The notes under the pieces: generated by a model | What the model saw: only the letters and a program-made list of their open reading frames with translations | Database searches by the model: none | Told to the model about the DNA's origin: nothing | IMG/VR virus record: IMGVR_UViG_3300045988_107637 | Location: 14,411-78,410 of that record | Direction: 5' to 3' (one strand) | Length of the DNA stretch: 64,000 nucleotides | Source of the DNA: a virus | Shown here: positions 1-64,000 of the stretch, piece by piece | How positions within the stretch are numbered: the first letter of the stretch is position 1 | Layout: the number at the start of each line of letters is the position of its first letter | Position numbers and translations under genes: made by a program

Positions 1-287
1 AGTTCCTTTATTCCTCTAATGCCATTTTTGATTGCATCAGCAGCAAAGATTGTATCATCTACTGATGTTTCCTTAGCAATTATTTTATACTCTTTTTTAG
101 TTAGTTCTCGTAATGTGTACCAATAAAACCATCTTGCATAAACTACATTTTTACTTCTATCCTTGGATAGCATATCTACTCTATCTACACCGAATAGGCT
201 GGCAACAAAATATGACAATGAAATTTCCCAATTCATATCATATTTCCTAAGAATGTCACACACTTCTTTGAGTGTCTTGTCTTTCAT
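1..287 (-). CDS. hypothetical protein, 5' part only (continues past window start)
   Basis: ATG at 287 on the minus strand, open to base 1 (MKDKTLKEVCDILRKYDMNW...ARWFYWYTLRELTKKEYKIIAKE...). Missing from the ORF track because it is truncated. Only a faint DnaA C-terminal HTH-like resemblance. Confidence 0.35.
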   Translation of the reverse strand, partial: MKDKTLKEVCDILRKYDMNWEISLSYFVASLFGVDRVDMLSKDRSKNVVYARWFYWYTLRELTKKEYKIIAKETSVDDTIFAADAIKNGIRGIKE

Positions 288-303
288 ATTGATAAAATCG
301 TTT

Positions 304-741
304 TTAAGTTTTTGGCAATTCATGGTTTTTCTCTTTCATTATTTGGTTAATTCTCTTTATCAAGGGTTGTTCAGTAGTTCTGCTTACAATCATACATAAG
401 GATTTCATCTCTTTTGTTTCCCAGCTTGCAAGTAGTTCAAACCGAAAGGATGCAAGGTAAAAATATCCCTTATATGAAACGTTTGGAAAAGGTTTTCCCG
501 TATAAAAAGCATTGCATTCTATAAATGGTCGAGGTTTAATGTCATTGAATGTACAAGTCTTTTCATCAAACACCTTCTCTATGGCTCTTTGCACACAGAT
601 AAATGGTTTTCCTTTATCATCTTTCCAAAAAGTTACATTCACATCAAAATGAATACCTTCTACATTCAGCCAGCCCGTTAATCCTTTCGTAGTATTCTTG
701 ACATAACCTTTATTTCTCTGATTTCTCCACTCCATAGCCAT
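304..741 (-). CDS. hypothetical protein (145 aa)
   Basis: ORF track. Same strand as the upstream gene and overlaps its 3' end. No recognisable motif. Confidence 0.5.
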   Translation of the reverse strand: MAMEWRNQRNKGYVKNTTKGLTGWLNVEGIHFDVNVTFWKDDKGKPFICVQRAIEKVFDEKTCTFNDIKPRPFIECNAFYTGKPFPNVSYKGYFYLASFRFELLASWETKEMKSLCMIVSRTTEQPLIKRINQIMKEKNHELPKT

Positions 742-1450
742 ACAAACTAAAATCTAACCTTGCAGGGTCAGAAGGAAATATTTTTTTTGCAAATTCAGTC
801 ACTTTTATGCAAGTCTTTCTTGATTCATCTACTTTGGGGATAATTCCAAATTCAACTGCCGACTGCAAAGAATGTGTATCACAAGGAACAAGAAGCCGAG
901 AAGGTGATAGAGTTTTCCATAATCCAATATCAACTACGCTATCCTTCCTTATCATCCATCTAAGCAGCATATTTACTCTTTTATTTGCACAATTACTGTT
1001 TGGGCTGGGTATCATTGTTTCACCATGTAATAAATGACATAATCCTTGGCAATAGTAGGTACATTTCTGCGAATAAGTAACACGTCCAAGAGCATCTTCA
1101 AGATTAGGGTACTTCATATAAATGGAATGAAGTTTATCACAAAGGGAAGCAAAGCAATGCCAAGAAGTCATACGATATAAGCTCGTATAATTATCCTTGT
1201 ATTTATTCCATTCCACGCCATATATATATTGAAAAGGCTTATTCCCCATTATCTCTGTAAGAATATAATCTATTTTGGGAATGAATACTGAACGCCTGCC
1301 ATAAGCAAGCCAAGCTGCTATGACTGCCGCTACTTCGATGTCTTTTCTATCCTTAAATCTTCGTGGGAATTGTATAGGGTCAGACTTGATAAAACTCTCT
1401 ACCTCATACTTTTCTGCAAGGTCAATGTAATCTCTAAACTTCATATTCAT
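710..1450 (-). CDS. TIGR02757/DUF2400-family protein
   Basis: 246-aa ORF with an ATG start. The N-terminal pattern DPIQFPRRFKDRKDIEVAAVIAAWLAYGRR resembles the DUF2400 signature as I recall it. Confidence 0.55.
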   Translation of the reverse strand: MNMKFRDYIDLAEKYEVESFIKSDPIQFPRRFKDRKDIEVAAVIAAWLAYGRRSVFIPKIDYILTEIMGNKPFQYIYGVEWNKYKDNYTSLYRMTSWHCFASLCDKLHSIYMKYPNLEDALGRVTYSQKCTYYCQGLCHLLHGETMIPSPNSNCANKRVNMLLRWMIRKDSVVDIGLWKTLSPSRLLVPCDTHSLQSAVEFGIIPKVDESRKTCIKVTEFAKKIFPSDPARLDFSLYGYGVEKSEK

Positions 1451-1527
1451 ATCAATTTGTTATGTGCAAAAATAAGGTGTTTTTTTGAAAGCACCAAATA
1501 TCTGGCTACCAATTTGATACAAACCTT

Positions 1528-1545
1528 AGTTCTACAAGTACTTTT
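1528..1545. repeat. inverted repeat IR-L of the fibre invertible segment (AGTTCTACAAGTACTTTT)
   Basis: Exact reverse complement of 3734-3751. Imperfect dyad AGTTCTACAAGTACT. Confidence 0.8.
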
Positions 1546-2565
1546 TCGGGACGTGCAACGTTTAATGGTGGAATGTATTCTGGCAACATTTTCCCATTAA
1601 GCAATAATAATTACAGAATAGGTTCAAGTAGCAATAGATTTATAGATGCGTATATTCAAACTTGGGTCTATGCTAATACTGGTCTTTTTATGAGTCCATC
1701 TGGTATAACCCAAAATGGTTCTTATTTGGAACTTTCAAGCGGTGGCAATGAGATTATTATAGCTGGAGGTAGTGATATGTATGTTAATTATAGAGGTGCA
1801 AGTTATGGCGGTAGGTCTGTTCCTAAAAAATGGTATTGGAAAGCAGGAAGCAGTTCATCTTGGACAAATATGGAATTTGGAGATTGTACCCTGCATGGTT
1901 TGATAAATAGCACGGGAATATCTGCAAGTGGCGCTAATTCTTTTTATGTAGGAGCAAGGTTCTCAAATACGAGCAATGATAGTATTGAAATCGTTGGAGG
2001 TAATTATACAATGGGACTTGGCTGTCATTCAAACGGGTCTTGGTATTGGTGGAGAGGTACTGCTAACCCGACAATCTCTACAAATAAATCGTATGTTATG
2101 CAATATGATGGTAGCACATGGGCTTTTACTGGAAGTATTACTGCAACCTCTGCAATTACCGCTAAAGCTACTTCTGACTTTAGATTAAAAGAGAATTACG
2201 ATGGGCTTATAGATTACCGTGAAAGACTACTAAAACTTGGCAGAGTTTATGACTATAATTACAACAAAAAAGCATTGGATTTATACCAAGATAGGATAGA
2301 CAATAAACGTCATACCGGACTTGTATATCAAAATGCGGTGAAAGCTGGTATCACAAATTTCTGCCACGAAAAGGATGAGTATGGATATGGTAGCTTGAAT
2401 TATTTATCTCCCGACCTTATCGCAACAATCATTGGTTCTGTGCAAGCCAATATCCTTTCTATCCGTCTTGTTGAATCAGAGCAAGAACGAATGAGAAAGG
2501 AATTGGAGTACGCTAAATCAGAGATTAAGAGGCTTAAAGGCTTAGTTGCCTCTTTACAGAACTAA
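1528..2565 (+). CDS. start-less alternative tail-fibre C-terminal cassette (339 aa after the repeat) with intramolecular-chaperone (peptidase S74-type) end
   Basis: The frame is open from 1489 with no plausible start before the internal ATG at 1573. 1528-1545 encodes SSTSTF, identical in DNA and frame to fibre codons 2353-2358. Continues SGRATFNGG... (fibre has AGKATFNGG...). Ends with TSDFRLKENYDG...coiled coil, as the fibre ends with SSDIRLKKNIKEY. Confidence 0.7.
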   Translation, partial: SSTSTFSGRATFNGGMYSGNIFPLSNNNYRIGSSSNRFIDAYIQTWVYANTGLFMSPSGITQNGSYLELSSGGNEIIIAGGSDMYVNYRGASYGGRSVPKKWYWKAGSSSSWTNMEFGDCTLHGLINSTGISASGANSFYVGARFSNTSNDSIEIVGGNYTMGLGCHSNGSWYWWRGTANPTISTNKSYVMQYDGSTWAFTGSITATSAITAKATSDFRLKENYDGLIDYRERLLKLGRVYDYNYNKKALDLYQDRIDNKRHTGLVYQNAVKAGITNFCHEKDEYGYGSLNYLSPDLIATIIGSVQANILSIRLVESEQERMRKELEYAKSEIKRLKGLVASLQN

Positions 2566-5500
2566 GTTCTTTTTCTAAGGTAGCTATCTTCTTTTTGAGG
2601 GTAGCTACCTCATTATCTACTTGCTGAATACCTCGCCATAATACGGGTATTAAACGTTCGTATTGTATTACGTAATAATCTTTAAAACAGTTACTTACCC
2701 ATTGGCTATATCCATTTTTTAGCAAGTCTTGTGCAATAAGTCCGTAATGCTCCTCATTGTCATTAAAGATTGGAGAATTTGCTTTTGCGGTATCATTCCA
2801 GTAATACTTCACCGACTTTAACTTGTTAATAATATCCAAAGCATTGTATTCTTTGATATTTTTCTTCAATCTTATGTCAGAAGAAGAAGACTTGGCTGTA
2901 ATTGCACCTGCTGCTGTTATATTCCCCGAAGCTGTGATTGAAGCCACGCCAGTAAGACTGCCACTTACATTTGCAGTACCATTAAAGCTTTGACCCCAAA
3001 TAGTACGTGCTGTAGTAAGCTTAGTCGCAGTTGATGCAGAACTTGCATTGCCGGATAGTGAGCCGCTAAAGGTCGTGCTTGTAATGGAACTAAATCCCGT
3101 CATAGTTGCAGGCAAGTACATATTTACATTGCCCGACCCATTAACTGAATAGGAGTTATAATGCGCTCCGCTTGGGTCATTTATATAGAATGTCCGCGAT
3201 GTTCCCCAATATGAGGTTACATAATTCGTACTACCATTTATACTTGTTCCATTGATAGTACGTGCTGTCCCCCAATAGGAGGTTGTAATGTTTGCAGAGC
3301 CATTAAATGTAGTACCATTAATCGTCCGACCAGTCTGTAAGGTAGTTGCAGTCGTAGCGTTTCCACTAAGAGAGCCGGATAGTGAGCCGCTAAAGGTCGT
3401 GCTTGTAATGGAACTAAATCCCGTCATAGTTGCAGGCAAGTACATATTTACATTGCCCGACCCATTAACTGAATAGGAGTTATAATGCGCTCCGCTTGGG
3501 TCATTTATATAGAATGTCCGCGATGTTCCCCAATATGAGGTTACATAATTCGTACTACCATTTATACTTGTTCCATTGATAGTACGTGCTGTCCCCCAAT
3601 AGGAGGTTGTAATGTTTGCAGAGCCATTAAATGTAGTACCATTAATCGTCCGACCAGTCTGTAAGGTAGTTGCAGTCGTAGCGTTTCCACTAAGAGAGCC
3701 GGATAGTCCTCCATTGAATGTAGCTTTACCAGCAAAAGTACTTGTAGAACTTATGTCGAGATTATAACTATAAACACACTTCCATCTTAAATCAGTAGTT
3801 CCCGAAGTTATTGAATTACTAAGATGGGGCTTTATATTTTGATAATATGTATTTTCTATCGGATACGCTTCTGTAATCCCTCCTTGTGTCAGTGTTGTAC
3901 TAAGACTACTGTTAATTTCAGAGTTATTAATAACTTCTGCATTATTTCCATTTGCCTTAGTCTTATATTTTATACGGTATGGCAAAGTGATAGTAGATAA
4001 TCCTCCTGCAATAGTTGAACGAATAACCCCTCTAAAATAATAACTATCTATTCTATTATCCCGATATGGGATTTCAATACAATAATACCAAATGTCATTA
4101 TACTTACATTTTTTTAATACATATTGATTAGATAAAAAAGAGCTTATTGATTTTATATTCCAAAAAGTAGTATTATAAATAGTCGAAATCTTCACATCAA
4201 CCCAAAAGCATTGATTATGTCCATTTGTATATCCAGATATAGTACCATCTATAGTATTAAGACCGCCTAAATTAGTTGTAGCAGGAATAGGTAACAACAG
4301 CAATACTTCATAGCTATAACTTCCTTTACTACTCCAATATCTATGTTGAAAATGTTCTTCTCCACTTAGAAGCGAAAACTCTCTATTTAATCCAATTATA
4401 TTTTTATTTACTACTAATTCGGTTGATATAGTAGATGTATTGTTGTTCCATTTTTGCCACGGATTTGAATAAAGTCCAGCATAAGCATAAGAAACAGATT
4501 GCCCATTACCATAAAAACCAAATTTTACTGGAGTAGAAGAATTATTTATATTAGCACCATATCCTCTTTCCCATCCCCCAGTCATAGAATCACTAATATT
4601 TATAGAAAAACCTCCCCATTGAGAATATATTCTCGCAGTTATTTGCCCAGTACCTACAACTAAGTCTCCCGTCATAGTATCACCAGCCTTTTTGACGTAG
4701 GTAGAATTTAGGATGCTACTGTAGTTCTCTGAATCAATGAGTTGCTTCCACGGCCCATATCCCGTTTGTGGAAAACCTTTATTACGATAAAAAATATTTC
4801 CATTTGCCCATCCTCCAAAAAATAGCTGTGGTTGCCAATGATTTGAACGAGTACTACATATTTCCATGATATTACCATAAGTCTCAGGCATCGTACTCCC
4901 TAAGTCATAAATATCAAAGAAGTTGACCCTACTACTTCCTGCTCTATTCGTATTATTTATATTATCTGCACTCGTATTTGCGACTTTGACACTTCCAGAA
5001 GCATAATTAGTGCTATTATTTGAATGTAGGATAGTCCAAGAATTATAAGTCAAGAAGTTATTTCCTATAATAAAACTATATTTCCCAGCAGCATCATTCC
5101 AAACTTCTGTGCTTCCCAATGGATTTAAGAAAATACGTTGTACATTATTTTGATACCCGATTTCGGCAATTTTTGTATCTGATGCGACATTATTCCAAAT
5201 GATACCTCTTCTGTAATTAGGAGTATCTATTTGCATTCTAATAGAAAATTCAGCCGCATTTTTCAACTGTAATCTACCAGTCATTTCATCGCCTGCCTTC
5301 TTCACATAAAGAGCGTCTGTATATTCTTTATAATTTCCTCCGTGGAGTATTCTGTACCAAGTTCTGAAAGAACTTGCACCAACACCTCTAAAGTAAAAAT
5401 CATCAGAATTATAGGCTGCTCTTAATTGGAATAACCTATTTGCCGCAGAACCAATGTTTAATACAGTATCATTAGCACCAGTAGTTCCATATGCAGTACC

Positions 5501-8500
5501 ATTTGCCTCCCATACAGATGTCTTAGATGCTGTAAATGTAGATACAGTATCTATCGCAGTAGAGGTTATTTGAGCATATCTCTCTAAATGGTTAGCGGTA
5601 GTAGCAATATTGCCTTTAGTTAATGTCAGTACTCGCGTACTATTGTCATAAGTAGCGTTGGTAAGGACATTTCCCGTTCCAGTAATAGTAGTGGAAGGGT
5701 AGTTTGGGAGCGTAATATACTTGCTTGTGTCTGGCACATAAGTTTGGCTGTTAACTTTGATACCAGCAATGCCAGTACCTCCACCACCATTCTTTTCAAG
5801 CTCGGAAATTCTACTTGCCAACTTGTTGATAGTGTATGCGTTGAAGGTGTCTGATAATGTTGAATCAGCGAATGTGCCACCTAAACTTGAATATCCATAA
5901 ACGGTTTGGATAAGCCCACCGCCTCCTCCACCTCCACTACCAGAACTGATACCTTTTGCAGATACAGCACCGCTTGCGTAGAAGTTAACTGCCGAGCCAT
6001 CTTCTTTGTAGACTTTAATAGCATTATTGGCACTATCTACTCCAATGCGATACCCGGTTGTTCCTATTTCGATGTAGTTGGAAACTGTCAATTTCTGCAT
6101 CGGATATTGTGGTATCATGTAGCTAATAGTATTCGGAGTTCCAGAACGATATACAATCTGGAATAGAGAAACATAGTCGCCAAGCTGATTTTCTTTGATG
6201 ATGAATGATTGTGGGTCAGCATGGAAAACACCATCAGTCCCCCACCATACAGCACCGCTTGCAAGGTAGCCAGAGCCATCCATACGAATGATAGCCTTTG
6301 CTACATCTGATGGCATGTTTGCTTCTGTATAATCTGCTCTATCCTTCATAGAACCTCCATACCAAGAAGCAATACCTCCACCGACCTTAGTAGCATCATA
6401 GACACCATTCATACCGGACATTACTTTAAATCCAGCTACCGGGTCAGTATATCCCAGCATGTTTAACGCATTCTGAATAACACCACCTTCGATTGTGGTA
6501 CTCTCTTTCCACGCTTTCTTTAGATATTCATAACCAGCCAAGTCTTTTTTAACGGTATCTACTGCCGCCTTAGCTGCGTCACTGATGGCATTCAAAGCTG
6601 CCGTTCTTTGATTGTAGTATGCAGATTGCTTTGAAGCGAAGTCAGAAGGTATAGTTATATTTTCGGGAGTAGAAGCAGATAATGTAACCAACACTGCACG
6701 ATAATTGCTATGAGCATTTAGATAACCCGTAGGGCTACCCAATGAATACAAAGTATATCCTGCTGTAATATTAGTCTTGTCAGCGTCTATACGAACTATT
6801 TCGTCTTTAATAGCTTGCTTTTCAGTAGGAGATATAACTCCATCTTCTGCCCACTTATCCAATCTTTGCTTAGCTGCTTCCGCTTCTGCTTTAGCTGATT
6901 CGGCTAAGGCTTTAGCGTCATCTGCAAAAGTTTTCAATTTATCTTGAATGGCTTTGTTCGCTGTTTCTACGGCTGTATTGAAAGAAGCATAAGCTGTGTT
7001 GAAAGCAGAATATTTCGCATTCACATCTGTTTTCTCAGCTTCTGTTGCCTTACCGTCTGCTATAGCTGTGTTAATTGAATTAAGTAGATTTGTTATGGCA
7101 GCATTTAAAGACGTGTAACTTGAATTTAATCCAGTCTTCGCTTCACCAGCTAAATAGGCGTTAGCATATAGCTTGTCGAATGTTGCCTTTACTTCACTTT
7201 TGGTATTATTTACAATATTAATATATCTCTCTATCGACTGTGCCTCAGAAATATCAACAATACCGTCCTTAAAAGCTCCATCTACATATTGATTCAAATC
7301 TTCGACTGCTCCTGCTACGTTATCTGCTGCCGCTTTAGCCGCATCTGCCGTTTTTTTTGCCTCTTCCGCAGCTTTTTGGGCGTTTTCTGCGGAAGTGTTT
7401 ATTTTGTCTTGGATAAAGTTGTTGGCTGCATTCAAATAAGCTATAAAATCTCCGTATTTGGTATTGAAGGTGTCGTACCTACCATCTACCAAAGCGACTT
7501 CCGTTGAGGTAGCTACTCCGTCAGCTATAGCATTATCAATAGCTGTAATAAGTTCCGTGGTTGCCGTATTAAATCCGTCATAAGCAGTTTTTAGTTCTAC
7601 CTTAGCAGTACCGGACAATAAAGGATTAGCATAAACCTTAGAATAAGATTCCGCTACGCTCTTCTGTATTGATTTGATTGAGTTCAAATATTTCTCAATC
7701 GCAGCAGCTTCTTGTCTGTCAACAATACCATCTTTAAAGGCTTCGTCTGTGAAGTCTTTCATATTGGTTACAGTCTGCTTTGCGTCATTGGCTTCTTTCT
7801 TAGCTTCTTCTGCTGCCTTTTGCGCTTTAGCTGCTTCAAGATAAGCCTTTGAAGTGTCATTGTCTGCAATCTGCGTCCATCCCCATGTATCTCCCGTCTT
7901 TACCCATCTCCATGATTTTCCTGCATCGGGAGTAGTTTCATCATCGACATATTCTTGGATATTGGTAAATACATCACCTTCATGCCGTTTTTTCAAAGCT
8001 TCTGTATTCCAATCAACTGCTGGCTGGTTTGTAAGAGTTGGTGTGTATTCTCCATACCAAGTTTCCTTTACTCCATCTATCTGGTCTTGGAAGCTGTTAA
8101 ATGTTTCCTCAACGTCTTTGCCAGATTTGGTTACAAGTTTACCTTTTATCTCAACACCAGTTACCGTATCAAACTTCATATAGCTGCTCTTATCTCTTGC
8201 TCCAATATAAGAGTTGCCATAGACGTTCATATAAGCGAGATTTGTAGTCTTGTCAACACCGTAGGACACGTACTCTTTGTTGAGGTATGAATAGCTGTTT
8301 ATGCCAGCATATAAAGTCATACTTGGCGAGAAAGTGTCAACTGCACTAAAGATAATTGCATTCTGTCTTGTCTTGTCCTCTACATGAGTAACACCATTTG
8401 CATCAACAAAGGTCTTATTACCTAATTGGCAAATGGTATCTCCTACTCGTGGTGCATCACTGGCTGCATCTGCATCAGTTTTTGAGATGTCAATGTAATT

Positions 8501-10807
8501 AGTTCCTACGTTTACGACTAAACGCCAAAAGTAATGATTTGACACATTCTCATAAACTCCCTCCTTAATATTGAAGTCTTGTGCTAAAGCCATATCCCCA
8601 GCGCGGAAACGATTATCTAACGCTTCTGTGCCATCATCTTGATAGAAGTAACATCTCCAATAGTCCCAAACATTCTCGCCAGTCTTGTTACCTTCTTCGT
8701 CAAGTATATCATTTCTATCTTCTATCTTGATACATTCGATTGCACCACCGGGAGTAATCATTTGGCGACCTCCGATAACTCCGGTCTTGATAATCTCCAA
8801 AGCATAGAACATGGCTTTCATTCTTACTGTCAGATAATCAAGCTCTGCATGTGATTTTCCGTCTGTATCTGCATAGAATATACCGCCCGTACTTCCGGTC
8901 ACATAGCTACCGACTTTCAATCCACGCAAGAAAGTTATCATTCCTTGTGCGGTATCATCTTTAACTCTGCTGAGTTTTTTGTTCAGTTCGCCTACAATGT
9001 CAAGTCCATAAATAGCTTGTAACTGTGCTACTTGGCTTCCTAACTTACTAAGACCGTCAGCTATCTGTCCTATCTGATTTAGTACAATAGACACTTCGTC
9101 CGTTAAGGTAATATTATAAGTAGGAAGGGGATTTGTACCATATTGGATTGACATTTCCTTCACAGATAATTCCATAGCGTCCTCATTGTCTTTATACAAG
9201 AATCTGACAATAGTATTAGGCTTAATCTGCGCAAGAATTGCTTGGTTTGTTTCCAAGAAGTGTTCGTCGAAGCTCAAAGGATAGTCATACAAGGGCATAT
9301 TATTTTCAAGCATATATCTTTTCATGGCGACGTCCAAACGTTCTTGTGCCTTGTCTATATATGCTTGTGGCATTTCAATGTGCAATATGACAAACTTGTC
9401 GCCAGTTTTAACTTGCTGGAACTTGCTTGGCATTATCGTACCAAATGTATCTAAGTCCTTTGTCAGTTTAATAGTAATAGCTTGGTCTGTACTGTCTGGA
9501 TATTTAGCATAGTCCCTCTGTTCTCCATTTGGTTTGAATACAATGTTTCCAGCTTCATCAGTTACATAGAAGTTCTTTTTTACATCTTCCCAATCTACTG
9601 CTACCTCGTAGTTAGCTCCTAATGTGTCACCGGACTTCATGGAGAAGGTCATTCCACTTGTAACTGCTGCTTGTGCATATAAGTCAAAGCCAAGAGGATA
9701 AAGCGTCACATCAAAATACGACTGTCTAACCTCTCCCGTTTCGGGGTCAATATAATCATCCCAGCCACCTTCCGGTACTATTACTTCTTTGAACAAGTCA
9801 ATAGCTTGTCCCTTGTATGTCATACCTTTAATAGTAGGTTGTATGCTGGAAAATTCTTGGATATGGAATACTGGTGCAAGAGGATTGATAGGAGTAGGAT
9901 AGCTGCTATCTGCGTCATAGTAGTCAATGAGAGGTTCTTTAGAACCAAACAAGACTTTATTTCTAACTGCCTCTACATATACTGATGGCATTAACGTGTC
10001 ACGAGTATATGGGTGCTCAATGCGATTTCCGTCTGCATCTGTAATTATAGGATAGCCATACGGAATATTAATGTTGCTACCATATCCAGCAATACGAGTA
10101 ATGACCTTATTATTCTTTGGTGTGCAATCGTTGTTTTTCAGTCCTACACCTTGTCCGAATTTGAATATGTATGGCTTGTTTTCATCGTCGAGTATTTCCT
10201 TAGATGGCTTGCCAAACCAAATAGTATATCCATCAACTACAAATGGGACTTTCCATGTTTCGTATGCAGTCTTGCAAACGTCTGAAATAAATTGATTGCT
10301 GAATGATAACACATCACTCATTGTCCCATCATCTACAAATGTTGGCTGTAACTTGCAAGTCCATTTAGTTCCGACAAGACATGAGTTGATTTTTTGAACG
10401 AACATGCTTAATGTACCAATCCACGAGAAAGTTCGTTTTTCGCTGCGATAACTTTCCTCACTGCTACTAATAGCAATGTCAGTAAAGGGAATGTTGTACA
10501 ATTCAATCATTTCGTGGTAGAAAGTACAACTATACTTAGTCATTCCTTTAGCCTCACTATTTTCCGAAGTCATTCCTTTTCTAACAACTACGGGAGGATT
10601 TTTAAGTATGTACTTTATTCCTTTATACTCTACATATTCTTGCAGAGTAAACGAAAGTGAATTGTCTTTATAATAAAACTCTCCCTCTATCTTGTCATTT
10701 AACGACATAACAATAGTTGAGAAAGTGTGTTTTCTCAGACTGATGTCGTGGAAGGGAGTACCATCTTCATTGTATATATTCAGTATAGGGTTTACTTCGT
10801 TCGCCAT
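2534..10807 (-). CDS. giant tail fibre / tail-tip protein (2757 aa)
   Basis: Single ORF with an ATG start. Contains a ~150-aa coiled-coil module repeated about 2.5x (AQKAAEEAKK...FKDGIVD...), a glycine run (SGSGGGGGGG), an exact 108-aa tandem duplication, and a C-terminal SDIRLKKNI... chaperone-of-endosialidase-type domain followed by a coiled coil. Confidence 0.85.
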   Translation of the reverse strand: MANEVNPILNIYNEDGTPFHDISLRKHTFSTIVMSLNDKIEGEFYYKDNSLSFTLQEYVEYKGIKYILKNPPVVVRKGMTSENSEAKGMTKYSCTFYHEMIELYNIPFTDIAISSSEESYRSEKRTFSWIGTLSMFVQKINSCLVGTKWTCKLQPTFVDDGTMSDVLSFSNQFISDVCKTAYETWKVPFVVDGYTIWFGKPSKEILDDENKPYIFKFGQGVGLKNNDCTPKNNKVITRIAGYGSNINIPYGYPIITDADGNRIEHPYTRDTLMPSVYVEAVRNKVLFGSKEPLIDYYDADSSYPTPINPLAPVFHIQEFSSIQPTIKGMTYKGQAIDLFKEVIVPEGGWDDYIDPETGEVRQSYFDVTLYPLGFDLYAQAAVTSGMTFSMKSGDTLGANYEVAVDWEDVKKNFYVTDEAGNIVFKPNGEQRDYAKYPDSTDQAITIKLTKDLDTFGTIMPSKFQQVKTGDKFVILHIEMPQAYIDKAQERLDVAMKRYMLENNMPLYDYPLSFDEHFLETNQAILAQIKPNTIVRFLYKDNEDAMELSVKEMSIQYGTNPLPTYNITLTDEVSIVLNQIGQIADGLSKLGSQVAQLQAIYGLDIVGELNKKLSRVKDDTAQGMITFLRGLKVGSYVTGSTGGIFYADTDGKSHAELDYLTVRMKAMFYALEIIKTGVIGGRQMITPGGAIECIKIEDRNDILDEEGNKTGENVWDYWRCYFYQDDGTEALDNRFRAGDMALAQDFNIKEGVYENVSNHYFWRLVVNVGTNYIDISKTDADAASDAPRVGDTICQLGNKTFVDANGVTHVEDKTRQNAIIFSAVDTFSPSMTLYAGINSYSYLNKEYVSYGVDKTTNLAYMNVYGNSYIGARDKSSYMKFDTVTGVEIKGKLVTKSGKDVEETFNSFQDQIDGVKETWYGEYTPTLTNQPAVDWNTEALKKRHEGDVFTNIQEYVDDETTPDAGKSWRWVKTGDTWGWTQIADNDTSKAYLEAAKAQKAAEEAKKEANDAKQTVTNMKDFTDEAFKDGIVDRQEAAAIEKYLNSIKSIQKSVAESYSKVYANPLLSGTAKVELKTAYDGFNTATTELITAIDNAIADGVATSTEVALVDGRYDTFNTKYGDFIAYLNAANNFIQDKINTSAENAQKAAEEAKKTADAAKAAADNVAGAVEDLNQYVDGAFKDGIVDISEAQSIERYINIVNNTKSEVKATFDKLYANAYLAGEAKTGLNSSYTSLNAAITNLLNSINTAIADGKATEAEKTDVNAKYSAFNTAYASFNTAVETANKAIQDKLKTFADDAKALAESAKAEAEAAKQRLDKWAEDGVISPTEKQAIKDEIVRIDADKTNITAGYTLYSLGSPTGYLNAHSNYRAVLVTLSASTPENITIPSDFASKQSAYYNQRTAALNAISDAAKAAVDTVKKDLAGYEYLKKAWKESTTIEGGVIQNALNMLGYTDPVAGFKVMSGMNGVYDATKVGGGIASWYGGSMKDRADYTEANMPSDVAKAIIRMDGSGYLASGAVWWGTDGVFHADPQSFIIKENQLGDYVSLFQIVYRSGTPNTISYMIPQYPMQKLTVSNYIEIGTTGYRIGVDSANNAIKVYKEDGSAVNFYASGAVSAKGISSGSGGGGGGGLIQTVYGYSSLGGTFADSTLSDTFNAYTINKLASRISELEKNGGGGTGIAGIKVNSQTYVPDTSKYITLPNYPSTTITGTGNVLTNATYDNSTRVLTLTKGNIATTANHLERYAQITSTAIDTVSTFTASKTSVWEANGTAYGTTGANDTVLNIGSAANRLFQLRAAYNSDDFYFRGVGASSFRTWYRILHGGNYKEYTDALYVKKAGDEMTGRLQLKNAAEFSIRMQIDTPNYRRGIIWNNVASDTKIAEIGYQNNVQRIFLNPLGSTEVWNDAAGKYSFIIGNNFLTYNSWTILHSNNSTNYASGSVKVANTSADNINNTNRAGSSRVNFFDIYDLGSTMPETYGNIMEICSTRSNHWQPQLFFGGWANGNIFYRNKGFPQTGYGPWKQLIDSENYSSILNSTYVKKAGDTMTGDLVVGTGQITARIYSQWGGFSINISDSMTGGWERGYGANINNSSTPVKFGFYGNGQSVSYAYAGLYSNPWQKWNNNTSTISTELVVNKNIIGLNREFSLLSGEEHFQHRYWSSKGSYSYEVLLLLPIPATTNLGGLNTIDGTISGYTNGHNQCFWVDVKISTIYNTTFWNIKSISSFLSNQYVLKKCKYNDIWYYCIEIPYRDNRIDSYYFRGVIRSTIAGGLSTITLPYRIKYKTKANGNNAEVINNSEINSSLSTTLTQGGITEAYPIENTYYQNIKPHLSNSITSGTTDLRWKCVYSYNLDISSTSTFAGKATFNGGLSGSLSGNATTATTLQTGRTINGTTFNGSANITTSYWGTARTINGTSINGSTNYVTSYWGTSRTFYINDPSGAHYNSYSVNGSGNVNMYLPATMTGFSSITSTTFSGSLSGSLSGNATTATTLQTGRTINGTTFNGSANITTSYWGTARTINGTSINGSTNYVTSYWGTSRTFYINDPSGAHYNSYSVNGSGNVNMYLPATMTGFSSITSTTFSGSLSGNASSASTATKLTTARTIWGQSFNGTANVSGSLTGVASITASGNITAAGAITAKSSSSDIRLKKNIKEYNALDIINKLKSVKYYWNDTAKANSPIFNDNEEHYGLIAQDLLKNGYSQWVSNCFKDYYVIQYERLIPVLWRGIQQVDNEVATLKKKIATLEKELSSVKRQLSL
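2558..2575 (+). terminator. weak hairpin plus T-run at the convergent 3' ends of the two fibre C-terminal exons
   Basis: AGAAC-TAA-GTTCT followed by TTTTT. The stop codon of the plus-strand cassette lies in the loop. The stem is only 5 bp. Confidence 0.3.
3051..3707. repeat. exact 324-bp tandem duplication (2 copies plus 9 bp) inside the fibre gene
   Basis: 3051-3374 and 3375-3698 read identical base for base, and 3699-3707 starts a third unit. Encodes SGSLSGNATTATTLQTGRTING...TSTTFSG twice. Confidence 0.9.
3734..3751. repeat. inverted repeat IR-R of the fibre invertible segment
   Basis: AAAAGTACTTGTAGAACT is the reverse complement of 1528-1545. Lies in fibre codons 2353-2358. Confidence 0.8.
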
Positions 10808-11175
10808 CTTACATAATATTTAATTCCGATTATTCCTATGATTGCTGCATTAATTAGTAAAAGCCACCAGCACCATGATGGAACATGCTTCTTAATGACT
10901 TCTTTCTCCTTAATGACTTCTTTCTCTTGATATATAGTATCATTCTGTATGACTGTTCTGTCTATGTACTTGATTTTTTCAATATACTTAGTATTAAAAA
11001 CAGTATCGCCTTTTTGAATAACAGAAAAATAGATACTATCTCTTGTGTGTACTGTTAAAGTGTCATGCCGTTCTTTGATAATCTCTTTTATTTCTGTATT
11101 TTTCTCCAAGTCTTTTGCAGTTCGGCATGAAAACAAAAGAGGCAAAAGGATTATTAGGAGAAGAACCTTTTTCAT
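10792..11175 (-). CDS. unimolecular spanin candidate (u-spanin)
   Basis: N-terminal lipoprotein signal with lipobox (MKKVLLLIILLPLLFSC) plus a C-terminal TM helix (WCWWLLLINAAIIGIIGIKYYV). The start overlaps the endolysin stop. Confidence 0.6.
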   Translation of the reverse strand: MKKVLLLIILLPLLFSCRTAKDLEKNTEIKEIIKERHDTLTVHTRDSIYFSVIQKGDTVFNTKYIEKIKYIDRTVIQNDTIYQEKEVIKEKEVIKKHVPSWCWWLLLINAAIIGIIGIKYYVRWRTK

Positions 11176-11612
11176 CCTTTGAAATAGGTTACTTTGCCAT
11201 TACTTCCATCAGTACGTACATCTAAGTGTACCCAAGTGACATCTTGTTCCAAGCGTACCGGATAAGGAAGAAGTATCTGATTTGCCTTAATCCAATTACG
11301 AACTTCCAAGGCGGTCATTCCCTTCACATCAAAGTCCAGTGCAGTTCCTTGCAGATGTGCAGATACATATACCTTCTCCAATCGGGTCTTTTCAGCTACT
11401 AATTGGCATACATTACAACGAAGTCCTCTTTGCGTTAGACCTCCTCCCGAATGCCAAGTATTGACAGTTATAGGCTTACCAAGCTTTTCTCGTATGACGC
11501 ATATTGTTTCAAGCAATCGTGGGTCAAAAAACGTCCAAGCCATTTCTCCAAACTTGTTATATACATGCTTGCATACAAGCTCTTTGATATTAAAATAGTT
11601 CTTTATATTCAT
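11172..11612 (-). CDS. endolysin, peptidase M15 family (L-alanyl-D-glutamate / VanY-like)
   Basis: SAHLQGTALD (SxHxxGxAxD) and a downstream WVHLD metal-ligand motif. AAGGAGG lies upstream of the ATG. Sits in the lysis cassette. Confidence 0.75.
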   Translation of the reverse strand: MNIKNYFNIKELVCKHVYNKFGEMAWTFFDPRLLETICVIREKLGKPITVNTWHSGGGLTQRGLRCNVCQLVAEKTRLEKVYVSAHLQGTALDFDVKGMTALEVRNWIKANQILLPYPVRLEQDVTWVHLDVRTDGSNGKVTYFKG

Positions 11613-11614
11613 TT

Positions 11615-12007
11615 TCAGTCCTCCTTCTTTTCATTCTTTTCACAGCCTCTACATTCTTCACATTCATGTGCCATATCAAACTTTGCTTGCTTTAACAGCA
11701 CCGGACATTCTTCGCTTGGTACTTTGCAAATGTATGCTTGCCGTATAGAGATAACTTTTTCTTCATACTTTTTTTTCAGTTCTGAAAGGTCGTTTTCAAT
11801 ACGGGTTACTTCCTTGTTCACATACGTCTGTATGTTACTGTAGCTTTTCTCCATTATTGATATTGACTTTTCAAGGTTCGTAATCTCAACTGTCCGAGCC
11901 TCTGCCATCGCTTTCTTGCGAGAAGGTTTCATATTTACAAGTGAAACTATTCCACCTAAGAAACCTCCTCCTCCAAGTATTGATACTAAAATCTGCGTCC
12001 AATCCAT
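11615..12007 (-). CDS. holin or i-spanin-like membrane protein
   Basis: One N-terminal TM (ILVSILGGGGFLGGIVSLV), then a coiled coil and a Cys-rich acidic tail. Immediately upstream of the endolysin. Confidence 0.45.
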   Translation of the reverse strand: MDWTQILVSILGGGGFLGGIVSLVNMKPSRKKAMAEARTVEITNLEKSISIMEKSYSNIQTYVNKEVTRIENDLSELKKKYEEKVISIRQAYICKVPSEECPVLLKQAKFDMAHECEECRGCEKNEKKED

Positions 12008-12019
12008 GATATTGTTATT

Positions 12020-13549
12020 TTAAACGTTGCTACTGTAAGTAGTTTTATTAGGAGTTTCGATAATCTCTGTATTGTTGTTCTTGCTTATCCGTTCAGCTTT
12101 TTCAGCTTGCTTGATAGCATCTTCTTGCATTTGCTTCTTTTCTCTTTCCACTCGGTCAAGTTCATCCGGTGCAGAGGACGGAGATTCTTCAATCAAGGTC
12201 TGTCGGGAAATCCATTTAGATTCCATAGCTAAGTTGGTAATCTTAGTATTGTTGGTTTCCATGCTCCAAATATTCAGCTTGGCTTTAATCTTCAAATCTG
12301 TATAAGCATTAGTCTGGTCTTCTTCCAATCCTAACATCTCTTGGAAAAGATAGGTTATTTCATTGATAGAATCAGACCAATCGGCAACACTTTGAGTAGC
12401 CAGTGCAATATCATTACGCATAGACAATGCAATACCGTTGCCACCGCTTCCAGTATTAGTGATATCTTTTGGAGTGATAAAGCTGACAGATGAAGCGATT
12501 GAAACTTGTTCCAGCAAATATTCTAAATAGGCAATCATACTTTCTGGCTCTGGGAACTCCAAAGTCTTTGCTTCTGTCTTGTAGCTTGAACCTTCGTCTG
12601 CCGGGAGATTGATAACTAATGTGCCGTTATCTCGTTTGAAACTGTCTTCATTCATTTCCCCTTTTAAGACTAATCCCCAAGTACCAAACCGCTTTAATGT
12701 CACAGCATGTATATTTGTAAGCAATTCAATTATCTCAATTATACTTTGAGAATATTCCCAAGCTACTTTGCCTCTATGGTAGACAAGAGGATTACGACTA
12801 AATCCATGAAGAATCCTTTCAGTAACCCATCCATTATTGGTAGGTTCTCCTTCTTTGCTTCGTATTGAACGATAAAGGTACTTATCATCGAATGTATCAA
12901 TGACTTCTGTCAAATCATCTATCTTATAAAATAAGGAGCGTGAAATTTCTTCCCCATATTCATTATAGTTGGGTATGACAGAATATCCATCATCATAGGA
13001 GTAGACTTTAACTGTTCCCTTTTTCTTTATAGGGTCAAATTTGAATAGTACGCCAGCATCGCCAACTTTCTTTTGCTTGGATATTAGTTCGTACTTGATT
13101 TGCTCCATATTTCTCATATTCCATTCCAGCTTGAAATTCTGAAACTTCTTGCTGATGGTATCGTTCTTCTCTATATTACAGAGATTAAAAGAAATAGGAT
13201 TAGCAGTAAGATGAAGAACATGTGCCGCATGAATATTCTTTTGCAAAGAAACTGTCAGCACAAGTTCATCTATGACTATATCAGTATCTCCAACTCTGAC
13301 TGCAATCTTAGGAATTGAATTATTATACTTTATATTGTGTAGAGAAGGGTCGTACTCTCTCAGATAGAGGTCTTGTGAAACCTCTTGCAATGTCAAATCG
13401 CTCAACTGGGCAGTTGATTTTTGGTTAAGTGTAACATCACCAATATAAGTTTTGCACGACTGAAATTTTCCACCTCTTGTAAAAGGCTTCTTCAACAACA
13501 GCCGCGTTGGTTCTGACAAATACCAATCAATGTTTTTTCTCGTTATCAT
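12020..13549 (-). CDS. portal protein
   Basis: 509-aa ORF starting 2 nt after the terL stop. Size and position are canonical and the C-terminus is acidic. No motif-level proof. Confidence 0.6.
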   Translation of the reverse strand: MITRKNIDWYLSEPTRLLLKKPFTRGGKFQSCKTYIGDVTLNQKSTAQLSDLTLQEVSQDLYLREYDPSLHNIKYNNSIPKIAVRVGDTDIVIDELVLTVSLQKNIHAAHVLHLTANPISFNLCNIEKNDTISKKFQNFKLEWNMRNMEQIKYELISKQKKVGDAGVLFKFDPIKKKGTVKVYSYDDGYSVIPNYNEYGEEISRSLFYKIDDLTEVIDTFDDKYLYRSIRSKEGEPTNNGWVTERILHGFSRNPLVYHRGKVAWEYSQSIIEIIELLTNIHAVTLKRFGTWGLVLKGEMNEDSFKRDNGTLVINLPADEGSSYKTEAKTLEFPEPESMIAYLEYLLEQVSIASSVSFITPKDITNTGSGGNGIALSMRNDIALATQSVADWSDSINEITYLFQEMLGLEEDQTNAYTDLKIKAKLNIWSMETNNTKITNLAMESKWISRQTLIEESPSSAPDELDRVEREKKQMQEDAIKQAEKAERISKNNNTEIIETPNKTTYSSNV

Positions 13550-13550
13550 T

Positions 13551-16346
13551 TTATATGCTGCTTAAAATTTTCAATATCTTATCTGAATTAGTAATCTTTC
13601 CTCTTTCCCTTGTTGGTTGTGCAGTACCATTTACTTGGTTCATTATATCTTCAAGAGATAATTTCCTTCTCAATTCTCCACCAGTAGCACCAGCCAATTC
13701 CCTATAACAGTCATAACACAATCCCCCACAAAGCATAATGATATTGTCTGTAAGGTCGGGAGAAAAGCCTTTTATCAGAGCATGTTGCTCCTTCTTTCCT
13801 TCAAACTGTATTCGTCCCGAAGGCAAACGTTTAAATTTGAATATTCTGCTCTCAAACTGCATTTGTTTTAAGACAGTAGTAGAACCTTCACGCTTTAGCT
13901 TCTGATGTGTATATCTCATTTTAGCAAGCTGTCTGTCATAGGTTATCAATCCAGCCTTTATCATTTGGGTAGCAAGGTGTGCAGCTTCATCCTTAAATCT
14001 TTCATACAACTTCTTTCCTTTAGCAGTTGCGGCAATCGCTCCGGAGAATGCGACACCTCCACCGTTTGCTGATACAAGATTGAAAATCTCTTTTAAGAAA
14101 CCGTTACCTTGCACATCAATGATTAGCTCTTTATCAGTCAATCCATGCTTAACCATAAACTGCTTAATCATCTTTACAGCTTCAAGATTAGAGTTTTTCA
14201 TGCAATATTGTATATCGTCACAATGGAAACCTACCCAATGCTTCATTACAAAGTTATCCTCCCCAGTAGTTGCCATATCCACGGTAATACGCTCCTTCTT
14301 GCATTTACATGGAGAAACATGAGTAAACATATTGAGAATATCATCCTCTGTCACTTCGGAAAGATTATCTTCTTCTTCTTCTTTTTCGTCTTGTATAGAG
14401 AAATTCCAATTAGGTTCATACATTGAATCTGCAAGCACAGATGTTGCAGCCATAGCGCGATAACCTTTGTTTGCTTTAAGCATAGCTTGGTTATCCCTCA
14501 CATCAAAAGTAAAGAATACCATGCTCATAATAAAGTCCTCATAAGACATATCCGGGTCAATCTGCAAAAGGTTATCTATAATGTCTTTGCATTTAGAATA
14601 AACCTCTTCCTTAGTATTTCCCCAATAGACTTCATCCAAGTTACCCTTTACAATGTGGAAGAACCGAACAACTCCATTCATTTCTTTAATGGGTTTTCCA
14701 TCATCTCCAATCCAGCCCCCACCATTCTTGCCACAACCGCATAGCTTACGTATGAAGCATTCACGTTCCGGATTTTGGGCAAGATATATTTGGGCTTTAC
14801 CCTTAGTGTTCGCACGCAGACGGGTTTGACAAGAAGAAATAGTCCTCCATTCAAATTTATTGCATTCCTCAAATATGGCTTTCTTGAACTGCAATCCTTT
14901 GAATATCTTATCTATTACGGTAGGACTTTCATTATTCAATTGTTGGAATTTAATTTCTGAACCATTGAAAAACTTAATACCCATATCATCTTGAACCTTA
15001 ATGACTTCTCCAATAGGTTCTCTTGGCTGTATTCTGAAACGTCTGTCAATAAGCGGATATATTTCCTTAAGACCGTCTACCACCTTGCCAGCATCAAAAA
15101 AGTCGCCAACATTACGCATGAACCATACAGATTTTGCTCCTTGGTTATCATATAGATATGAAATTGGAGCATAGCCTAATGTAAATGTATTATGTGTAAC
15201 GATATAGTCTGATGTAATATACAACTTATCTTTATCGCTAACTGATATACATGCACATTCCATATCACCCACATATTCAATTGACGTTATTCGTATATGG
15301 TCTTTGTAATAGGAATAGGCATTGTTCTTTTGGTATTTTTCAATATTCTCATAATATCGGGACAGATGCTTCTTACTGCTGAAAATGATGTCATTTGTCT
15401 GTATCGAGATTTTATAGCATACACCAGATAAGTATTTAGTCCTCTTCTCCCTATTGGCTGACGCAACATATCCCAAGCTTCTGCATAACTCTAAAAAGTC
15501 ATCTTTCAGCTTTTCACTTGTCGTAGAGAAAGTAAATCTGTTCTTAGCTTCTACATTGCCATCAGAATCCATCAATCCCTTTAAAAGCTCTAATCTCTGC
15601 TCTTTGGATGAAGAAAGATATTCTTTAGGAATGTACCTGTTTCTTGAATAGTCCAACAAGCCGACACTACGTAGGTATTCGACCGCTTTTGAAGTACTCT
15701 CATTGAGATATATCCTATTCGTATAATTGTACGAAGCATGAACTTTGTAGTCAGATTTCAAGAGACCTGCGCATTTTTCAATTATGTCTTCTTCGTCATT
15801 GCATATCAGAAGGCTGTTTTTAGCTTTCGCTCCATCTCCAATATAAATTCCGAGGACATAAGGAGGTACGTCAAACTCTTTTTCTACTCCTTTGAAAGAC
15901 TTCGGAATAGGCAGATAAATATCCTTTCCCAAAGACAGATATTCGTCAATTAACTGTTTGGTAGTCTTTATATAATGAGTTTCCTTACCTTTTCTTGTGT
16001 TGATTATCATTTTTTTAGTACGTACATACCACAAATGTTCTAACCCACACAAGACACTTCTTCCATCAGAAGTCTTTAGACGATATGTAGGATTAATCCC
16101 TTGTGGGAAATATCCCGTCACATAGGATGTTTCATTATGGAAAGGGGACACAAGTTTATCACCAACTTTAATATCTTTCAGTTTCTTCCATCCATTTGGA
16201 GTTAAGATTGGCTCATCCACAGACAGTTGCTTGCCACCACCACCACTACCAGTAAGCACAACATAGTCAGCATTGCTTCGGATAGCTTCATATTGGCAAC
16301 CCGGCAATGGACTAACAATTTTGTCTTTCTGTATTTTCTCGCTCAT
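13551..16346 (-). CDS. terL: terminase large subunit, interrupted by an intein
   Basis: The Walker A is split: ...VVLTGSGGGGK | 347-aa insert | TFTLGYAP... which becomes GSGGGGKT after excision. The extein is 584 aa. Adjacent to the portal gene. Confidence 0.8.
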   Translation of the reverse strand: MSEKIQKDKIVSPLPGCQYEAIRSNADYVVLTGSGGGGKQLSVDEPILTPNGWKKLKDIKVGDKLVSPFHNETSYVTGYFPQGINPTYRLKTSDGRSVLCGLEHLWYVRTKKMIINTRKGKETHYIKTTKQLIDEYLSLGKDIYLPIPKSFKGVEKEFDVPPYVLGIYIGDGAKAKNSLLICNDEEDIIEKCAGLLKSDYKVHASYNYTNRIYLNESTSKAVEYLRSVGLLDYSRNRYIPKEYLSSSKEQRLELLKGLMDSDGNVEAKNRFTFSTTSEKLKDDFLELCRSLGYVASANREKRTKYLSGVCYKISIQTNDIIFSSKKHLSRYYENIEKYQKNNAYSYYKDHIRITSIEYVGDMECACISVSDKDKLYITSDYIVTHNTFTLGYAPISYLYDNQGAKSVWFMRNVGDFFDAGKVVDGLKEIYPLIDRRFRIQPREPIGEVIKVQDDMGIKFFNGSEIKFQQLNNESPTVIDKIFKGLQFKKAIFEECNKFEWRTISSCQTRLRANTKGKAQIYLAQNPERECFIRKLCGCGKNGGGWIGDDGKPIKEMNGVVRFFHIVKGNLDEVYWGNTKEEVYSKCKDIIDNLLQIDPDMSYEDFIMSMVFFTFDVRDNQAMLKANKGYRAMAATSVLADSMYEPNWNFSIQDEKEEEEDNLSEVTEDDILNMFTHVSPCKCKKERITVDMATTGEDNFVMKHWVGFHCDDIQYCMKNSNLEAVKMIKQFMVKHGLTDKELIIDVQGNGFLKEIFNLVSANGGGVAFSGAIAATAKGKKLYERFKDEAAHLATQMIKAGLITYDRQLAKMRYTHQKLKREGSTTVLKQMQFESRIFKFKRLPSGRIQFEGKKEQHALIKGFSPDLTDNIIMLCGGLCYDCYRELAGATGGELRRKLSLEDIMNQVNGTAQPTRERGKITNSDKILKILSSI
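15189..16229 (-). mobile_element. intein (347 aa) with embedded LAGLIDADG homing endonuclease, class-3-like
   Basis: Ends ...YIVTHN followed by a +1 Thr. Starts with Gln rather than Cys/Ser. Trp in block B (GLEHLW), Cys in block F (ECACISV) and Thr before HN match the WCT pattern. LAGLIDADG motifs are LGIYIGDGA and LKGLMDSDGN. Confidence 0.75.
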
Positions 16347-16358
16347 AATGGTTCTTTA

Positions 16359-16492
16359 GGCGCTTATATCCAAGTTTACACTTGAATAACTTGACGTTTC
16401 ATCGGACCACTACTTCTTAGGGAGCTTGTGCTCCGTTCGTCCATAGTTGGATTCTCACCGTCCAATCCCCGATGCGCCATCGGTTGGGTTAA
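16359..16492 (-). ncRNA. structured leader RNA, copy 1 (upstream of terL)
   Basis: Homologous to the copies at 17378, 20751, 21322 and 37165. Ends 12 nt before the terL ATG. Terminal hairpin UUCAAG-UGUAAA-CUUGGA. Confidence 0.75.
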
Positions 16493-16506
16493 TACTATTT
16501 TTTAGG

Positions 16507-16553
16507 TGTAGCTTGGTTATCGCTACATTGGCATTTGTTTATAAAAAGCTAAG
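16507..16553 (-). promoter_or_regulatory. conserved box TTAGCTTTTTATAAA-N-GCCAATGTAGCGA(A/T)AACCAAGCTAC (candidate phage late promoter plus hairpin)
   Basis: Near-identical boxes at 20693-20736 (+) and 37319-37363 (-), each 14-22 nt upstream of a leader copy. Hairpin GTAGC-N9-GCTAC. Confidence 0.45.
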
Positions 16554-16624
16554 TGATACTTTGTAGATAAATACCGTTCTCTTTTTTTCTACAAATATAC
16601 GCATTCTATGCTTCACTATGTACC

Positions 16625-16681
16625 ACTTACATTAAATTGAGCCTATGGACGCTAAATAAAAATGCTACTTTTAATGTAAGT
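16625..16681. repeat. 12-bp inverted repeat (ACTTACATTAAA / TTTAATGTAAGT) with 33-nt spacer in the divergent terL/scaffold control region
   Basis: Read directly. Ends about 27 nt upstream of the TATTTTTG -7 box. Confidence 0.6.
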
Positions 16682-16707
16682 ATGGTATGAGTAATGAAAA
16701 AGCTATT

Positions 16708-16715
16708 TATTTTTG
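16708..16715 (+). promoter_or_regulatory. Bacteroides-type -7 box (TATTTTTG)
   Basis: Matches TAnnTTTG, 29 nt upstream of the ATG at 16744. No clear -33 TTTG. Confidence 0.4.
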
Positions 16716-16743
16716 TTCAAAATAATAAAATCATTGACGAACA

Positions 16744-17370
16744 ATGGCACAAAAAGAAGAAGTTTTATCTAAAGTTAATCAGATTTGCGAAGAACGTAAT
16801 TTTGATTTGAGTGAAACATTCAGAGATAAGTTCTCTGAGAAATTTGCAGAAGCTTACAAGGATGCTCCGATTGAAGATGCTGGCTTAGTAGCCGCATTGA
16901 ATATTTCAGTTGAAAGTAGCGGACATGCAAGAAAGAACGCATTCTCAGAAGCGACTAAGGGATTTGAAGCTAAGGAAGCTGAATATAAATCTCAGATTGA
17001 AGAATGGAAGAAAAAGGCTGAAAAAGGTAATCAAGAGCCTCCGAAATTTGAGTTGCCTGCCGAGTACAAAGAGAAACTTGATAGGCTGGAAAAATTTGAA
17101 TTGCAAGAGAAAACGAAGTCTGTTCGCAATCAGATATACGACACAGCCAAGTCTAAGGTGAGGGAAGATTTACATGAATCTTTTCGTAACTATCTTGGTA
17201 AGCAGAATATCGCAATTGATGCTGATATTAATGCCGAGGCAGAAAGACTGCTGAAAGATTATCAAGATATATTCAGAAGCTCTATTGGTGATATTACACC
17301 ATTATCTCCGGACGGAAAGAAAACAACAATGGAAGACTACCTTGCTGCCATAAAACCCGTCAAACTTTAA
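16744..17370 (+). CDS. scaffolding protein candidate
   Basis: 208 aa, highly charged and helical (KAEKGNQEPPKFELPAEYKEKLDRLEKFELQEK). First gene of the capsid arm. Confidence 0.45.
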   Translation: MAQKEEVLSKVNQICEERNFDLSETFRDKFSEKFAEAYKDAPIEDAGLVAALNISVESSGHARKNAFSEATKGFEAKEAEYKSQIEEWKKKAEKGNQEPPKFELPAEYKEKLDRLEKFELQEKTKSVRNQIYDTAKSKVREDLHESFRNYLGKQNIAIDADINAEAERLLKDYQDIFRSSIGDITPLSPDGKKTTMEDYLAAIKPVKL

Positions 17371-17377
17371 GATAGTA

Positions 17378-17503
17378 TTAACCCAACCGATGGCGTATCG
17401 GGGATTGGACGGTGAGAACCCAACTATGGATGACCGGGGCGCAAGCTCCCTAAGAAGTAGTGGTCCGATGAAACGTCAAATGTCCTACAAGGACATGAAC
17501 GCT
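17378..17503 (+). ncRNA. structured leader RNA, copy 2
   Basis: Starts 8 nt after the scaffold stop and ends 12 nt before the ATG at 17516. No upstream box. Confidence 0.75.
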
Positions 17504-17515
17504 TAACAAAAGAAA

Positions 17516-18214
17516 ATGGCACAATTTAATTTAGAAACCTTCTTTGCTTCCGCTAAACAATTTAGAGGTGGCAAGTTCGTATGGTGGAAGGACGCCAATC
17601 ACGAGGAACGTTCCAATGTTCTCTATGGCTCTACCATTGCAAACCCTTATACGGGTTTTGGCTATGCTTTTGCGGCTGATTTGTACGAATACAGATTGTG
17701 GAAACCGGGTTTCCTTCTGAAAACGTTTAAGGTGGCAAAGGCTATTACTGCTGGCACAGACACTACTCTGTATGTAGATGGTTCTGGCTATTCTCACATT
17801 CCCGAAGTAGGCAATGTACTTATGAAAGCTCCCGATACAGTTGAAACTACGGGGCAGTCTGGTAAGGTTACATCTGTTGAGTTCGATGAAGAGAACAAGC
17901 AGTTTATTCTTACTGTTGACACTGCAATCGGTGCTCTGACTACTGATGATATTTTGGTTGAAGCTGCTGACAAAAAAGGTGATGTTGCAACTGCTGCTGC
18001 TACCGACGCTACTGTGTTGGTTAAAAACCCGAATACCTTCATCGAAGTAGATACACAGTTTGCTCCGACTGATGGTCGCTGGGGAGTTACTAATGTTCAG
18101 CACAACATCAACACTGTTTATGGAAAGCGTGCATTTGTTGACCGTATGCAACCGCTTCCGAAGTATGTATTGGCTAAGAACCGCAACTACATCGAAGGTG
18201 TATTTGAAATCTAA
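17516..18214 (+). CDS. capsid-associated protein (decoration or auxiliary head protein candidate)
   Basis: 232-aa ORF between the scaffold and the major capsid gene. Function is inferred from position only. Confidence 0.35.
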   Translation: MAQFNLETFFASAKQFRGGKFVWWKDANHEERSNVLYGSTIANPYTGFGYAFAADLYEYRLWKPGFLLKTFKVAKAITAGTDTTLYVDGSGYSHIPEVGNVLMKAPDTVETTGQSGKVTSVEFDEENKQFILTVDTAIGALTTDDILVEAADKKGDVATAAATDATVLVKNPNTFIEVDTQFAPTDGRWGVTNVQHNINTVYGKRAFVDRMQPLPKYVLAKNRNYIEGVFEI

Positions 18215-18231
18215 AGGAAAGGAGTAGAATT

Positions 18232-19479
18232 ATGGCAAACGCATATAAATATCAATTTAATCCCGACGAGTTAGTAAACCAACTCTATCAAAGAGGATTG
18301 GTAAACTCTGACGGTACGAGTGTATTTATTCAGACGCTCGTTGACGAGAAAATCGTCATGGATGCAAACCAGTTCTTTTGGCAGGAACACTTCACTGTTG
18401 ATGGTGGTAAGTACCCTATTGACATGAGCCGCCCGAAGCTTGACCCTGCTTATACTATCTATAATGTTACTCGCCGCCCCGTTCCGATGGCTGATGCAAT
18501 GACACCGTTGAGTGAAGTTGCTCAGATGGATAACGAAGGCTGGGAACAGAGAACTGGTACTATCCCTCAGTTCGGTAAAGGTTTGTTTGAAACTTCTCTT
18601 TCAAAAGAGGAATTGAAAGCACGCTTGAATGAACTTGGTGAAGCTAATGCTACTTTGTTGGAAGGTTATGTACGTGGTGTTGCTGACTTGATTAAGACAC
18701 ACAACTACCGTCTTTCTAACATTGCCGCACAAGCCTTGTCTAAGGGAGGTCAGTACAGCAATGCTGATTCTCGTGGTATGTCCGGTGTCGTACATGAGTT
18801 CCCGAAGTATGTACCTGCTGAAAACTTTGTTAAGGCTGGCAAGGAAGTATGGACGAACGCAGAAGCCAACATTCCGGAACAAATGGCAAAGATTGAGAAA
18901 GATTTCCGTGACCGTACTGGATTTACTGGTACAATGGAATGGGATTTGCCGTATGACATGGTTATCACTCACTTGCTGAACAACAAATACTTCAAGGAAG
19001 AAGTTAACCGTTGGATTCGCTTGTATGCGCCCGATAAGGTTATTGTTGTTACTAATGGTGCTTCCGGCATTGATACTAACATCATTTCTTGGGAGCAGCT
19101 TATTCAGTATTCTCGTTCTTCTGTATCTAAGATTTCTCCTATCCGCATTGTGAAAGAGGAACAAGTGGTACAAGACATCAAAACGATTAAGACTGTACAA
19201 GGCTGGAAGTCGGGTGTAGCAGTTCTGCGTCCTATTGGCTTTGCTGGTAAGGTTGTTCATTCTGATGTTGCCGATGTTATCTTGTTGCAGCGTGAAGCAA
19301 ACAAGACGATTGACTATTCAATCGCTTCTGCACAGAATGACTTGATTTATATTATCAATAAGGTAGTTCCTAACGGTATCTACAAGGCATATCATACTGA
19401 TGCTATCGGTCGTTATATGCCAGTGCTGACCGAGTTTATGGAACACATTGTTGTTGATACTTTGACTGCTGATTCTTAA
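18232..19479 (+). CDS. major capsid protein
   Basis: 415 aa with a GGAAAGGAG RBS-like element. Called from its position after the scaffold/decoration genes and before the connector genes. Confidence 0.6.
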   Translation: MANAYKYQFNPDELVNQLYQRGLVNSDGTSVFIQTLVDEKIVMDANQFFWQEHFTVDGGKYPIDMSRPKLDPAYTIYNVTRRPVPMADAMTPLSEVAQMDNEGWEQRTGTIPQFGKGLFETSLSKEELKARLNELGEANATLLEGYVRGVADLIKTHNYRLSNIAAQALSKGGQYSNADSRGMSGVVHEFPKYVPAENFVKAGKEVWTNAEANIPEQMAKIEKDFRDRTGFTGTMEWDLPYDMVITHLLNNKYFKEEVNRWIRLYAPDKVIVVTNGASGIDTNIISWEQLIQYSRSSVSKISPIRIVKEEQVVQDIKTIKTVQGWKSGVAVLRPIGFAGKVVHSDVADVILLQREANKTIDYSIASAQNDLIYIINKVVPNGIYKAYHTDAIGRYMPVLTEFMEHIVVDTLTADS

Positions 19480-19495
19480 ACTTGGAGGGTTATAT

Positions 19496-19867
19496 ATGAC
19501 TATACTTGAATGGCTTTCTTCATCTTGTCGGTATTCGTTTGAGGAGAATACATTTATGAGAATTGCTCTTGACCGCGGCATCACAGATGTAAACGAGGAT
19601 GCTATGACGTTGACCCAAGAGCAAAAGGATTTAATGACTGCCGATATAATATTTACCGCAGTGTTGTTAAGCCCTTCAAGTACAGCATCTCAATCTGCCT
19701 CTCATAATAACTTCCAGCGTACAGTTGGGTCAGAGACGGACATCTATCAGAGTAATAAAATAAGTTATGCTTTGGGCATATATAAGAGATACAATGACCC
19801 TAATTACGAGGTTCTTATCTCTGCTCGTCCAAAGATTAAACTCTTGAAAATTATAGATGTGATATGA
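19496..19867 (+). CDS. head-tail connector / hypothetical structural protein
   Basis: 123 aa with GGAGGG upstream. Overlaps the next ORF by 4 nt. Confidence 0.45.
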   Translation: MTILEWLSSSCRYSFEENTFMRIALDRGITDVNEDAMTLTQEQKDLMTADIIFTAVLLSPSSTASQSASHNNFQRTVGSETDIYQSNKISYALGIYKRYNDPNYEVLISARPKIKLLKIIDVI

Positions 19868-20208
19868 TTTCATTCAGTGACATAGAAGAATTTCCTTTTT
19901 CGGGACGTATATACAGAATCATCGAAAGTTCTATGGGCGACGATGAAGAAGATACCGTCTACGAAGGAGTAATGGACGTGAATCTTTCTGTTGCTGAATC
20001 CGGTTCGACCGCTCAAACAAGCGACTACGTTGTTTCTATTCCTTTGATAAAAGGAGAGGACGGGAAGTATATTAATCCAGTACGTAATGAAGACTGGATA
20101 GAATGTGATGTTATGGGAGAGCAAATTAAGATGCAAGTTGATAACAGCATACCTTCGATGTTAGGTGCTATAACTATATATGCAAATAGAAAAGGTGGAT
20201 GGCGATAA
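19864..20208 (+). CDS. head-tail adaptor candidate
   Basis: 114 aa, translationally coupled on both sides. Confidence 0.45.
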   Translation: MISFSDIEEFPFSGRIYRIIESSMGDDEEDTVYEGVMDVNLSVAESGSTAQTSDYVVSIPLIKGEDGKYINPVRNEDWIECDVMGEQIKMQVDNSIPSMLGAITIYANRKGGWR

Positions 20209-20696
20209 AAGTAAAAGTTGATTTGAGTGGTTTGAAAAGGGTTCGGCAAGAACTGTTTGACAGACTTGCTGGCGAGCAAACCCAGCGACTAATAGCCTAT
20301 GCACCCGAATTGTTGAAGAAAGCATATTCTGAAAGCGGATTTACCGACCAGACTTACAACTTGGCTGATAGTTATATTTGGGCTGTGTTCTATCAAGGCA
20401 ATTTGAAGGGGAGCGGCTACTTGTATCCGTATCAGATGGCAACTAAAAACTCAAAGTATCATGGCAAGCTGATAGATGGAAGAAAGCTTGCTGACGAGTT
20501 CTTGGCAAACTATACTCCTGCCACTTATATAGGATGGGATTTGGTGCTGGCAGCAACAGTGCCTTATGCTCCTATATTGGAAGGAGGAAATACTGGAAAT
20601 CCAAGACGAAGATTTGAGGTGTTATCAACCATATATGACGATATTAAGGAAGATTTTGCAGGGAAGGCAACTGTTAAAACAATAGGAGGCATTTAG
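20199..20696 (+). CDS. HK97 gp10-like head-tail joining protein candidate
   Basis: 165 aa. The N-terminus MAIKVKVDLSGLKRVRQELFDRLAGE is reminiscent of the gp10 family. Position also fits. Confidence 0.4.
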   Translation: MAIKVKVDLSGLKRVRQELFDRLAGEQTQRLIAYAPELLKKAYSESGFTDQTYNLADSYIWAVFYQGNLKGSGYLYPYQMATKNSKYHGKLIDGRKLADEFLANYTPATYIGWDLVLAATVPYAPILEGGNTGNPRRRFEVLSTIYDDIKEDFAGKATVKTIGGI

Positions 20697-20736
20697 CTTT
20701 TTATAAATAATGCCAATGTAGCGAAAACCAAGCTAC
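20693..20736 (+). promoter_or_regulatory. conserved late box (copy upstream of leader 3)
   Basis: TTAGCTTTTTATAAATAATGCCAATGTAGCGAAAACCAAGCTAC. Its TAG is the stop codon of the upstream gene. Confidence 0.45.
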
Positions 20737-20750
20737 ACCTAAAAATAATA

Positions 20751-20876
20751 TTAACCCAACCGCTGGCGCAGCGGGGATTGGACGGTGAGAACCCAACTAT
20801 GGACGACCGGGGCGCAAGCTCTCTAAGAAGTAGTGGCTCGATGAAACGTCAAGTGTCCCACAAGGACATGAACGCC
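20751..20876 (+). ncRNA. structured leader RNA, copy 3
   Basis: Carries the double compensatory change CCGCUG...CAGCGG in the first hairpin. Ends 10 nt before the ATG at 20887. Confidence 0.8.
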
Positions 20877-20886
20877 CAATAGGGAT

Positions 20887-21318
20887 ATGAGTGTAATTGA
20901 TGCAAGGCGAATGCCGATATACCAATATGTTTATTCTCTCTTCATAGATAAGGTTACAAAGTACATCTATCCGATGGAAATGCCTACCAAGTTGGAGGAG
21001 GAGATAAATGCTGGCGGTTTCATGGTTATCCGTCTGGGAGAAATTAAGGATAAGAGCCAGTTCAACTTGAATGCTCTTGCGAGCGTTCGCGTGACAGTTG
21101 AGATGTATATTCCTCCCAAGACAAGAGGTCGGCTTGATACCACTTTGCTGGAAAAGTATGAAACAAGCATATCCGATATTGTGAATGCAGAAGTTGAGAA
21201 AGCCGGAGAAAAATACGACATATCAACTGATGGTATATTGTCAACTGATGATATATATAATGAGAGCGACAATCTGTTCTTCATGTATATTAAATCATTT
21301 ATGGTACTAATAAAGTAA
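20887..21318 (+). CDS. tail terminator / tail completion candidate
   Basis: 143-aa ORF between the connector genes and the major tail gene. Confidence 0.4.
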   Translation: MSVIDARRMPIYQYVYSLFIDKVTKYIYPMEMPTKLEEEINAGGFMVIRLGEIKDKSQFNLNALASVRVTVEMYIPPKTRGRLDTTLLEKYETSISDIVNAEVEKAGEKYDISTDGILSTDDIYNESDNLFFMYIKSFMVLIK

Positions 21319-21321
21319 AAA

Positions 21322-21447
21322 TTAACCCAACCGATGGCGCATCGGGGATTGGACGGTGAGAACCCAACTATGGACGACCGGAGCACAAGCTCCCTAAGAA
21401 GTAGCGGCTCGATGAAACGTCAAGTGTTCCATAAGGACATGAACGCC
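21322..21447 (+). ncRNA. structured leader RNA, copy 4
   Basis: Starts 4 nt after the stop at 21318. Lies 43 nt upstream of the ATG at 21491. No upstream box. Confidence 0.75.
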
Positions 21448-21490
21448 TCATTTATAATCAATATAAATAATAATTTAAAAATTAGACGAG

Positions 21491-22000
21491 ATGGCTACAC
21501 AAGATTTGTTGACTTACAAATGTAAGTCTTTAGGCTATGCGGAAGTCGGGGCTGGTGCAGAAGCTTCTTATACTCCTCTTATGGGTGTGTTGGAAGGTTT
21601 GTCTATTAGTCAAGAAACCGCAAGTGAAAGTGCTATTAACGGTGAGTTCTATGATACTCCGCTTGATAGCGTGGGTACACTTGGTTCTTACAAGATTGAA
21701 TTTGACTTGGTTAAGTACAAACCGGAAGAGATTGCCGCTATGGAAGGCGGTAAGTTTACCGCTTCTACTGGCTTGTACACAATGCCTTTTTCATTCACCA
21801 ACGTTTACAAGAAGTTCAAGTTGGAGTTCTACAATGGTATTGACTACATTGTTATTTACAAAGGTAAGGTCGCTACCAATTGGGATGGTACTGATTTGAA
21901 GACTGCCCCGTTGAAATTGCACATTGTTATCACTGCTTTGGTTGACGATGATGGCAAGACAGTTGAGATGAAGATGGCTGAACCTTCTGCTGGAGGCTAA
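21491..22000 (+). CDS. major tail protein candidate
   Basis: 169 aa, immediately upstream of the chaperone pair and tape measure, and followed by a terminator-like hairpin. Confidence 0.5.
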   Translation: MATQDLLTYKCKSLGYAEVGAGAEASYTPLMGVLEGLSISQETASESAINGEFYDTPLDSVGTLGSYKIEFDLVKYKPEEIAAMEGGKFTASTGLYTMPFSFTNVYKKFKLEFYNGIDYIVIYKGKVATNWDGTDLKTAPLKLHIVITALVDDDGKTVEMKMAEPSAGG

Positions 22001-22022
22001 GACCCATTATAAATCAAGAGAA

Positions 22023-22056
22023 AGGGCAGTGGCTTGTTTGCTGCTGTCCTTTTTTC
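22023..22056 (+). terminator. intrinsic terminator / attenuator after the major tail gene
   Basis: GGGCAGUGGC-UUGUUU-GCUGCUGUCC (contains G.U pairs) followed by TTTTTTC. Confidence 0.55.
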
Positions 22057-22068
22057 TTTAATGCACAA

Positions 22069-22617
22069 ATGATAATGGAAGAAAAGGATTTAATTATACC
22101 GGACGAGCTAAAGAGGGAAATATCAGAGATTATGACTGACAATCCTACGCTTGTCAAGTTAGGAGATAAGCAGTATAAGGTGCATCGGTTGAGGGCATAC
22201 TCATACCAGCGTATTTTCCAATTAGCGTTGAAATTACAAAAGGAAGAGGATATTAAGGATGATAAGAGCATGATGTATGCCCTATGTACGGACTTGGACG
22301 TAAGCTCCGAGATTGTAGCAATAATTCTTGTTAATCACCTCTTCTCACCAGATGATATAACCGATTATGCGAGTGCGATAGAAGTTATGAGCAGAAATGA
22401 CAAACTGATAGCTTTTATGAAGGCTCGTATTCTCAACTCCGTATTTGAGCCTGCTCAATGGGCGGCAATCATTATTGAAGCAATAAACAGCATCGACTTA
22501 TCACCGGTTTTTACGGTGCTCATATCGGGGAAGGCTCTTATGGTTTCGCAGACGAATATGAGGAAGAAGGTAGCGGAACAATTAACATTATGGCGGCAAG
22601 CCAAATCGGAGATTTAG
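22069..22617 (+). CDS. tail assembly chaperone (G-like)
   Basis: 182 aa directly upstream of the tape measure. Its 3' end overlaps a -1 frame ORF. Confidence 0.5.
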   Translation: MIMEEKDLIIPDELKREISEIMTDNPTLVKLGDKQYKVHRLRAYSYQRIFQLALKLQKEEDIKDDKSMMYALCTDLDVSSEIVAIILVNHLFSPDDITDYASAIEVMSRNDKLIAFMKARILNSVFEPAQWAAIIIEAINSIDLSPVFTVLISGKALMVSQTNMRKKVAEQLTLWRQAKSEI

Positions 22618-22841
22618 GTGATTTCATACGTAGCTTTCCGCAGTTTACGTATGACGATTACCTTTATAGATTGTCTATGGCGCAAGTTCTTTTCTTGACA
22701 GTAGACAGTACCCATATTAAATATTTGCGTGGCAAAGACAAGGAAATATGGGAAAAGTTTTGGAAACGACGTAAAAGTGATAGAAGTGAGTTGCAAGCGC
22801 CTAAGCGTAGTGTGTTAGATACCATACCAAGAATAAAATAA
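22590..22841 (+). CDS. -1 frame extension of the tail chaperone (GT-like)
   Basis: The -1 frame is open from 22479. It overlaps the G-like ORF and ends 12 nt before the tape measure ATG. The arrangement is canonical, but no textbook slippery heptamer was seen. Confidence 0.4.
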   Translation: MAASQIGDLGDFIRSFPQFTYDDYLYRLSMAQVLFLTVDSTHIKYLRGKDKEIWEKFWKRRKSDRSELQAPKRSVLDTIPRIK

Positions 22842-22853
22842 AAAGTAGCAGCG

Positions 22854-25800
22854 ATGGCAGACAATAAAGATGTAGTTATTAGTGCTTCAATGTCTGATAA
22901 GGACTTGTTATCAAGCATAGATGAAACTCTAAAGAAGACGGAAAAGCGTCTGGAAGATTTCACCAACAAGCTGGAAGGCAAGTTGGCGAGTGTGGAGGGC
23001 TTTGCCGACCAATTAGGTAAGAATATTGGCAAGGGCTTAGTTGATGGCTTTAACCAACAAATCCGTCCTTTGGAAACGAAGATTTCAGAATTGGAAGCCA
23101 AGCTTAAAAGTTTGGGGGCAACTAATATTGCACAAGGTAATACTGCTGCCACGCAAGCTACTACTACGAATGTATCTGTAGACGTTAATTCCATGAACCA
23201 AGCCTTGCAAGTTGCCAATAATTTGCGAGAAGTATTCTCTAAGATACAAGGGAACACAACCCGTATTAAGAATAATATGGAGCAATTGGCTACTGTTAAA
23301 ACTGATGTGCAAGAGGCAAGAATTAATGTTCACGTTGCTCAAAGGGAGAAGCTACTTCAAAGAGAAATATTGCTCCGGCAGCAGACTGCCAACTTAGCAG
23401 CAAGAATAGCAAGAGAAGAGGAGAAGAGTAGAATATCACAAGGAGGTCAAAGCTACGAAAAGGCTATGGCTATGGGCAATAAGTCAATTCAAGAAAGGAC
23501 TGAAAAGCTAAAAGCCTTGCAGATTGTACAACGTAATCTCTCCACGGATGATGCAGAATATGCAATGAAGCTTCGTAATGTCAATAAAGCTATGGAGGAC
23601 TTGAAAAAGCAAAATGCGGAAGCTTTATCCAGTGGTATTCAACTTCAAAAGGCAAATAACAGTTTAGCTGAATCATTTAAGAACTTAGGTAAAAGAGTTC
23701 TGTTCTATACTGGATTAGGAGCGTTAACTGGCTTTGTAAAAAGTCTTATGGACGTTAGAGGTCAGTATGAATTACTTGAACGTTCGATTGGTGCTGTACT
23801 TGGTGACTTTGAAAAAGGTTCTCAGATATTTCGGGAACAACAAGAATTAGCATTAAAATCTCCATTTACCGTATTGGATTTGGCTGGTGCTACGAAACAG
23901 CTTACTGCCTATAATTTTGAAGCGGAAGAGCTTGTAGACGTTTCAAGACGTATGGCAGATATTAGTGCTGCTCTTGGTGTCCCTATGGAACGTCTGACCT
24001 ACAACTTAGGACAGATTAGAGCACAGACTGTTCTTACAGCAAGGGATGCTCGTGACTTTGCTAATGCTGGTCTTTCTATAACTACAGAGCTTGCTAAGAT
24101 GTACACTGAACAAGAAGAAAGAATTGTTTCAGTAGGTGATGTCATGGATAGAATGTCTAATAAGATGGTTTCCTTTACTGATGTAATGAAAGTTTTAAAT
24201 CGTTATACAGATGAAGGCGGAATGTTCTATGACTTCCAAGCAAAGCAAGCTGAAACTTTAGCAGGACAGTTATCTAACTTAACCGATGCTTATGACTTCA
24301 TGCTAAATGAGATTGGTAAGGAGAATCAAGGCATGTTAACCGGAAGCATATCTCTTGTAAGAAGTCTGTTTGAGAATTGGCGAAGTGTAGCTAATATATT
24401 GACAGTTGTTGCTACTGCTTTGGGTGTATATAAGACAGCTCAAATAGCAGTTGCTACTGTACAACTTGCTGCTAATATGAATTTACGCAAGTATTCAGAA
24501 TATTTGGTAATAGCAAGAAAGGCATTGAGAGATAAGGCTGCTGCGACAAGGCTTGCAGAAGCTTCAACTCAAAACTTGAATAAAACTCTTCTTGCCGTTG
24601 CAAAGAATCCTTATGCGGTAATAATTGCTGGATTAGCTGCTTTGGGAGTTGCTATTTATCAAGCATACACAAATGCCACTAAGTTTAGGAAAGAACTGGA
24701 AAGCATTACTGCTGGCGGTCTTATAAATGCACAGCAAATGACTTCTGACTTTGACGCTTTAGTAAAGAAGTTAAATGAATCGGAAAAAGGAAGTAGAAAT
24801 TTCAGCGATGCTTTGAAGGAGATAAACAATACTTATGGCTCATATCTCCCCAATATGTTGACTGAAATCAACTATGCTTCTGAACTTGCTAAAAATTACA
24901 ATAAAGTTGTATATGCTATTTATAATAAAGCAAAGTCACAAGCTCTTGAAAAGAGTTATCAAGTAATAACAGAAAAGTACTCTGAACAACAACAAGATGC
25001 TATTGCCAATATTATAGAGAAAATGACAGAAGGAGGTATCTCTAAAGTAAATGCACAAGAGATTACCCGAAACTTTGTTGCAAGTTTGGATAAAGGACTT
25101 TCCAAAGGTGAAACTTATATGGCAAGATTCTACTCTATCTCTAAGAAGTATCTTGGCGGTTCTACTGCTGAAATGGAAAAGCTTAATCCAGTTGTTCAGT
25201 CTTTATTTGGTTCATCCGGAAGCATTGACAAGTTAGGTAAGGCGATTACAGAGCAAAAGAAGGCTATTCAAGAAGTTCGTGAAGCCAGTGATATTATCAG
25301 CAATAGACCAACTTATTCCAGTGTAATAGAAGGTCAAGCAATAGATAATATCAATGAGAAATATAAGAAGCTGGAACAAAATCAGAAGAACGAGAAGCTA
25401 AGACTTATCGAACTTCAAGCTGCATATAAGAAACTTGGCAATACTTATATGTACGACCAGATAACCGAACAACTTCAAAAGTACAATGTAGAGTTAAAGG
25501 ATTGGCAGAAGAATGTTAATTCTATTGTTCAGAAAGCTGGAGGTGGTGCTGGTGCAGGCTTTGCCATTAAGCAGGATGAAGATATTTGGAGTTATATTGA
25601 CCGATTGAAAAAGGAATATAGGTCGCTTACTGCACAACAAGAAGAAATATCTAAAGGTCTTACTGCAAGTCCCGAAGAAAAAGAATATGTTGCCAATCGT
25701 TTGAAAGTTGCAAGACAAATTGCCTCTGCATTAAATCTTGACCTTAGCACTCAAAAAGAGATGAATAAGGCAAAGAAGGAGGAAATGGATTTATTGAAGC

Positions 25801-28190
25801 AACAGATTAAGTTAGTGGATGATATTCAGAAGAAGTTCTTGCAGCTTGTGAAAGACACTGGCAATATAACCTATGCTACCGAAAAAGTGAAGGAAGCTTA
25901 CCAAGACTTATTCGACAATGCGTTTAAGGGTGTCAGTGTTGATATTAACGACTTGATTACCTTTGATAAAGGTAGTGCTCCAAAGTTCTATAATAAGATA
26001 GCTGAAACCCTCAAATCGCCAGAAGCTAAACAGTTGGTTGCCGGGAAGAAGGCACAGAGCGAGATTGAATATTCTATCTCTATAAATTCTGCAAGTGTTG
26101 CTTTGGCAAAACGCAAGATTGAGGGAATGTTCCAAGGCTACGAACTGGAATTGGATATTGAAGGTGCTGGGCAGTTCGGTTCACTGTTCGCTGGCTTGTT
26201 TGAATATGACCCAGTTTCACTTGAACAGTTGGAGGCTGATGTTAATGCTACATTGAATAGTTTGAGGGAAAAAGTTTCATCCTTCCAAAAGGAACAGCAG
26301 AAATTACAAGACTTAATCAATCAGAACCCTAACGACACAAGAGTTGACAGTTGGAAAAGCTCTCTTAATACTTTGGTTCAGAATGAGAGTGACGCTTCAA
26401 AAGCTATTGAAGATATTCAGAAAAGGTTAAGCGACACTATCAAGAAAGCTGCATTGGATGATTTTAAGAACTTCCAGTCTATTGCAGATAAGTACGCTGA
26501 AATGGAGGATAAGATAGCAGAGGTCGAAAGAAAACGTTTGGAAGACCAAGCTTCTATCTCCAATAGAGTTGCTGATGCAACTTCTGATTTGGCGAAGCTG
26601 GAATTGCAGTTGTCTGTGACTGAAAGCCCCGATGTAAGAGCGGAGATAGAAAGTGAGATTGAAGAGATACAAAACTTTATAAACGAGAAAGCCCCAAAGC
26701 TCTCTCTTGCTGTTGATACTGGTGCGGAACAAGAAAAGACTAAGATAGCTTTTGAGGAATGGAAGAATACTTCCAATGCTTGGGAGAAGTCGTTTCAAGA
26801 CTTAAGTATTATAGGTACTATCTCTTTAAATCAAATGATTGACGAGATAACTAAGTTTGCAGAGGCTAATAAAGCTAATATGCCAATAGACCAATACAAA
26901 GAACTATTAGCACGGATTAAGGCTTTAAAGACCGAAGTAAATTCTCGTAACCCATTTGCTGCTCTTGCCAACCAAGTTAAAAACTTAAAAGATAAGCTGA
27001 AAGAAAGCGAAAATCCTTTTAAAGACTTATTAGCTAATATAGAAGAACTTGGAATGATGGTAAGTTCTGTAGGGAATATATTTGAGCAGATGGGATTTTC
27101 GGAAGGTGTCACTGATACTATCTCAACAGTAGGAGAAACTATACAAGGAGTTGCCCAAGCTGCTGATGGAGTTAAAGATATAATGTCGGGCAATTTTATT
27201 AGCGGTGGTATAAAGGCTGTTGGTGGTATCTGGAAAGGAGTATCAGCCATATTCAATGCCGGGAACAAGAAAATTACAAGAGAGGTTGAAAAGAGTGAGA
27301 GAAGCGTTAAGCAATTAGAGAACGCTTATAAGAATCTTGAACGTGCTGTTGATAAGTCGATGGGTAAAGCTGAAATTTCAGCGCAGAAGGCAGCTATTGC
27401 AAATCAGAAGGCACAGCTTGCAGAAGTTCAACGTCAGCTTCAACTTGAAAAGAGCCGGAAGAAGAAAAACCGCGACCAAGACAAAATCATAGAATTAGAG
27501 GGTCAAGTTACCGACTTACAGAATGCCATTGATGATGCTACTACCGAAATAGTAAATAATTTGCTCGGTACAGATGTGAAGTCTGCCGCAGAAAGCTTTG
27601 CCGATTCTTGGATTTCAGCTTGGAAGGAAGGAACTGATACAATGGCAAATTTAGAGGAGAGCTTCGATGATTTAATAACAAATATGATTGTCAAGTCGCT
27701 TGCTTCTACGATTGTCGGAGAACGGTTAAAGAGCATGTTTGCTATGGTTAAGAGATTTACCGAAGAAAACTCTGCTGGCGGTGTAGGTATCACCACCGAA
27801 GAAGCCAAACAGATAGCTGACTTGGGTAAAGAGCTAATTCCTTTGATAAACGAGGACTTAAAAAACTTGATGGGACAACTTGGTATTGAGTTTGGTAGTG
27901 GAGTAAAAGATGCAGCACTATCCTCGTTACAGAAAGGAATACAAGGCATAACAGAAGAACAAGCTGGTGCATTGGAAGCCTATATGAATATGGTAAGCCA
28001 GCAAGTATTCCAGCAAACTACTATCATGCAAGGCATATGGGATATGACTAATGTCAATGCAGGCACAATGTCGCAGATGTTGCTTCAAATGCGTAGTAGC
28101 TATCAGATACTTCAAGCCATTCAAGTTTGGACGGTAAATATTTCTACTGCCGCAGGAAATGGTGTAAATGTTAGGATATTACCCGATTAA
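22854..28190 (+). CDS. tape measure protein (1778 aa)
   Basis: Very long and coiled-coil-rich, with central hydrophobic helices (VLFYTGLGALTGFV, VVATALGVYKTAQIAVATVQLAA, AVIIAGLAALGVAIYQAY). Position is canonical. Confidence 0.85.
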   Translation: MADNKDVVISASMSDKDLLSSIDETLKKTEKRLEDFTNKLEGKLASVEGFADQLGKNIGKGLVDGFNQQIRPLETKISELEAKLKSLGATNIAQGNTAATQATTTNVSVDVNSMNQALQVANNLREVFSKIQGNTTRIKNNMEQLATVKTDVQEARINVHVAQREKLLQREILLRQQTANLAARIAREEEKSRISQGGQSYEKAMAMGNKSIQERTEKLKALQIVQRNLSTDDAEYAMKLRNVNKAMEDLKKQNAEALSSGIQLQKANNSLAESFKNLGKRVLFYTGLGALTGFVKSLMDVRGQYELLERSIGAVLGDFEKGSQIFREQQELALKSPFTVLDLAGATKQLTAYNFEAEELVDVSRRMADISAALGVPMERLTYNLGQIRAQTVLTARDARDFANAGLSITTELAKMYTEQEERIVSVGDVMDRMSNKMVSFTDVMKVLNRYTDEGGMFYDFQAKQAETLAGQLSNLTDAYDFMLNEIGKENQGMLTGSISLVRSLFENWRSVANILTVVATALGVYKTAQIAVATVQLAANMNLRKYSEYLVIARKALRDKAAATRLAEASTQNLNKTLLAVAKNPYAVIIAGLAALGVAIYQAYTNATKFRKELESITAGGLINAQQMTSDFDALVKKLNESEKGSRNFSDALKEINNTYGSYLPNMLTEINYASELAKNYNKVVYAIYNKAKSQALEKSYQVITEKYSEQQQDAIANIIEKMTEGGISKVNAQEITRNFVASLDKGLSKGETYMARFYSISKKYLGGSTAEMEKLNPVVQSLFGSSGSIDKLGKAITEQKKAIQEVREASDIISNRPTYSSVIEGQAIDNINEKYKKLEQNQKNEKLRLIELQAAYKKLGNTYMYDQITEQLQKYNVELKDWQKNVNSIVQKAGGGAGAGFAIKQDEDIWSYIDRLKKEYRSLTAQQEEISKGLTASPEEKEYVANRLKVARQIASALNLDLSTQKEMNKAKKEEMDLLKQQIKLVDDIQKKFLQLVKDTGNITYATEKVKEAYQDLFDNAFKGVSVDINDLITFDKGSAPKFYNKIAETLKSPEAKQLVAGKKAQSEIEYSISINSASVALAKRKIEGMFQGYELELDIEGAGQFGSLFAGLFEYDPVSLEQLEADVNATLNSLREKVSSFQKEQQKLQDLINQNPNDTRVDSWKSSLNTLVQNESDASKAIEDIQKRLSDTIKKAALDDFKNFQSIADKYAEMEDKIAEVERKRLEDQASISNRVADATSDLAKLELQLSVTESPDVRAEIESEIEEIQNFINEKAPKLSLAVDTGAEQEKTKIAFEEWKNTSNAWEKSFQDLSIIGTISLNQMIDEITKFAEANKANMPIDQYKELLARIKALKTEVNSRNPFAALANQVKNLKDKLKESENPFKDLLANIEELGMMVSSVGNIFEQMGFSEGVTDTISTVGETIQGVAQAADGVKDIMSGNFISGGIKAVGGIWKGVSAIFNAGNKKITREVEKSERSVKQLENAYKNLERAVDKSMGKAEISAQKAAIANQKAQLAEVQRQLQLEKSRKKKNRDQDKIIELEGQVTDLQNAIDDATTEIVNNLLGTDVKSAAESFADSWISAWKEGTDTMANLEESFDDLITNMIVKSLASTIVGERLKSMFAMVKRFTEENSAGGVGITTEEAKQIADLGKELIPLINEDLKNLMGQLGIEFGSGVKDAALSSLQKGIQGITEEQAGALEAYMNMVSQQVFQQTTIMQGIWDMTNVNAGTMSQMLLQMRSSYQILQAIQVWTVNISTAAGNGVNVRILPD

Positions 28191-28194
28191 TTAG

Positions 28195-28202
28195 TATATT
28201 TG
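28195..28202 (+). promoter_or_regulatory. Bacteroides-type -7 box (TATATTTG) for the Ant moron
   Basis: Matches TAnnTTTG, 5 nt after the tape measure stop. Confidence 0.4.
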
Positions 28203-28206
28203 TAGT

Positions 28207-28267
28207 GAGGGAGATAGATAGAGGTAGCTCCTCTATTGAAAGTAGTGGCGACTTCTACTTCTCTCTC
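28207..28267 (+). promoter_or_regulatory. structured 5' leader (two hairpins closed by an 8-bp stem)
   Basis: GAGGGAGA...TCTCTCTC encloses ATAGAGG-TAGCT-CCTCTAT and AGTAG-N9-CTACT. Starts where the predicted transcript would start. Confidence 0.4.
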
Positions 28268-28302
28268 ATTATTATTAACAAGTCGTATAAACAGTCGTAA
28301 AT

Positions 28303-28992
28303 ATGAAAGAGCTAATTAAAATTTCAGAGAGAGAAGGAAAGCAAGTAGTTTCGGCAAGAGAGTTGTATATTGGACTTGGATTAGATAAATCTAATTGGTC
28401 GAGATGGGCAACTCAAAACATAGTTGAAGATGATTTCTTTAAAGAGAATGAGGATTGGGTAGGGTTCGTCACAATGACGAACGGTAATGAAACTAAGGAT
28501 TATGCTATCACAATAGACTTTGCTAAACATATTGCAATGATGGCAAGAACTCCTTTAAGTTATGATTATAGGAACTACTTTCTTGAATGTGAAAAGAAAG
28601 CTATTTCTGGTATCACATTGCCTAACTTCAATAATCCGGCAGAAGCCGCAAGAGCATGGGCTTTGGAGTATGAAGCAAAACAGCAGGCGTTACTTGAAGC
28701 TAAGGAGGCACAAGACAATGTTAAACGCTTGGTGCATGATTCTAAAACTTATACTGCTGGCGAGATTGCAAAGGAAGTTGGTTTGAGGTCTGCAATAGAA
28801 CTTAACAATCGGTTAGCTAAGATGGAAGTTCAGTTCAAGCAAAACGGCACATGGCTGTTGTATGCGAAGTATGCTGACTTAGGTTACACTTCTGTTAAGC
28901 AAACTGTTTTGGATAACGGACGTATTATTTATGACAGAAGGTGGACGGGTGCTGGACGAGATTTTATTGTTTCCTTGTTTAAAGAAGAATGA
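28303..28992 (+). CDS. antirepressor-type protein (AntA/Bro-like N-terminus plus KilA-C domain)
   Basis: N-terminus KQVVSARELYIGLGLDKSNWSRWATQNI. The C-terminal part (TAGEIAKEVGLRSAIELNNRLAKMEV...WLLYAKYADLGY) matches the KilAC pattern. Confidence 0.7.
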   Translation: MKELIKISEREGKQVVSARELYIGLGLDKSNWSRWATQNIVEDDFFKENEDWVGFVTMTNGNETKDYAITIDFAKHIAMMARTPLSYDYRNYFLECEKKAISGITLPNFNNPAEAARAWALEYEAKQQALLEAKEAQDNVKRLVHDSKTYTAGEIAKEVGLRSAIELNNRLAKMEVQFKQNGTWLLYAKYADLGYTSVKQTVLDNGRIIYDRRWTGAGRDFIVSLFKEE

Positions 28993-29570
28993 TGGAGCAT
29001 AACTTACTATACTTTTACAAAAACTCTTTGTTACGGGACTTGTGTAGCGAGTACAACAAAGAGTGGAAAGCCTGCAAGGAGGATAGAGAGAAGCTGATGC
29101 AGCTTGCCTTGCAGCAACAGAGTATTCCATATATGGCAACTTCAATGTATGAAGGCTGGGGAATGTCCGTTGACTTTTTAAAAAGGGAGTTTGCTGACTA
29201 TATAAACGGAAAGCACACCTTTAATGATGTTGATGGAGTTGATGGTTATACTTACTCTATGTGGGTAGATAATCACGATTATATAACCTTAAAAGAGGAC
29301 GTTTCTCACTTCGTCCAATGTGATAGCCGCATATCGGTACAAGAAACTAAATGCCCAACTATATATATATCTAACAAGTCTAATGTTCACTTGGAATTAG
29401 ACGGATTCAATGCCATACGTATCTATCTGTTTGATGAAAGTGTTTTGATTATTGACTATGTAGACGTACACAGTAATGTTGTAGTCTATATGTATTCTCC
29501 CAAATGTGAAGTGAAGGTTTTAGAGAATGATGGTAAAGTAAAAATGTTCACTAAAGATTTAAGACTGTAA
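28989..29570 (+). CDS. hypothetical protein (193 aa)
   Basis: ORF track. ATGA overlap with the upstream gene and TAATG overlap with the downstream gene. Confidence 0.55.
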   Translation: MMEHNLLYFYKNSLLRDLCSEYNKEWKACKEDREKLMQLALQQQSIPYMATSMYEGWGMSVDFLKREFADYINGKHTFNDVDGVDGYTYSMWVDNHDYITLKEDVSHFVQCDSRISVQETKCPTIYISNKSNVHLELDGFNAIRIYLFDESVLIIDYVDVHSNVVVYMYSPKCEVKVLENDGKVKMFTKDLRL

Positions 29571-30025
29571 TGATAGGAGCAAATATATATTTCGTAAAAG
29601 CTGGTATCGAAAACTATACTGACTTTACAGTCAAATGGAAAGGTCTTCGTATATTGAAGATGGACGGCTTTCTTGCACAAGGAGAACCCAAGAATATCTA
29701 TACGGCTTCTTGGATTAACAGCAACAAGGAAGATGTCTATGTCCCGGACAAAGTATGTTATGAAAATCCCGATGTAGAGATTTCGTTTATCATAGATGAT
29801 TTTCACGATAGTACGATTGATGTCCGTGCGGTTCACAAGAACTTCATTAGTTATATGACAAGTCATCAAGTGACTATCAAATCTGAATATGCTGGTGCAG
29901 AAAGTAAGTTTGTATGTTTGGATTCTTACGAACCTACAACTATAATAGTTAATCGTCCTACTGGTCGGAACTATATTATGGGTACTTTGAAGATGCACCG
30001 TGTAGACGAGAATACTTATCTTTAA
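29570..30025 (+). CDS. hypothetical protein, possible distal tail component
   Basis: 151 aa, coupled to the upstream ORF. Function is guessed from position only. Confidence 0.45.
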   Translation: MIGANIYFVKAGIENYTDFTVKWKGLRILKMDGFLAQGEPKNIYTASWINSNKEDVYVPDKVCYENPDVEISFIIDDFHDSTIDVRAVHKNFISYMTSHQVTIKSEYAGAESKFVCLDSYEPTTIIVNRPTGRNYIMGTLKMHRVDENTYL

Positions 30026-30055
30026 CTTTTAAACTTTAGTTTTAAATAATGATTT

Positions 30056-30415
30056 ATGAATTTTATCATAGATTGTCAAATTTATCCTTTTCATATAATG
30101 GTACATTTTGGAAATAAAAAAGACTTAATTATGAATTTGAAAAAATACGGTATAAATCTTTCACAAAAAGATATAAAAGGTAAATATAAAAGTCTATTTC
30201 TAAATGATAATCAGACTATACTATACATGGATATTATACCTAAAACTATAGATGAATTATCTATTTTGCAACATGAAATTTTCCATTGTGTAATGTTTAT
30301 ATTGGATAAAATTGGAATAAAATTGTCATATAAAACAGATGAAATTTATGCCTATCTTATCCAATATATAACTAAACAAATTTACCTTAAAATATCTCCT
30401 ACTTCTTTTTCTTAA
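30056..30415 (+). CDS. small HExxH (zinc metallopeptidase-like) protein
   Basis: 119 aa with LQHEIFHCV. The local sequence is visibly more AT-rich than its neighbours, which looks moron-like. Confidence 0.45.
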   Translation: MNFIIDCQIYPFHIMVHFGNKKDLIMNLKKYGINLSQKDIKGKYKSLFLNDNQTILYMDIIPKTIDELSILQHEIFHCVMFILDKIGIKLSYKTDEIYAYLIQYITKQIYLKISPTSFS

Positions 30416-30530
30416 TCGTAGAAGGTGTTTTAATGGTTTCTACTATAACTGCCTTAATAAAAAAGCACCTACTTCGCAGCAGATGCTTAAAAAATGAAAA
30501 AATACAAATCACGTAACCAAATCGTGATAC

Positions 30531-30560
30531 ACAGAGTTGTTGCAGCAACTCTGTTTTTTT
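30531..30560 (+). terminator. rho-independent terminator ending the plus-strand arm
   Basis: ACAGAGTTG-TTGCAG-CAACTCTGT followed by T7. Confidence 0.75.
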
Positions 30561-30678
30561 AAAGCGGACGAGCGCATCTCGGAATTAATAAATCACAATT
30601 ATGGCTAAATACATCATTGAGATTGAAATGCGCTCAATCCACTGCAAATATATGAAAACTTATTGATATAAGCAAGAT

Positions 30679-32046
30679 TTATAATGGGTCTAACATTCTA
30701 ACTGTTATGGAAGCTCCTTTTTTATCAATATTTACCCCATTTACTCCAAATCTAACCCATATTCCTAATACTGGTTGAATATTATTAGTAGTAGTATAAG
30801 AAGGTAAATTATTTAAGAATGCAGATAAAGCAGTTCTTGTTCCTCCCGTATAGCTATCTCTTGCTGTTATTCTGTAAGTTCCAGCACTTGCAACAGATGT
30901 TACAGCAGTCCATGTCCCATTTTTCATCATTTCAATAGAGCCGGATTGATTAATATAAACAGTTTCTAATCCTAAATATACATTAGAAGCATTTAATAAT
31001 TTTCCAGTAGAGTTATAGGAAAAATCAAATATTACAGTCATACCACAAGAATAACTATTCTTAGGTTTAGTCCAAACACTTATTCCACCTTCATTCAATG
31101 CAAAATTTCTATTTCCTGCATCGCTATTATAATACATTACATATCCACCCGTAACTTTTACATTATAAACCTCAGAAGCATTTTTTATATTAATAGTAAT
31201 TTTCTCTCCTTCTGGCATACAAAAGGCTCTTCCTCCTCCTAAAAAACGAAAGTATTTGCCTGCTGGGTCAGTCGTTACATAAGTTAGATTATAGCCTATG
31301 AACGGAATAGCATTTAATGTTTTTACATTCTTATCAATAGCTGATTTTATGTACTGTTTTACTCTATCTGACAATGATAGATTAATAATCATTTTAGAAA
31401 TATCAGCAGAAGAACTTAAAGAGGTAATAGCCTTCTCGTGTGAAGCATATTGAACAATATAACCTCCATTTTCATGTGGGAAATATATTGCTAATCCAAA
31501 TCTCCAATTACCATTTGAAATTGGCATTCCACTTATTATAGTAAGTTGATTTAATGGAATTTCTATTCCTGAAGTATCTCCAATACCTTCCCAAGAACTA
31601 TCTCCAAATTTAGCATTAAATGTATAGGTAGGCAAGCTATTTATTTCATCACTATAAATAGTTATATTTTTAAATCCAGAAGCAGGGGCTTTTGCTGAAT
31701 GATTATATCCAAAATTAGTAGGATAGTCTTCATTTAAAAAGTCAGTTGCCCTATAGTATTCATTAGGTTTTGTATATCCCCATTTCCCAGTAGTAGGTAT
31801 TGAACTTACCATTTCTTTTACTAAAGCTGAAACTTCATAACAAGACAATCCATAATTTGTAGATTTTCTTTCTGATGAAGTTAACTCGCCAAATTTAGCA
31901 TATCTAACTGGTTTATACTTTGCAAATTTATTAATAGAATCTGCTTTACATAGTGTTCCTAAATCGGTACTTGAATAACCTATTGCTGCTGGTATATCTA
32001 CTCCAATATTTAATGGAGCTATTAATCTTCCACTATTAACTGACAT
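30679..32046 (-). CDS. receptor-binding / tail-spike-type protein, paralog 1
   Basis: ATG at 32046 preceded by AAAGGAGG (the track start at 32064 is a TTG). The N-terminus SGRLIAPLNIG...SSTDLGTLCKADSINKFAKYKPV is shared with paralogs 2 and 3. The C-terminus is unrelated. Confidence 0.6.
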   Translation of the reverse strand: MSVNSGRLIAPLNIGVDIPAAIGYSSTDLGTLCKADSINKFAKYKPVRYAKFGELTSSERKSTNYGLSCYEVSALVKEMVSSIPTTGKWGYTKPNEYYRATDFLNEDYPTNFGYNHSAKAPASGFKNITIYSDEINSLPTYTFNAKFGDSSWEGIGDTSGIEIPLNQLTIISGMPISNGNWRFGLAIYFPHENGGYIVQYASHEKAITSLSSSADISKMIINLSLSDRVKQYIKSAIDKNVKTLNAIPFIGYNLTYVTTDPAGKYFRFLGGGRAFCMPEGEKITINIKNASEVYNVKVTGGYVMYYNSDAGNRNFALNEGGISVWTKPKNSYSCGMTVIFDFSYNSTGKLLNASNVYLGLETVYINQSGSIEMMKNGTWTAVTSVASAGTYRITARDSYTGGTRTALSAFLNNLPSYTTTNNIQPVLGIWVRFGVNGVNIDKKGASITVRMLDPL

Positions 32047-32263
32047 AGTTACCTCCTTTCGCAACTACTGCACCAAGCACAACCACACACAAAGAGCGAC
32101 AATCGAAAGATTCTACATTCAAGTCCCCTTCAATTATCGCTGCTTCACTAACATTAAAATGTTCTTCTAACTGTTCAAGTGAGGTACTAAAAATCCCCCC
32201 CCCAGTTATATTGTTGGTAACCAACAAGTTACCTTTAATTAATAAATCTACTTTCTTTTTCAT
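32036..32263 (-). CDS. small ORF (75 aa) containing a G9 tract, stop overlapping the paralog-1 start
   Basis: ATG start. ACT GGG GGG GGG ATT is read in frame. Its TAA at 32036-32038 lies 6 nt inside the downstream gene. Confidence 0.45.
   Translation of the reverse strand: MKKKVDLLIKGNLLVTNNITGGGIFSTSLEQLEEHFNVSEAAIIEGDLNVESFDCRSLCVVVLGAVVAKGGNYVS
32195..32203. repeat. homopolymer C9 (G9 on the coding strand)
   Basis: Counted directly. Unusual in this AT-rich sequence. Confidence 0.9.
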
Positions 32264-32368
32264 ATCTACTATTATTATCTATCATAAACTCTTGTATAGA
32301 ATGAACCTACCATTGAGCTACTTTCTGCCTTTCCGGGAAGGTTCTAAAAATATAGTTGTTGATGTTTA

Positions 32369-33535
32369 CTAATTGCACCTGTAATTAAGTTCAAACCTTA
32401 TAATCCTATTTTGATTGTAACCGTTGATTTTTGCTTCTGCATAGAACACGTTTGTGCGAGTGTTATATGACGAATAATTGTTTCCAATCATTCTTGTTTT
32501 AAAATACAAAGTCACCGAGCCATTTGCAGGTATGTCTACGGAATAGACCTGCTGTTTGTTAGAATTGTACATCTTCAAATCTTCGTTGTATGTCTCGGTT
32601 TCTGGATTTCCGTTAACATCATATCCGTGGAAGGTGAAATCTGTCACATTGACGGTAACTTTCGTACTACGACTGTTTGAACATGTAGTCTTCCAATACT
32701 CCGAATAATCTCCGTTATAAGATACGACAAAAGGCGTAGTCATGTAATAATCTTCCGTCTGGTACGCTCCGTTGAGTTCGTTTGACATGTATTGGTCTTT
32801 GAACGTGATTCCGCTACCGATTTCTGTGTAATTTACTACCGCCGAATTGGTCTTTCCCGTGTAGTTTGGAACCGAATAGCATTGTATTACGGTAGGAAAT
32901 GTGGATAACGAAGGATAGTTTTCGGTCGTTAGGAACTGCTCAATCGTAAAACTCGATTTTCCTACGCTTTTGGGATTTAGTACACATGCCAATAACTGGC
33001 TATCGCCTATCACATCAGCTACCGTTTTCTTGCTTGTAAGTATTTTGTTGCCGTCAATCCGCAAGCCAAGCCGCATTTTCATCAATAACGGCAAATCTTT
33101 AGCATTAAGATTGTATTGCCCGTACCTTTCCCATAGCAACGCACCAATGTACAAATCACCAGTTTCAGAATCGCAGTCATATTTCGGATTGAGATTTCCG
33201 GAAATTATAAATTCCGATACATGGTTATACTTATCAAAGTCGGTCAACCGATACGGTTCTGAATCTCCGCCTCTTGGGGCTGCGTGGCTCCATGGCGTAT
33301 TAATCACGCTGTCAAGCGAGGAAGAGGAAGGTATGTGTAATCCATATTGTGCTTCATTGAATTCGCTTTCATAAAGTTCATTGAACATCGGCACTCTTAC
33401 CGGTTTGTACTTCGCCCACATATTAATCTTCTCGCTCTTGCACAGTGTACCCAAGTCATAGCTTGAAACGCCTAAAACAGTACGCACATCTTCTATGCTT
33501 ACTGGTGCTGTAATCTTTCCTCCGCTATTTGACAT
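32369..33535 (-). CDS. receptor-binding / tail-spike-type protein, paralog 2
   Basis: 388 aa with an ATG start. N-terminus GGKITAPVSIEDVRTVLGVSSYDLGTLCKSEKINMWAKYKPV. Confidence 0.6.
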   Translation of the reverse strand: MSNSGGKITAPVSIEDVRTVLGVSSYDLGTLCKSEKINMWAKYKPVRVPMFNELYESEFNEAQYGLHIPSSSSLDSVINTPWSHAAPRGGDSEPYRLTDFDKYNHVSEFIISGNLNPKYDCDSETGDLYIGALLWERYGQYNLNAKDLPLLMKMRLGLRIDGNKILTSKKTVADVIGDSQLLACVLNPKSVGKSSFTIEQFLTTENYPSLSTFPTVIQCYSVPNYTGKTNSAVVNYTEIGSGITFKDQYMSNELNGAYQTEDYYMTTPFVVSYNGDYSEYWKTTCSNSRSTKVTVNVTDFTFHGYDVNGNPETETYNEDLKMYNSNKQQVYSVDIPANGSVTLYFKTRMIGNNYSSYNTRTNVFYAEAKINGYNQNRIIRFELNYRCN

Positions 33536-33543
33536 ATCACAAG

Positions 33544-33567
33544 TATTTAGTTCTAAGAGAACTTGGT
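33544..33567. repeat. left inverted repeat of the putative invertible promoter (TATTTAGTTCTAAGAGAACTTGGT)
   Basis: Perfect 24-nt reverse complement of 33708-33731. Contains the 15-bp palindrome AGTTCTAAGAGAACT. Lies 8 nt from the paralog-2 start codon. Confidence 0.85.
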
Positions 33568-33575
33568 GGCTTGCA

Positions 33576-33601
33576 TTTGTGAATAATTATGTTTATCTTT
33601 G
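33576..33601 (+). promoter_or_regulatory. promoter-like element inside the IR-flanked segment (TTTG ... TATCTTTG)
   Basis: TATCTTTG at 33594-33601 matches TAnnTTTG and faces the plus-strand paralog. The TTTG at 33576 is only 14 nt upstream, which is shorter than the consensus spacing. Confidence 0.45.
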
Positions 33602-33707
33602 TGTAAAAGTTTAATCTACAACGCATTATATAGAATGATATGAAAAAGGATGTGAGAGTTGTTAACGGCTTCAATGCTGCCACGGGTAGCTCAAAGCCAT
33701 GTTTCTT

Positions 33708-33731
33708 ACCAAGTTCTCTTAGAACTAAATA
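33708..33731. repeat. right inverted repeat of the putative invertible promoter
   Basis: ACCAAGTTCTCTTAGAACTAAATA. Lies 8 nt from the paralog-3 start codon. Confidence 0.85.
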
Positions 33732-33739
33732 GTTTATTT

Positions 33740-34840
33740 ATGCCAATATCAAGTGGGAAAATCGTAGCACCCGTCAGTATTGATGATGTCCGCACAGCAT
33801 TGGGTGTATCAAGTTATGATTTAGGTTATTTGTGCAAGAATACTCATGGTAAAACAAATATGTGGGCAAAGTATAAGCCCGTAATATACCCATCAGAAAA
33901 TATTAATCTTACAAACTCAAATTGGTGGAAAAGTAGTAATGGGAATTGTGGTATTGATACAAGCGGTGCGCAGGCTGGTACTTATAAGGATATAGTAAGT
34001 AAAATGACCTCTGACGGTTCAAATGGATATAAGTATTCACCGCCACAAGGAGGAAGCAATGCACCTTTCCGGCTTCTTGACTTTGAAGGGTATATGCCGG
34101 AAGCAATGGCGCCAATTCACTCGTTTACAGTTCCAAAGCAAGTAGATAATCTAAGTGGCAGCACCTTTTTTGCCACAGTAGCTTATAATCCATCGTCTTC
34201 AATGGGAGAAAGCCTATCGTTAAGTGATATAGGTGGATTGGTATGGCAGGGTGTGGCTTATACATTAGGGGATATGTACTTTGGTGTATATATGGTTCAG
34301 AAAGGAGGAACAAGGTCGCAACGACTGACTGCTGACAGTCCGGGGACAATGCTAGTACAAGTGCCTACAAATGGATTACCAGTGAACACATATAATGTCT
34401 ATCCGTTCTTGTCTACTGTAAAACTTGGCATACTGGACGCGGATAAGGCTGCTGGCTATTTCACTTTGCCAAATACCAAGGTTGCCGAGATACAAGTAGT
34501 AAGTACCACATATAATATCATCATCAATGCTGGTATTGGAATGATTGCAACTGCATTGACTGTGACTGTTCAAGTCAAGAACCCGACAAGTTCAAGCAAG
34601 ACCTTTACTAATAATTGGCTGTGGGTTCGCTTCGCTAAAAATGACTTGTTTGACCCACAAATGGTTGGCGAGACAAAATTAAACTTGGGAACATTTACTG
34701 TTGCTGCTGGTGAAACATACACAGTTATCAGAAAGAGATTTGATATAGAAGCAGACGAATCCTATAAGGTCTGGGTTACACTTGATTCATCAAGATATAC
34801 AGATTCGGCAGTGCCTCTACGACCAATTACACCACAATAG
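33740..34840 (+). CDS. receptor-binding / tail-spike-type protein, paralog 3
   Basis: The ATG at 33740 gives MPISSGKIVAPVSIDDVRTALGVSSYDLGYLCKN...NMWAKYKPV. The track start at 33659 is a TTG inside the switch region. Confidence 0.6.
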   Translation: MPISSGKIVAPVSIDDVRTALGVSSYDLGYLCKNTHGKTNMWAKYKPVIYPSENINLTNSNWWKSSNGNCGIDTSGAQAGTYKDIVSKMTSDGSNGYKYSPPQGGSNAPFRLLDFEGYMPEAMAPIHSFTVPKQVDNLSGSTFFATVAYNPSSSMGESLSLSDIGGLVWQGVAYTLGDMYFGVYMVQKGGTRSQRLTADSPGTMLVQVPTNGLPVNTYNVYPFLSTVKLGILDADKAAGYFTLPNTKVAEIQVVSTTYNIIINAGIGMIATALTVTVQVKNPTSSSKTFTNNWLWVRFAKNDLFDPQMVGETKLNLGTFTVAAGETYTVIRKRFDIEADESYKVWVTLDSSRYTDSAVPLRPITPQ

Positions 34841-34865
34841 AAAAGGGGAACTTTCCAAGCTCCCC
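34841..34865 (-). terminator. terminator hairpin between convergent genes
   Basis: GGGGAGCTT-GGA-AAGTTCCCC followed by TTTT on the minus strand. Confidence 0.55.
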
Positions 34866-34901
34866 AAACCTCTAAATAAACTATGTAATATGCAACAAAT
34901 A

Positions 34902-35348
34902 CTATTCTCCTACAAGAATCTCCTGCAAGTCCATGATGGTACTTACATTGAAGTCGTTGGAAGCGATGTACTTTCCGAAAGCATCCTCACTCAACTTGTC
35001 ATAGGTGAGTTCGTTCTCCTTGTCGCCCTCTTCTTTCATCAGCTTCTCAATGGTATTGTTGAAGTTTTGGAAATACTCATTGAGTTCCTTGCGCTCCTCA
35101 AAGGAGTATTCAACTTCCTTTCCTTGTGACTGCATTTCCTGCCAGTGTTGGGCTTTCTTCTGCATCTCTTCCATTTTATCGTCTTTCAGCTTCTCGTGTG
35201 TCAGCTTGACAAACTCCTCATAGCCTTCACTGATTGGCTTAATGGCTCTCAATGCTTTAATAACTTTAAACTTGTCAGCATCCTCCATCTTAGTGAGTTT
35301 GCTGTCGTTCATTGTTTTATAAACGCTTACAATTTTAGATGTTTTCAT
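34902..35348 (-). CDS. hypothetical acidic protein (148 aa)
   Basis: ORF track with an ATG start. Last gene of the minus-strand block. Confidence 0.55.
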   Translation of the reverse strand: MKTSKIVSVYKTMNDSKLTKMEDADKFKVIKALRAIKPISEGYEEFVKLTHEKLKDDKMEEMQKKAQHWQEMQSQGKEVEYSFEERKELNEYFQNFNNTIEKLMKEEGDKENELTYDKLSEDAFGKYIASNDFNVSTIMDLQEILVGE

Positions 35349-35481
35349 TATTATGTTGTTTTAAAATGTTTCTACTAAAAAGCATCTATCTTCACAGACC
35401 GATGCCGTCTACTAACACTATCAAATATGAGATTAAACAAATCAATGGCAATTATATACATCACTTTGTATATGAGTGTCA

Positions 35482-36093
35482 TTAATAATATCTTTCCTTT
35501 TCTTCACTCCATACAAACTGATGGTCGCAATGCTTGCATTTAGAATTGACACCACGAGGAAGGTCAATTTCTTTCCCGCAGTTGGGGCATACAGCATTAT
35601 ATGGAGGATAAACTTGGATAAAGTGTCGGTTGAACTTAGCAACTCCGTCCTCTCCGGAATCTCCGAACTTATCCACATATATTTTGATAGCGTTGAGCAA
35701 GTCCTTTGCGTCGGCTGCATCAATATCCTTGTATTTCTCTTTCAAGAACTTCGCTAATATCTTTCTTAGGTCTTCTGCGTTGAAGTCAATGTCTTCAAGC
35801 TGCAAGGCAGTGTCTTTGATATTCCTATCGTGCTCTGCCGTAAGAAACCTTATAGTTTCTTTAATATCTGTTCGTTCAAGATAGTCTGTAACCTCCAAGC
35901 TGCATCTTTCACGGAACTTAGGTATTTGTTCTTCGGTTTTCTTTTCATACTCTTTCCCTCTGATAGTAACCATATAGGATTGTATCTCATTGATACCGAT
36001 GGCTACCATCATGGAAAAAGAGAAGTCAAGAGGAGAGAGGTTATCTACCCCTCTTGATTTCATCAAGCTCTTTGTCTGCTCGTAATTAACCAT
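35482..36093 (-). CDS. hypothetical protein with C-terminal zinc ribbon
   Basis: 203 aa with CPNCGKEIDL...CKHCDHQF. Could be a small terminase or DNA-binding protein, but this is unproven. Confidence 0.5.
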   Translation of the reverse strand: MVNYEQTKSLMKSRGVDNLSPLDFSFSMMVAIGINEIQSYMVTIRGKEYEKKTEEQIPKFRERCSLEVTDYLERTDIKETIRFLTAEHDRNIKDTALQLEDIDFNAEDLRKILAKFLKEKYKDIDAADAKDLLNAIKIYVDKFGDSGEDGVAKFNRHFIQVYPPYNAVCPNCGKEIDLPRGVNSKCKHCDHQFVWSEEKERYY

Positions 36094-36377
36094 TATTTCA
36101 ACGCTTCTGCTTTGATGTCTTCAATTACAGAATCAATAAGGTCACAAGCATCTACTTCGATTTCCTTTGAGCCGTTGTAGCTTCTGTTTACTTGTCCCCC
36201 ATCGGATTCAGAGTAAAAGAAGTTGCCGTACTGTCCGGTAGTAGAGTTTACACTACCATTGAATGAATCAATCAATGATTGTGAGTTGATTGTAGCGTCA
36301 CCTTCCAATGTGATAGTGCCAGTTGTGTTAGACACATGATAGGAAAGTCGCTTGTTGGTAAAAGTTGTTCCAGCCAT
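36093..36377 (-). CDS. hypothetical protein (94 aa)
   Basis: ORF track. Its stop overlaps the next start. The promoter at 36410-36441 lies upstream. Confidence 0.55.
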   Translation of the reverse strand: MAGTTFTNKRLSYHVSNTTGTITLEGDATINSQSLIDSFNGSVNSTTGQYGNFFYSESDGGQVNRSYNGSKEIEVDACDLIDSVIEDIKAEALK

Positions 36378-36409
36378 TTCGTTTTATATTTTAAGTTTAG
36401 ACTTCACTA

Positions 36410-36441
36410 CAAAAGTAGATAAAATCTGTGAAAGTTCCAAA
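36410..36441 (-). promoter_or_regulatory. Bacteroides-type promoter TTTG-N20-TACTTTTG
   Basis: Minus strand reads TTTGgaactttcacagattttatcTACTTTTG. Related to the promoters at 38665, 47373 and 57078. Confidence 0.6.
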
Positions 36442-36470
36442 AAACCTTCCTGCTTTCACAAGCAAGAAGG
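36439..36470 (-). terminator. intrinsic terminator abutting the promoter
   Basis: CCTTCTTGC-TTGTGAAA-GCAGGAAGG followed by TTTTTT on the minus strand. Confidence 0.65.
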
Positions 36471-36645
36471 GCATAAGAATATTAAAATCACTCTTAATGA
36501 AAAATTGAAAATCAATCTAAACTATCTTCACAGACGGTATTTTTAAGTAGTCAAATTCGACCACTTTAGAATTTTATTGTACAAAATATATCATCGGCAA
36601 TTTCTTTGAACCTATTAGCTAAAGACTTTAATATCTTTTCTTTGA

Positions 36646-36969
36646 TTATATCTGAATCTTCAAAAGGTTCTTTAAAAATTGAGTAGCCTTTTGAGTAGTA
36701 CCTTCTTTACCTTCAAGTTCGATACGCATCATAATGGCGTAGTTTGCAAGGTCAGTCAGCGTATCAGACACCGATTCATAATTAGGCTTCTCATTACTAT
36801 TAAGCAATGACTTCAATCGGTTAAACTTATCTTCCATGCGAACAATGCCAGCTATATTGCCATGTTCTTTGATTGACTTGCCGAATGAATCGCCATAATC
36901 TTTGTTCTTGTTTTCGTAGAGCGTTGCCATTTCAGCAACTATTTCTTTAAATCTTTCTATCTTACTCAT
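36646..36969 (-). CDS. DUF1599-like (MazG-fold-like) protein
   Basis: 107 aa. The pattern KNKDYGDSF...GIVRMEDKFNRLKSL resembles the DUF1599 signature. Confidence 0.5.
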   Translation of the reverse strand: MSKIERFKEIVAEMATLYENKNKDYGDSFGKSIKEHGNIAGIVRMEDKFNRLKSLLNSNEKPNYESVSDTLTDLANYAIMMRIELEGKEGTTQKATQFLKNLLKIQI

Positions 36970-36982
36970 GTTGTTAGTTTAA

Positions 36983-37153
36983 TTACCACCAAAATATTCC
37001 TCCCCAAATCGCGTAAAAAATGATTAGAGAGAATAACCATAAAACGCTCATAAAGCCAGCTATAAAAGGATTTCCATAATCGCTAATTTTGTATAGCCAG
37101 TATATAAATGCCATGCCTATTACGACCGCAACAATGTTACTCCACGTTATCAT
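36983..37153 (-). CDS. small membrane protein (56 aa)
   Basis: Below the track cutoff. Sequence MITWSNIVAVVIGMAFIYWLYKISDYGNPFIAGFMSVLWLFSLIIFYAIWGGIFWW. Its ATG lies 11 nt after leader copy 5. Confidence 0.45.
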   Translation of the reverse strand: MITWSNIVAVVIGMAFIYWLYKISDYGNPFIAGFMSVLWLFSLIIFYAIWGGIFWW

Positions 37154-37164
37154 TCTTCATTTCG

Positions 37165-37297
37165 GGCGTTTATATCCAAGCTTACACTTGGACAACTTGA
37201 CGTTTCATCGAGCCGCTACTTCTTAGGGAGCTTGTGCTCCGGTCGTCCATATTGGGTTCTCACCGTCCAATCCACGATACGCCATCGGTTGGGTTAA
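37165..37297 (-). ncRNA. structured leader RNA, copy 5
   Basis: Same family. A 1-nt deletion (AACCCAAUAUGG) breaks the pseudo-ORF seen in other copies while the helices are retained. Terminal hairpin UCCAAG-UGUAA-GCUUGGA. Confidence 0.75.
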
Positions 37298-37318
37298 TAC
37301 TATTTTAAATCACTCTGC

Positions 37319-37363
37319 GTAGCTTGGTTTTCGCTACATTGGCTTTTTTTATAAAAAGCTAAG
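37319..37363 (-). promoter_or_regulatory. conserved late box (copy upstream of leader 5)
   Basis: Minus strand reads CTTAGCTTTTTATAAAAAAAGCCAATGTAGCGAAAACCAAGCTAC. Its TAG is the stop codon of the upstream gene. Confidence 0.45.
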
Positions 37364-38108
37364 TGTCACTCCTCATTTCGTTTAAGGCTTCTCCTTCATC
37401 AACCTCTCTTTTAGGAATGGCAATGGATTGTTTGAACTCGCCACCGTTATCCTTAATCAGAATCTCAATCTTGTTCATTGCCTCACGTTCGATGTTGTAG
37501 ATTTGTTCCTTCAAATCTTTTACCTTTTCTTCATCAAGCGTTGTTTCAAGAGAAAGATAGCGGATAGTTTCGATATACTTCTGATAAAATTCGTTGCGAG
37601 AAATATCGGAAGGTGCTGGCATGAGCATGGTATTACTTTTTGCCAAGTATGAGAAGTACATACACATTACATTGGTGACTTGCAATGTATCTCCTCCAAC
37701 GGCAAAGGCTGGCTCGGAAAGCGTATAAATCCATCGCTCTGTATGCTGCAATACCTTAACAATCTCTTCCGGCATTTCGTCAGCATGTTCCATCAGTTGA
37801 GAGAAGCTGAAACCTTGTACATTCCCATTCTTGTCCTTAACTTCTCCAAATTCTTTGTTTGCTTCGATGCACTCACAGAATGTTCTAAGCCACAGATAAG
37901 GATTAGAATAACCGCCACTTACTACATTGGTAAATACGTTTCTATGGAAGTTGGTAGACACAACTGAGTAATCGTCGGTAACTGCAATAGAAATTCCTCT
38001 ATCGTCCAGTCTGCAATACATGTGTCCTTTGGTCTTTGGCACGAATACATAGGAAGTACCTATGAGTTTTACAAGCTGTGCCTTGCTCATTTTACTAATA
38101 TCCATCAT
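37359..38108 (-). CDS. hypothetical protein (249 aa)
   Basis: ORF track with an ATG start. Confidence 0.6.
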   Translation of the reverse strand: MMDISKMSKAQLVKLIGTSYVFVPKTKGHMYCRLDDRGISIAVTDDYSVVSTNFHRNVFTNVVSGGYSNPYLWLRTFCECIEANKEFGEVKDKNGNVQGFSFSQLMEHADEMPEEIVKVLQHTERWIYTLSEPAFAVGGDTLQVTNVMCMYFSYLAKSNTMLMPAPSDISRNEFYQKYIETIRYLSLETTLDEEKVKDLKEQIYNIEREAMNKIEILIKDNGGEFKQSIAIPKREVDEGEALNEMRSDT

Positions 38109-38119
38109 ATCATTTTTGG

Positions 38120-38641
38120 TTATTTATTTTTCTTTTTTTCGTCCTCGTAAACTAAATACAATTTAGCTTTGACAGCTTCGTCAGATTTCAGAGAGTGGGC
38201 GTTTCTTATTCTCTTACTTTTAAGGAATGCAAGAGCTTCTTCCCGGTTGCTGATGAATGGATATATCCACTCCGGAAGTTTCTCCTCCTCAACTTCGACG
38301 TCTTCCATGATAGCTTCTTGACGTTCTTCCAGCAACTCTTCCATTGCCATTTTATTGGCTTCGTCCAAGTCCATACTTTCAATGTCAGCTTCCACAAAGT
38401 CGGGAACTGGATAGCATTCAAGAATTTCTGTAAATGTCGCCAAGCAGAAATCTTTAACGACTTTGACAGCTTCGTCCTTCTCTTTATTGTACCGACAAAT
38501 TGCATAGTTTTCTGTTCCGTCAATCCGTCTTACAAGGCAAACTCCTTTGTTGAATTCGGAAACCTTGTCCCAAGTTTTTTTAGGAAGTGACGGAATTTGA
38601 AGCGTTGCGAGGCAATCGTCTAAGTAGTTCTTTTTCTCCAT
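38120..38641 (-). CDS. hypothetical acidic protein (173 aa)
   Basis: ORF track with an ATG start. The promoter at 38665-38696 lies upstream. Confidence 0.6.
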   Translation of the reverse strand: MEKKNYLDDCLATLQIPSLPKKTWDKVSEFNKGVCLVRRIDGTENYAICRYNKEKDEAVKVVKDFCLATFTEILECYPVPDFVEADIESMDLDEANKMAMEELLEERQEAIMEDVEVEEEKLPEWIYPFISNREEALAFLKSKRIRNAHSLKSDEAVKAKLYLVYEDEKKKNK

Positions 38642-38664
38642 TGATTTTCTGTTTTAAGATGAAG

Positions 38665-38696
38665 CAAAGGTATGCTAAATTTTGGAAAGTTCCAAA
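38665..38696 (-). promoter_or_regulatory. Bacteroides-type promoter TTTG-N20-TACCTTTG with palindrome TTTTGGAACTTTCCAAAA over the -33 element
   Basis: Minus strand reads TTTGgaactttccaaaatttagcaTACCTTTG. Confidence 0.6.
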
Positions 38697-38724
38697 AAAT
38701 AAGGGAGAGAAATTAATCCCTCCC
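38694..38724 (-). terminator. intrinsic terminator abutting the promoter
   Basis: GGGAGGGA-TTAATT-TCTCTCCC followed by a T-rich run on the minus strand. Confidence 0.55.
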
Positions 38725-38823
38725 TACAAGAAAATTAGAAATGTCACTTTCGCAAGCTAAAGAATAGGGTTTAAAATGCTGTTATTATGAACCAAAAGTT
38801 TGTAGCACAAATGTAGCAGTGAA

Positions 38824-40029
38824 CTACCCACGAACTAAAGATTCGTGGGCTTCCGACTTCACAGAGGAATGCCCTTTCAAAAGATTAGGTCTTCTATCCT
38901 CTCCATCGGTGTAATCGACAGTCCCTGCCGATATATTATTTAATCCTAATTTTAGGATATTGATAGCAGCATTTACATCTCTATTATGATGTGTACCGCA
39001 AGATGGGCAACCCCATTCTCTTACTTTCAAGTCTTTTATTTCGCTATTACGATAGCCACAAACATTACAAAGCTGAGAGGATGGAAAAAACCTATCAATC
39101 TTAACTACATTTCTACCATTCCAATTAGCCTTATATGTTAGCATAGTGACGAATGTCCCCCAACTTGCATCAGTAATTGATTTAGCAAGTTTATGGTTTC
39201 GTACCATACCTTTCACATTAAGGTCTTCAATACAAATGGTGTCGTAGTTAGAGATTAGAGAGTGAGAACACTTATGCAAGTAGTCCATACGGCAATTAGA
39301 AATCTTCTCATAGAGTTTAGCAGCTTTGAGCCTTTGGTTTTCGTACTCATTACTACCTTTCTTTTTTCTTGAGAGGTGTCTCTGTGCTACTGCAAGTTTC
39401 TTCTCATATCTCTTTGTGTATCTATTATTCTTGAATACTTCACCATCAGATGTTATCAGTAGGTCTTTCAAACCTAAATCTACACCAACTGCTTTATTAG
39501 CAGGTGCAAGTTCTTGATAATCCTCTATTGTGAATACTGATACAAAATACTTTCCTGTTGGAGTTTTAGTTAGACTAACTTTGCCCATCTTACCTTTGAT
39601 TTCTCTATGCAGACGGATAGTTATACCACTCTTGAATTTAGGTAGCCACAATTTACTATTTTCAATAGTTGCAAATTGGGGTACGGTAAATGTATTCTTA
39701 CCTTTCTTTGAGTGATAGTTAGGGAACTTCGCTCTCTTTTGGAAGAAATTAGTGTATGCAGTTTCAAGATTACGCAAAGCAAATTGAAGTGTTTGAGAGT
39801 TTACTTCTTTAAGCCAAGCGGTTTCTTCTTTTTTCTTTAATTCAGTTAAAGCCTTTGCCTGAGCATAGTAGTTATCACTCTCTCCTTCCTCTTTATATTG
39901 CTCTTGCCTTTGATTAAGGAAATAGTTATAGACAAAGCGAGTACAGCCGAAGTGCTTCGCCAACAATTCCATTTGGGAAGCATTTGGATATATCCTAAAT
40001 CTGTATGTTCTATTTATCGTCTTAATCAT
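38824..40029 (-). CDS. tnpB: TnpB RNA-guided nuclease (IS605 OrfB family)
   Basis: The ATG at 40029 gives [16 protein letters not shown]. RuvC motifs [20 protein letters not shown] and RDVNAAINI are present. Zinc finger CNVCG...CPSCG. The track start at 40161 overlaps tnpA and is probably too long. Confidence 0.85.
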
Positions 40030-40107
40030 AGTGCAAATATACATATAAGTATTTACAAAAACAAGAAATGTTTTGTAAAAGTGAAATATTTTCGTTAATT
40101 TTGTAGT

Positions 40108-40512
40108 ATGAGGAGTGATTATGAGCATAGTAACCGACACAAATATTACTTGAAGTGTCATTTGATATTCTGCATTAAGTACAGAAAGAAGTTGCTCGTA
40201 GGCAAATTCAATGATACTATCAAATGTATTTTAAAGGGTATCGCAGAAAAGTCTGATTTTGATATTGAAATAATGGAGTCAGACAAAGACCACATCCATT
40301 TTCTCATCAACTATCCACAGAACATATCAGTAACATCTATTGTTAGAAAACTCAAGCAAGAGAGTACGATATTCGCTTGGAAACTCTTTGAGAGTAAGTT
40401 GAGAAAAGAGTTTTGGGTTGAACGCACATTATGGAGTGATGGATATTTCTGTTGCTCAATAGGAGAAGCAAGTCCAGAAACAATTAGGAAATATATTGAA
40501 CAACAAGGTTAG
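40108..40512 (+). CDS. tnpA: IS200/IS605 Y1 (HUH) transposase
   Basis: 134 aa with the HUH motif HIHFL, KYRKKLL, and a C-terminal Tyr in RKYIEQQG. Confidence 0.85.
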
Positions 40513-40572
40513 TGCCTTACATCCCATAGGCTAAAGACCTATGGGTTTTCGGCACCTGTATATAAACTTTAG

Positions 40573-40956
40573 TTATTCAAAATATAAATCGGGATTTTCT
40601 ACAGATTTTGTATCACCATTGCTTTTTGAAACCGGAGATATGTTGTTCAGAGAATACAGATTGATTGTCTGTATGTGGATATTGGTTAACTGAACCTTAT
40701 CGCCATGTTTGGTTTCTTCCAGCTTGTTGTATATCTTCCCAGTAAGTTCAACTAAGTTGCCTACATTGAAGTTGTCGAGAATGTATCGTGTCATTGTTCC
40801 TTTTGCAAGGCATACATGATAATCTATCCTATCAGCTACCTTATAGCCTTTTTGGGTAGTAAAACCCTTTTCGCAAGTTTTGAGTTTCACCATTACCCCA
40901 TAACTACCGACTTCTCTAATGTCAGTAATCCATCCTACAAGTATAGCCTTATTCAT
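40573..40956 (-). CDS. OB-fold single-stranded DNA-binding-like protein
   Basis: 127 aa. MNKAILVGWITDIREV... resembles an SSB N-terminus. Weak call. Confidence 0.4.
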   Translation of the reverse strand: MNKAILVGWITDIREVGSYGVMVKLKTCEKGFTTQKGYKVADRIDYHVCLAKGTMTRYILDNFNVGNLVELTGKIYNKLEETKHGDKVQLTNIHIQTINLYSLNNISPVSKSNGDTKSVENPDLYFE

Positions 40957-41191
40957 CTATATTAGACCATTCAGAAGTTTCCAACAGAGCTTCAACCATT
41001 TGATTGTCAAGAAGTGGATAGGGATAGACTATCGGTTCTCCTTCTTCTGATAATGGTTCAACTTGTGGTACAAGTTCATTATATATTCCCTCATGCAAAA
41101 GAGCTTTTGTTTCGTCTACATTCTTTCTTCTGACTTCCCAATCCTTGTCGAATTGTTTCAAGTCTTCTACGGGTATTTCAAGCCAATTCAT
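40949..41191 (-). CDS. hypothetical protein (80 aa from ATG 41191)
   Basis: The track start at 41218 is a TTG. The ATG at 41191 is preceded by GGAGGTAAAA. Confidence 0.5.
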   Translation of the reverse strand: MNWLEIPVEDLKQFDKDWEVRRKNVDETKALLHEGIYNELVPQVEPLSEEGEPIVYPYPLLDNQMVEALLETSEWSNIDE

Positions 41192-42215
41192 TTTTACCTC
41201 CTTCCCAATAATTTTCAAGCTTTACTTTCTCCTCTTCAACCTCTTCGGGTGTCAGCGACTTGTTATAGAGGGCAAAATAATAGATGGCACAATTTAAGAA
41301 TTCATACGATGCTCCAGTAGTAGTTACCAAAGCGCATCCTAAAGATAATTGGTTTGTGTCCTCTGCTGTACCTCGATTTATGGTCGTACCATTATAAGAG
41401 AATGATGTTTGGTAAGAAACGCTATCCTGTGCAAGAGGAATACTATTGCTCGCTCCGTAGTTTAATAAGTAATTATTAGTATTAATAGATTGCCTTTCAA
41501 ATGTAAAAGCTCCATTCCACATAGAACCATTAGTCCTTTTAGATGCAACAGCAGAATTATTCTTGATACTGACTATTTCTCTCCTGCATATCACTGTATA
41601 ATCGTCAAGAATAGGAAGTCCAGTACATATACCGTAATCATCCACTCCATCGAACACAAGTGCACCCTCATAGGCAGATGGCAGTTGGGTGATGGTGATA
41701 TTACAAGTACCAACTACAGATGCAGCAAACCCGGTATATTTCTTGTAGGATATTGGCAGGTTATTGATACCATTCTTAAGATAGGTGTATGTTCCGGTAC
41801 CGTCTTCGGCATAAGATACATATCTTAACTTAATATCATCCGTTATGCCTTCCACCTTTATTTGACACGCTTCTATTGTTCCGTCTGCATTTGTTTGCAA
41901 AAACTTTCCGTCTGCCACCAATATTTCCGTCAGATGAATAGAAGAATCGGTGTTGGTGAAATTAGCGTTTGCTGTAGTTTTTACAAAACCATTCCAGTTT
42001 ACAGCATACTTTCCAAACCCGCTATTCAGAGCATAGGCGAAGTTCTTTAGTTGGAGTTTATTCTTCTTTACTCCAACTATTTGAGTAGGCTTGTCGCTAT
42101 TGGAAAGCCCACTCATAAACCACGCATCAACTAAAGAAGGATTGAATGGGTGCTTAACTCCTCCCCCTCCCTTAGTTGATGTATGGCTCATTAGTTTACC
42201 AACATTTACTAACAT
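41178..42215 (-). CDS. LamG/concanavalin-like domain protein
   Basis: 345 aa. ALVFDGVDDYGI...FALYNKSLTPEEVEEE is a typical Laminin_G_3-type pattern. Confidence 0.55.
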   Translation of the reverse strand: MLVNVGKLMSHTSTKGGGGVKHPFNPSLVDAWFMSGLSNSDKPTQIVGVKKNKLQLKNFAYALNSGFGKYAVNWNGFVKTTANANFTNTDSSIHLTEILVADGKFLQTNADGTIEACQIKVEGITDDIKLRYVSYAEDGTGTYTYLKNGINNLPISYKKYTGFAASVVGTCNITITQLPSAYEGALVFDGVDDYGICTGLPILDDYTVICRREIVSIKNNSAVASKRTNGSMWNGAFTFERQSINTNNYLLNYGASNSIPLAQDSVSYQTSFSYNGTTINRGTAEDTNQLSLGCALVTTTGASYEFLNCAIYYFALYNKSLTPEEVEEEKVKLENYWEGGKNELA

Positions 42216-42218
42216 AGG

Positions 42219-42515
42219 CTATGAATTTGTTTGAATGTCAGAACCCATGATATTGAGTTTTCCTTCTACAACAGAAAGAGTGCCATCGTAGACATAAAAG
42301 TATTCGACACTGCCAGCAGGCATATAAATAGCTGCTAAAACTGGTCGTTCGTGATTAGGGTCTAAGAACGGCATATTGAAGGTAGTATCTTCATAAGCTG
42401 CAAATCGGTAAAGTCCCTCTCCTAATTTGAGAGTTTGTCCTTGCTCCACATTATATGCAGTGTCTATAACTACTGCTTGCATGTGGTTATTGTTCTTGTC
42501 TCTTGCTATTTCCAT
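42219..42515 (-). CDS. hypothetical protein (98 aa from ATG 42515)
   Basis: The track start at 42557 is a TTG that falls inside the promoter-like box. Confidence 0.5.
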   Translation of the reverse strand: MEIARDKNNNHMQAVVIDTAYNVEQGQTLKLGEGLYRFAAYEDTTFNMPFLDPNHERPVLAAIYMPAGSVEYFYVYDGTLSVVEGKLNIMGSDIQTNS

Positions 42516-42554
42516 ATTGTTGAATATTAATTGATTAAACCTTACGTAAAGATA

Positions 42555-42562
42555 CAAATTTA
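42555..42562 (-). promoter_or_regulatory. Bacteroides-type -7 box (TAAATTTG) 7 nt downstream of a G10 tract
   Basis: Minus strand reads GGGGGGGGGGtaatttcTAAATTTG, 40 nt upstream of the ATG at 42515. Confidence 0.4.
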
Positions 42563-42569
42563 GAAATTA

Positions 42570-42579
42570 CCCCCCCCCC
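42570..42579. repeat. homopolymer C10 (G10 on the gene strand) in an intergenic promoter region
   Basis: Counted directly. Confidence 0.9.
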
Positions 42580-42593
42580 ATAATTAACTGAAA

Positions 42594-42848
42594 TTAACTA
42601 TTGTGTTCAACATATCCATTTTCTACACACCAACATAGCATTTCATAGGCTATTTCAAGTAGATTATTCCCCCTAATCAACTTCAATACATCATAGCATC
42701 GTCCGGCTTCTGGGGAATATATTTGTGCTTTGTCCGTAAGGATAAATCCGTTTTTATCCCTTGCGGCAGTATAGAAGAAAGAGAGAAATCCATATCTCCA
42801 TTCTCCCGTATCAATGTCCTTTCCTCTAAATTTTATTTTTCTTACCAT
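42594..42848 (-). CDS. hypothetical protein (84 aa from ATG 42848)
   Basis: The C-terminus AYEMLCWCVENGYVEHNS is paralogous to the end of 53544-53957. Confidence 0.5.
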   Translation of the reverse strand: MVRKIKFRGKDIDTGEWRYGFLSFFYTAARDKNGFILTDKAQIYSPEAGRCYDVLKLIRGNNLLEIAYEMLCWCVENGYVEHNS

Positions 42849-42852
42849 AACA

Positions 42853-43173
42853 TTATTTTTTAAGTCTTGCCACAAAGTCCTCCAAATACATAGTCTGATT
42901 GATACCGTGTACTTCGTAAAAGATGTCTGCTATCGTTTGCTTTGCCGCTTCAATAGCCTTTTCTTCGGTTACTCTAACTGCCAGTTCGTAGTCTTGAACG
43001 GCTCTAAAACTTACACTCTCTTCATCTTTCCTCTGAGATGGTAAACAGTATATATTATCACATTCTTTCTGATAAAAGAAACATTTTCTACAAGGGGAAT
43101 CAAGCACATTTACTACTTCTAAGGTTACTCCTTCATACTCAAATCTTTCACCTATTTTTTTATCTTCAAACAT
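42853..43173 (-). CDS. hypothetical Cys-containing protein (106 aa)
   Basis: IGERFEYEGVTLEVV...CRKCFFYQKEC is paralogous to 54219-54428. Confidence 0.55.
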   Translation of the reverse strand: MFEDKKIGERFEYEGVTLEVVNVLDSPCRKCFFYQKECDNIYCLPSQRKDEESVSFRAVQDYELAVRVTEEKAIEAAKQTIADIFYEVHGINQTMYLEDFVARLKK

Positions 43174-43183
43174 ATTGTACCTC

Positions 43184-43366
43184 CTAATCTTTATAAGTAA
43201 ATTCTACTGAATTAATTTGCTCCTCGGAAAGAGTGACCTTGTGCTTATCAAGCCACTTCACAATCTTTTTATGTATTCTGTCGTTCTCGGCTTCTGTTAT
43301 AAAACCATTCAGATACAGAAAGCTTCTGCAAATACAAGCAATAGCTGCCAATCTTCTGTTTTTCAT
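43184..43366 (-). CDS. hypothetical protein (60 aa)
   Basis: ORF track with an ATG start and tight packing. Confidence 0.45.
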   Translation of the reverse strand: MKNRRLAAIACICRSFLYLNGFITEAENDRIHKKIVKWLDKHKVTLSEEQINSVEFTYKD

Positions 43367-43578
43367 ATTAGTTCCTCCTTAATCATTGTGATAAAAATAT
43401 CGCACACATCGTTGCATAACTCCATTAGTCGTTTACTTTTGACTTCATCATCCAATGAATCTTGTAAGCCATGATGGGTATGGCTCAATCTGCTATATGA
43501 GAAAGATTCACTTTCTATGTTTACCAAAGTATCGTCTCCGTTAAGGAAGCAATCGGGAATATCAATGAATATTTTCAT
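43363..43578 (-). CDS. hypothetical protein (71 aa)
   Basis: ORF track with a 4-nt overlap. Confidence 0.5.
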   Translation of the reverse strand: MKIFIDIPDCFLNGDDTLVNIESESFSYSRLSHTHHGLQDSLDDEVKSKRLMELCNDVCDIFITMIKEELI

Positions 43579-43579
43579 A

Positions 43580-43900
43580 TTATTTGTTTTTTAGTTCTTC
43601 ACTCAACAACAAAGTATCTATTTTGGAATAAAGTCCTTTGTCTTTAAATTTACGTATTCTCTTGAAAAGATTACCAGTCAGACAGAATCGGTATGACTTA
43701 CCTACAATATTTGGTATTTCTTCACGTTTAACCCGATTATCTTCACACATTGAGGCAAGCATATCGACCTGCTGTCTGGTGGCTACACAAGTACCTGACT
43801 TGTTCTTATCTATGGTAGTAACTACAAATTCTTCCAACCCTACTTCCTTTGCAGCCGGGAGAAGTCTTTTTAGATACTTCCTGCACATCTTCTGTAGCAT
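43580..43900 (-). CDS. hypothetical protein, paralog of 44648-44977
   Basis: Both share CRKYLK(R/K)L...EQVxMLAS(M/L)C.D.R(V/I)KREEIP...FKRIRKFKDKG(L/I)YSK. Confidence 0.6.
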   Translation of the reverse strand: MLQKMCRKYLKRLLPAAKEVGLEEFVVTTIDKNKSGTCVATRQQVDMLASMCEDNRVKREEIPNIVGKSYRFCLTGNLFKRIRKFKDKGLYSKIDTLLLSEELKNK

Positions 43901-43903
43901 AGG

Positions 43904-44104
43904 CTATTTGTCTGCTGATTTATAATCCCAGCCATTTAGTTCATAGCATCGCTTACGGACAACTTCTCTATCCCAATGCTCAAATATCTTAGTCCCTCCC
44001 ATGCCGTCCTTTTCTCGCTCATATAAAGCCCACTCTCTTCCTCTTGGTTCATAGTAATACTTTGGTTGACTATTTGCCAAGTCCTTGTATTCTTGCTCCG
44101 TCAT
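43904..44104 (-). CDS. hypothetical protein (66 aa from ATG 44104)
   Basis: The track start at 44116 is a TTG. Confidence 0.5.
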   Translation of the reverse strand: MTEQEYKDLANSQPKYYYEPRGREWALYEREKDGMGGTKIFEHWDREVVRKRCYELNGWDYKSADK

Positions 44105-44105
44105 A

Positions 44106-44651
44106 TCAATAATCAAATATAGGCATTAGAAGAGCTTCGGATAGAGATAACTCTTTGTCGTAAAATGTAATCTTAATTCCTTTGCTATCACCTTTAGGAA
44201 AATGAAATCTTATGCCTCTCCTTGCATTCAAAGCATCGGCTATCAATTCAATGTTAAGTGGGTCAATAAGTACCTTTTCCGCAAATCCCGGTTTGAATTG
44301 ACTTATAACTTCGTTATAATTGGGATATTTCATGTCTCCAGCAAACTTATACTTTATGTCCCAATCGTCATATATAGCGTGGAAACCATCTTCTTCAATC
44401 TCAATAATAGTATGCTTGATGATTTCCTTAAAGTTCTTTGCACTAATTAGTTTACCTTCCAGTAATTCCTTCTCTTCTTCGCTAAAGTTGCAAATCTCAT
44501 TTAGGCAAGCTTTAATTAATATCTTTCCGTTGGAGGCAATTGCATATCCATCTTTGAAATATATGCAATTCATTACTGGTCTAAGAAAGTCATTTGCACA
44601 AGCTAAATGCAGCTTTATCCCCTTGTTGAAATTGTGTCTAATCTTCTTCAT
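44106..44651 (-). CDS. hypothetical protein (181 aa), faint sliding-clamp-like motifs
   Basis: The motifs ...DFLRPVMNCIYFKDGYAIASNGKILI... and KYPNYNEVI recall DnaN-domain patterns. Not verified. Confidence 0.5.
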   Translation of the reverse strand: MKKIRHNFNKGIKLHLACANDFLRPVMNCIYFKDGYAIASNGKILIKACLNEICNFSEEEKELLEGKLISAKNFKEIIKHTIIEIEEDGFHAIYDDWDIKYKFAGDMKYPNYNEVISQFKPGFAEKVLIDPLNIELIADALNARRGIRFHFPKGDSKGIKITFYDKELSLSEALLMPIFDY

Positions 44652-44977
44652 ATCATTTGGTCTTTTAGTATTATAGCATCCACTTTGGAGTAGATACCTT
44701 TGTCTTTAAATTTACGTATTCTCTTGAAAATCTTTTGTTCGTTACACTTCCGGTATGACATACCAAGTAAGTCGGGAATTTCCTCCCTCTTTATTCTATC
44801 ATCGCCACATAGAGAAGCCAGCATATTGACTTGTTCTACTGTGGCTGTGCATCGTCCATTTTCGTTTTCGGCAATAGTCCTTTCGACAAATTTATCAAGA
44901 CCGATATCTCTCGCTTTCCGGTACAACTTTTTTAGATACTTTCTGCAAAGCTGCTGTAGTTTATTATGGTAACTCAT
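44648..44977 (-). CDS. hypothetical protein, paralog of 43580-43900
   Basis: See the paralog entry. ATG start. Confidence 0.6.
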   Translation of the reverse strand: MSYHNKLQQLCRKYLKKLYRKARDIGLDKFVERTIAENENGRCTATVEQVNMLASLCGDDRIKREEIPDLLGMSYRKCNEQKIFKRIRKFKDKGIYSKVDAIILKDQMI

Positions 44978-45669
44978 AATAGCTTCTTTATAATATCTCC
45001 ATTATATGAGTTTTTAGTTAGTTCTATAAATTCATATATAGTATAAGCATCCTTATCAATGTCTATACCCTTATTGATACAGAATGACAACCTTCCTTGC
45101 TTGCACGAACCGGTTAGCACATGATGCCAATAAAATAATTCTTTAGCCGATACCTTTTTAGTAAAGTCTGGAAAATGCTTTTTAAAAGCTTCTATCCTTT
45201 CCTCCTCGGTTGAATCGTCATACAATTTTTCTTGAAGCGAAGCAAACGCATCGTGCAATGTTTCTCCATGAGCGAATTTCCCATTCTCTTTGGCAACAAA
45301 TGTTTCAGTCAATGTAAAGTCATCGTTCAATATATATCCTTTAGCTACATTGTCATGAATATGCTTGATAATTGTAGGAATGCCATCGATTATATATACT
45401 TTGTCCCCATTGAATGTTTTAATTCCATCGCCATCGCCATCGCCATCGCCAGAGCCATCGCCATAGCCAGAGCCATAGCCAGAGCCAGAGCCATAGCCAT
45501 AGCCATAGCCATCGCCAGAGCCAGAGCCATCGCCAGAGCCATCGCCATAGCCAGAGCCATAGCCAGAGCCATAGCCAGAGCCAGAGCCATAGCCATAGCC
45601 ATAGCCATAGCCATCGCCAGAGCCATAGCCATCGCCAGAGCTAAGAAATAGCTTTATCTGTTCTTCCAT
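44974..45669 (-). CDS. protein with ~75-aa Gly/Tyr/Ser/Asp low-complexity N-terminus plus globular C-terminal domain
   Basis: GDGYGSGDGYGYGYGYGSGSGYGSGYG... is followed by a non-repetitive 150 aa. The other two frames of the repeat give the AIAIARA artefact ORFs. Confidence 0.6.
   Translation of the reverse strand: MEEQIKLFLSSGDGYGSGDGYGYGYGYGSGSGYGSGYGSGYGDGSGDGSGSGDGYGYGYGSGSGYGSGYGDGSGDGDGDGDGIKTFNGDKVYIIDGIPTIIKHIHDNVAKGYILNDDFTLTETFVAKENGKFAHGETLHDAFASLQEKLYDDSTEEERIEAFKKHFPDFTKKVSAKELFYWHHVLTGSCKQGRLSFCINKGIDIDKDAYTIYEFIELTKNSYNGDIIKKLL
45426..45640. repeat. degenerate 6-nt-periodic tandem repeat (GCCATA/GCCAGA/GCCATC)
   Basis: Read directly. Encodes the GY/GS/GD tract. Confidence 0.85.
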
Positions 45670-45953
45670 ACTGACACCTCCTCAATGGATTTTATTGCTT
45701 CGTCTGTACAAGGTATTATTTCAATAACCCCTAAAATTGAAATTATCGGCACGGCCAATGTGAATTTACAATCATTAGGGCGTTTTGTCCCTTCTGCTGC
45801 CAATTGGCTGATAGATACAGCCCCATACCAACACCACAATCTTCGGCAGTCTGTCAATGTAACTTCACTACCATTCTTTTCTTTCAACGTACCGAAAAAC
45901 ACACCGGCTCTGTCTGCTCTAATAATTACTTTTTTACCAATAAAATTGCTCAT
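45654..45953 (-). CDS. hypothetical protein (99 aa)
   Basis: ORF track with an ATG start. Overlaps the downstream start. Confidence 0.55.
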   Translation of the reverse strand: MSNFIGKKVIIRADRAGVFFGTLKEKNGSEVTLTDCRRLWCWYGAVSISQLAAEGTKRPNDCKFTLAVPIISILGVIEIIPCTDEAIKSIEEVSVWKNR

Positions 45954-46019
45954 ATCATTATAATTGGGTTTTATAAAGCCGCCCAGGGCTATAGTACATA
46001 TTATTTGTGGGGCAGCAAC

Positions 46020-46478
46020 CTAATGCTGTCCCGATTTAATGTTTCTAAAGAATTGCTGAATGCCTAAGAATAGGATAACGAGAATGACTGCTATGTTAGT
46101 GTAGTAGATAGTCAGAAACGCGGAATTCGATGTGAATATTGTATCTAAATACTCACGTTGTATTAATACTGCAAATATGTAAAGTACGCCTAATAAGTAT
46201 CTCCAACAAAAGCGTAATGCAATACCAAGAATTAATAGAAAGATGTTAAGAGTAATAGTGATTTTGATAATCCGTGTCAGAAAGAAAGCAACGGGAGTAT
46301 AGAAATAGTAGTTACCATCTTTACCCAAATATACATCACCGTTATAAAATGCTGATAACTTATCAACATAATCACATAGTAATATAAGACAAAGGAAATA
46401 CACTGCATACTTAGTAAGTACAACAAGAGCTTTCCTACATTTAGGAGCAAGTAACCATATATAACTATTCAAATCCAT
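46020..46478 (-). CDS. multi-pass membrane protein (152 aa)
   Basis: Four or more hydrophobic helices are visible (VYFLCLILLCDYV, ITITLNIFLLILGIALRF, GVLYIFAVLI, IAVILVILFLGI). Confidence 0.55.
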   Translation of the reverse strand: MDLNSYIWLLAPKCRKALVVLTKYAVYFLCLILLCDYVDKLSAFYNGDVYLGKDGNYYFYTPVAFFLTRIIKITITLNIFLLILGIALRFCWRYLLGVLYIFAVLIQREYLDTIFTSNSAFLTIYYTNIAVILVILFLGIQQFFRNIKSGQH

Positions 46479-46479
46479 A

Positions 46480-46701
46480 TCATTCTTTTACTTTAGCTTT
46501 AACGACAATCGTATCTGATTTTGTTTTAGTCTTAGTTGTATCGGGCTTAATAATTCTTACCCTTATATCACCAACATTAGTATCATCTCTACGAGGAGCT
46601 TTATGTATCTTAGGATTTCTAATAACTGGCATCTTTCTCTTCGTAGTGTCAGACGGAATACTATCGTTCTTCGTCTTCACATTCACTTTTATCTTCACCA
46701 T
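46480..46701 (-). CDS. basic Lys/Thr-rich small protein (73 aa)
   Basis: ORF track. Confidence 0.45.
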   Translation of the reverse strand: MVKIKVNVKTKNDSIPSDTTKRKMPVIRNPKIHKAPRRDDTNVGDIRVRIIKPDTTKTKTKSDTIVVKAKVKE

Positions 46702-46846
46702 CTTCTACTTTTATTAAGTGACCTTTTTTATTTCCATAGGCAAAGTGACGGGCTTCGACCTTATTATTAGCTATCATATAATAGACAGCCGAAGTAGTCT
46801 TGCCAATTCTCCTTGCGTATTCTTTTACACTTATCCACTTTTCCAT
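46661..46846 (-). CDS. excisionase/MerR-like HTH DNA-binding protein
   Basis: WISVKEYARRIGKTTSAVYYMIANNKV is a typical Xis-type HTH. Confidence 0.55.
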   Translation of the reverse strand: MEKWISVKEYARRIGKTTSAVYYMIANNKVEARHFAYGNKKGHLIKVEDGEDKSECEDEER

Positions 46847-46854
46847 AATGGTTC

Positions 46855-47346
46855 TTACTTTTGTCCCGTACTACCATATCCGTTAGCTCCTCTATCGGTA
46901 TCAGAAAGCTCTTCCACTTCCTCCCATTCGATTGGCAAGGTAATACCTATCTTAGCTTGGATTATTCTATCTCCTACCTCGTACTTTGGCATAGTAGGCA
47001 TAACATGATAAAATACTGCTGACATCTCACCACGGTAAAGTTCATCAATAGTTCCCTCACAGTTGGATAAGACCATACCAGTTTGCCATACGCTGCTTCT
47101 TGGGCGACAATCAAGTGACAAATGAAAAGGTAATTTAGATAAATCTATAAGTGTATCCTCCTCAATGTCTTTCAATATAGTTTCCCAGCCTCTTTCCATT
47201 TCTATTGCAATGCCTAATCCATACTTATAAACGTTAGGTGCAATTTCCTCGCATGAAGTAGCGTATAAGTCCCAGCAAAAGTCGGATGGATATTTTTTGA
47301 ATGGTGAAGGTACTGATTTATCCAGCTTCTTAAATTTTATCTTCAT
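46855..47346 (-). CDS. dut: dUTP diphosphatase
   Basis: All five trimeric dUTPase motifs are present: CWDLYA, PRSS, GTIDELYRGE, GDRIIQ, RGANGYGSTG. The ATG at 47346 sits just downstream of the promoter at 47373-47404, and the track start at 47469 is upstream of that promoter. Confidence 0.85.
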   Translation of the reverse strand: MKIKFKKLDKSVPSPFKKYPSDFCWDLYATSCEEIAPNVYKYGLGIAIEMERGWETILKDIEEDTLIDLSKLPFHLSLDCRPRSSVWQTGMVLSNCEGTIDELYRGEMSAVFYHVMPTMPKYEVGDRIIQAKIGITLPIEWEEVEELSDTDRGANGYGSTGQK

Positions 47347-47372
47347 TGTAAATTTGGTTTTGATTACAGTGA

Positions 47373-47404
47373 CAAAAGTAGCTGAAATTTTGGAAAGTTC
47401 CAAA
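47373..47404 (-). promoter_or_regulatory. Bacteroides-type promoter TTTG-N20-TACTTTTG with TTTTGGAACTTTCCAAAA palindrome
   Basis: Minus strand reads TTTGgaactttccaaaatttcagcTACTTTTG. Confidence 0.6.
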
Positions 47405-47424
47405 AAAATAGAGTTCAAAATTTT

Positions 47425-47463
47425 GTTAAAAGAAAGAGAGAAAGCACAATTGTACTCTCCCTC
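47425..47463 (-). terminator. terminator-like hairpin upstream of the dut promoter
   Basis: GAGGGAGAG-N10-CUUUCUCUC (contains G.U pairs) followed by a T-rich run. Confidence 0.45.
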
Positions 47464-47480
47464 CTTCACGAGATTAAAAG

Positions 47481-47909
47481 CTACAAATTAACTATATCCA
47501 CATAGTTAGATTCAACAACTCTTTCGATTCTCCAATCAGCCATAGAAGCGGACATGGCTTCTTTGACAGTGTTTGTTGCCTCTTCTGTTGTATCAGCTTC
47601 AACAATCAACATACACGGTGTTTTCTTCTCGTCACCATCGTCATTCAGAGTAATGTAGTTGAGCTTTACCATAAACAGCTTCTTGTCCTCCTTGTCCTTA
47701 TCTCCCAAAAATTCTTGGAAGTTCGTCCGTCCAACCGCAAGAACTGAAAACTCTTCTGCTTGGTAGATAGACAGTTCTTCATTCATCAGCTTTTCGCATT
47801 CTGTGCAACTCATAGCGTTTACAAGATACTTTTCTGTTACTCTCTTTTGCTTGCCTCTTTTGTTGATTTTCACGTAAGAAACTTTTGCTTCCATTAATTG
47901 TACTAACAT
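47481..47909 (-). CDS. DUF4494-like protein
   Basis: EAKVSYVKINKRGKQKRVTEKYLVNAMSCTECEKLMNEE resembles the Bacteroidota DUF4494 N-terminal pattern. Confidence 0.5.
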   Translation of the reverse strand: MLVQLMEAKVSYVKINKRGKQKRVTEKYLVNAMSCTECEKLMNEELSIYQAEEFSVLAVGRTNFQEFLGDKDKEDKKLFMVKLNYITLNDDGDEKKTPCMLIVEADTTEEATNTVKEAMSASMADWRIERVVESNYVDIVNL

Positions 47910-47928
47910 GATTAATTGTTTTAATTGA

Positions 47929-48144
47929 TTAAAAACTAAAGTTATTTATACCTATCCATCCGACTACTTTGAATCGGCAGATAGTGCTTATGATTTTGTT
48001 GTCATATTCCGGTGAATACGTGAACCAACGACCCAATAGATATTCCCCATGAAAAATCATCTTATTTTCGCATAGGAATAGAACTTCTTCGCCTTCTTTC
48101 GGTAAATACTGCTCTATTTTCGTAAATTCGATTTTATTTTCCAT
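47929..48144 (-). CDS. hypothetical protein (71 aa from ATG 48144)
   Basis: The track start at 48219 is a TTG that overlaps the upstream gene. Confidence 0.5.
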   Translation of the reverse strand: MENKIEFTKIEQYLPKEGEEVLFLCENKMIFHGEYLLGRWFTYSPEYDNKIISTICRFKVVGWIGINNFSF

Positions 48145-48146
48145 AA

Positions 48147-48587
48147 CTAACTTGGATAAAAGGTATAACAATTCTGAAAGTTCAGTTTTACCAAATCTAT
48201 GCTTCTCTCCTTGTACCAATTAGGAACATAATTGCAGATGGCGAACTCTTTTTCTTTCTTTTCATATATATCTTCTAAGAATTGCTTAGTAGTCATTCTG
48301 TAGAAATCACAGTTAGGTGCTTTAAATACTTCTTTGCCATCTATTTCTTCTGGATTGACAGCAATAAATTTTGCATGGTCTTGAAATAAATAGCATTGTG
48401 GATTATAGGCACAACCAAAATCATAGACAGTATATTCTTTAGGTATGATTTTTGATAGATAGTAATATGTTTCCATAAAGCCTATAAAATCTGTTCCTAT
48501 AGCACAATACTCCTGCTTGAAAACCCTATCTTTTTCTTCCTTTGGAATAAGAGATAGTACATAGTTTGTGATTTCTTGTTCGTTCAT
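48147..48587 (-). CDS. hypothetical protein, possible SAM-methyltransferase-like fold
   Basis: ATG at 48587. VYDFGCAYNP is weakly motif-I-like. Unverified. Confidence 0.45.
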   Translation of the reverse strand: MNEQEITNYVLSLIPKEEKDRVFKQEYCAIGTDFIGFMETYYYLSKIIPKEYTVYDFGCAYNPQCYLFQDHAKFIAVNPEEIDGKEVFKAPNCDFYRMTTKQFLEDIYEKKEKEFAICNYVPNWYKERSIDLVKLNFQNCYTFYPS

Positions 48588-48588
48588 A

Positions 48589-50685
48589 TCAAAAAGGTAA
48601 TTCCTGCAATTCGCTACCAAACGGTAATTGATTGCTCATATTGTCATATATGTCTTGTAAGTCAGAAACATCAGATTCGGGTGTCGGTTCAAATGTCAAC
48701 TGTGCTGGCTGCTCCTGCCAGCCATAGACAATGTTTTCCGATATTTCGTTCTTAAGTCTACGGGATTCGACCTCATAGTACATGCCTACTAATAAGTCTA
48801 TCACTCCCATGCTTCGGTTCTTGCAGACCTCAATTACAGAGTTATACTTTAGATATGGCAGAACTTTGTCCTTGCCGAAGAACTCCCCTGCCCTCTGCTC
48901 GAAGTCTTTTCCTATTCGATGTATGATGAATACAGAATCAGCCAAGTTAGTTAAATCTGCTGTGCCGGATATGCTTTCTTTTCGTAGAAATATACCTTCT
49001 TTTCTTGGATGGCATACTAACAGCACATGCACATTCTTAGCTTTAGCATATTCTTTTAAGTCATTGATGAACTTAGTTTGCTGGGTATATTTATCACCTT
49101 CATAGTTGTCAATCTGCAATGCCATCAAGTTATCAAGAACAATAAGCTGTACACCTTCTTTGTCTACAAGCTCTTTTACATCAGCAAACAGTTGTTGCCA
49201 TTTACTTCCATAATTATTGTTATAAAGGAATAGTTTGCCTTCTAACCAATTACTTATCTGATTGGAAATATTTTTAGGAGCATAGTAGTAGTTTTCAAAG
49301 CCCTCCCTTTTGCATACATAATTTTTACCAGCAGCGATTTGATTTATCCAGCTTTGAAATCTAAAGTCTTGCAATTCTCCCGACCATATTCCTACTTTAT
49401 ATCCTCTTTGTATAGCATTCAGAGCAACACAATCTATCCAACTACTTTTTCCCGCACCAGAGCCGCCAGACAATACAGTTACATCTCCAAGCAACAGTCC
49501 AATGATTTTTTTGTCAAGTTCTTTATATCCCGTAGGAATTGAAGCCATCTTACTCATATCCACATACTGAACATCAGTCATAGCCAGCCACTTCTTTCCC
49601 TTTGCAGAATCCTCCTTCTTTGGTGCAAACGGTTCTTTCTTTTGGGAAGAGTAGTATTGCATCTTATGCTCGTGCCTTTGATATTCCCTGTGGCCGTAAG
49701 CATCTGGTTCAAACTTCAACCGAAAATCCTTCCATGTATATTGAGAACAACTTGAATGCAGACATTTAAAGCCAAGTCCTCCATTAGACATCTCAAAGAT
49801 TGCTGAATCCGGAGCACGGTGTGAGCTATTGAAGGGGCATTCGTCAAGTATATATTTTGTAAATGATGATGTCCTTACAATATTTCTCACTGCAATGTGG
49901 TGTTTATTTAGAAATGCTTCTAAGTCAAACTTCTCATTACTGTAGTAGTTACTCTTGCTCGGTTGTTCCGGTTTCGGGAGCATAGCCGCAACTTTAGCAA
50001 AGTATTCGTTTGGAGTTATTTTTACATCATCCGGTATTCTTAGTATCTTACTTTCCCTCTGAGGACGTTTCTTAGTGTTGCTACCCTTTCTACTAAATGT
50101 TCCGTAAAGTTTACAAATTCTACTACTGTTAAAAGTTGTACAATCTATTTCCACATTTGGATTAGAGAATAGCATATCAAGAACTTGCAGGAACTCTTTA
50201 CAGATTGTAGTGTTCTCATTGTTGTTCTTCATAGCTATTTTGTACAGTAAATGGAAACCATTACCACTATCACATATTACTGGCTTTTCAAAGCCTTCAT
50301 CCCGTAGGAACTTGAATACATTGTTGACTACTTCTTTTGCCATCTCCTTTTCTTCATCAGTTGAATTTGTGTCTGATGGCTTTTTAGTATCTATGTCTAT
50401 CAATATCCAATCTCTTCCAACAATGTCATTGTCAGAAGTAGTTGACTTAGGTTTGGTAACAATCCTATCATGCTGCTCTCTGTAATAACATGCAGGATTG
50501 ATAGCGTTCAATGTGAAGTAGATGTTACAGTTATCGTACTTCCTAATTTCGTTGAGCAGGGTATCAACATCAGTAAAATAGCCGGAATATGTTCGTTTAT
50601 AAGCATTGTCTACTATACGAACTTCGACCAACTCTTCACCCGATTTGAAGGTATCATACCATTGTCTAATAGTTATTTCATTCAT
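48589..50685 (-). CDS. bifunctional primase-polymerase (AEP-type) / DnaB-RecA-like helicase
   Basis: 698 aa. The N-terminal half has ILIDIDTKK and CDSGNGFHLLY, with a Cys/His cluster in the middle. The C-terminal half has Walker A SGGSGAGKSS and Walker B LIVLDNL. Confidence 0.75.
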   Translation of the reverse strand: MNEITIRQWYDTFKSGEELVEVRIVDNAYKRTYSGYFTDVDTLLNEIRKYDNCNIYFTLNAINPACYYREQHDRIVTKPKSTTSDNDIVGRDWILIDIDTKKPSDTNSTDEEKEMAKEVVNNVFKFLRDEGFEKPVICDSGNGFHLLYKIAMKNNNENTTICKEFLQVLDMLFSNPNVEIDCTTFNSSRICKLYGTFSRKGSNTKKRPQRESKILRIPDDVKITPNEYFAKVAAMLPKPEQPSKSNYYSNEKFDLEAFLNKHHIAVRNIVRTSSFTKYILDECPFNSSHRAPDSAIFEMSNGGLGFKCLHSSCSQYTWKDFRLKFEPDAYGHREYQRHEHKMQYYSSQKKEPFAPKKEDSAKGKKWLAMTDVQYVDMSKMASIPTGYKELDKKIIGLLLGDVTVLSGGSGAGKSSWIDCVALNAIQRGYKVGIWSGELQDFRFQSWINQIAAGKNYVCKREGFENYYYAPKNISNQISNWLEGKLFLYNNNYGSKWQQLFADVKELVDKEGVQLIVLDNLMALQIDNYEGDKYTQQTKFINDLKEYAKAKNVHVLLVCHPRKEGIFLRKESISGTADLTNLADSVFIIHRIGKDFEQRAGEFFGKDKVLPYLKYNSVIEVCKNRSMGVIDLLVGMYYEVESRRLKNEISENIVYGWQEQPAQLTFEPTPESDVSDLQDIYDNMSNQLPFGSELQELPF

Positions 50686-50867
50686 GGCAGTTCCTCCCTT
50701 AATTTATCCAATAGTTCTTGGGCGCAGGCTCTTGCATAATCAATACTATCAGTGACAATATCGTTTGCTTTAAATGTCTTTATCGTAATCCATCCATGCC
50801 AAGTATTCATTTGTACATCAAAGATGTTCTTATAAATGCCATAGTTTTCAATTCTATATTTTCTCAT
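50682..50867 (-). CDS. hypothetical protein (61 aa from ATG 50867)
   Basis: The track start at 50891 is a TTG. Confidence 0.45.
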   Translation of the reverse strand: MRKYRIENYGIYKNIFDVQMNTWHGWITIKTFKANDIVTDSIDYARACAQELLDKLREELP

Positions 50868-50871
50868 ATCG

Positions 50872-51330
50872 TTATTGTTTAAAGTGTTCAATCAGTTCGT
50901 CTACGGTAGCTTTGTGATAATTGTCAATCTCAAAATCATTAGGCATCCCATAGAAATCCATTCCAGACAAACCTCCATCAGAGCCATCCCGGTATATACC
51001 CAAATCGCCCTTACCATTAGTGAATAATTGATTGTTGTCTGTATCATCCTTTAATGCAGCTATAGCCAGAAAAAGTTCCTCATTCGTTCCGCAATCAACC
51101 CTTCCTTTCTTGGTAACAGTATCTACATTGTATATCACCCCATATAAATTCCCATAAGACGTTATGATTGCCCTTCCTTCTTCAATACTTTTATGACTTC
51201 CCTTGCCGTCATAATTATGTGCATCTAAAGTTGTATCACCAGAATTAAGTAGTTTATATCTCAACTCTTCCAGCTTCTTTCTAAGCTCTGGCGTATTCTT
51301 TCGTATAAAGCACGGTGTTGTAAATCCCAT
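50872..51330 (-). CDS. hypothetical protein (152 aa)
   Basis: ORF track with an ATG start. Confidence 0.55.
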   Translation of the reverse strand: MGFTTPCFIRKNTPELRKKLEELRYKLLNSGDTTLDAHNYDGKGSHKSIEEGRAIITSYGNLYGVIYNVDTVTKKGRVDCGTNEELFLAIAALKDDTDNNQLFTNGKGDLGIYRDGSDGGLSGMDFYGMPNDFEIDNYHKATVDELIEHFKQ

Positions 51331-51335
51331 AGTTA

Positions 51336-51545
51336 TTATCCTTTTAAAGAATTATTAAGCATATCTTCACAATGCAACTTATAAGCATAGGCAAACATTT
51401 TCAAAGTATTAGGCTCAAGGTGAAAATCCGCCTGTTTCCCTTCTATAATAACAGAAACACATAATTGTCCATCACAAAAGTCAATATATGCTTCACCACC
51501 TCCATCTCCTTTAATGGAAAGTGTTTGTGTCTGTACGCTATTCAT
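51336..51545 (-). CDS. hypothetical protein, paralog of 51843-52043
   Basis: Both share QT(L/I)(S)IKGD...AYI(D/N)F.D..L.VS(V/I)...EP.TLK..AYAYKLHCE. Confidence 0.55.
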   Translation of the reverse strand: MNSVQTQTLSIKGDGGGEAYIDFCDGQLCVSVIIEGKQADFHLEPNTLKMFAYAYKLHCEDMLNNSLKG

Positions 51546-51846
51546 TATTCTCCTCCTTTAATCTTTTAATTAGTGCATCAGCGCAATTAACCGCATATTT
51601 AGCGATTGCATCAGAATTACCCCCACAGTCATCTGCTATAACGGCCTTAATAATATCTTTCGCCAGTTCGTATCTACGCTGTTCCCAATCAATAGCTGAA
51701 TTCCCAAGATTTAAAAAATCAAGTTCGCACTCTCTGAAAACCATATTATCACATACATATAGGTTATCTCCGCTATATTGTGCATTCATGTTTGTTTTCG
51801 GAATTACATCTATTAAAACTCCGGTTTCTTTTACTCTTGCTTTCAT
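51538..51846 (-). CDS. hypothetical protein, paralog of 59308-59610
   Basis: Shared DWE(Q/E).R motif and a C-terminal (I/V)K(R/K)LK.E ending. Confidence 0.55.
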   Translation of the reverse strand: MKARVKETGVLIDVIPKTNMNAQYSGDNLYVCDNMVFRECELDFLNLGNSAIDWEQRRYELAKDIIKAVIADDCGGNSDAIAKYAVNCADALIKRLKEENNE

Positions 51847-52043
51847 ACCTTATTGTATTTTTCGTCACATTCTTCACAATGTAGTTTATAGGCGTATGCC
51901 AATGCTTTTAGGGTAATGGGTTCAATGGTGAAATCGTACTGATTATCTCCATATACGATAGATACGGCTAAATCCCTATCTACAAAATTAATGTATGCTA
52001 TTGCATCATTATCTCCTTTTATTTGAATCGTTTGAGTTTCCAT
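51843..52043 (-). CDS. hypothetical protein, paralog of 51336-51545
   Basis: See the paralog entry. Confidence 0.55.
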   Translation of the reverse strand: METQTIQIKGDNDAIAYINFVDRDLAVSIVYGDNQYDFTIEPITLKALAYAYKLHCEECDEKYNKV

Positions 52044-52044
52044 A

Positions 52045-52233
52045 TCAATGTTTCTTTTTAAGTTTTAGAAATAACATTACCCTATCCCATAAAACTATAT
52101 AGCCATCCCAATAATCCCCAAAGCTGAAATAGTACCAACTCATTTGTATATACCATATTGGTAAATAGACAATGAATATGGCGAGCCATAAAGGGATTAA
52201 TAGCCATCGAAGTATTAGTCTTATTTTACTCAT
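52045..52233 (-). CDS. small membrane protein (62 aa)
   Basis: Hydrophobic and Trp-rich (LILRWLLIPLWLAIFIVYLPIWYI). Confidence 0.5.
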   Translation of the reverse strand: MSKIRLILRWLLIPLWLAIFIVYLPIWYIQMSWYYFSFGDYWDGYIVLWDRVMLFLKLKKKH

Positions 52234-52253
52234 GTTTCAATCTCCTTTCTCTT

Positions 52254-52661
52254 TCATTCGTTATTTTCTATAACAAGCCAATCATCTACTGCCATTAATT
52301 CTGGGTCTTCTCCAAACCTAATAATATCATCTTTATCTGCCATATAACCCAAAGTGCATGTTGAAGCAAGGCATTTTCCTTGGAATTTAACTCCAAAAGC
52401 TTCACGATTCTTATTCAAAATAAATCTTCCCTTTTTCAAAAACTTCTTGGCAAGCCTACGGTTACATTTTATGTTTCTTTTAGTAAGTCTTATTGCCACA
52501 ATTCTATAAGCTTTATGCCAGTCAATTATATCTCCGTTATAAATATATTCTCCATCGTCACAATCCTTATGATTGCATCCATAACCACCATTTACTGATG
52601 TATCAGATGTAAAAAAGCCGCAACGTGAACATAGATTATCAATGTGAATTAGTTCTTCCAT
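52254..52661 (-). CDS. Cys-rich hypothetical protein (135 aa)
   Basis: CSRCGFF...GYGCNHKDCDDGEY. Confidence 0.55.
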   Translation of the reverse strand: MEELIHIDNLCSRCGFFTSDTSVNGGYGCNHKDCDDGEYIYNGDIIDWHKAYRIVAIRLTKRNIKCNRRLAKKFLKKGRFILNKNREAFGVKFQGKCLASTCTLGYMADKDDIIRFGEDPELMAVDDWLVIENNE

Positions 52662-52668
52662 AAAATTT

Positions 52669-53067
52669 CTATTTTAATCGTTGTAATACATCTTTGTTCG
52701 CTTCGAGGATTTCGTCGAAGGAGGGGATAGGCATGTAGGCAATAGGTTTCCATAATGTGGGTATACTACTCATTGAAGAGTAAATCGGGCTATCTTTGTA
52801 TGTATCATAGATATAACCATCCATACAAAACCATACCCCATTGCAGTATGAGCCATTAAATATTGCACCATGCTTGCACATGATAATGATATTCTCATTT
52901 TCTTCCGGCAACTGTTCCTTAACGCTTATCCACGGTGATTGCTTCGACTGCCATTCGGCACCAGAAATAAAGTCAACAATGCAGTATGGTTCACAATGAA
53001 GCTGCCTGTTTCTGCAATCATTGGAATATTTTTTTGCCGCTTCTTCTACTGTCTGTTTCATAATCAT
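52669..53067 (-). CDS. hypothetical protein (132 aa), DUF551-like C-terminal pattern
   Basis: WISVKEQLPEENENIIIMCKHG... Similar to 47929-48144 (LPKEGEEVLFLCENK). Confidence 0.5.
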   Translation of the reverse strand: MIMKQTVEEAAKKYSNDCRNRQLHCEPYCIVDFISGAEWQSKQSPWISVKEQLPEENENIIIMCKHGAIFNGSYCNGVWFCMDGYIYDTYKDSPIYSSMSSIPTLWKPIAYMPIPSFDEILEANKDVLQRLK

Positions 53068-53255
53068 CTGGTTATAGTAGTTCTTTTATTAAATAAAACC
53101 ATAAGTATCAATGCAAAGGCGACTTTCAATAACCGCTTTTTACCAACAATTACAATATTGTCTTTAGTTATTCCGCTATCAGTCGTTATGCTGTACCATT
53201 TCCTATATGGTGGTAAGCACCTATAAATATGAATTTTAGAAATTGTATATTTCAT
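53064..53255 (-). CDS. hypothetical protein (63 aa)
   Basis: ORF track with a 4-nt overlap. Confidence 0.45.
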   Translation of the reverse strand: MKYTISKIHIYRCLPPYRKWYSITTDSGITKDNIVIVGKKRLLKVAFALILMVLFNKRTTITR

Positions 53256-53257
53256 AA

Positions 53258-53539
53258 TTACCTCCTATTATTCATAAACCTATTCATCCAGTCTACAGCC
53301 TCTTCTATTGATTCAACGTATCTGTATTCTCTTGTTACACAACGTTGCATATATTCAAAACATATTCTTCCGTAATCGTCAAAATAGATGTTATACGCTC
53401 CGTAGTCATTTGCTCCAGTACATGGAATCCCAATCTCCAAAGCTTTTTGAACGTCTTCTGCATTGCAAGACATATAAGCATGAACTACATCACTACAATA
53501 TACTCCTTCTAATCCTCTTAATTCTACTATTCGTTCCAT
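53258..53539 (-). CDS. hypothetical protein (93 aa)
   Basis: ORF track with an ATG start. Confidence 0.55.
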   Translation of the reverse strand: MERIVELRGLEGVYCSDVVHAYMSCNAEDVQKALEIGIPCTGANDYGAYNIYFDDYGRICFEYMQRCVTREYRYVESIEEAVDWMNRFMNNRR

Positions 53540-53543
53540 ATCA

Positions 53544-53957
53544 TTACTTGTTTGTTTCTAAATGTCCGTTTTCAATCACCCAACACAACATCTGATAGGC
53601 TGCATTCATAATATCCGGACTATACTTCGTGCTTAGAATAGTACGGGTGTAAGAATCCATGTACACGAAATACCACAAGTCAGCAGCAGGATATATATGC
53701 AGCATACATATATTGATAGAGGGCGGTAACCTCTGTATGATGTCCTGCAAGGTATAAGTAGGAAGTGTTTCATACGACATAAACCCGCAAGTTTGAAACT
53801 CCTTCTGTAAACTCAAAAACCATTTACCTTTCGATTTATCATCAATACGGCTTCCATGTGATACCCTTTTCCAGTACATACTTGCATCACCCGTATCTAA
53901 TCCAAGCTCCTGCAAGTGCTTCATTTGTTCTATTGATAATACTTGTTTTGATTTCAT
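53544..53957 (-). CDS. hypothetical protein (137 aa from ATG 53957)
   Basis: ATGA overlap with the upstream mini-ORF. The C-terminus is paralogous to 42594-42848. Confidence 0.5.
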   Translation of the reverse strand: MKSKQVLSIEQMKHLQELGLDTGDASMYWKRVSHGSRIDDKSKGKWFLSLQKEFQTCGFMSYETLPTYTLQDIIQRLPPSINICMLHIYPAADLWYFVYMDSYTRTILSTKYSPDIMNAAYQMLCWVIENGHLETNK

Positions 53958-54100
53958 AATTCGTAAGATAAAATTACAACCGTTAATGCAATGAAAATGA
54001 TTACTACTATCAAGGCGATAGATAGACATCCCTTTTCGTATTCTTCATCTTCCGATGGTGTGTTTTCGTTATACCAATCTAATGGATGTTTTAATTTCAT
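53954..54100 (-). CDS. tail-anchored mini membrane protein (48 aa), paralog of 59155-59289
   Basis: MKLKHPLDWYNENTPSEDEEYEKGCLSIALIVVIIFIALTVVILSYEL compared with MKHILDWYNENTPQNEDEYEKGCLTSAAIIAIIFIALTVAIINI. Confidence 0.5.
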   Translation of the reverse strand: MKLKHPLDWYNENTPSEDEEYEKGCLSIALIVVIIFIALTVVILSYEL

Positions 54101-54219
54101 TTCTCACTCCTTTCTTTCTCCTTTTTAGCTTTATCACAAGACAACTTCTTCATTACATACGGACAATCGCAATTCCCGTATCTTTCGTTATACCAACAAC
54201 AATAGTCACACTGGTGCAT
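54097..54219 (-). CDS. Cys-rich basic mini protein (40 aa), paralog of 55580-55738
   Basis: MHQCDYCCWYNERYGNCDCPYVMKKLSCDKAKKEKERSEK. Overlapping stop/start on both sides. Confidence 0.4.
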   Translation of the reverse strand: MHQCDYCCWYNERYGNCDCPYVMKKLSCDKAKKEKERSEK

Positions 54220-54428
54220 TATTTACCCTCCTCCACTTTTTCAAAGTAAACATAGTTTTTATCTTTTCTTTCATAAGCGGCGCATTTAGGGCCGCCACAT
54301 GTTACATTACCCTCTTTAAAAAAGAAACACTTTCTACATTCTCCCCAAGGCGACATTTTTCTAACCTTCAATTTGATACCATTATACTCAAAAACTTCTC
54401 CGATTTGTCTTTCTTCCTTCATAATCAT
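54219..54428 (-). CDS. hypothetical Cys-containing protein (69 aa from ATG 54428)
   Basis: IGEVFEYNGIKLKV...CRKCFFFKEG is paralogous to 42853-43173. Confidence 0.5.
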   Translation of the reverse strand: MIMKEERQIGEVFEYNGIKLKVRKMSPWGECRKCFFFKEGNVTCGGPKCAAYERKDKNYVYFEKVEEGK

Positions 54429-54883
54429 ATAAATAATGCGATTATTAAAACAATAGTTGTAACGAAAAATATCAATGCAAGACATTTCCATATTTTTGCA
54501 GTAGCCTCCAAACCGTGTTTCCGCTTGTCAAACTCGCTTAACGCATAATTCAAAGCCTCGTCTTTCAGTCCTTTAAACTTATCATTCAAAGCCTCGGTTA
54601 TATCGTCTGCGATAGCATACTTTACCTTTTCTGATACGGATTCCGGATATCCTCTTTCCTCATAGTTCAATTCACTCAACAAGTCATGATGAAATATATA
54701 AGGTATTCCGTTCACTTCGTAGGAAAGTTTGATACCGCTTTCTTTGACATATTCCAAAAAACGCTTTTCCACCATTGCTTCTATTTCGCTGTCTATCATT
54801 TCAGCCTTTTTCTTTATCCGGTAAAACTCCTTTTCGTCTACAATGAGAATCTGGTTTTCCGGCTTCATTATATGTATATCCAT
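54425..54883 (-). CDS. hypothetical protein with C-terminal TM (152 aa)
   Basis: ORF track. The C-terminus is CLALIFFVTTIVLIIALFI. Confidence 0.55.
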   Translation of the reverse strand: MDIHIMKPENQILIVDEKEFYRIKKKAEMIDSEIEAMVEKRFLEYVKESGIKLSYEVNGIPYIFHHDLLSELNYEERGYPESVSEKVKYAIADDITEALNDKFKGLKDEALNYALSEFDKRKHGLEATAKIWKCLALIFFVTTIVLIIALFI

Positions 54884-55176
54884 TACTTGTTAACCATCCA
54901 TTCGTATTCTTCCAGCCATTGGCGATAGTATTTTGCCTTCTTTGCATCTGCCATATTCTTTATCTCGGAATAGCAATCGTAAAAGAATAATTTACTTATA
55001 AAATCACGGTTGTAATGTAATGCACTACTACCATCTCCACCACTCAAAAAGGCATACCTGTTTTCCCATCCCGGGTCACGACCTATGTATTTATAGGTGT
55101 AAAGTTCTCCATTCTCAGTTATTTGTGCAAGCTTGTCCCCAAACTGCAACTTATCAAATTCTGCTTTCTGTATCAT
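54883..55176 (-). CDS. hypothetical protein (97 aa)
   Basis: ORF track, coupled to its neighbours. Confidence 0.55.
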   Translation of the reverse strand: MIQKAEFDKLQFGDKLAQITENGELYTYKYIGRDPGWENRYAFLSGGDGSSALHYNRDFISKLFFYDCYSEIKNMADAKKAKYYRQWLEEYEWMVNK

Positions 55177-55577
55177 AACTTTGCTGGTTTATTGGTGAAT
55201 ACTATGTCTTTATCAAATTTGGCACATTGCACATAATCTCTTCCGCTTATTGCCATATATGGAACTTCTTTCTTTGGTTCGTAATGGGCAAAATGTTCTG
55301 GAAACCATTTTGAATCAATCCTATCTCGCATCATAACTAATTCTCCGATTTCAAACTGCGGTTCGGGCTTTGGTTCGTTGTAAATTCCCCAATCGGTAGC
55401 AAGGATATTAGATACATATTCAGCTATTATATTTTCACCATTACTATTTTCAATTATTGTAAAAGAATTGAAAGCCATAACTCTATATAATCCATCTTCC
55501 CAATCTTCCCTTCTCACTTTATACCCTTGCTTCATCGCTTCAAGGGCTTCGCTAAATGTCATATTCTCTGTTTTCAT
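55173..55577 (-). CDS. DUF2829 (Tad2-like) domain protein with extra C-terminal domain
   Basis: MTFSEALEAMKQGYKVRREDW....NILATDWGIY matches the DUF2829 pattern (F.EAL.A.K.G.KV.R..W ... DW.I). Confidence 0.55.
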   Translation of the reverse strand: MKTENMTFSEALEAMKQGYKVRREDWEDGLYRVMAFNSFTIIENSNGENIIAEYVSNILATDWGIYNEPKPEPQFEIGELVMMRDRIDSKWFPEHFAHYEPKKEVPYMAISGRDYVQCAKFDKDIVFTNKPAKL

Positions 55578-55579
55578 AA

Positions 55580-55738
55580 TTATTTCCGATTATTGTTATA
55601 CTTTGCGTACTTGTATTTACGCTTCTTGTTATACTTCTGCTTTCGCACTAATGCGCATGGCTTTGGTCTATCATTACATTTGCAATAGTTGCCATACAGC
55701 GTTGATTTTACATAGAACTTGCATGTGGAGCATTGCAT
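55580..55738 (-). CDS. Cys-rich basic mini protein (52 aa)
   Basis: MQCSTCKFYVKSTLYGNYCKCNDRPKPCALVRKQKYNKKRKYKYAKYNNNRK. Below the track cutoff. Confidence 0.4.
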   Translation of the reverse strand: MQCSTCKFYVKSTLYGNYCKCNDRPKPCALVRKQKYNKKRKYKYAKYNNNRK

Positions 55739-55743
55739 GTTGT

Positions 55744-55959
55744 TTATTCCTCCTCTTTTCCTACTTTTACTTTGCCACGATTGATAAACATAGGTGTTTC
55801 CTTTATTGATTCAGACTGTAAGCCAACCCAACAAATACACGATGGTTCAAATTCATTTTCACATAAATGAAGAAGGGAACATTGCTTACAATCTTTACTT
55901 TTGCTCTCCCGCAATTCATGCAGCACTCCATCTATTATTATTCCGTTCTTTACTTGCAT
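55744..55959 (-). CDS. hypothetical Cys-containing protein (71 aa)
   Basis: ORF track with an ATG start. Confidence 0.5.
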   Translation of the reverse strand: MQVKNGIIIDGVLHELRESKSKDCKQCSLLHLCENEFEPSCICWVGLQSESIKETPMFINRGKVKVGKEEE

Positions 55960-55982
55960 ATCACCTTAAATTTAGCTTTATA

Positions 55983-56786
55983 CTACTTGTATTTTTCGAT
56001 TTTCTCGTCCAACTCCTGCAATCTCTTATCTATGTAGGAAGAATTGGAATTTTCGCCCTCTATAATATTAGAATCCTTGCCATATCCCATATCGGGTAGC
56101 TGGTTGAGGAAAGTAGAGAAGTTTTTCAGCCATCCTCCTTCGTCAGTCTGTTGTTTAACATAGGATTTAATGGTAAATTCAAGTTCATCCTTTGATATGT
56201 TTTTCAACAATGACTTGATTTTCTCCTTATCCTTACGACATTTACCCGTTGACCTTCCTCTATTCGGGCATTTAGTTGGGTATAAATCATACAAGTAATC
56301 AATATCGCTGTTAACGTTATTACTTTTTTTAGAACATTTTTTAACGCCATTATTATATTCTAATAAGGGATTGACATTGGCATGCTCTGCATTGTCTTCC
56401 GCTTTCTTAGATAATATGATAATATTATCTTCTTTAATTGTATTATTACTTGTATTAAGTATGTTGTCGTAAAGTGCAAGGCAGGGTTGCTCTAAAGTGC
56501 AAGGCTGAATTGTTTTTAACTGCAAGGCTGATTTGACATACCTTCTTCTGCCATCAAATGCTGTTTTAATGACATATCCCTTTTTAATCAATGATGAAAG
56601 AATTTTATTTGCTGTTGTTTCACTCACATTCAAAAGATTGGCAATATATTCATTGCTAATAAAACAGTCTTTATCCTTGGTAGTAAAGCTGTCTATCTCC
56701 AACAACAATATACGTTCATTCCAAGAAAGATTTTTATCTTCCCAAATTTCAATTGGAATCCAAATTCCTTTAGTTTGTCTTTCCAT
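55983..56786 (-). CDS. replication initiator / DnaD-like winged-helix protein candidate
   Basis: The N-terminus GIWIPIEIWEDKNLSWNERILLLEIDSF...ANLLNVSETTANKILSSLIKKGYV is wHTH-like. It lies upstream of the helicase module behind a long structured leader. Confidence 0.45.
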   Translation of the reverse strand: MERQTKGIWIPIEIWEDKNLSWNERILLLEIDSFTTKDKDCFISNEYIANLLNVSETTANKILSSLIKKGYVIKTAFDGRRRYVKSALQLKTIQPCTLEQPCLALYDNILNTSNNTIKEDNIIILSKKAEDNAEHANVNPLLEYNNGVKKCSKKSNNVNSDIDYLYDLYPTKCPNRGRSTGKCRKDKEKIKSLLKNISKDELEFTIKSYVKQQTDEGGWLKNFSTFLNQLPDMGYGKDSNIIEGENSNSSYIDKRLQELDEKIEKYK

Positions 56787-56822
56787 AACTTCAATGTTTA
56801 ATGATATACCTTCTAAATGAAA

Positions 56823-56891
56823 TGGTGGCGAAGTCCGAAGGTATGGAAAAGAGACTTGTCAACTGGTAGCTACTCCAGCCTATCGCCACCA
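56823..56891 (-). ncRNA. compact structured element in the initiator 5' leader (9-bp closing stem)
   Basis: TGGTGGCGA...TCGCCACCA encloses CUGG-N8-CCAG and AAGUC-N17-GACUU hairpins. Not tRNA-like on inspection. Confidence 0.3.
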
Positions 56892-57077
56892 CAAATATAA
56901 GAATGTTTTTCAATAAATACAAAAAGCACCGAGAAAACTCCCAGTGCTTTAAGCTTTGCTATACACTGGCAGGCTGCACGATTGCAGGTAAGATGTGCCA
57001 ATGTAAGCTATATGTTGAATAGCTATTGAATCCTAAATATCGTTTATCACCGAGCATCTTACCTCTCGATTGCAATG

Positions 57078-57109
57078 CAAAGAACGCTGTTATTTTTGAA
57101 ACTTCCAAA
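57078..57109 (-). promoter_or_regulatory. promoter of the early family with degenerate -7 (TTTG-N20-GTTCTTTG)
   Basis: Minus strand reads TTTGgaagtttcaaaaataacagcGTTCTTTG. Lies about 290 nt upstream of the ATG at 56786. Confidence 0.4.
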
Positions 57110-57134
57110 AAACAAGTCAAACTATTAACAATTA

Positions 57135-57641
57135 TTATAAAGCCGACTTGTAAACTGAATACAATTCTTTCAGTTTTGCTATTCTTTTGCCTAACTTTAT
57201 ATCCTCATAGCCTTGGTTTGTATAAATCCTAATTGCTGCTAATTCTTTGTCTTCAAATATACCCAAATCCCCAACGAGCCACATTTCTAAAATATATTCA
57301 CTCCCTAAATTATTGGATGTTGCATGTATATCCTCTGACATAATATACTGAGAATTATAAAATGTGTATGGATTCCCTTCTACATCAAGAAAAATAACTT
57401 TGTTCCCTTTGTCCATAGATATAATACCACTACATTCCCAATAAAGGCGTAAAAACTCGTCATCGCCATTTTTATAAAAGGAAGCATATAGTATTCCCGG
57501 ATATTTATTGACTAACGGTCTTGACGTCTCGACAACATGAGCTTTTGTAAACTTATCAATCTCATTTTTTCTGATTTTTTGTGCATTTACTGAACACATA
57601 ACACTGCATAAAGCAATCAATGTTACTACTACTGTTTTCAT
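57135..57641 (-). CDS. secreted protein (signal peptide), 168 aa from ATG 57641
   Basis: MKTVVVTLIALCSVMCSVNAQ is a signal peptide. The track start at 57725 extends into the region downstream of tnpB. Confidence 0.55.
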   Translation of the reverse strand: MKTVVVTLIALCSVMCSVNAQKIRKNEIDKFTKAHVVETSRPLVNKYPGILYASFYKNGDDEFLRLYWECSGIISMDKGNKVIFLDVEGNPYTFYNSQYIMSEDIHATSNNLGSEYILEMWLVGDLGIFEDKELAAIRIYTNQGYEDIKLGKRIAKLKELYSVYKSAL

Positions 57642-57862
57642 TGTCTTATCATTTTTTCGATTATTGTTCTCAGTTCCTTTTCCCAATCCTTGTTCCCGTG
57701 CATAGGATAACTTAGCTGATGCCAACTGTGGTAGTCAAATAGCTTCATCCGGCACGGGTAGTAATCAAACAGTTTCTTCTCATTGTGGAATACTCTGATG
57801 TGCTTTCCCTCATACTCTCCGATATTACTCGATGGTAATTATATACATGTTTACACTTGTAT

Positions 57863-59077
57863 CTATTTGTTAATAAATTTCTTAACTGGGTTATACCCAA
57901 ACCCTCTATAGGGTGGCATTGCTGCATCCCCTTTTACTTTTCTCATGATGTTGTAGGCTCCGTTTATATCTGCATTGAGTAAAATCCCGTTCTTTGTTCT
58001 GAAAAGACCTCTTTTTACTCTCTTTCCAACATAACTATCATGATGTTTTATCTCCTCTAAATCTAAAGAACTGCATTTCGACGTGTGAGATTCGTTTATT
58101 TCAACAAATCTTAGTCCTTGTCTTTCAGATTTATACCTTAACATTGATATGAACGTCTCAAACGGAATTGAAACAAAATTCTGATTGTTTCTTTTACTCA
58201 TATTCACTTCCTGTTTCCATCCGTCATTATGTCCCACTATCAATGTCGTTATGTTGTCTTCCAGGCACATGCCTACAATTTCCTTGCTTGCCTTATGCAA
58301 ATAATCCTTGACCTTATTGTTTCTCTTTCTTGTAAGGTTCATTAACCGTCTCGAATTTTCCTTTCCATTTGTTTTCTTTAATTGTGATTGAACTTTAGCT
58401 TTTTTCTTGTTATAATACTGATTGACAGACTTTAATTTCTTTCCATCTATCAAAACAGCCTTATTGCTCGTATTCGTTACAATAGAAGCAAAGTTGTTAA
58501 CCCCCAAATCAATAGACATATATCTATTGTTATCTGGTAACTGTTCCTTTACCTCCGATTCATACACCAATTCTATTACATAACAGTCTGCTTTCGGAAC
58601 AAATCTGACTTGCTTAACCGTTCCTTCCTTACATCTGGTTTTCAATGGTTGCAAACCTTCTTTCTTTGGAAAGTAAATATATTCTCCTCTATGCTTAAAT
58701 TGTGCATAAGAATAAGAAAATATATTTCTTCCTTTTGTTTTATGCTTGTATTTCGGGAATTTAGGACATCCAGTAAATTTCTTGTTATCCCTTTTCCATG
58801 CTTTAATGGCTGAAAAATAAGATTTCAGATTTCTATCCAAAGCCATAAGTATTTGCTGGGAAGAAGAACCGCTCATAGCCCTAAAATCAACATTGTTTTC
58901 TGCAACCATCTTTTTGTTAAGCTCCACAGACCTTATCCATTTCCCGGAAACAAGAAATTCTTGCTTTATGATATACAAAGCCGCGTTATACAAGTTCTTA
59001 GATAAGAAACAAATCCGGTCTAAATCCTTGTACCTCTTGTCATTGACTGTTATTATATGTTGCTCCGTTAAATACAT
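57863..59077 (-). CDS. tnpB: divergent solo TnpB-like protein (IS605 OrfB / IS1341-like)
   Basis: 404 aa. RuvC-I SIDLGVNN and RuvC-III NADINGAYNI are present. The usual RuvC-II E position reads LIVGHNDGWKQE, with a Glu in EINESHTSKC. The CxxC zinc finger is replaced by C...HH. No tnpA is adjacent. Confidence 0.7.
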   Translation of the reverse strand: MYLTEQHIITVNDKRYKDLDRICFLSKNLYNAALYIIKQEFLVSGKWIRSVELNKKMVAENNVDFRAMSGSSSQQILMALDRNLKSYFSAIKAWKRDNKKFTGCPKFPKYKHKTKGRNIFSYSYAQFKHRGEYIYFPKKEGLQPLKTRCKEGTVKQVRFVPKADCYVIELVYESEVKEQLPDNNRYMSIDLGVNNFASIVTNTSNKAVLIDGKKLKSVNQYYNKKKAKVQSQLKKTNGKENSRRLMNLTRKRNNKVKDYLHKASKEIVGMCLEDNITTLIVGHNDGWKQEVNMSKRNNQNFVSIPFETFISMLRYKSERQGLRFVEINESHTSKCSSLDLEEIKHHDSYVGKRVKRGLFRTKNGILLNADINGAYNIMRKVKGDAAMPPYRGFGYNPVKKFINK

Positions 59078-59154
59078 ATCGCAAATATAAATAGAATATT
59101 TTAAATTTCCTATTTATTTATATAATTTTTAGTGCAAAGTTCTATATAGTTACC

Positions 59155-59289
59155 TCAAATATTTATTATTGCTACTGTTAATGCTATGAAGATTATTGCT
59201 ATTATTGCAGCACTTGTCAAGCATCCTTTTTCGTATTCATCCTCATTTTGAGGAGTATTTTCATTATACCAATCCAATATATGTTTCAT
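59155..59289 (-). CDS. tail-anchored mini membrane protein (44 aa)
   Basis: Paralog of 53954-54100. Below the track cutoff. Confidence 0.45.
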   Translation of the reverse strand: MKHILDWYNENTPQNEDEYEKGCLTSAAIIAIIFIALTVAIINI

Positions 59290-59307
59290 ACCTCAACTTT
59301 TACATAG

Positions 59308-59610
59308 TTATTCTCCTTTCAGCTTTTTAACCAATACATCAGCCATACTTACGCTCATGTCAGCTATGGCTATTATTGATTTGTTCTCATATTGTGGATT
59401 ATTTAAAAGTGTTTGCATTGTTGCTATTGCAGCATTTATCCTAACCTCTTCCCAATCACGCCCCTTTGCTTCTCTCTTCACTTCATCAAGAAGAATAAGT
59501 TCATCACCTAAGAACGACTGTTTCCCGTCCTCTGTTACGTAAATGTTGGTATATTCCCCAGCCTTTATTACGTCAATTGTTTCTTTGGTTGCTATTAATA
59601 TTGCTTTCAT
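59308..59610 (-). CDS. hypothetical protein (100 aa)
   Basis: ORF track. Paralog of 51538-51846. Confidence 0.55.
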   Translation of the reverse strand: MKAILIATKETIDVIKAGEYTNIYVTEDGKQSFLGDELILLDEVKREAKGRDWEEVRINAAIATMQTLLNNPQYENKSIIAIADMSVSMADVLVKKLKGE

Positions 59611-59627
59611 CTCTTTATAGTTTTAGT

Positions 59628-59966
59628 TTACAAGTCACTGCCTGCTATTACTGTTTCATTTGACAAGTCAGCCCGTTCTATTACTGATACAATTTTAGAA
59701 TCTCTATAGGAACGGAAATGACTTTTTACTACACGATACCTTAATTTGACCCTATCCCCAACTTTTGGTGCAGTTGTCATATTGAAAGCACCGCTTATCA
59801 TTTCAAAACCATGCCATTTATTCAGATACGAAAAATTTTCATTTGCCGCCAGTTCTTCGGAATCTATTTTAAATTTCCAATAGGCAAACCTATTATATCG
59901 CTTCATAACCTCAACTACAGTACCTTCCCAATAATAATATTTCGGCTTTTCTCTAATCGCTTTCAT
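59628..59966 (-). CDS. hypothetical protein (112 aa)
   Basis: ORF track with an ATG start. Confidence 0.55.
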   Translation of the reverse strand: MKAIREKPKYYYWEGTVVEVMKRYNRFAYWKFKIDSEELAANENFSYLNKWHGFEMISGAFNMTTAPKVGDRVKLRYRVVKSHFRSYRDSKIVSVIERADLSNETVIAGSDL

Positions 59967-59989
59967 ACGCGCGATATTTGACCTTCTTT

Positions 59990-60211
59990 TTAGTTCAGCT
60001 TTAGTTGTTCATTGGAGTAGTCGGAAAGCCCTAATTCGTCTTGCATGGAATGGATTACAACGTCTACTATAGCATCCTTCCTATTGGCAAATACAGAAAG
60101 TAGTTTTTCCCTTACTTCTTCTTTACTCTCAAAGACAATTTCGTCTATCTGCATCTTTACATTAAAGACGTTACCCTTTTGTGTTATTAGGGCAATTTGA
60201 AGTATTCTCAT
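59990..60211 (-). CDS. hypothetical protein (73 aa)
   Basis: ORF track with an ATG start. Confidence 0.5.
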   Translation of the reverse strand: MRILQIALITQKGNVFNVKMQIDEIVFESKEEVREKLLSVFANRKDAIVDVVIHSMQDELGLSDYSNEQLKLN

Positions 60212-60212
60212 A

Positions 60213-60365
60213 TTATTTTAATTGATTAGCATATGCTCCTTCTTCACAATTTTCTATACGTGATTGGCATTCAGATATCACTTCCCTTAAAATATCCGCG
60301 CATTCCTTGTCAGAATTGCCTTGTAACAGATTATCTATATATACCATGATATTATTTACTTCCAT
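60213..60365 (-). CDS. hypothetical mini protein (50 aa)
   Basis: MEVNNIMVYIDNLLQGNSDKECADILREVISECQSRIENCEEGAYANQLK fills the gap between neighbouring genes. Below the track cutoff. Confidence 0.35.
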   Translation of the reverse strand: MEVNNIMVYIDNLLQGNSDKECADILREVISECQSRIENCEEGAYANQLK

Positions 60366-60377
60366 AACTTTTGCTTT

Positions 60378-61193
60378 TTATAGGTTATTATATTCTTTAT
60401 ATTTAGAAATTGAATTGAACGTAGCTTGTACGCGGCTACTAATATACTGATAAAAATTAGCATTCGTAAAGTCAATGCCGATAAACAATTTGTTGTTGTT
60501 TCTATTGGCTTCCTGCATGAGTTCCTTTATTTCCGCTTTGTGACACTGGGTGAGAACAAAACTTGTACGGTATTTAGTCCAATTCAAAAAGAACAGTTCT
60601 TCATCTGTAGAATTTTCATTCAGCATAGGTATTACTTTTCGTAGTATTCTACAAAAACAAGCGAACTCAGCACTTTCTACTACTTTTCTGTTTCGCGTTC
60701 TTGCACTTGCTATACTTGCTTGCTTCTTACTTTCTTCGTCAATTCGATAATTGCTATTAGCTGTGCCAGATAATATGCCACGTGCCTTGTTCGCTGCTAA
60801 AGCCTCCTTTGTTCGTTTGCTAATTAGTTCGCGTTCGTACTGCGCCACGGATGCAAAGATACCTAATATCATAGTGTTGACTACTGGAAGGTCACAAAAG
60901 TATATTTCTATGCCCGTATTTACTACATGAAAAACGAACTCGGCATCTCTTGAAAGCCTATCGAGCTTAGCCACTACAAGGGTGCAACTATTAGCTTTGC
61001 AATACTCTATAGCTTTCCACAACTCCACACGGGAACAGTCTTTTCCCGAAGCCACATCTACAAACTTACCACAAATAATTCCACCTTTGCTATTAATATA
61101 GTCTATACAAGTCTTTTCTTGGGCTGACAACCCTAAACCGCTATCACCTTGTTTATTCGTTGATACACGAAGGTAGTAAACATATTTATCCAT
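60378..61193 (-). CDS. serine recombinase (resolvase/invertase catalytic domain) with atypical ~120-aa C-terminus
   Basis: YYLRVSTNKQ (catalytic Ser), LVVAKLDRLSRD and QYERELISKRTKEAL are present. No recognisable Hin-type C-terminal HTH. It is the only recombinase seen in the window. Confidence 0.8.
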   Translation of the reverse strand: MDKYVYYLRVSTNKQGDSGLGLSAQEKTCIDYINSKGGIICGKFVDVASGKDCSRVELWKAIEYCKANSCTLVVAKLDRLSRDAEFVFHVVNTGIEIYFCDLPVVNTMILGIFASVAQYERELISKRTKEALAANKARGILSGTANSNYRIDEESKKQASIASARTRNRKVVESAEFACFCRILRKVIPMLNENSTDEELFFLNWTKYRTSFVLTQCHKAEIKELMQEANRNNNKLFIGIDFTNANFYQYISSRVQATFNSISKYKEYNNL

Positions 61194-61200
61194 CTTATTA

Positions 61201-61347
61201 CTAACTGATTATTATTATTACAGACAAAGCTATTCCGGCTATAAGCCAACTGATAACATCACTACTATATTTGAAGTTAGGACGTAGTATGATGGCAAAT
61301 AAAGCCACAATATCCCACACCAATAGTAGAAGCATGAACTTTCCCAT
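61201..61347 (-). CDS. small membrane protein (48 aa)
   Basis: MGKFMLLLLVWDIVALFAIILRPNFKYSSDVISWLIAGIALSVIIIIS. Below the track cutoff. Confidence 0.35.
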   Translation of the reverse strand: MGKFMLLLLVWDIVALFAIILRPNFKYSSDVISWLIAGIALSVIIIIS

Positions 61348-61437
61348 TATCTGCCTAATTTAATGAGTTCTCCAGACAACAAACAGCCAATAAATCCGAT
61401 AATTATTATTAATGCCATAGTTTTTAATATTTAGAAG

Positions 61438-61899
61438 TTATACAAATTGTTTTTCTATGTAAACACACCCTATTCCCTTGCTCTTGTTAAATTGGCTGTT
61501 TTTAAGGTCAATATTAGGCTTTATAAAGTCTTTTATGTTATCCACTAAAGAAATATATTTAGATGCGTTCGCCTTTATTGCAAGGGCTTTATACATTTCT
61601 TCACACATAACCATATACTTTTTAAATTGTCCTTTGTTGAAGCGGACAACTATTTTCCCGTGCGTTTCAACAAATTTGTTGTGCCCAACATAAAACCTTC
61701 TTTCATCATTGCAATGCACCAATTTATCACCTACGTATAGATACGTTCTTTGTCTCATGCTGTACTTACTATCTACTGATATGCTATTAAAGTAAACCGC
61801 TTGTTTCTTTGGAATGCCTACAGACACAATGTTTTCCAGAAGTTCTATGTTTGCTTTTGCCTTCTCAAAGTCTTCTTCAAAATTTTTATAAGTTTTCAT
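61438..61899 (-). CDS. hypothetical protein (153 aa)
   Basis: ORF track with an ATG start. Confidence 0.55.
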   Translation of the reverse strand: MKTYKNFEEDFEKAKANIELLENIVSVGIPKKQAVYFNSISVDSKYSMRQRTYLYVGDKLVHCNDERRFYVGHNKFVETHGKIVVRFNKGQFKKYMVMCEEMYKALAIKANASKYISLVDNIKDFIKPNIDLKNSQFNKSKGIGCVYIEKQFV

Positions 61900-61914
61900 A
61901 CACTACTTTATTGT

Positions 61915-61948
61915 TATATTATATATATTATATATATTATATATATTA
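61915..61948. repeat. AT-only 9-nt tandem repeat (TATATATTA x ~3.5)
   Basis: Read directly. Lies immediately upstream of the ATG at 61899. Confidence 0.7.
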
Positions 61949-61970
61949 CCAAAACAGTTATAACTTTTTG

Positions 61971-62171
61971 TTATAATGGAAGCTTATGCTCTGATAATAT
62001 ATACGGGTGCTTTAAATTAGTAATACCATGATACAATATTTCGCGCTTTGTTTCTGCCTTATAAATAAACAGATTTCCGTTTCTCACTGCCTTCATTGTA
62101 TCATTGATATTCAACCCTTGCAGGCTTATAAACTCTTTTAGTTCGGGCTTAAATTTCGTTATTAACTTCAT
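61971..62171 (-). CDS. hypothetical protein (66 aa)
   Basis: ORF track. Confidence 0.5.
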   Translation of the reverse strand: MKLITKFKPELKEFISLQGLNINDTMKAVRNGNLFIYKAETKREILYHGITNLKHPYILSEHKLPL

Positions 62172-62175
62172 GCTA

Positions 62176-62358
62176 TTACCTAAAAACGTAGTTACACAAA
62201 TTAGATAACCAACACATTAACTGAATAGCCATCATGAAAATGAACATTCCACACAAAGCGGCTGTAGCTATTACTATTCGTTGCCATATAATGCGATAAT
62301 CACGCTTTAATATTTTTCCACTAATAAAGCGACCGTTATAAAAATCTGTTATATTCAT
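62176..62358 (-). CDS. small membrane protein (60 aa)
   Basis: VIATAALCGMFIFMMAIQLMCWL is a TM helix. Confidence 0.5.
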   Translation of the reverse strand: MNITDFYNGRFISGKILKRDYRIIWQRIVIATAALCGMFIFMMAIQLMCWLSNLCNYVFR

Positions 62359-62549
62359 AATAAAATTCGTTTTTGTAATGATTCTCCAATTTCATACAGT
62401 TCTATGCTTGTAACTCCTTGCGTATCTTTTAGGATATTTATCCCGTTTTGGTAGAAATTAAACAGTTTAATCGCGTCAAGAGCTGTACACGGTTGAAGCA
62501 TAATAATGCGTTCTTTTTCGTTAATCTGTATAAAATAATTCTTTTCCAT
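62355..62549 (-). CDS. hypothetical protein (64 aa)
   Basis: ORF track with a 4-nt overlap. Confidence 0.5.
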   Translation of the reverse strand: MEKNYFIQINEKERIIMLQPCTALDAIKLFNFYQNGINILKDTQGVTSIELYEIGESLQKRILL

Positions 62550-62884
62550 ATTCTTTTTGTTTTAAGTTAGTAATAGTTCTGCCCGTGGAACTCGCACCAC
62601 TTGCAAGGCGTTGAACCTTTGGCAGATAATTCGGCTTAAAAACTGTCATTTCCTTCATGCAACCCACTACGAGCCACACGGTACCGGGATAATTGCATCT
62701 ATTAAGCTGTGGAAACCTTGTATAATTGCCACTTGTTACCCGTGTAAATTAATACGGTTAGGCTTTTGCCTTTATTTCTTGCCCAAATTGGTACTACTTT
62801 CTCAATTTCCGAAATTGTGGCATCTATTACGGTTGATTCTATTTGAAAAGTATGTTTTACTTCCATATATGTATACTTTATTGG

Positions 62885-63067
62885 TTAGCATCTTAGTTCG
62901 CGGAAAGAAACCGTTTCAAAATCACTCTTTATTATCTCTATTTCGATTTTTGGAACAAAGCGGTTTAACTCTTTGCGAATGTCTTTCATTTCGTCAAATG
63001 ATACCGTTACAATGTTGCCAGCAACTAACAAGCTACGTAATATATTATCCATCTTTTCGCGTTTCAT
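62885..63067 (-). CDS. hypothetical protein (60 aa)
   Basis: ORF track. On the same strand as the whole block, unlike the overlapping plus-strand ORF. Confidence 0.45.
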   Translation of the reverse strand: MKREKMDNILRSLLVAGNIVTVSFDEMKDIRKELNRFVPKIEIEIIKSDFETVSFRELRC

Positions 63068-63195
63068 AATCTTAAAATTTATCTGATTCTTTACTGTCGT
63101 TTATAAATTCCCTTATCCTCTCTATATCGGTGCCGCTGATGAACAACACAGCACCGAATAACAACAACATAACGCAGAACATATTACACGCTGCT

Positions 63196-63531
63196 TTATT
63201 CGTTATTAACCGCCTTGTACAATTCATGTGCAAAACGTTTAACCATTCTTTTGCGTTGCGTATAATCGTAGTTATAATATAGTTTTTCCCATCGTTCGCA
63301 CACTTTGCGCGCTTTTTCGTTACTCGTTCCGAATGGAGCGTAACCAGTGCAGATAGCTATATTATTATATGGTTCCGGCAATTCGTAAATATCATTCGCC
63401 CAACCTTCTATACGTTCGGTGTGCCCTACCTTTGTAAGATAGTTTTCTATACTCTGTATTTTGCAATAACCTAATGATATTACATTTTCTTTTCCATAAA
63501 TGCGATATATTTCCTTTCTTGTTGTCTTCAT
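63196..63531 (-). CDS. hypothetical protein (111 aa)
   Basis: ORF track with an ATG start. Confidence 0.55.
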   Translation of the reverse strand: MKTTRKEIYRIYGKENVISLGYCKIQSIENYLTKVGHTERIEGWANDIYELPEPYNNIAICTGYAPFGTSNEKARKVCERWEKLYYNYDYTQRKRMVKRFAHELYKAVNNE

Positions 63532-63595
63532 AACATTGTTATTTTAGTATAGATAAATGATTTTAATGTAGTAGGGGTAATAAGCCCCGTTATTA

Positions 63596-63991
63596 TCAGC
63601 CTATTATATAAGGTTCTGACATAGGAATATATTCCATACCGTTGAGCTGGTAGATAGGAAGGAAGTTTCTAAACCAACCGTTCCCGGCATCATAAAACCC
63701 TTTGAAAACAAAATCACACGGAGAAGCATTGTTAATTATTTCAAGCTCCCTATATCCGTATACGTTGCTTCCTCCGTTCTTCTTGATGAACTTCTTTAAC
63801 CAGTTCAAGGCTTGAACGCCTTGTTCCTCTGTCAATGGAATGCCGTAACCATCTCCGACACTTTCCAACCAATCGTAAATAATAACGTCCTTTTGTTCCC
63901 TGTTAGAGCGGTTTTTTAACAACTGCAATTGCTGTTTAGTGATTACACCGCGTTCTTTAATCTCTGAAAAGATACTTTCTAAAGTCTTCAT
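63596..63991 (-). CDS. hypothetical protein (131 aa)
   Basis: ORF track with an ATG start. Confidence 0.55.
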   Translation of the reverse strand: MKTLESIFSEIKERGVITKQQLQLLKNRSNREQKDVIIYDWLESVGDGYGIPLTEEQGVQALNWLKKFIKKNGGSNVYGYRELEIINNASPCDFVFKGFYDAGNGWFRNFLPIYQLNGMEYIPMSEPYIIG

Positions 63992-64000
63992 AATGCTATA

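What the first reader, a model, noticed from the sequence alone, without database searches (positions are those of the whole stretch)
20693..21447. Five-copy structured RNA placed in sense orientation just 5' of late-gene start codons, with compensatory base changes
The same ~126-134 nt element occurs at 16359-16492 (-), 17378-17503 (+), 20751-20876 (+), 21322-21447 (+) and 37165-37297 (-).

Placement: all five copies are co-oriented with the downstream gene. The gap to the ATG is 10-12 nt in four copies and 43 nt in one. The downstream genes are terL, the 232-aa capsid protein, the 143-aa tail protein, the major tail protein and a small membrane-protein operon.

Support for RNA helices:
- Hairpin CCGAUG-GCG-CAUCGG in four copies becomes CCGCUG-GCG-CAGCGG in copy 3. 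This is a two-position compensatory change, and it also removes the ATG of the apparent mini-ORF.
- GGAGC-ACAA-GCUCC alternates with GGGGC-GCAA-GCUCC (A-U versus G.U, GNRA-like loop).
- The 3' hairpin AUGUCC-N5-GGACAU in copies 2-4, whose variants are G.U pairs only in the sense strand, is replaced by an unrelated stem UCCAAG-UGUAA-GCUUGGA in copies 1 and 5.
- A possible long-range GACG/CGUC pairing, plus duplicated AACCCAAC-NN-AUGG and UGGACG blocks, allow alternative pairings.

I do not recognise it as any riboswitch, ribozyme or leader family I know. The fixed spacing to start codons suggests a translation-initiation or standby element, an mRNA processing site or a regulator-binding leader. 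This is attractive in a host group that largely lacks Shine-Dalgarno use.
Basis: partly seen in the sequence, partly recalled or inferred. Interest (0 to 1): 0.85.

Follow-up and report, generated by a model that had tools for sequence, protein, structure and literature searches.

The report
Guide-RNA ends of a phage transposon
The five repeats are real and do fold as RNA, but they are not a new translation leader. They are stranded copies of the guide-RNA (omega RNA) end of a TnpB-carrying transposon that has scattered miniature copies in front of late genes of gut Bacteroides phages.

Summary
Five 125-133 nt copies lie at the stated coordinates, each co-oriented with the next gene and 10-12 nt (once 43 nt) from its ATG, and their helices work only on the sense strand.

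The interpretation changes. In 23 related gut-phage contigs the same 133 nt is the 3' end of a 406-aa TnpB gene (ISDra2-like, RuvC motifs present). The ORF runs 113 nt into the element, so this is the omega-RNA scaffold and right end of a TnpB transposon.

The carrier is not IS605-like. It has about 25-nt terminal inverted repeats and 8-bp target-site duplications, and it shares its left end with IS1595-family DDE transposons found in the same phage population.

The window copies are one intact 217-nt MITE (c1) and four damaged derivatives. The window has no cognate TnpB and no IS1595 transposase.

The 'fixed spacing' is the 8-bp duplication plus 2-4 nt of native spacer. Related phages have empty sites, so the element is dispensable.

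AAA precedes the duplication in 12 of 13 insertions but in 1 of 10 transposase-bearing copies, which suggests a TnpB target-adjacent motif (TAM) and RNA-guided homing. That part is inferred.

Verdict: a new variant of a known kind (standalone omega RNAs).

The parts
16359..16575 (-). Copy c1: an intact 217-nt MITE. It has the left inverted repeat GGTATTTATCTACAAAGTATCACTTAG, an ~84-nt left arm and the 133-nt omega-RNA scaffold (16359-16491), which ends in the right inverted repeat ..CTTGGATATAAGCGCC.
16576..16583 (-). c1 5' target-site duplication AAGAGAAC, preceded by AAA (16584-16586). The 3' copy TAAAGAAC is at 16351-16358. It matches 6/8 here and 8/8 in relative L019.
16592..16599 (-). TATATTTG, which matches the Bacteroides -7 promoter motif TAnnTTTG (motif from my own knowledge). 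It lies 8 nt upstream of the c1 5' duplication, so c1 would lie in the terL 5' leader. This is a sequence observation only.
17371..17503 (+). Copy c2: right end only. The scaffold is 17379-17503 with the short 3' hairpin, plus 8 nt of left-arm remnant GATAGTAT. No left inverted repeat.
20688..20876 (+). Copy c3: a cassette with a truncated left end (GGCATTTAGC.., one of two GGCACTTA repeat units lost) and the scaffold 20752-20876 (short 3' hairpin). Duplications are CAATAGGA at 20680-20687 and CAATAGGG at 20877-20884, preceded by AAAA.
21303..21447 (+). Copy c4: a left-end remnant GGTACTAATAAAGTAAAAAT, which supplies the last 5 codons and the stop of the upstream 143-aa gene, plus the scaffold 21323-21447. 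Duplications TCATTTAT are at 21295-21302 and 21448-21455, preceded by AAA (21292-21294).
37165..37372 (-). Copy c5: a cassette with an internally deleted left end (GGAGTGACACTTAGC..) and the scaffold 37165-37296. The scaffold carries two private lesions, G-to-T in the first hairpin and a 1-nt deletion. Duplications CGAAATGA are at 37373-37380 and 37157-37164, preceded by AAA (37381-37383).
21448..21467 (+). Candidate guide of c4 (TCATTTATAATCAATATAAA). It is identical over 20/20 nt to the AAA-preceded empty allele in the 10 of 13 related empty-site contigs that carry ..TCAATATAAA; three have a C at guide position 15 (19/20) and L157 is unrelated at this site. Equivalent candidate guides: c1 16339-16358(-), c2 17504-17523(+), c3 20877-20896(+), c5 37145-37164(-). 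Each covers the spacer and start codon of the next gene.
   Evidence: for the sequence; guide function is inferred
57834..59147 (-). A separate TnpB element: a 404-aa gene at 57863-59077, 25% identical to the cognate TnpB. Its 3' end weakly matches the model (16 bits). It is framed by IS1595-like inverted repeats GGTAACTATATAG.. and ..ATGTATATAATTACC. It is not the partner of the five copies.
38824..40161 (-). Another TnpB gene, 445-aa ORF, 39% identical to the cognate TnpB. It has an unrelated IS605-like 3' end (..GTGGGTAGTTCAC). It is not the partner of the five copies.

Best explanation
What it is. The repeated 133-nt unit is the omega-RNA (reRNA) scaffold of a phage-borne, ISDra2-like TnpB RNA-guided nuclease. 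Its last ~25 nt double as the right terminal inverted repeat of an IS1595-type (DDE) transposon. I put this identity at about 0.95.

Forms in the phage population.
- A ~1.33-kb unit: left repeat, tnpB, omega-RNA scaffold and right repeat.
- ~220-nt MITEs: left repeat, an ~85-nt arm and the scaffold.
- Decayed copies that have lost the left end.

The five window copies are one intact MITE (c1) and four damaged ones. The window and its complete close relative C3_41T2LP have neither the cognate TnpB nor the IS1595 transposase.

How the copies got there (shown). Each was inserted with an 8-bp target-site duplication into the short A-rich stop-to-start spacer, or the last codons, ahead of a late gene. 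That leaves the right end 8 + 2-4 nt from the ATG.

How it most likely works (inferred).
1. The copies are transcribed as part of late mRNAs.
2. Where a cognate TnpB is present (one copy in about half of the related contigs, or a co-infecting relative), the scaffold plus the next ~16-20 nt acts as a trans guide RNA.
3. That complex cuts 'empty' alleles (5'-AAA + the same sequence) in rival genomes.
4. Repair from the occupied allele copies the MITE across. This is RNA-guided homing, or marker exclusion.
5. An occupied site is itself immune to this cutting. That would explain why copies persist in TnpB-less genomes such as this one.
For: Identity.
- In 23 of 47 contigs the element is the 3' end of a 406-aa ORF that runs 113 nt into it. 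The stop is the TAA in the GUAA loop of the 3' hairpin.
- That ORF has OrfB_IS605, HTH_OrfB_IS605 and Cas12f1-like TNB domains. It matches ISDra2 TnpB structures 8EXA/8H1J at E=1.6e-82.
- By my reading of the sequence, the RuvC motifs GIDVG, IIEDL and NDRD are present.
- Conservation stops exactly at ..CGCC, and the flanks differ by site.
- The helices hold only on the sense strand, with compensatory changes in two hairpins.

Carrier.
- The left end GGCACTTATATACAAAGTGACACTTAG matches the reverse complement of the right end at 20/27 positions.
- 8-bp duplications are seen in 12 of 24 site entries, against 0.6% of mismatched controls, and at c1, c3, c4 and c5.
- The same 25-nt left end sits 170 nt upstream of a 306-aa DDE_Tnp_IS1595 transposase (5e-43) in contigs of the same phage group.
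- A complete 3139-bp copy has the duplication TTATTTAT.
- IS1595 elements in Sphingobacteriaceae genomes have the same 17-nt end and 8-bp duplications.

Function.
- AAA precedes the duplication in 12 of 13 omega-RNA-bearing insertions. The background AAA frequency is 0.078, giving P about 6e-13.
- AAA precedes only 1 of 10 transposase-bearing insertions (Fisher p=1e-4).
- The preference is one-sided, as expected for a TAM rather than a DDE target preference.
- The c4 site is occupied in 29 of 42 related phages and empty in 13, and the c4 guide matches the commonest empty allele 20/20.
- The scaffold is more constrained than the MITE left arm: 95.1% identity with no indels versus 88.5% with length 79-90 nt, n=44.
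- Immobilised copies replace the right repeat with a different hairpin rather than losing it.
- Published work reports that standalone omega RNAs act in trans with compatible effectors (PMC10691335, read).
Against: - There are no expression or biochemical data. Guide use, the TAM and homing are all inferred.
- This window and the complete genome of C3_41T2LP lack the cognate TnpB, with no hit above 60% identity in 50,697 phage records. The copies cannot act with a genome-encoded partner there.
- The omega-RNA core is absent from 185,579 bacterial species genomes, so no host-supplied partner was found.
- Some copies have guides that no longer match the empty allele next to AAA: the long-hairpin c4 variant and window c2.
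- Only 1 of 5 full tnpB units with a detectable left end shows an intact 8-bp duplication.
- The AAA contrast rests on 13 versus 10 sites.
- Copies are so similar (median 92%) that high conservation could partly reflect recent spread.
- An A-rich TAM would be unusual for ISDra2-like TnpBs, which use TTGAT (my own knowledge).
Confidence: 0.55

Rival explanations
1. Stranded selfish DNA. The copies are MITE relics of the TnpB/IS1595-type element with no present activity, either as guide RNA or as leader. They persist only because precise loss is rare and they are harmless where they sit. Their sequence and structure conservation reflects recent descent from tnpB-linked masters and constraint on the inverted repeat.
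For: - No cognate TnpB or IS1595 transposase is found in the window or in the complete relative C3_41T2LP.
- Four of the five window copies have damaged left ends.
- c5 and c2 carry private changes at otherwise invariant scaffold positions.
- Copies are very similar to one another, consistent with recent spread.
- Some guides no longer match empty alleles.
Against: - Scaffolds are all-or-none and free of indels, while the adjacent left arm decays.
- No truncated scaffold was found in 42 phages sampled independently of the element.
- Immobilised copies keep a substitute 3' hairpin.
- The AAA motif next to the duplication is not expected from transposase preference alone.
Confidence: 0.3
2. The structured RNA has been taken over as a 5' leader that promotes translation initiation, mRNA processing or stability of late genes in a host that lacks Shine-Dalgarno use.
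For: - The copies are always sense-oriented and within 2-21 nt of an ATG in most contexts.
- The structure is conserved on the sense strand.
- c1 lies downstream of a promoter-like TATATTTG and so would be part of the terL leader.
- Copies persist without TnpB.
Against: - The same genes in close relatives lack the element. The c4 site is empty in 13 of 42, the c2 site is empty in C3_41T2LP and the c3 site is replaced by a small ORF in 19 of 42.
- The spacing is fully accounted for by the 8-bp duplication plus the native spacer.
- The duplication preserves the native sequence upstream of the ATG, so no new signal is needed.
- The downstream genes are heterogeneous, at least 20 different ones, including another tnpB.
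Confidence: 0.07
3. A classic IS200/IS605-family miniature element (PATE) moved by a Y1 TnpA on single-stranded DNA. On this view the hairpins are DNA recognition structures rather than RNA helices.
For: - It is associated with TnpB.
- There are subterminal hairpins at both ends.
- Insertion is strand-specific.
Against: - Terminal inverted repeats and 8-bp target-site duplications are present. By my own knowledge of ISfinder descriptions, IS200/IS605 elements do not make these.
- The matching autonomous elements encode an IS1595 DDE transposase.
- Abundant G.U pairs would be G-T or C-A mismatches in DNA hairpins.
Confidence: 0.03
4. A regulatory use of the guide RNAs. TnpB or a nuclease-dead relative (TldR-like) uses the guides, which cover late-gene start regions, to repress transcription or translation of the phage's own late genes.
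For: - The guides would cover the spacer and start codon of late genes.
- Phage-encoded TldR regulators are known (PMC10705468, listed).
Against: - The cognate TnpB keeps its RuvC motifs by my reading of the sequence.
- In the occupied genome the guide's DNA match is preceded by ..CGCC, not by AAA, so self-binding is not expected.
- No cognate protein is encoded in this genome.
Confidence: 0.03

Closest known systems
Standalone omega RNAs of OMEGA systems (Altae-Tran et al. 2021, as summarised in PMC10691335)
   Same: They are mobilised copies of the effector-proximal guide-RNA scaffold that lack the effector and transposase. They are found in genomes that also hold effector loci, and are reported to work in trans. 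Here there are 2-6 solo copies beside one tnpB-linked copy in 23 contigs.
   Different: - Here they are packaged as inverted-repeat MITEs with 8-bp duplications.
- They sit in phage genomes immediately upstream of late-gene start codons.
- They also occur in genomes with no cognate effector at all.
ISDra2 TnpB and its omega RNA (PDB 8EXA, 8H1J)
   Same: - The protein is a clear homologue (E=1.6e-82, aligned over residues 3-377).
- The RNA scaffold overlaps the 3' end of tnpB and ends at the transposon's right end, with the flank as guide.
   Different: - The carrier is not IS200/IS605-like. It has IS1595-type inverted repeats and duplications.
- The scaffold's 3' hairpin lies inside the right inverted repeat.
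- The candidate TAM is AAA rather than TTGAT (the latter from my own knowledge).
- There is no sequence similarity to IS605-type RNA ends such as ..GTAGTTCAA.
IS1595-family insertion sequences and their MITEs
   Same: - About 25-nt inverted repeats beginning GGCACTTATATAC and 8-bp duplications.
- The left end is identical over 25 nt to transposase-bearing copies in the same phages.
- The non-autonomous copies are about 220 nt.
   Different: - The MITE's right half is a TnpB guide-RNA scaffold, and a 1.33-kb version carries tnpB as its only gene.
- Insertions show a one-sided AAA preference that the transposase-bearing copies lack.
DDE-transposase-associated TnpBs and eukaryotic Fanzors (PMC10691335, PMC10432273)
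   Same: TnpB-family nucleases sit inside transposons with symmetrical inverted-repeat ends, with the gene's 3' end close to a transposon end.
   Different: - The published bacterial example named in the text I read is IS630-linked. IS1595 is not mentioned in that paper's main text.
- I found no paper linking TnpB to IS1595 ends.
Free-standing homing endonucleases of T-even phages (marker exclusion; reviewed in PMC13565253)
   Same: The proposed outcome is the same. A nuclease from one phage cuts the allele of a co-infecting relative that lacks the insertion, and repair copies the element and flanking markers.
   Different: - Recognition here would be by guide RNA plus TAM.
- It would be spread over several loci by non-coding MITEs served by one nuclease gene.
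- It is untested.
Start-associated sequences (SAS/ESAS) of Cluster K mycobacteriophages; T7 RNase III sites (my own knowledge)
   Same: They are repeated, sense-oriented intergenic elements just upstream of phage gene starts.
   Different: - Those are short, fixed features of the genes.
- This element is 133-217 nt, shows insertion polymorphism, is flanked by duplications, and is derived from a tnpB 3' end.

Membership tests
TnpB omega RNA (OMEGA guide-RNA scaffold) | Lies at and overlaps the 3' end of a tnpB gene and extends to the transposon's right end. | tested here: met
   The tnpB ORF runs 113 nt into the element in 23 contigs. Pfam gives OrfB_IS605, HTH and TNB domains.
TnpB omega RNA (OMEGA guide-RNA scaffold) | Conserved secondary structure on the transcribed (sense) strand. 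| tested here: met
   97.6% of cells are paired and 4 pairs show double changes. G.U pairs are valid only on the sense strand. The long-range helices are invariant and so untested.
TnpB omega RNA (OMEGA guide-RNA scaffold) | A variable guide begins immediately after the conserved scaffold, at the transposon boundary. | tested here: met
   Conservation ends at ..CGCC in all copies. At least 25 different 3' flanks were seen.
TnpB omega RNA (OMEGA guide-RNA scaffold) | A target-adjacent motif (TAM) lies 5' of the guide-matching sequence in unoccupied targets. | tested here: inconclusive
   AAA occurs in 12 of 13 insertions versus 1 of 10 transposase-bearing copies. The empty c4 allele is AAA + a 20/20 guide match in its commonest form. 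This is indirect; there is no cleavage assay.
TnpB omega RNA (OMEGA guide-RNA scaffold) | The RNA is expressed, bound by TnpB, and directs DNA cleavage. | not testable with these tools
   Needs RNA-seq or RIP and interference assays.
IS200/IS605 family (including IS1341-type and PATEs) | No terminal inverted repeats and no target-site duplication; insertion 3' of a fixed tetra- or pentanucleotide by a Y1 or serine TnpA (my own knowledge of ISfinder descriptions). | tested here: not met
   There is a 20/27 inverted repeat and there are 8-bp duplications. No TnpA was seen. Not filed here.
IS1595-family transposon / MITE | Terminal inverted repeats shared with elements encoding a DDE_Tnp_IS1595 transposase. 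| tested here: met
   A 25-nt identical left end lies next to a 306-aa transposase (5e-43) in the same phage group. The same 17-mer lies next to IS1595 transposases in Bacteroidota genomes.
IS1595-family transposon / MITE | 8-bp target-site duplication. | tested here: met
   Seen in 12 of 24 site entries against 0.6% of controls. Window c1 matches 6/8 (8/8 in a relative), c3 7/8, c4 8/8 and c5 8/8. Autonomous copies have TTATTTAT, TTAATGAA and ATTATTTG.
IS1595-family transposon / MITE | Encodes its own transposase (autonomous IS). | tested here: not met
   Neither the tnpB unit nor the MITEs encode it, and there is none in the window. They are therefore non-autonomous members (MITE or mobile insertion cassette).
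Any Rfam family (riboswitch, ribozyme, leader) | A covariance-model match at or near the gathering score. | tested here: not met
   There were 0 hits at gathering thresholds on the whole window. There were only chance-level hits elsewhere at E<=10 on 16200-21700.
Obligate cis-acting late-gene leader | Consistently present upstream of the orthologous gene in related genomes. | tested here: not met
   Presence/absence polymorphism is seen at the c2, c3 and c4 sites.

The most novel reading that the evidence does not exclude
A natural, multi-locus RNA-guided gene drive among gut Bacteroides phages. One ISDra2-like TnpB gene per genome, riding in an IS1595-type transposon, is served by several dispersed MITE-borne omega RNAs. 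Their guides cover the spacer and start codon of essential late genes in rivals that lack the insertion (TAM 5'-AAA). Cutting those alleles during co-infection copies the MITE and flanking markers across or kills the rival, and occupied sites confer immunity. This would give standalone omega RNAs a biological role. It would also show a guide-RNA scaffold fused to a DDE transposon's inverted repeat, an intermediate between transposon-bound TnpB and multi-guide, CRISPR-like targeting.
Probability: 0.35. Interest if true: 0.85.

Novelty: new variant of a known kind. Interest (0 to 1): 0.6.

Why it matters
TnpB and its omega RNAs are the ancestors of Cas12. The role of standalone omega RNAs is stated to be unknown (PMC10691335).

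Four things stand out here.
- The guide-RNA scaffold is built into the inverted repeat of a cut-and-paste (IS1595-type) transposon rather than an IS605 end.
- It is propagated as ~220-nt MITEs.
- It is concentrated at late-gene starts of a phage group that has a cultured member, C3_41T2LP on Bacteroides uniformis.
- It carries a statistical footprint (AAA next to the duplication) of nuclease-dependent spread.

That makes the question 'what are standalone omega RNAs for?' testable in a tractable phage-host pair.

For annotation, these repeats should be labelled as mobile-element ends, not as late-gene regulatory leaders.

Tried and rejected
- Rfam. I searched at gathering thresholds on the whole window and at E<=10 on 16200-21700. 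Nothing relevant was found.
- tRNA or tmRNA. None.
- T4-like late promoter. I considered TATAAATAAT because it occurs near c3 and c4. It is not enriched (31 observed versus 22.9 expected).
- Coding mini-ORF. Rejected for the solo copies because the ATG is lost in many copies and c5 is frameshifted. It is explained instead as the relic of the TnpB C-terminal frame.
- Classic IS605/PATE classification. Rejected because of the inverted repeats and 8-bp duplications.
- Isolate-genome matches to the 17-mer. About 22 loci turned out to be an unrelated high-GC prophage gene.
- Second viral scan for variant first hairpins. It added nothing new.
- Bacterial genomes. A scan for the scaffold core gave 0 hits.
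- Divergent comparators. Prevotella Lak-phage TnpB was unusable because the ORF breaks under standard code. Clostridioides phage HGP05 has an unrelated IS605-type RNA end.
- Window's 445-aa TnpB as partner. Its 3' region does not align with the element.
- Thermodynamic stability as evidence of structure. The z-scores are weak.
- Right inverted repeat of the transposase-bearing copy in L086/L196. Only a 4-mismatch candidate was found, with no matching duplication, so I relied on L199, L185 and L188 for complete autonomous copies.
- Literature. I found no paper on phage C3_41T2LP and none linking TnpB with IS1595 ends.
Full report
1. THE OBSERVATION

The five copies are real. Repeat finding and alignment recover them at 16359-16491(-), 17379-17503(+), 20752-20876(+), 21323-21447(+) and 37165-37296(-), at 86-95% identity. 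A covariance model built later from 100 unique homologues finds exactly these five in the window at 131-167 bits.

Each copy is co-oriented with the next gene. The gaps to the ATG are 12, 12, 10, 43 and 11 nt.

- Across 100 unique copies, 97.6% of cells in six proposed helices form standard pairs.
- Four pairs show changes on both sides.
- Many pairs are G.U, which would be C-A on the antisense strand.

Two points are weaker. Folding energies are not exceptional (z from -2.1 to +0.15). The two long-range pairings never vary and so are untested. No Rfam family matches.

2. HOW WIDESPREAD IT IS

The closest cultured genome is Bacteroides phage C3_41T2LP, which infects B. uniformis. It is 97% identical over the structural module.

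A 17-mer from the core hit more than 90 loci from about 47 gut-virome contigs. These hold about 150 copies, of which about 100 are unique, with median pairwise identity 92%. About 22 further loci were chance matches in an unrelated prophage gene.

In most contexts the 3' end lies 2-21 nt from the ATG of a co-oriented ORF. At least 20 different genes lie downstream.

3. THE TURNING POINT

Sorting copies by their 5' flank showed a class whose upstream sequence reads ..CPKCGTTNDRDLLAARNI.., the hallmark C-terminus of TnpB.
- In 23 contigs the element is the 3' end of a ~406-aa ORF with OrfB_IS605, HTH_OrfB_IS605 and Cas12f1-like TNB domains.
- That ORF matches ISDra2 TnpB structures at E=1.6e-82. 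By my reading of the sequence, the RuvC motifs are present.
- The ORF runs 113 nt into the 133-nt unit. Its stop is the TAA in the GUAA loop of the 3' hairpin.
- Conservation ends exactly at ..CGCC, and the flanks differ from site to site.

This is the anatomy of a TnpB omega RNA (reRNA): a scaffold overlapping the gene's 3' end and ending at the transposon boundary, with the flank as guide.

Published work states that standalone omega RNAs lacking effector and transposase exist and work in trans, and that their role is unknown (PMC10691335).

4. THE CARRIER IS NOT IS605-LIKE

The DNA upstream of tnpB begins GGCACTTATATACAAAG.., and so does the long upstream block of most solo copies.
- This left end and the reverse complement of the right end (GGCGCTTATATCCAAGCTTACACTTGA) match at 20 of 27 positions.
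- The 8 nt before the left end and the 8 nt after the right end are identical or nearly so in 12 of 24 site entries, against 0.6% of mismatched controls. Examples are TAACCAAA, TAAAATCA, CTTTAAAT and TAAGTTTA.

Inverted repeats plus 8-bp duplications point to a DDE transposon, not to the IS200/IS605 family.

A genome-wide scan with the left-end 17-mer found it next to IS1595-family transposases in a Prevotella MAG and in Sphingobacteriaceae. Two of the three Sphingobacteriaceae elements have an inverted right end and 8-bp duplications.

Contigs of the same phage group encode a 306-aa DDE_Tnp_IS1595 transposase (5e-43). It lies about 170 nt, or in some contigs about 800 nt, downstream of a left end identical over 25 nt to the MITE's. 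One complete 3139-bp copy has the duplication TTATTTAT.

So the population holds three related forms:
- autonomous IS1595-type elements;
- a 1.33-kb non-autonomous unit whose only gene is tnpB;
- ~220-nt MITEs whose right half is the omega-RNA scaffold.

The scaffold's 3' hairpin and its last four paired bases lie inside the right inverted repeat.

5. THE FIVE WINDOW COPIES

| Copy | Coordinates | State | Duplication (5' / 3') |
|---|---|---|---|
| c1 | 16359-16575(-) | intact MITE | AAGAGAAC / TAAAGAAC (8/8 in a relative) |
| c2 | 17371-17503(+) | right end only | not resolved |
| c3 | 20688-20876(+) | lost one of two GGCACTTA repeat units of the left end | CAATAGGA / CAATAGGG |
| c4 | 21303-21447(+) | keeps only GGTACT.. 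of the left end | TCATTTAT / TCATTTAT |
| c5 | 37165-37372(-) | internally deleted left end | CGAAATGA / CGAAATGA |

- c1 lies just downstream of a TATATTTG box, so it probably sits in the terL leader.
- c4's left-end remnant now encodes the last five codons and stop of the upstream gene.
- The c2 type found in relatives (L026 class) is explained by deletion between two TTTAAA repeats in the MITE found at the same site in other phages. The window's own c2 has in addition a different 3' junction and the short 3' hairpin.

The 'fixed' 10-12 nt spacing is the 8-nt duplication plus 2-4 nt of the original spacer.

The window has no cognate tnpB. Its two other tnpB genes are 39% and 25% identical. 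It also has no IS1595 transposase. The complete genome of C3_41T2LP has neither.

6. DISPENSABILITY

I sampled 42 related contigs by the tail gene alone, so the sample is independent of the element.
- The c4 site is occupied in 29 and empty in 13.
- The c3 site holds a MITE in 12 and a 38-aa ORF in 19.
- The c2 site is empty in C3_41T2LP.

The downstream genes therefore do not need the element. This argues against an obligate leader.

7. IS THE RNA DOING ANYTHING?

Three observations suggest more than inert DNA.
- Among 44 unique intact MITEs, the scaffold is 95.1% identical with no indels. The adjacent left arm is 88.5% identical and ranges from 79 to 90 nt. No truncated scaffolds were seen in the element-independent sample.
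- Copies that have lost a usable right inverted repeat carry a different hairpin at the same place rather than none.
- The three bases before the duplication are AAA in 12 of 13 omega-RNA-bearing insertions. The background frequency is 0.078, giving P about 6e-13. For transposase-bearing copies the figure is 1 of 10 (Fisher p=1e-4). The preference is one-sided.

A DDE transposase would be expected to show a symmetric preference or none. A TnpB target-adjacent motif would sit exactly there, next to the sequence that the guide (duplication plus following bases) matches in an empty allele. The c4 guide matches the commonest empty allele 20/20 after AAA.

The simplest reading is that insertions which happened to land beside a TAM were amplified by TnpB-dependent homing, as shown experimentally for IS605-family TnpB. 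I know that work as Meers et al. 2023; it is described in the abstracts listed.

A-rich sense-strand spacers would then also explain why the copies are co-oriented with genes.

All of this is inference. There are no expression or cleavage data, the sites are few, and this genome lacks the nuclease.

8. A SECOND LINEAGE

The only other model hit in the window is weak, at 16 bits. It falls on the 3' end of the 404-aa TnpB gene at 57863-59077(-). That gene's end (..CAAGTGTAAACATGTATATAATTACC) and upstream flank (GGTAACTATATAG..) also look like IS1595-type inverted repeats. The TnpB-IS1595 pairing may therefore be recurrent in these phages.

9. COMPARISON AND VERDICT

The element works like, and is by anatomy, a TnpB omega-RNA scaffold. 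The solo copies are standalone omega RNAs in MITE form.

It is not a member of the IS200/IS605 family, because the tests for absence of inverted repeats and duplications failed. It is a non-autonomous member of the IS1595 family by its ends and duplications.

TnpBs inside DDE transposons are known but rare. The published bacterial case named in the text I read is IS630-linked. I found no report of IS1595 ends or of omega-RNA MITEs at phage late-gene starts.

I rate it a new variant of a known kind, with interest 0.6.

Noticed in passing
window 13551-16346 (-): The terminase large subunit ORF is 931 aa here but 585 aa in the 97%-identical phage C3_41T2LP. The extra part matches the homing-endonuclease domains Hom_end and LAGLIDADG_3, so it is probably an intein or an inserted homing endonuclease.
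   Followed up: partly
window 57834-59147 (-): A third TnpB gene (404 aa, 57863-59077) is also framed by IS1595-like inverted repeats. The 3' end is ..ATGTATATAATTACC and the upstream flank is GGTAACTATATAG... No matching 8-bp duplication was seen. This suggests a recurrent TnpB-IS1595 association.
   Followed up: partly
window 38824-40161 (-): A second TnpB gene (445-aa ORF; the real start is probably at the internal [11 protein letters not shown]). It has an IS605-type 3' end, ..GAAGCCCACGAATCTTTAGTTCGTGGGTAGTTCAC. It is unrelated to the five repeats.
   Followed up: partly
window 35447-35480: A 34-nt palindrome, GGCAATTATATACATCACTTTGTATATGAGTGTC, made of two IS1595-type inverted-repeat ends back to back. 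It could be a footprint or a minimal element.
   Followed up: no
window 38665-38714, 47373-47422, 57078-57127: Three copies of a ~50-nt motif containing the palindrome TTTTGGAAAGTTCCAAAA. All lie in intergenic positions on the minus-strand gene block. They could be terminators or operators.
   Followed up: no
window 3050-3349 and 3374-3673: A perfect 300-nt direct repeat, 324 nt apart, inside the 2757-aa ORF (2534-10807, -). Shorter related repeats lie nearby.
   Followed up: no
window 45383-45664: Fourteen overlapping copies of a 12/18-nt periodic repeat inside the ORF at 44974-45669 (-).
   Followed up: no
window 32369-33535 (-) and 33659-34840 (+): A divergently oriented pair of ~390-aa paralogues whose 5' ends form 132-nt arms with 71% complementarity. 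Neither has a Pfam match.
   Followed up: partly
L001:7116-7232 (C3_41T2LP), equivalent to the window c3 site at about 20680-20890: At the site where the window has MITE c3, 19 of 42 related phages carry a 38-aa ORF instead. The ORF is flanked by the short repeats GATATGAGCG and CCCATGAGCG. This junction is a hotspot for alternative cassettes.
   Followed up: partly
L041:3248-3380 (-) and its 3' flank: A divergent tnpB unit of this family is followed directly by the 3' part of a second-type tnpB gene (TTAGGATTAAATGATATATCGGCAGG..). The homologous site in the window's 445-aa gene is preceded by AAAA. One TnpB element appears to have landed in the guide-RNA region of another.
   Followed up: partly
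L025:1898 (-): At the site where other contigs carry the full tnpB unit, only a left-end scar remains: GGCACTTATATACAAAGTAATAATTAATA joined to CGTAAAATGGCG. This shows that whole-element deletion occurs.
   Followed up: no

Follow-up and report, generated by a model that had tools for sequence, protein, structure and literature searches.

A 140-bp segment between divergent tail-protein genes of a Bacteroides phage: a probable invertible promoter switch

Two related genes of a Bacteroides phage point away from each other on either side of a 140-bp segment that is bounded by perfect inverted repeats. The arrangement raises the question of whether the segment inverts, and whether its orientation decides which of the two genes is expressed. 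We analysed it in a 64,000-nt stretch of an IMG/VR virus record (IMGVR_UViG_3300045988_107637, positions 14,411 to 78,410), referred to here as the window, which shares ~95% identity with the B. uniformis-infecting Bacteroides phage C3_41T2LP (OR296439.1), a lytic siphovirus. The best explanation of the comparisons described below, and in our judgement a likely one, is a site-specific invertible promoter cassette that is flipped by the phage's serine recombinase and selects the gene set to be expressed. As judged from sequence comparison, the phage very probably flips the segment to choose which protein is made.

The left repeat, TATTTAGTTCTAAGAGAACTTGGT, and its exact reverse complement each lie 8 nt from a start codon, that of the minus-strand left paralog on one side and that of gene A on the other (Table 1). 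An earlier note, made from this DNA sequence by itself, had described these perfect 24-bp repeats, their distance from both start codons and the 15-bp palindrome within each of them, and all were found as described; the palindrome, AGTTCTAAGAGAACT, has a 6-3-6 structure and is present in both arms. A repeat search extended the inverted repeat to arms of 132 nt with 71% complementarity, running through the paralogous N-terminal codons. Identity is ~65% outside the perfect 24 bp of the arms, and the 8-nt spacers between repeat and start codon match at only three of eight positions, which bears out the remark in the same note that the repeats are perfect and end abruptly next to diverged neighbours. 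At a background identity of 71%, the probability of a perfect 24/24 match is ~3e-4, and that of a 24-bp inverted repeat arising by chance in random sequence is negligible. When up to three mismatches were allowed, the repeat pattern was matched seven times in the window, compared with 0.28 matches expected.

Table 1. Features of the proposed promoter switch and of the related tail-gene sites, in window coordinates
Feature	Position	Strand	Remarks
ACA-centre site (TTAGTTCT-ACA-AGTACTTTT)	1526-1545	+	Outer end of the 2.2-kb invertible tail-fibre segment
Invertible coding segment	1546-3733		Two alternative C-terminal cassettes of the large tail protein
Partner ACA site	3734-3753	-	Inside the 2757-aa tail ORF; frame kept for both C-terminal cassettes
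Palindromic site, centre TTC/GAA	5357-5376		Inside the large tail ORF; near-perfect 9-3-9; without a partner in the window
Back-to-back terminator-like hairpins	30463-30488 and 30531-30554	- and +	Between the plus-strand tail operon and the left-hand operon
Third paralog (start MSVNSGRLIAPL...)	30679-32046	-	Downstream in the left-hand operon
75-aa ORF	32036-32263		Between the third paralog and the left paralog
Left paralog, 388 aa	32369-33535	-	First gene of the left-hand operon; N-terminal ~118 aa common with gene A
Left inverted repeat, proposed crossover site	33544-33567		TATTT-AGTTCT-AAG-AGAACT-TGGT; in flipped relatives the outer half stays with the flank and the inner half with the segment
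140-bp invertible segment	33568-33707	+	Both orientations between the same genes in relatives
Bacteroides-type promoter motif	33576-33601	+	-33 TTTG 33576-33579, 14-nt spacer, -7 TATCTTTG 33594-33601
30-codon upstream ORF	33640-33732	+	Crosses the right repeat; stop 7 nt before ATG 33740; speculative leader
Right inverted repeat	33708-33731		Exact reverse complement of the left repeat
Gene A, 366 aa	33740-34840	+	Constant partner of the switch; modelled with an alpha/beta domain at the N-terminus and two Ig/FN3-like beta-sandwiches
Strong terminator-like hairpin	34845-34865	-	Predicted to halt leftward transcription ahead of the cassette region
Small serine recombinase, 271 aa, candidate invertase	60378-61193	-	PF00239 3e-24; PHROG 125 'DNA invertase' 3e-29

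Related copies of the locus were collected by scanning IMG/VR for the repeat, which gave 65 loci, and metagenome contigs for the gene-A-side repeat, which gave 14 more. Look-ups of exact-sequence proteins supplied two further copies, both forward-oriented. Each locus was oriented by its segment, yielding 34 complete switches with the window and the two looked-up loci included; some of the 34 may be one assembly held in two collections. As in an inverton, short inverted repeats enclose a segment that occurs in both orientations among related genomes. The promoter motif was directed towards gene A in 30 of the 34 complete switches, as it is in the window, and the other four (L034, L058, L060 and L108) were cleanly flipped. 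Partial copies in the flipped orientation were present at L001 and L064, and the two partials include the cultured relative C3_41T2LP.

The clearest pair is L060 (flipped) and L023 (unflipped), in which the flanks are 99.0% and 99.8% identical and the segment is identical at 140 of 140 positions but inverted. In gene A, the nearest neighbour of each flipped locus was an unflipped one (5-22 differences per 1100 nt), and none of the other flipped loci came as close. This distribution suggests that about four independent flips have taken place among very close relatives. The breakpoints of the flipped copies fall inside the repeats. The linear record of C3_41T2LP starts and ends within the 140-bp segment; when the record is read across its ends, gene A is next to the promoter end of the segment, opposite to the window, with about 35 nt missing at the junction. 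In IMG/VR 106397, a second complete-genome contig, the ends likewise fall within the segment. Such assembly breaks may reflect a mixed population, which would be expected to produce them. The reverse orientation predicted in the earlier note is thus found between the same genes in C3_41T2LP and in several metagenomic relatives, and it is highly likely, as far as these comparisons can tell, that the 140-bp segment inverts site-specifically at its repeats.

Comparison of the arms among relatives indicates where within the repeat the exchange occurs. The repeat is 26 bp long in most relatives, in which AA follows at both inner ends, and from outside to inside every arm reads TATT(T/A)-AGTTCT-NNN-AGAACT-TGGT. 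The half-sites AGTTCT and AGAACT are invariant across copies. The centre differs by lineage (AAG, TGG or TGA) and is identical between the two arms in 33 of the 34 copies; the single exception, L010, has TGG in one arm and AAG in the other, and may be a recombinant or a chimeric assembly. The outer polymorphism at position 5 (TATTTA or TATTAA) always remains with the flanking gene, and the two bases immediately inside the repeat (GG or AA) always move with the segment. The point of exchange therefore lies inside the repeat. Invariant half-sites around a variable centre that matches between partners are the pattern expected of a recombinase crossover site, and the centre of the switch repeat behaves like a crossover core in these alignments. 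The crossover sites of small serine invertases (Hin, Gin, Cin, Pin) are ~26 bp long, with two half-sites around a 2-bp core that is identical in both partners. The repeats of the switch have a length of 24-26 bp, invariant half-sites and centres that match in 33 of 34 copies, but serine recombinases cleave around a 2-bp centre, whereas the dyad of the switch palindrome passes through an odd spacer of 3 nt.

The segment carries a single match to the Bacteroides-type -7 box, TAnnTTTG, on its plus strand and none on its minus strand, so that the claim of one plus-facing box held for both strands. Eight copies of the full motif, TTTG-N13-23-TAnnTTTG, are present in the window, and when positions were read against the ORF list all eight were located upstream of genes in the correct orientation. 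Among relatives the only variation in the segment's motif is at an 'n' position of the -7 box. Its -33/-7 spacing is 14 nt, compared with 20 nt in the four other canonical-looking promoters of the phage. A scan for sigma-70 promoters was uninformative, with 25 sites found and 25.8 expected. Because terminator-like hairpins lie on both sides, the cassette region appears to be an insulated island, in which the sole recognisable promoter is on the flippable segment; within it, no other TAnnTTTG motif faces either gene set.

Between the promoter motif and gene A there is a short upstream ORF that is open in all relatives and ends shortly before either start codon. It has no codon-position signal in the relatives (variable sites 5/3/6). 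The in-frame ATG at 33674, which would extend either gene through the repeat, was rejected, since conservation between the paralogs starts at the annotated methionine and there is no codon signal.

The proteins of the two gene sets are related in part. Gene A and the left paralog are 46% identical over about 118 N-terminal amino acids, and the third paralog is 35% identical to the N-terminal domain of gene A. The paralogy proposed for the divergent genes accordingly stands at the N-terminus and does not extend to the C-termini, which are unrelated. The left-hand cassettes also differ among relatives (flank clusters B, C, D and E). No Pfam or PHROG family was found for the switched proteins. 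The AlphaFold model of gene A is confident (pLDDT 89.5), with a small N-terminal alpha/beta domain followed by two beta-sandwiches, and it matched only uncharacterised gut-phage proteins and generic Ig/FN3 tandems; thus neither Pfam, PHROG nor structure matches pointed to a recognised receptor-binding family. A role as tail-tip adhesins is plausible for the switched proteins in view of their position after the tail module, their common N-terminus and their variable C-termini. The 'receptor-binding' label given to them in the earlier note is putative, with position and fold as its basis.

A serine recombinase in the window had been mentioned as a possible partner of the repeats, and one is indeed encoded there. 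It has a resolvase-type domain with the serine nucleophile (catalytic motif YYLRVSTNKQ), and it weakly matches gamma-delta resolvase as well as PDB chains with the name 'DNA-invertase'. Its best NCBIfam match is the Mpi family (NF009949), at 37.9 bits with a cut-off of 272, and it is therefore not a member of that family. The gene does not adjoin the segment but lies 27 kb from the switch. With 271 aa, the protein departs from the ~190-aa form of the Hin, Gin, Cin and Pin invertases with its short C-terminal helix-turn-helix DNA-binding domain, and its C-terminal 135 aa matched no Pfam family even at E = 10. Two alleles found in relatives are 59% identical overall and nearly identical over residues ~178-271; they differ mainly in the N-terminal catalytic part, and the DNA sites are unchanged. 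This fits a conserved DNA-binding domain in residues ~178-271 that would recognise the unchanged sites.

No tyrosine recombinase was detected among the scanned ORFs or in the annotated relative, and the 271-aa protein is the sole site-specific recombinase found in the window. Two TnpB genes are present, and RecT- and YqaJ-type genes are annotated in a close relative. The recombinase is too small for a large serine integrase. The gene-A-side repeat pattern had no match in 185,579 bacterial and archaeal genomes, and no prophage copies were seen; the C3 phages are apparently listed as not lysogenic in a supplementary table (PMC9727126). Both observations make an integrase role for the recombinase unlikely, and the phage appears to be virulent. 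With the site motif shared between the switch and the tail-gene sites described below, we judge with fair assurance that the phage's serine recombinase flips the segment.

The core of the repeat, AGTTCT-N3-AG(A/T)ACT, was found in the whole window only at 1528, 3751, 5360, 33549 and 33712. The first two positions belong to a pair of sites with the centre ACA, mutually inverted and 2.2 kb apart, and between them lie the final ~400 codons of the minus-strand, 2757-aa tail ORF (2534-10807) together with an opposing ORF (1573-2565). In the window the minus-strand cassette (2534-3733) is in use and the plus-strand cassette (1546-2565) is silent. The frame and the peptide SSTSTF(A/S)G(K/R)ATFNGG run on across both ACA sites; with the reading frame continuous, inversion would swap the C-terminus of the tail protein. 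The module at 1526-3753 is thus of the Mu G/P1 C type, and the 140-bp segment is not, its start codons being outside the repeats.

The site with the centre TTC has a counterpart at the outer boundary in several relatives, giving the nested order TTC, ACA, ACA, TTC, and the outer and inner tail segments are in different states among relatives. The TTC matches of the IMG/VR scan had been regarded as coding coincidences; this interpretation was dropped, as they are real sites of a nested tail-gene inversion system. Lone matches with other centres (GTT, ATA, CCT and ACA at L007, L019, L052 and L053) had no partner site. In C3_41T2LP the equivalents of the ACA sites are about 2.4 kb apart, at ~26.7 and 29.1 kb, in or beside the annotated tail protein gene. 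An inversion of ~2 kb in the tail fibre gene arose in C3 phages while they were passaged for plaque purification, and host-range spot tests showed no visible effect of it (PMC9727126); the inversion maps to these equivalents. A single invertase may act on three sets of sites, the TTC pair of the outer tail-fibre segment, the ACA pair of the inner one and the AAG, TGG or TGA pair of the promoter segment, with the centres serving as an address code. On this reading the phage would both shuffle its tail-fibre C-terminus in a nested manner and flip a promoter between alternative tail-tip adhesin operons, a joint proposal that we regard as evenly balanced.

In 14 relatives the sequence corresponding to window positions 30509-33610 is missing, and gene A directly follows the tail operon. 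With this stretch these genomes lack the whole left-hand operon, together with the left repeat, the promoter motif and the terminator-like hairpin on the plus strand, while the right 97 nt of the segment and the right repeat are kept upstream of gene A. These relatives without the left cassette look like a fixed gene-A arrangement. If recombinase and switch occurred together, the recombinase would be expected to be absent where the left repeat is absent, but it was present at 96-98% identity in these 14 genomes, which have the right repeat alone. Co-occurrence therefore gives no support to the assignment, as the recombinase is found both with and without the switch. Its retention would be explained if it also served the tail-gene inversions.

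Several other explanations of the locus have to be weighed. The repeats might be a duplicated operator, or form an RNA hairpin in both 5' UTRs, with no inversion at all, an alternative offered in the earlier note. The 6-3-6 palindrome of each arm would suit such a role, as would the lone right arm that persists upstream of gene A in the 14 relatives without a left arm. The flipped relatives contradict this reading, however, since both orientations of the segment are seen between identical flanks. The motif is also missing from the other promoters of the window and recurs only in coding sequence at the other inversion breakpoints, and the 5' UTR folds no better than shuffled sequence (z = -0.03); we consider it very improbable. 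The same relatives speak against the flipped copies being assembly artefacts, which is extremely unlikely. Short inverted repeats can mislead assemblers, and two assemblies end in the segment, but flipped junctions were found in six independent assemblies, from an isolate as well as metagenomes, and in four of them both junctions are reciprocal. The repeats, at 24-26 bp, are shorter than typical reads and k-mers, so that a flip of the 140 bp needs reads that span the junctions.

If inversion is real, it could still come about by general recombination, through phage RecT/YqaJ or host RecA, as rare events that became fixed in lineages. The presence of RecT- and YqaJ-type genes in the close relative, a recombinase that does not co-vary with the switch and the predominance of one orientation in 30 of 34 assemblies are consistent with this. 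Against it, perfect identity is confined to 24-26 bp with sharp ends next to paralogous sequence of ~65% identity, the centres change together in both arms, and the same half-site motif stands at the genome's other inversion breakpoints. The approximately four independent flips in very close relatives, and the breaks within the 140 bp in the complete-genome assemblies of C3_41T2LP and IMG/VR 106397, also argue against general recombination, which we hold to be improbable. It is likewise unlikely, if less so, that flipping is site-specific but does not work as an either/or promoter switch, with transcription coming from elsewhere or the leader and upstream ORF being the cargo. The promoter is predicted from its motif, with an atypical -33/-7 spacing, the right 97 nt and right repeat are kept upstream of gene A even where there is no switch, and the 30-codon ORF of the segment ends just ahead of either start codon. 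However, no second TAnnTTTG is directed towards either gene in the insulated region, which terminators flank, and the upstream ORF lacks a coding signature and the UTR any special structure. On balance the orientation of the segment probably determines whether gene A or, instead, the left-hand operon is expressed, a conclusion from sequence that we hold somewhat less firmly than the role of the recombinase.

The proposed promoter switch would work as follows. The serine recombinase most likely binds the AGTTCT/AGAACT half-sites in both 24-bp repeats; cleavage close to the central 2-3 nt would then allow it to rotate the segment. In the window orientation, transcription from the promoter would proceed to the right, through the right repeat and into gene A. 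After a flip it would run leftwards through the other repeat into the left paralog, the 75-aa ORF and the third paralog. With terminators closing off the region at either end, expression should be limited to whichever gene set the promoter is directed towards. The common N-terminal domain presumably attaches the proteins to the virion and the beta-sandwich C-termini differ, so that each flip would give virions another tail-tip adhesin. The same enzyme probably inverts the C-terminal cassettes of the large tail protein at the sites with ACA and TTC centres, and the differing centres would prevent recombination between switches.

Bacteroides hosts escape phages by flipping the promoters of capsule and surface-protein loci. 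A lytic phage that infects these bacteria appears to apply promoter flipping to its own tail proteins, and the switch, if true, would mirror on the phage side the phase-variable capsules of the hosts. To our knowledge, phage-side variation systems in this arms race have barely been described. Literature searches found no description of the switch, and only a brief mention of the C3 2-kb inversion. What appears new is that a promoter would be flipped between two complete, divergent tail-protein genes, that the phage is apparently virulent, and that the switch would be part of a multi-target inversion system in which the sites differ in their centres alone. The proposal is directly testable, as the phage family has been cultured (C3 phages, on B. 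uniformis) and is common in human gut metagenomes. The rule of matched centres also suggests compact, orthogonal recombination sites for one small recombinase, with possible use in Bacteroides engineering.

Elements of the switch can be recognised in several known systems. In the Hin/hix H-segment of Salmonella a small serine recombinase inverts a promoter segment between ~26-bp inverted repeats, and the orientation picks the surface protein. The phage locus likewise has a promoter-bearing segment between short inverted repeats and a serine recombinase as candidate. Hin, however, is encoded within its own segment of ~1 kb and depends on an enhancer bound by Fis, and the promoter of that segment switches a single operon on or off. 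Here the 140-bp segment contains no gene, the recombinase is encoded 27 kb away, the promoter motif stands between two divergent paralogous gene sets, and the system belongs to a lytic phage, not to a bacterium. In the sap locus of Campylobacter fetus, one promoter on an invertible element between opposed homologous surface-protein genes selects the gene that is expressed. The single promoter motif between divergent homologous genes of the phage is similar, but inversion at sap depends on RecA, extends over kilobases and makes use of long conserved stretches of 5' coding sequence, whereas the phage has short, sharply bounded sites and a recombinase-type architecture. The Mpi system of Bacteroides fragilis also has Bacteroides-type -7 promoters on short invertible segments, and a single serine invertase serves several distant loci in trans, as is proposed here. 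It differs in its repeat sequence and in its targets, which are in the host chromosome and are each switched on or off.

Tail proteins are changed through DNA inversion by a phage-encoded serine invertase in phage Mu (Gin/G), P1 (Cin/C), e14 (Pin), p15B (Min) and the Rin shufflon of Bifidobacterium prophages (PMC6109161). The tail-fibre module of the window is exactly of the Mu/P1 type, with a constant N-terminal part and alternative C-terminal cassettes. In Mu, P1, e14, p15B and Rin, all temperate phages or prophages, coding segments are inverted downstream of a fixed promoter, whereas in this apparently virulent phage the promoter itself would be inverted between complete genes. Flipping a promoter between entire adhesin genes, and in a virulent phage, would be a different design from those of Mu, P1 and p15B, to which the nested coding inversions, probably carried out by the same enzyme, would add.

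Fourteen relatives (L005, L011, L014, L015, L020, L022, L025, L030, L038, L039, L043, L054, L055 and L063) lack window positions 30034-30454 and 30509-33610. Of the two repeats they retain just the right one, and of the 140-bp segment just the right 97 nt; both lie 5′ of gene A, which directly follows the tail operon. The arrangement in these relatives, from which the left repeat is missing, is fixed and without a switch. Among the switches, only that of L010 (IMG/VR contig 095029) has differing site centres in its two arms, TGG versus AAG; this copy may have been locked by natural recombination, or its assembly may be chimeric. In two complete-genome assemblies the ends of the linear sequence fall within the 140-bp segment, with 35-65 nt absent; one of the two is of a plaque-purified isolate. 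Mixed orientations appear to have broken the assembly at these points.

A pair of short inverted matches of 17 and 18 nt (78-88% identity) connects 32250-32321, upstream of the third paralog, with 33637-33703, within the segment's right half. They do not lie in collinear order, and chance may account for them. A 75-aa ORF upstream of the same paralog begins MKKKVDLL, resembling the MKKDVRVV of the upstream ORF next to gene A.

The invertible segment carries an insertion of approximately 1.2 kb in three relatives, L018 (482-1666), L026 and L057, and the product in each is a TnpB-like protein of 394 aa. The insertion is located exactly at the -7 box, in the same direction as the predicted promoter of the segment, and its far end restores a -7-like sequence. 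In the window, TTTGTAAATACTTATATGTATATTTG immediately precedes the start codon of a TnpB gene; it is identical to the promoter motif of the segment (33576-33601) at 22 of 26 positions, and the unusual 14-nt spacing is common to both. Near-identical promoter motifs, TTTGGAACTTTC-N-TAnnTTTG, stand 5′ of minus-strand gene blocks, and this family is probably a single temporal class of phage promoters.

Positions of promoter motifs, recombination sites, TnpB gene and assembly ends
Feature	Position	Strand	Remarks
Promoter-like sequence TTTGTAAATACTTATATGTATATTTG	40034-40059	minus	upstream of TnpB gene 38824-40030
Second TnpB gene	57863-59077		
TTTGGAACTTTC-N-TAnnTTTG motifs, near-identical	36410-36441, 38665-38696, 47373-47404	minus	20-nt spacing
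Looser copy of this motif	1467-1498		
Palindromic site CCAAGTTCT-GAA-AGAACTTG	5357-5376		within tail ORF
Second invertible module	1523-3756		sites 1526-1545 and 3734-3753
Assembly ends, OR296439.1	L001 1-103, L002 1-30		within 140-bp segment
Assembly ends, IMG/VR contig 106397	L049, L064		within 140-bp segment

Comparison of the window recombinase (60378-61193) with that of L099 (1501-2313) revealed two alleles in the relatives, with 59% identity overall. Most of the divergence falls within the catalytic, N-terminal part; from residue ~178 onward the two proteins hardly differ. The recombinase has a mosaic make-up.

The palindromic GAA site has no partner within the window. In relatives L021, L033, L061, L062, L065, L046 and L048 the outer boundary carries another TTC site, which makes for inversions nested as TTC/ACA/ACA/TTC. 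Among relatives, the outer as well as the inner inversion state of the nested tail-gene sites is polymorphic. The inverted repeats of the second invertible module are 50 nt long, 76% identical and 2.1 kb apart, and enclose the last ~400 codons of a 2757-aa tail ORF together with an alternative cassette on the opposite strand (1546-2565). The reading frame is kept across the site. This module corresponds to the ~2-kb inversion described in C3 phages (PMC9727126).
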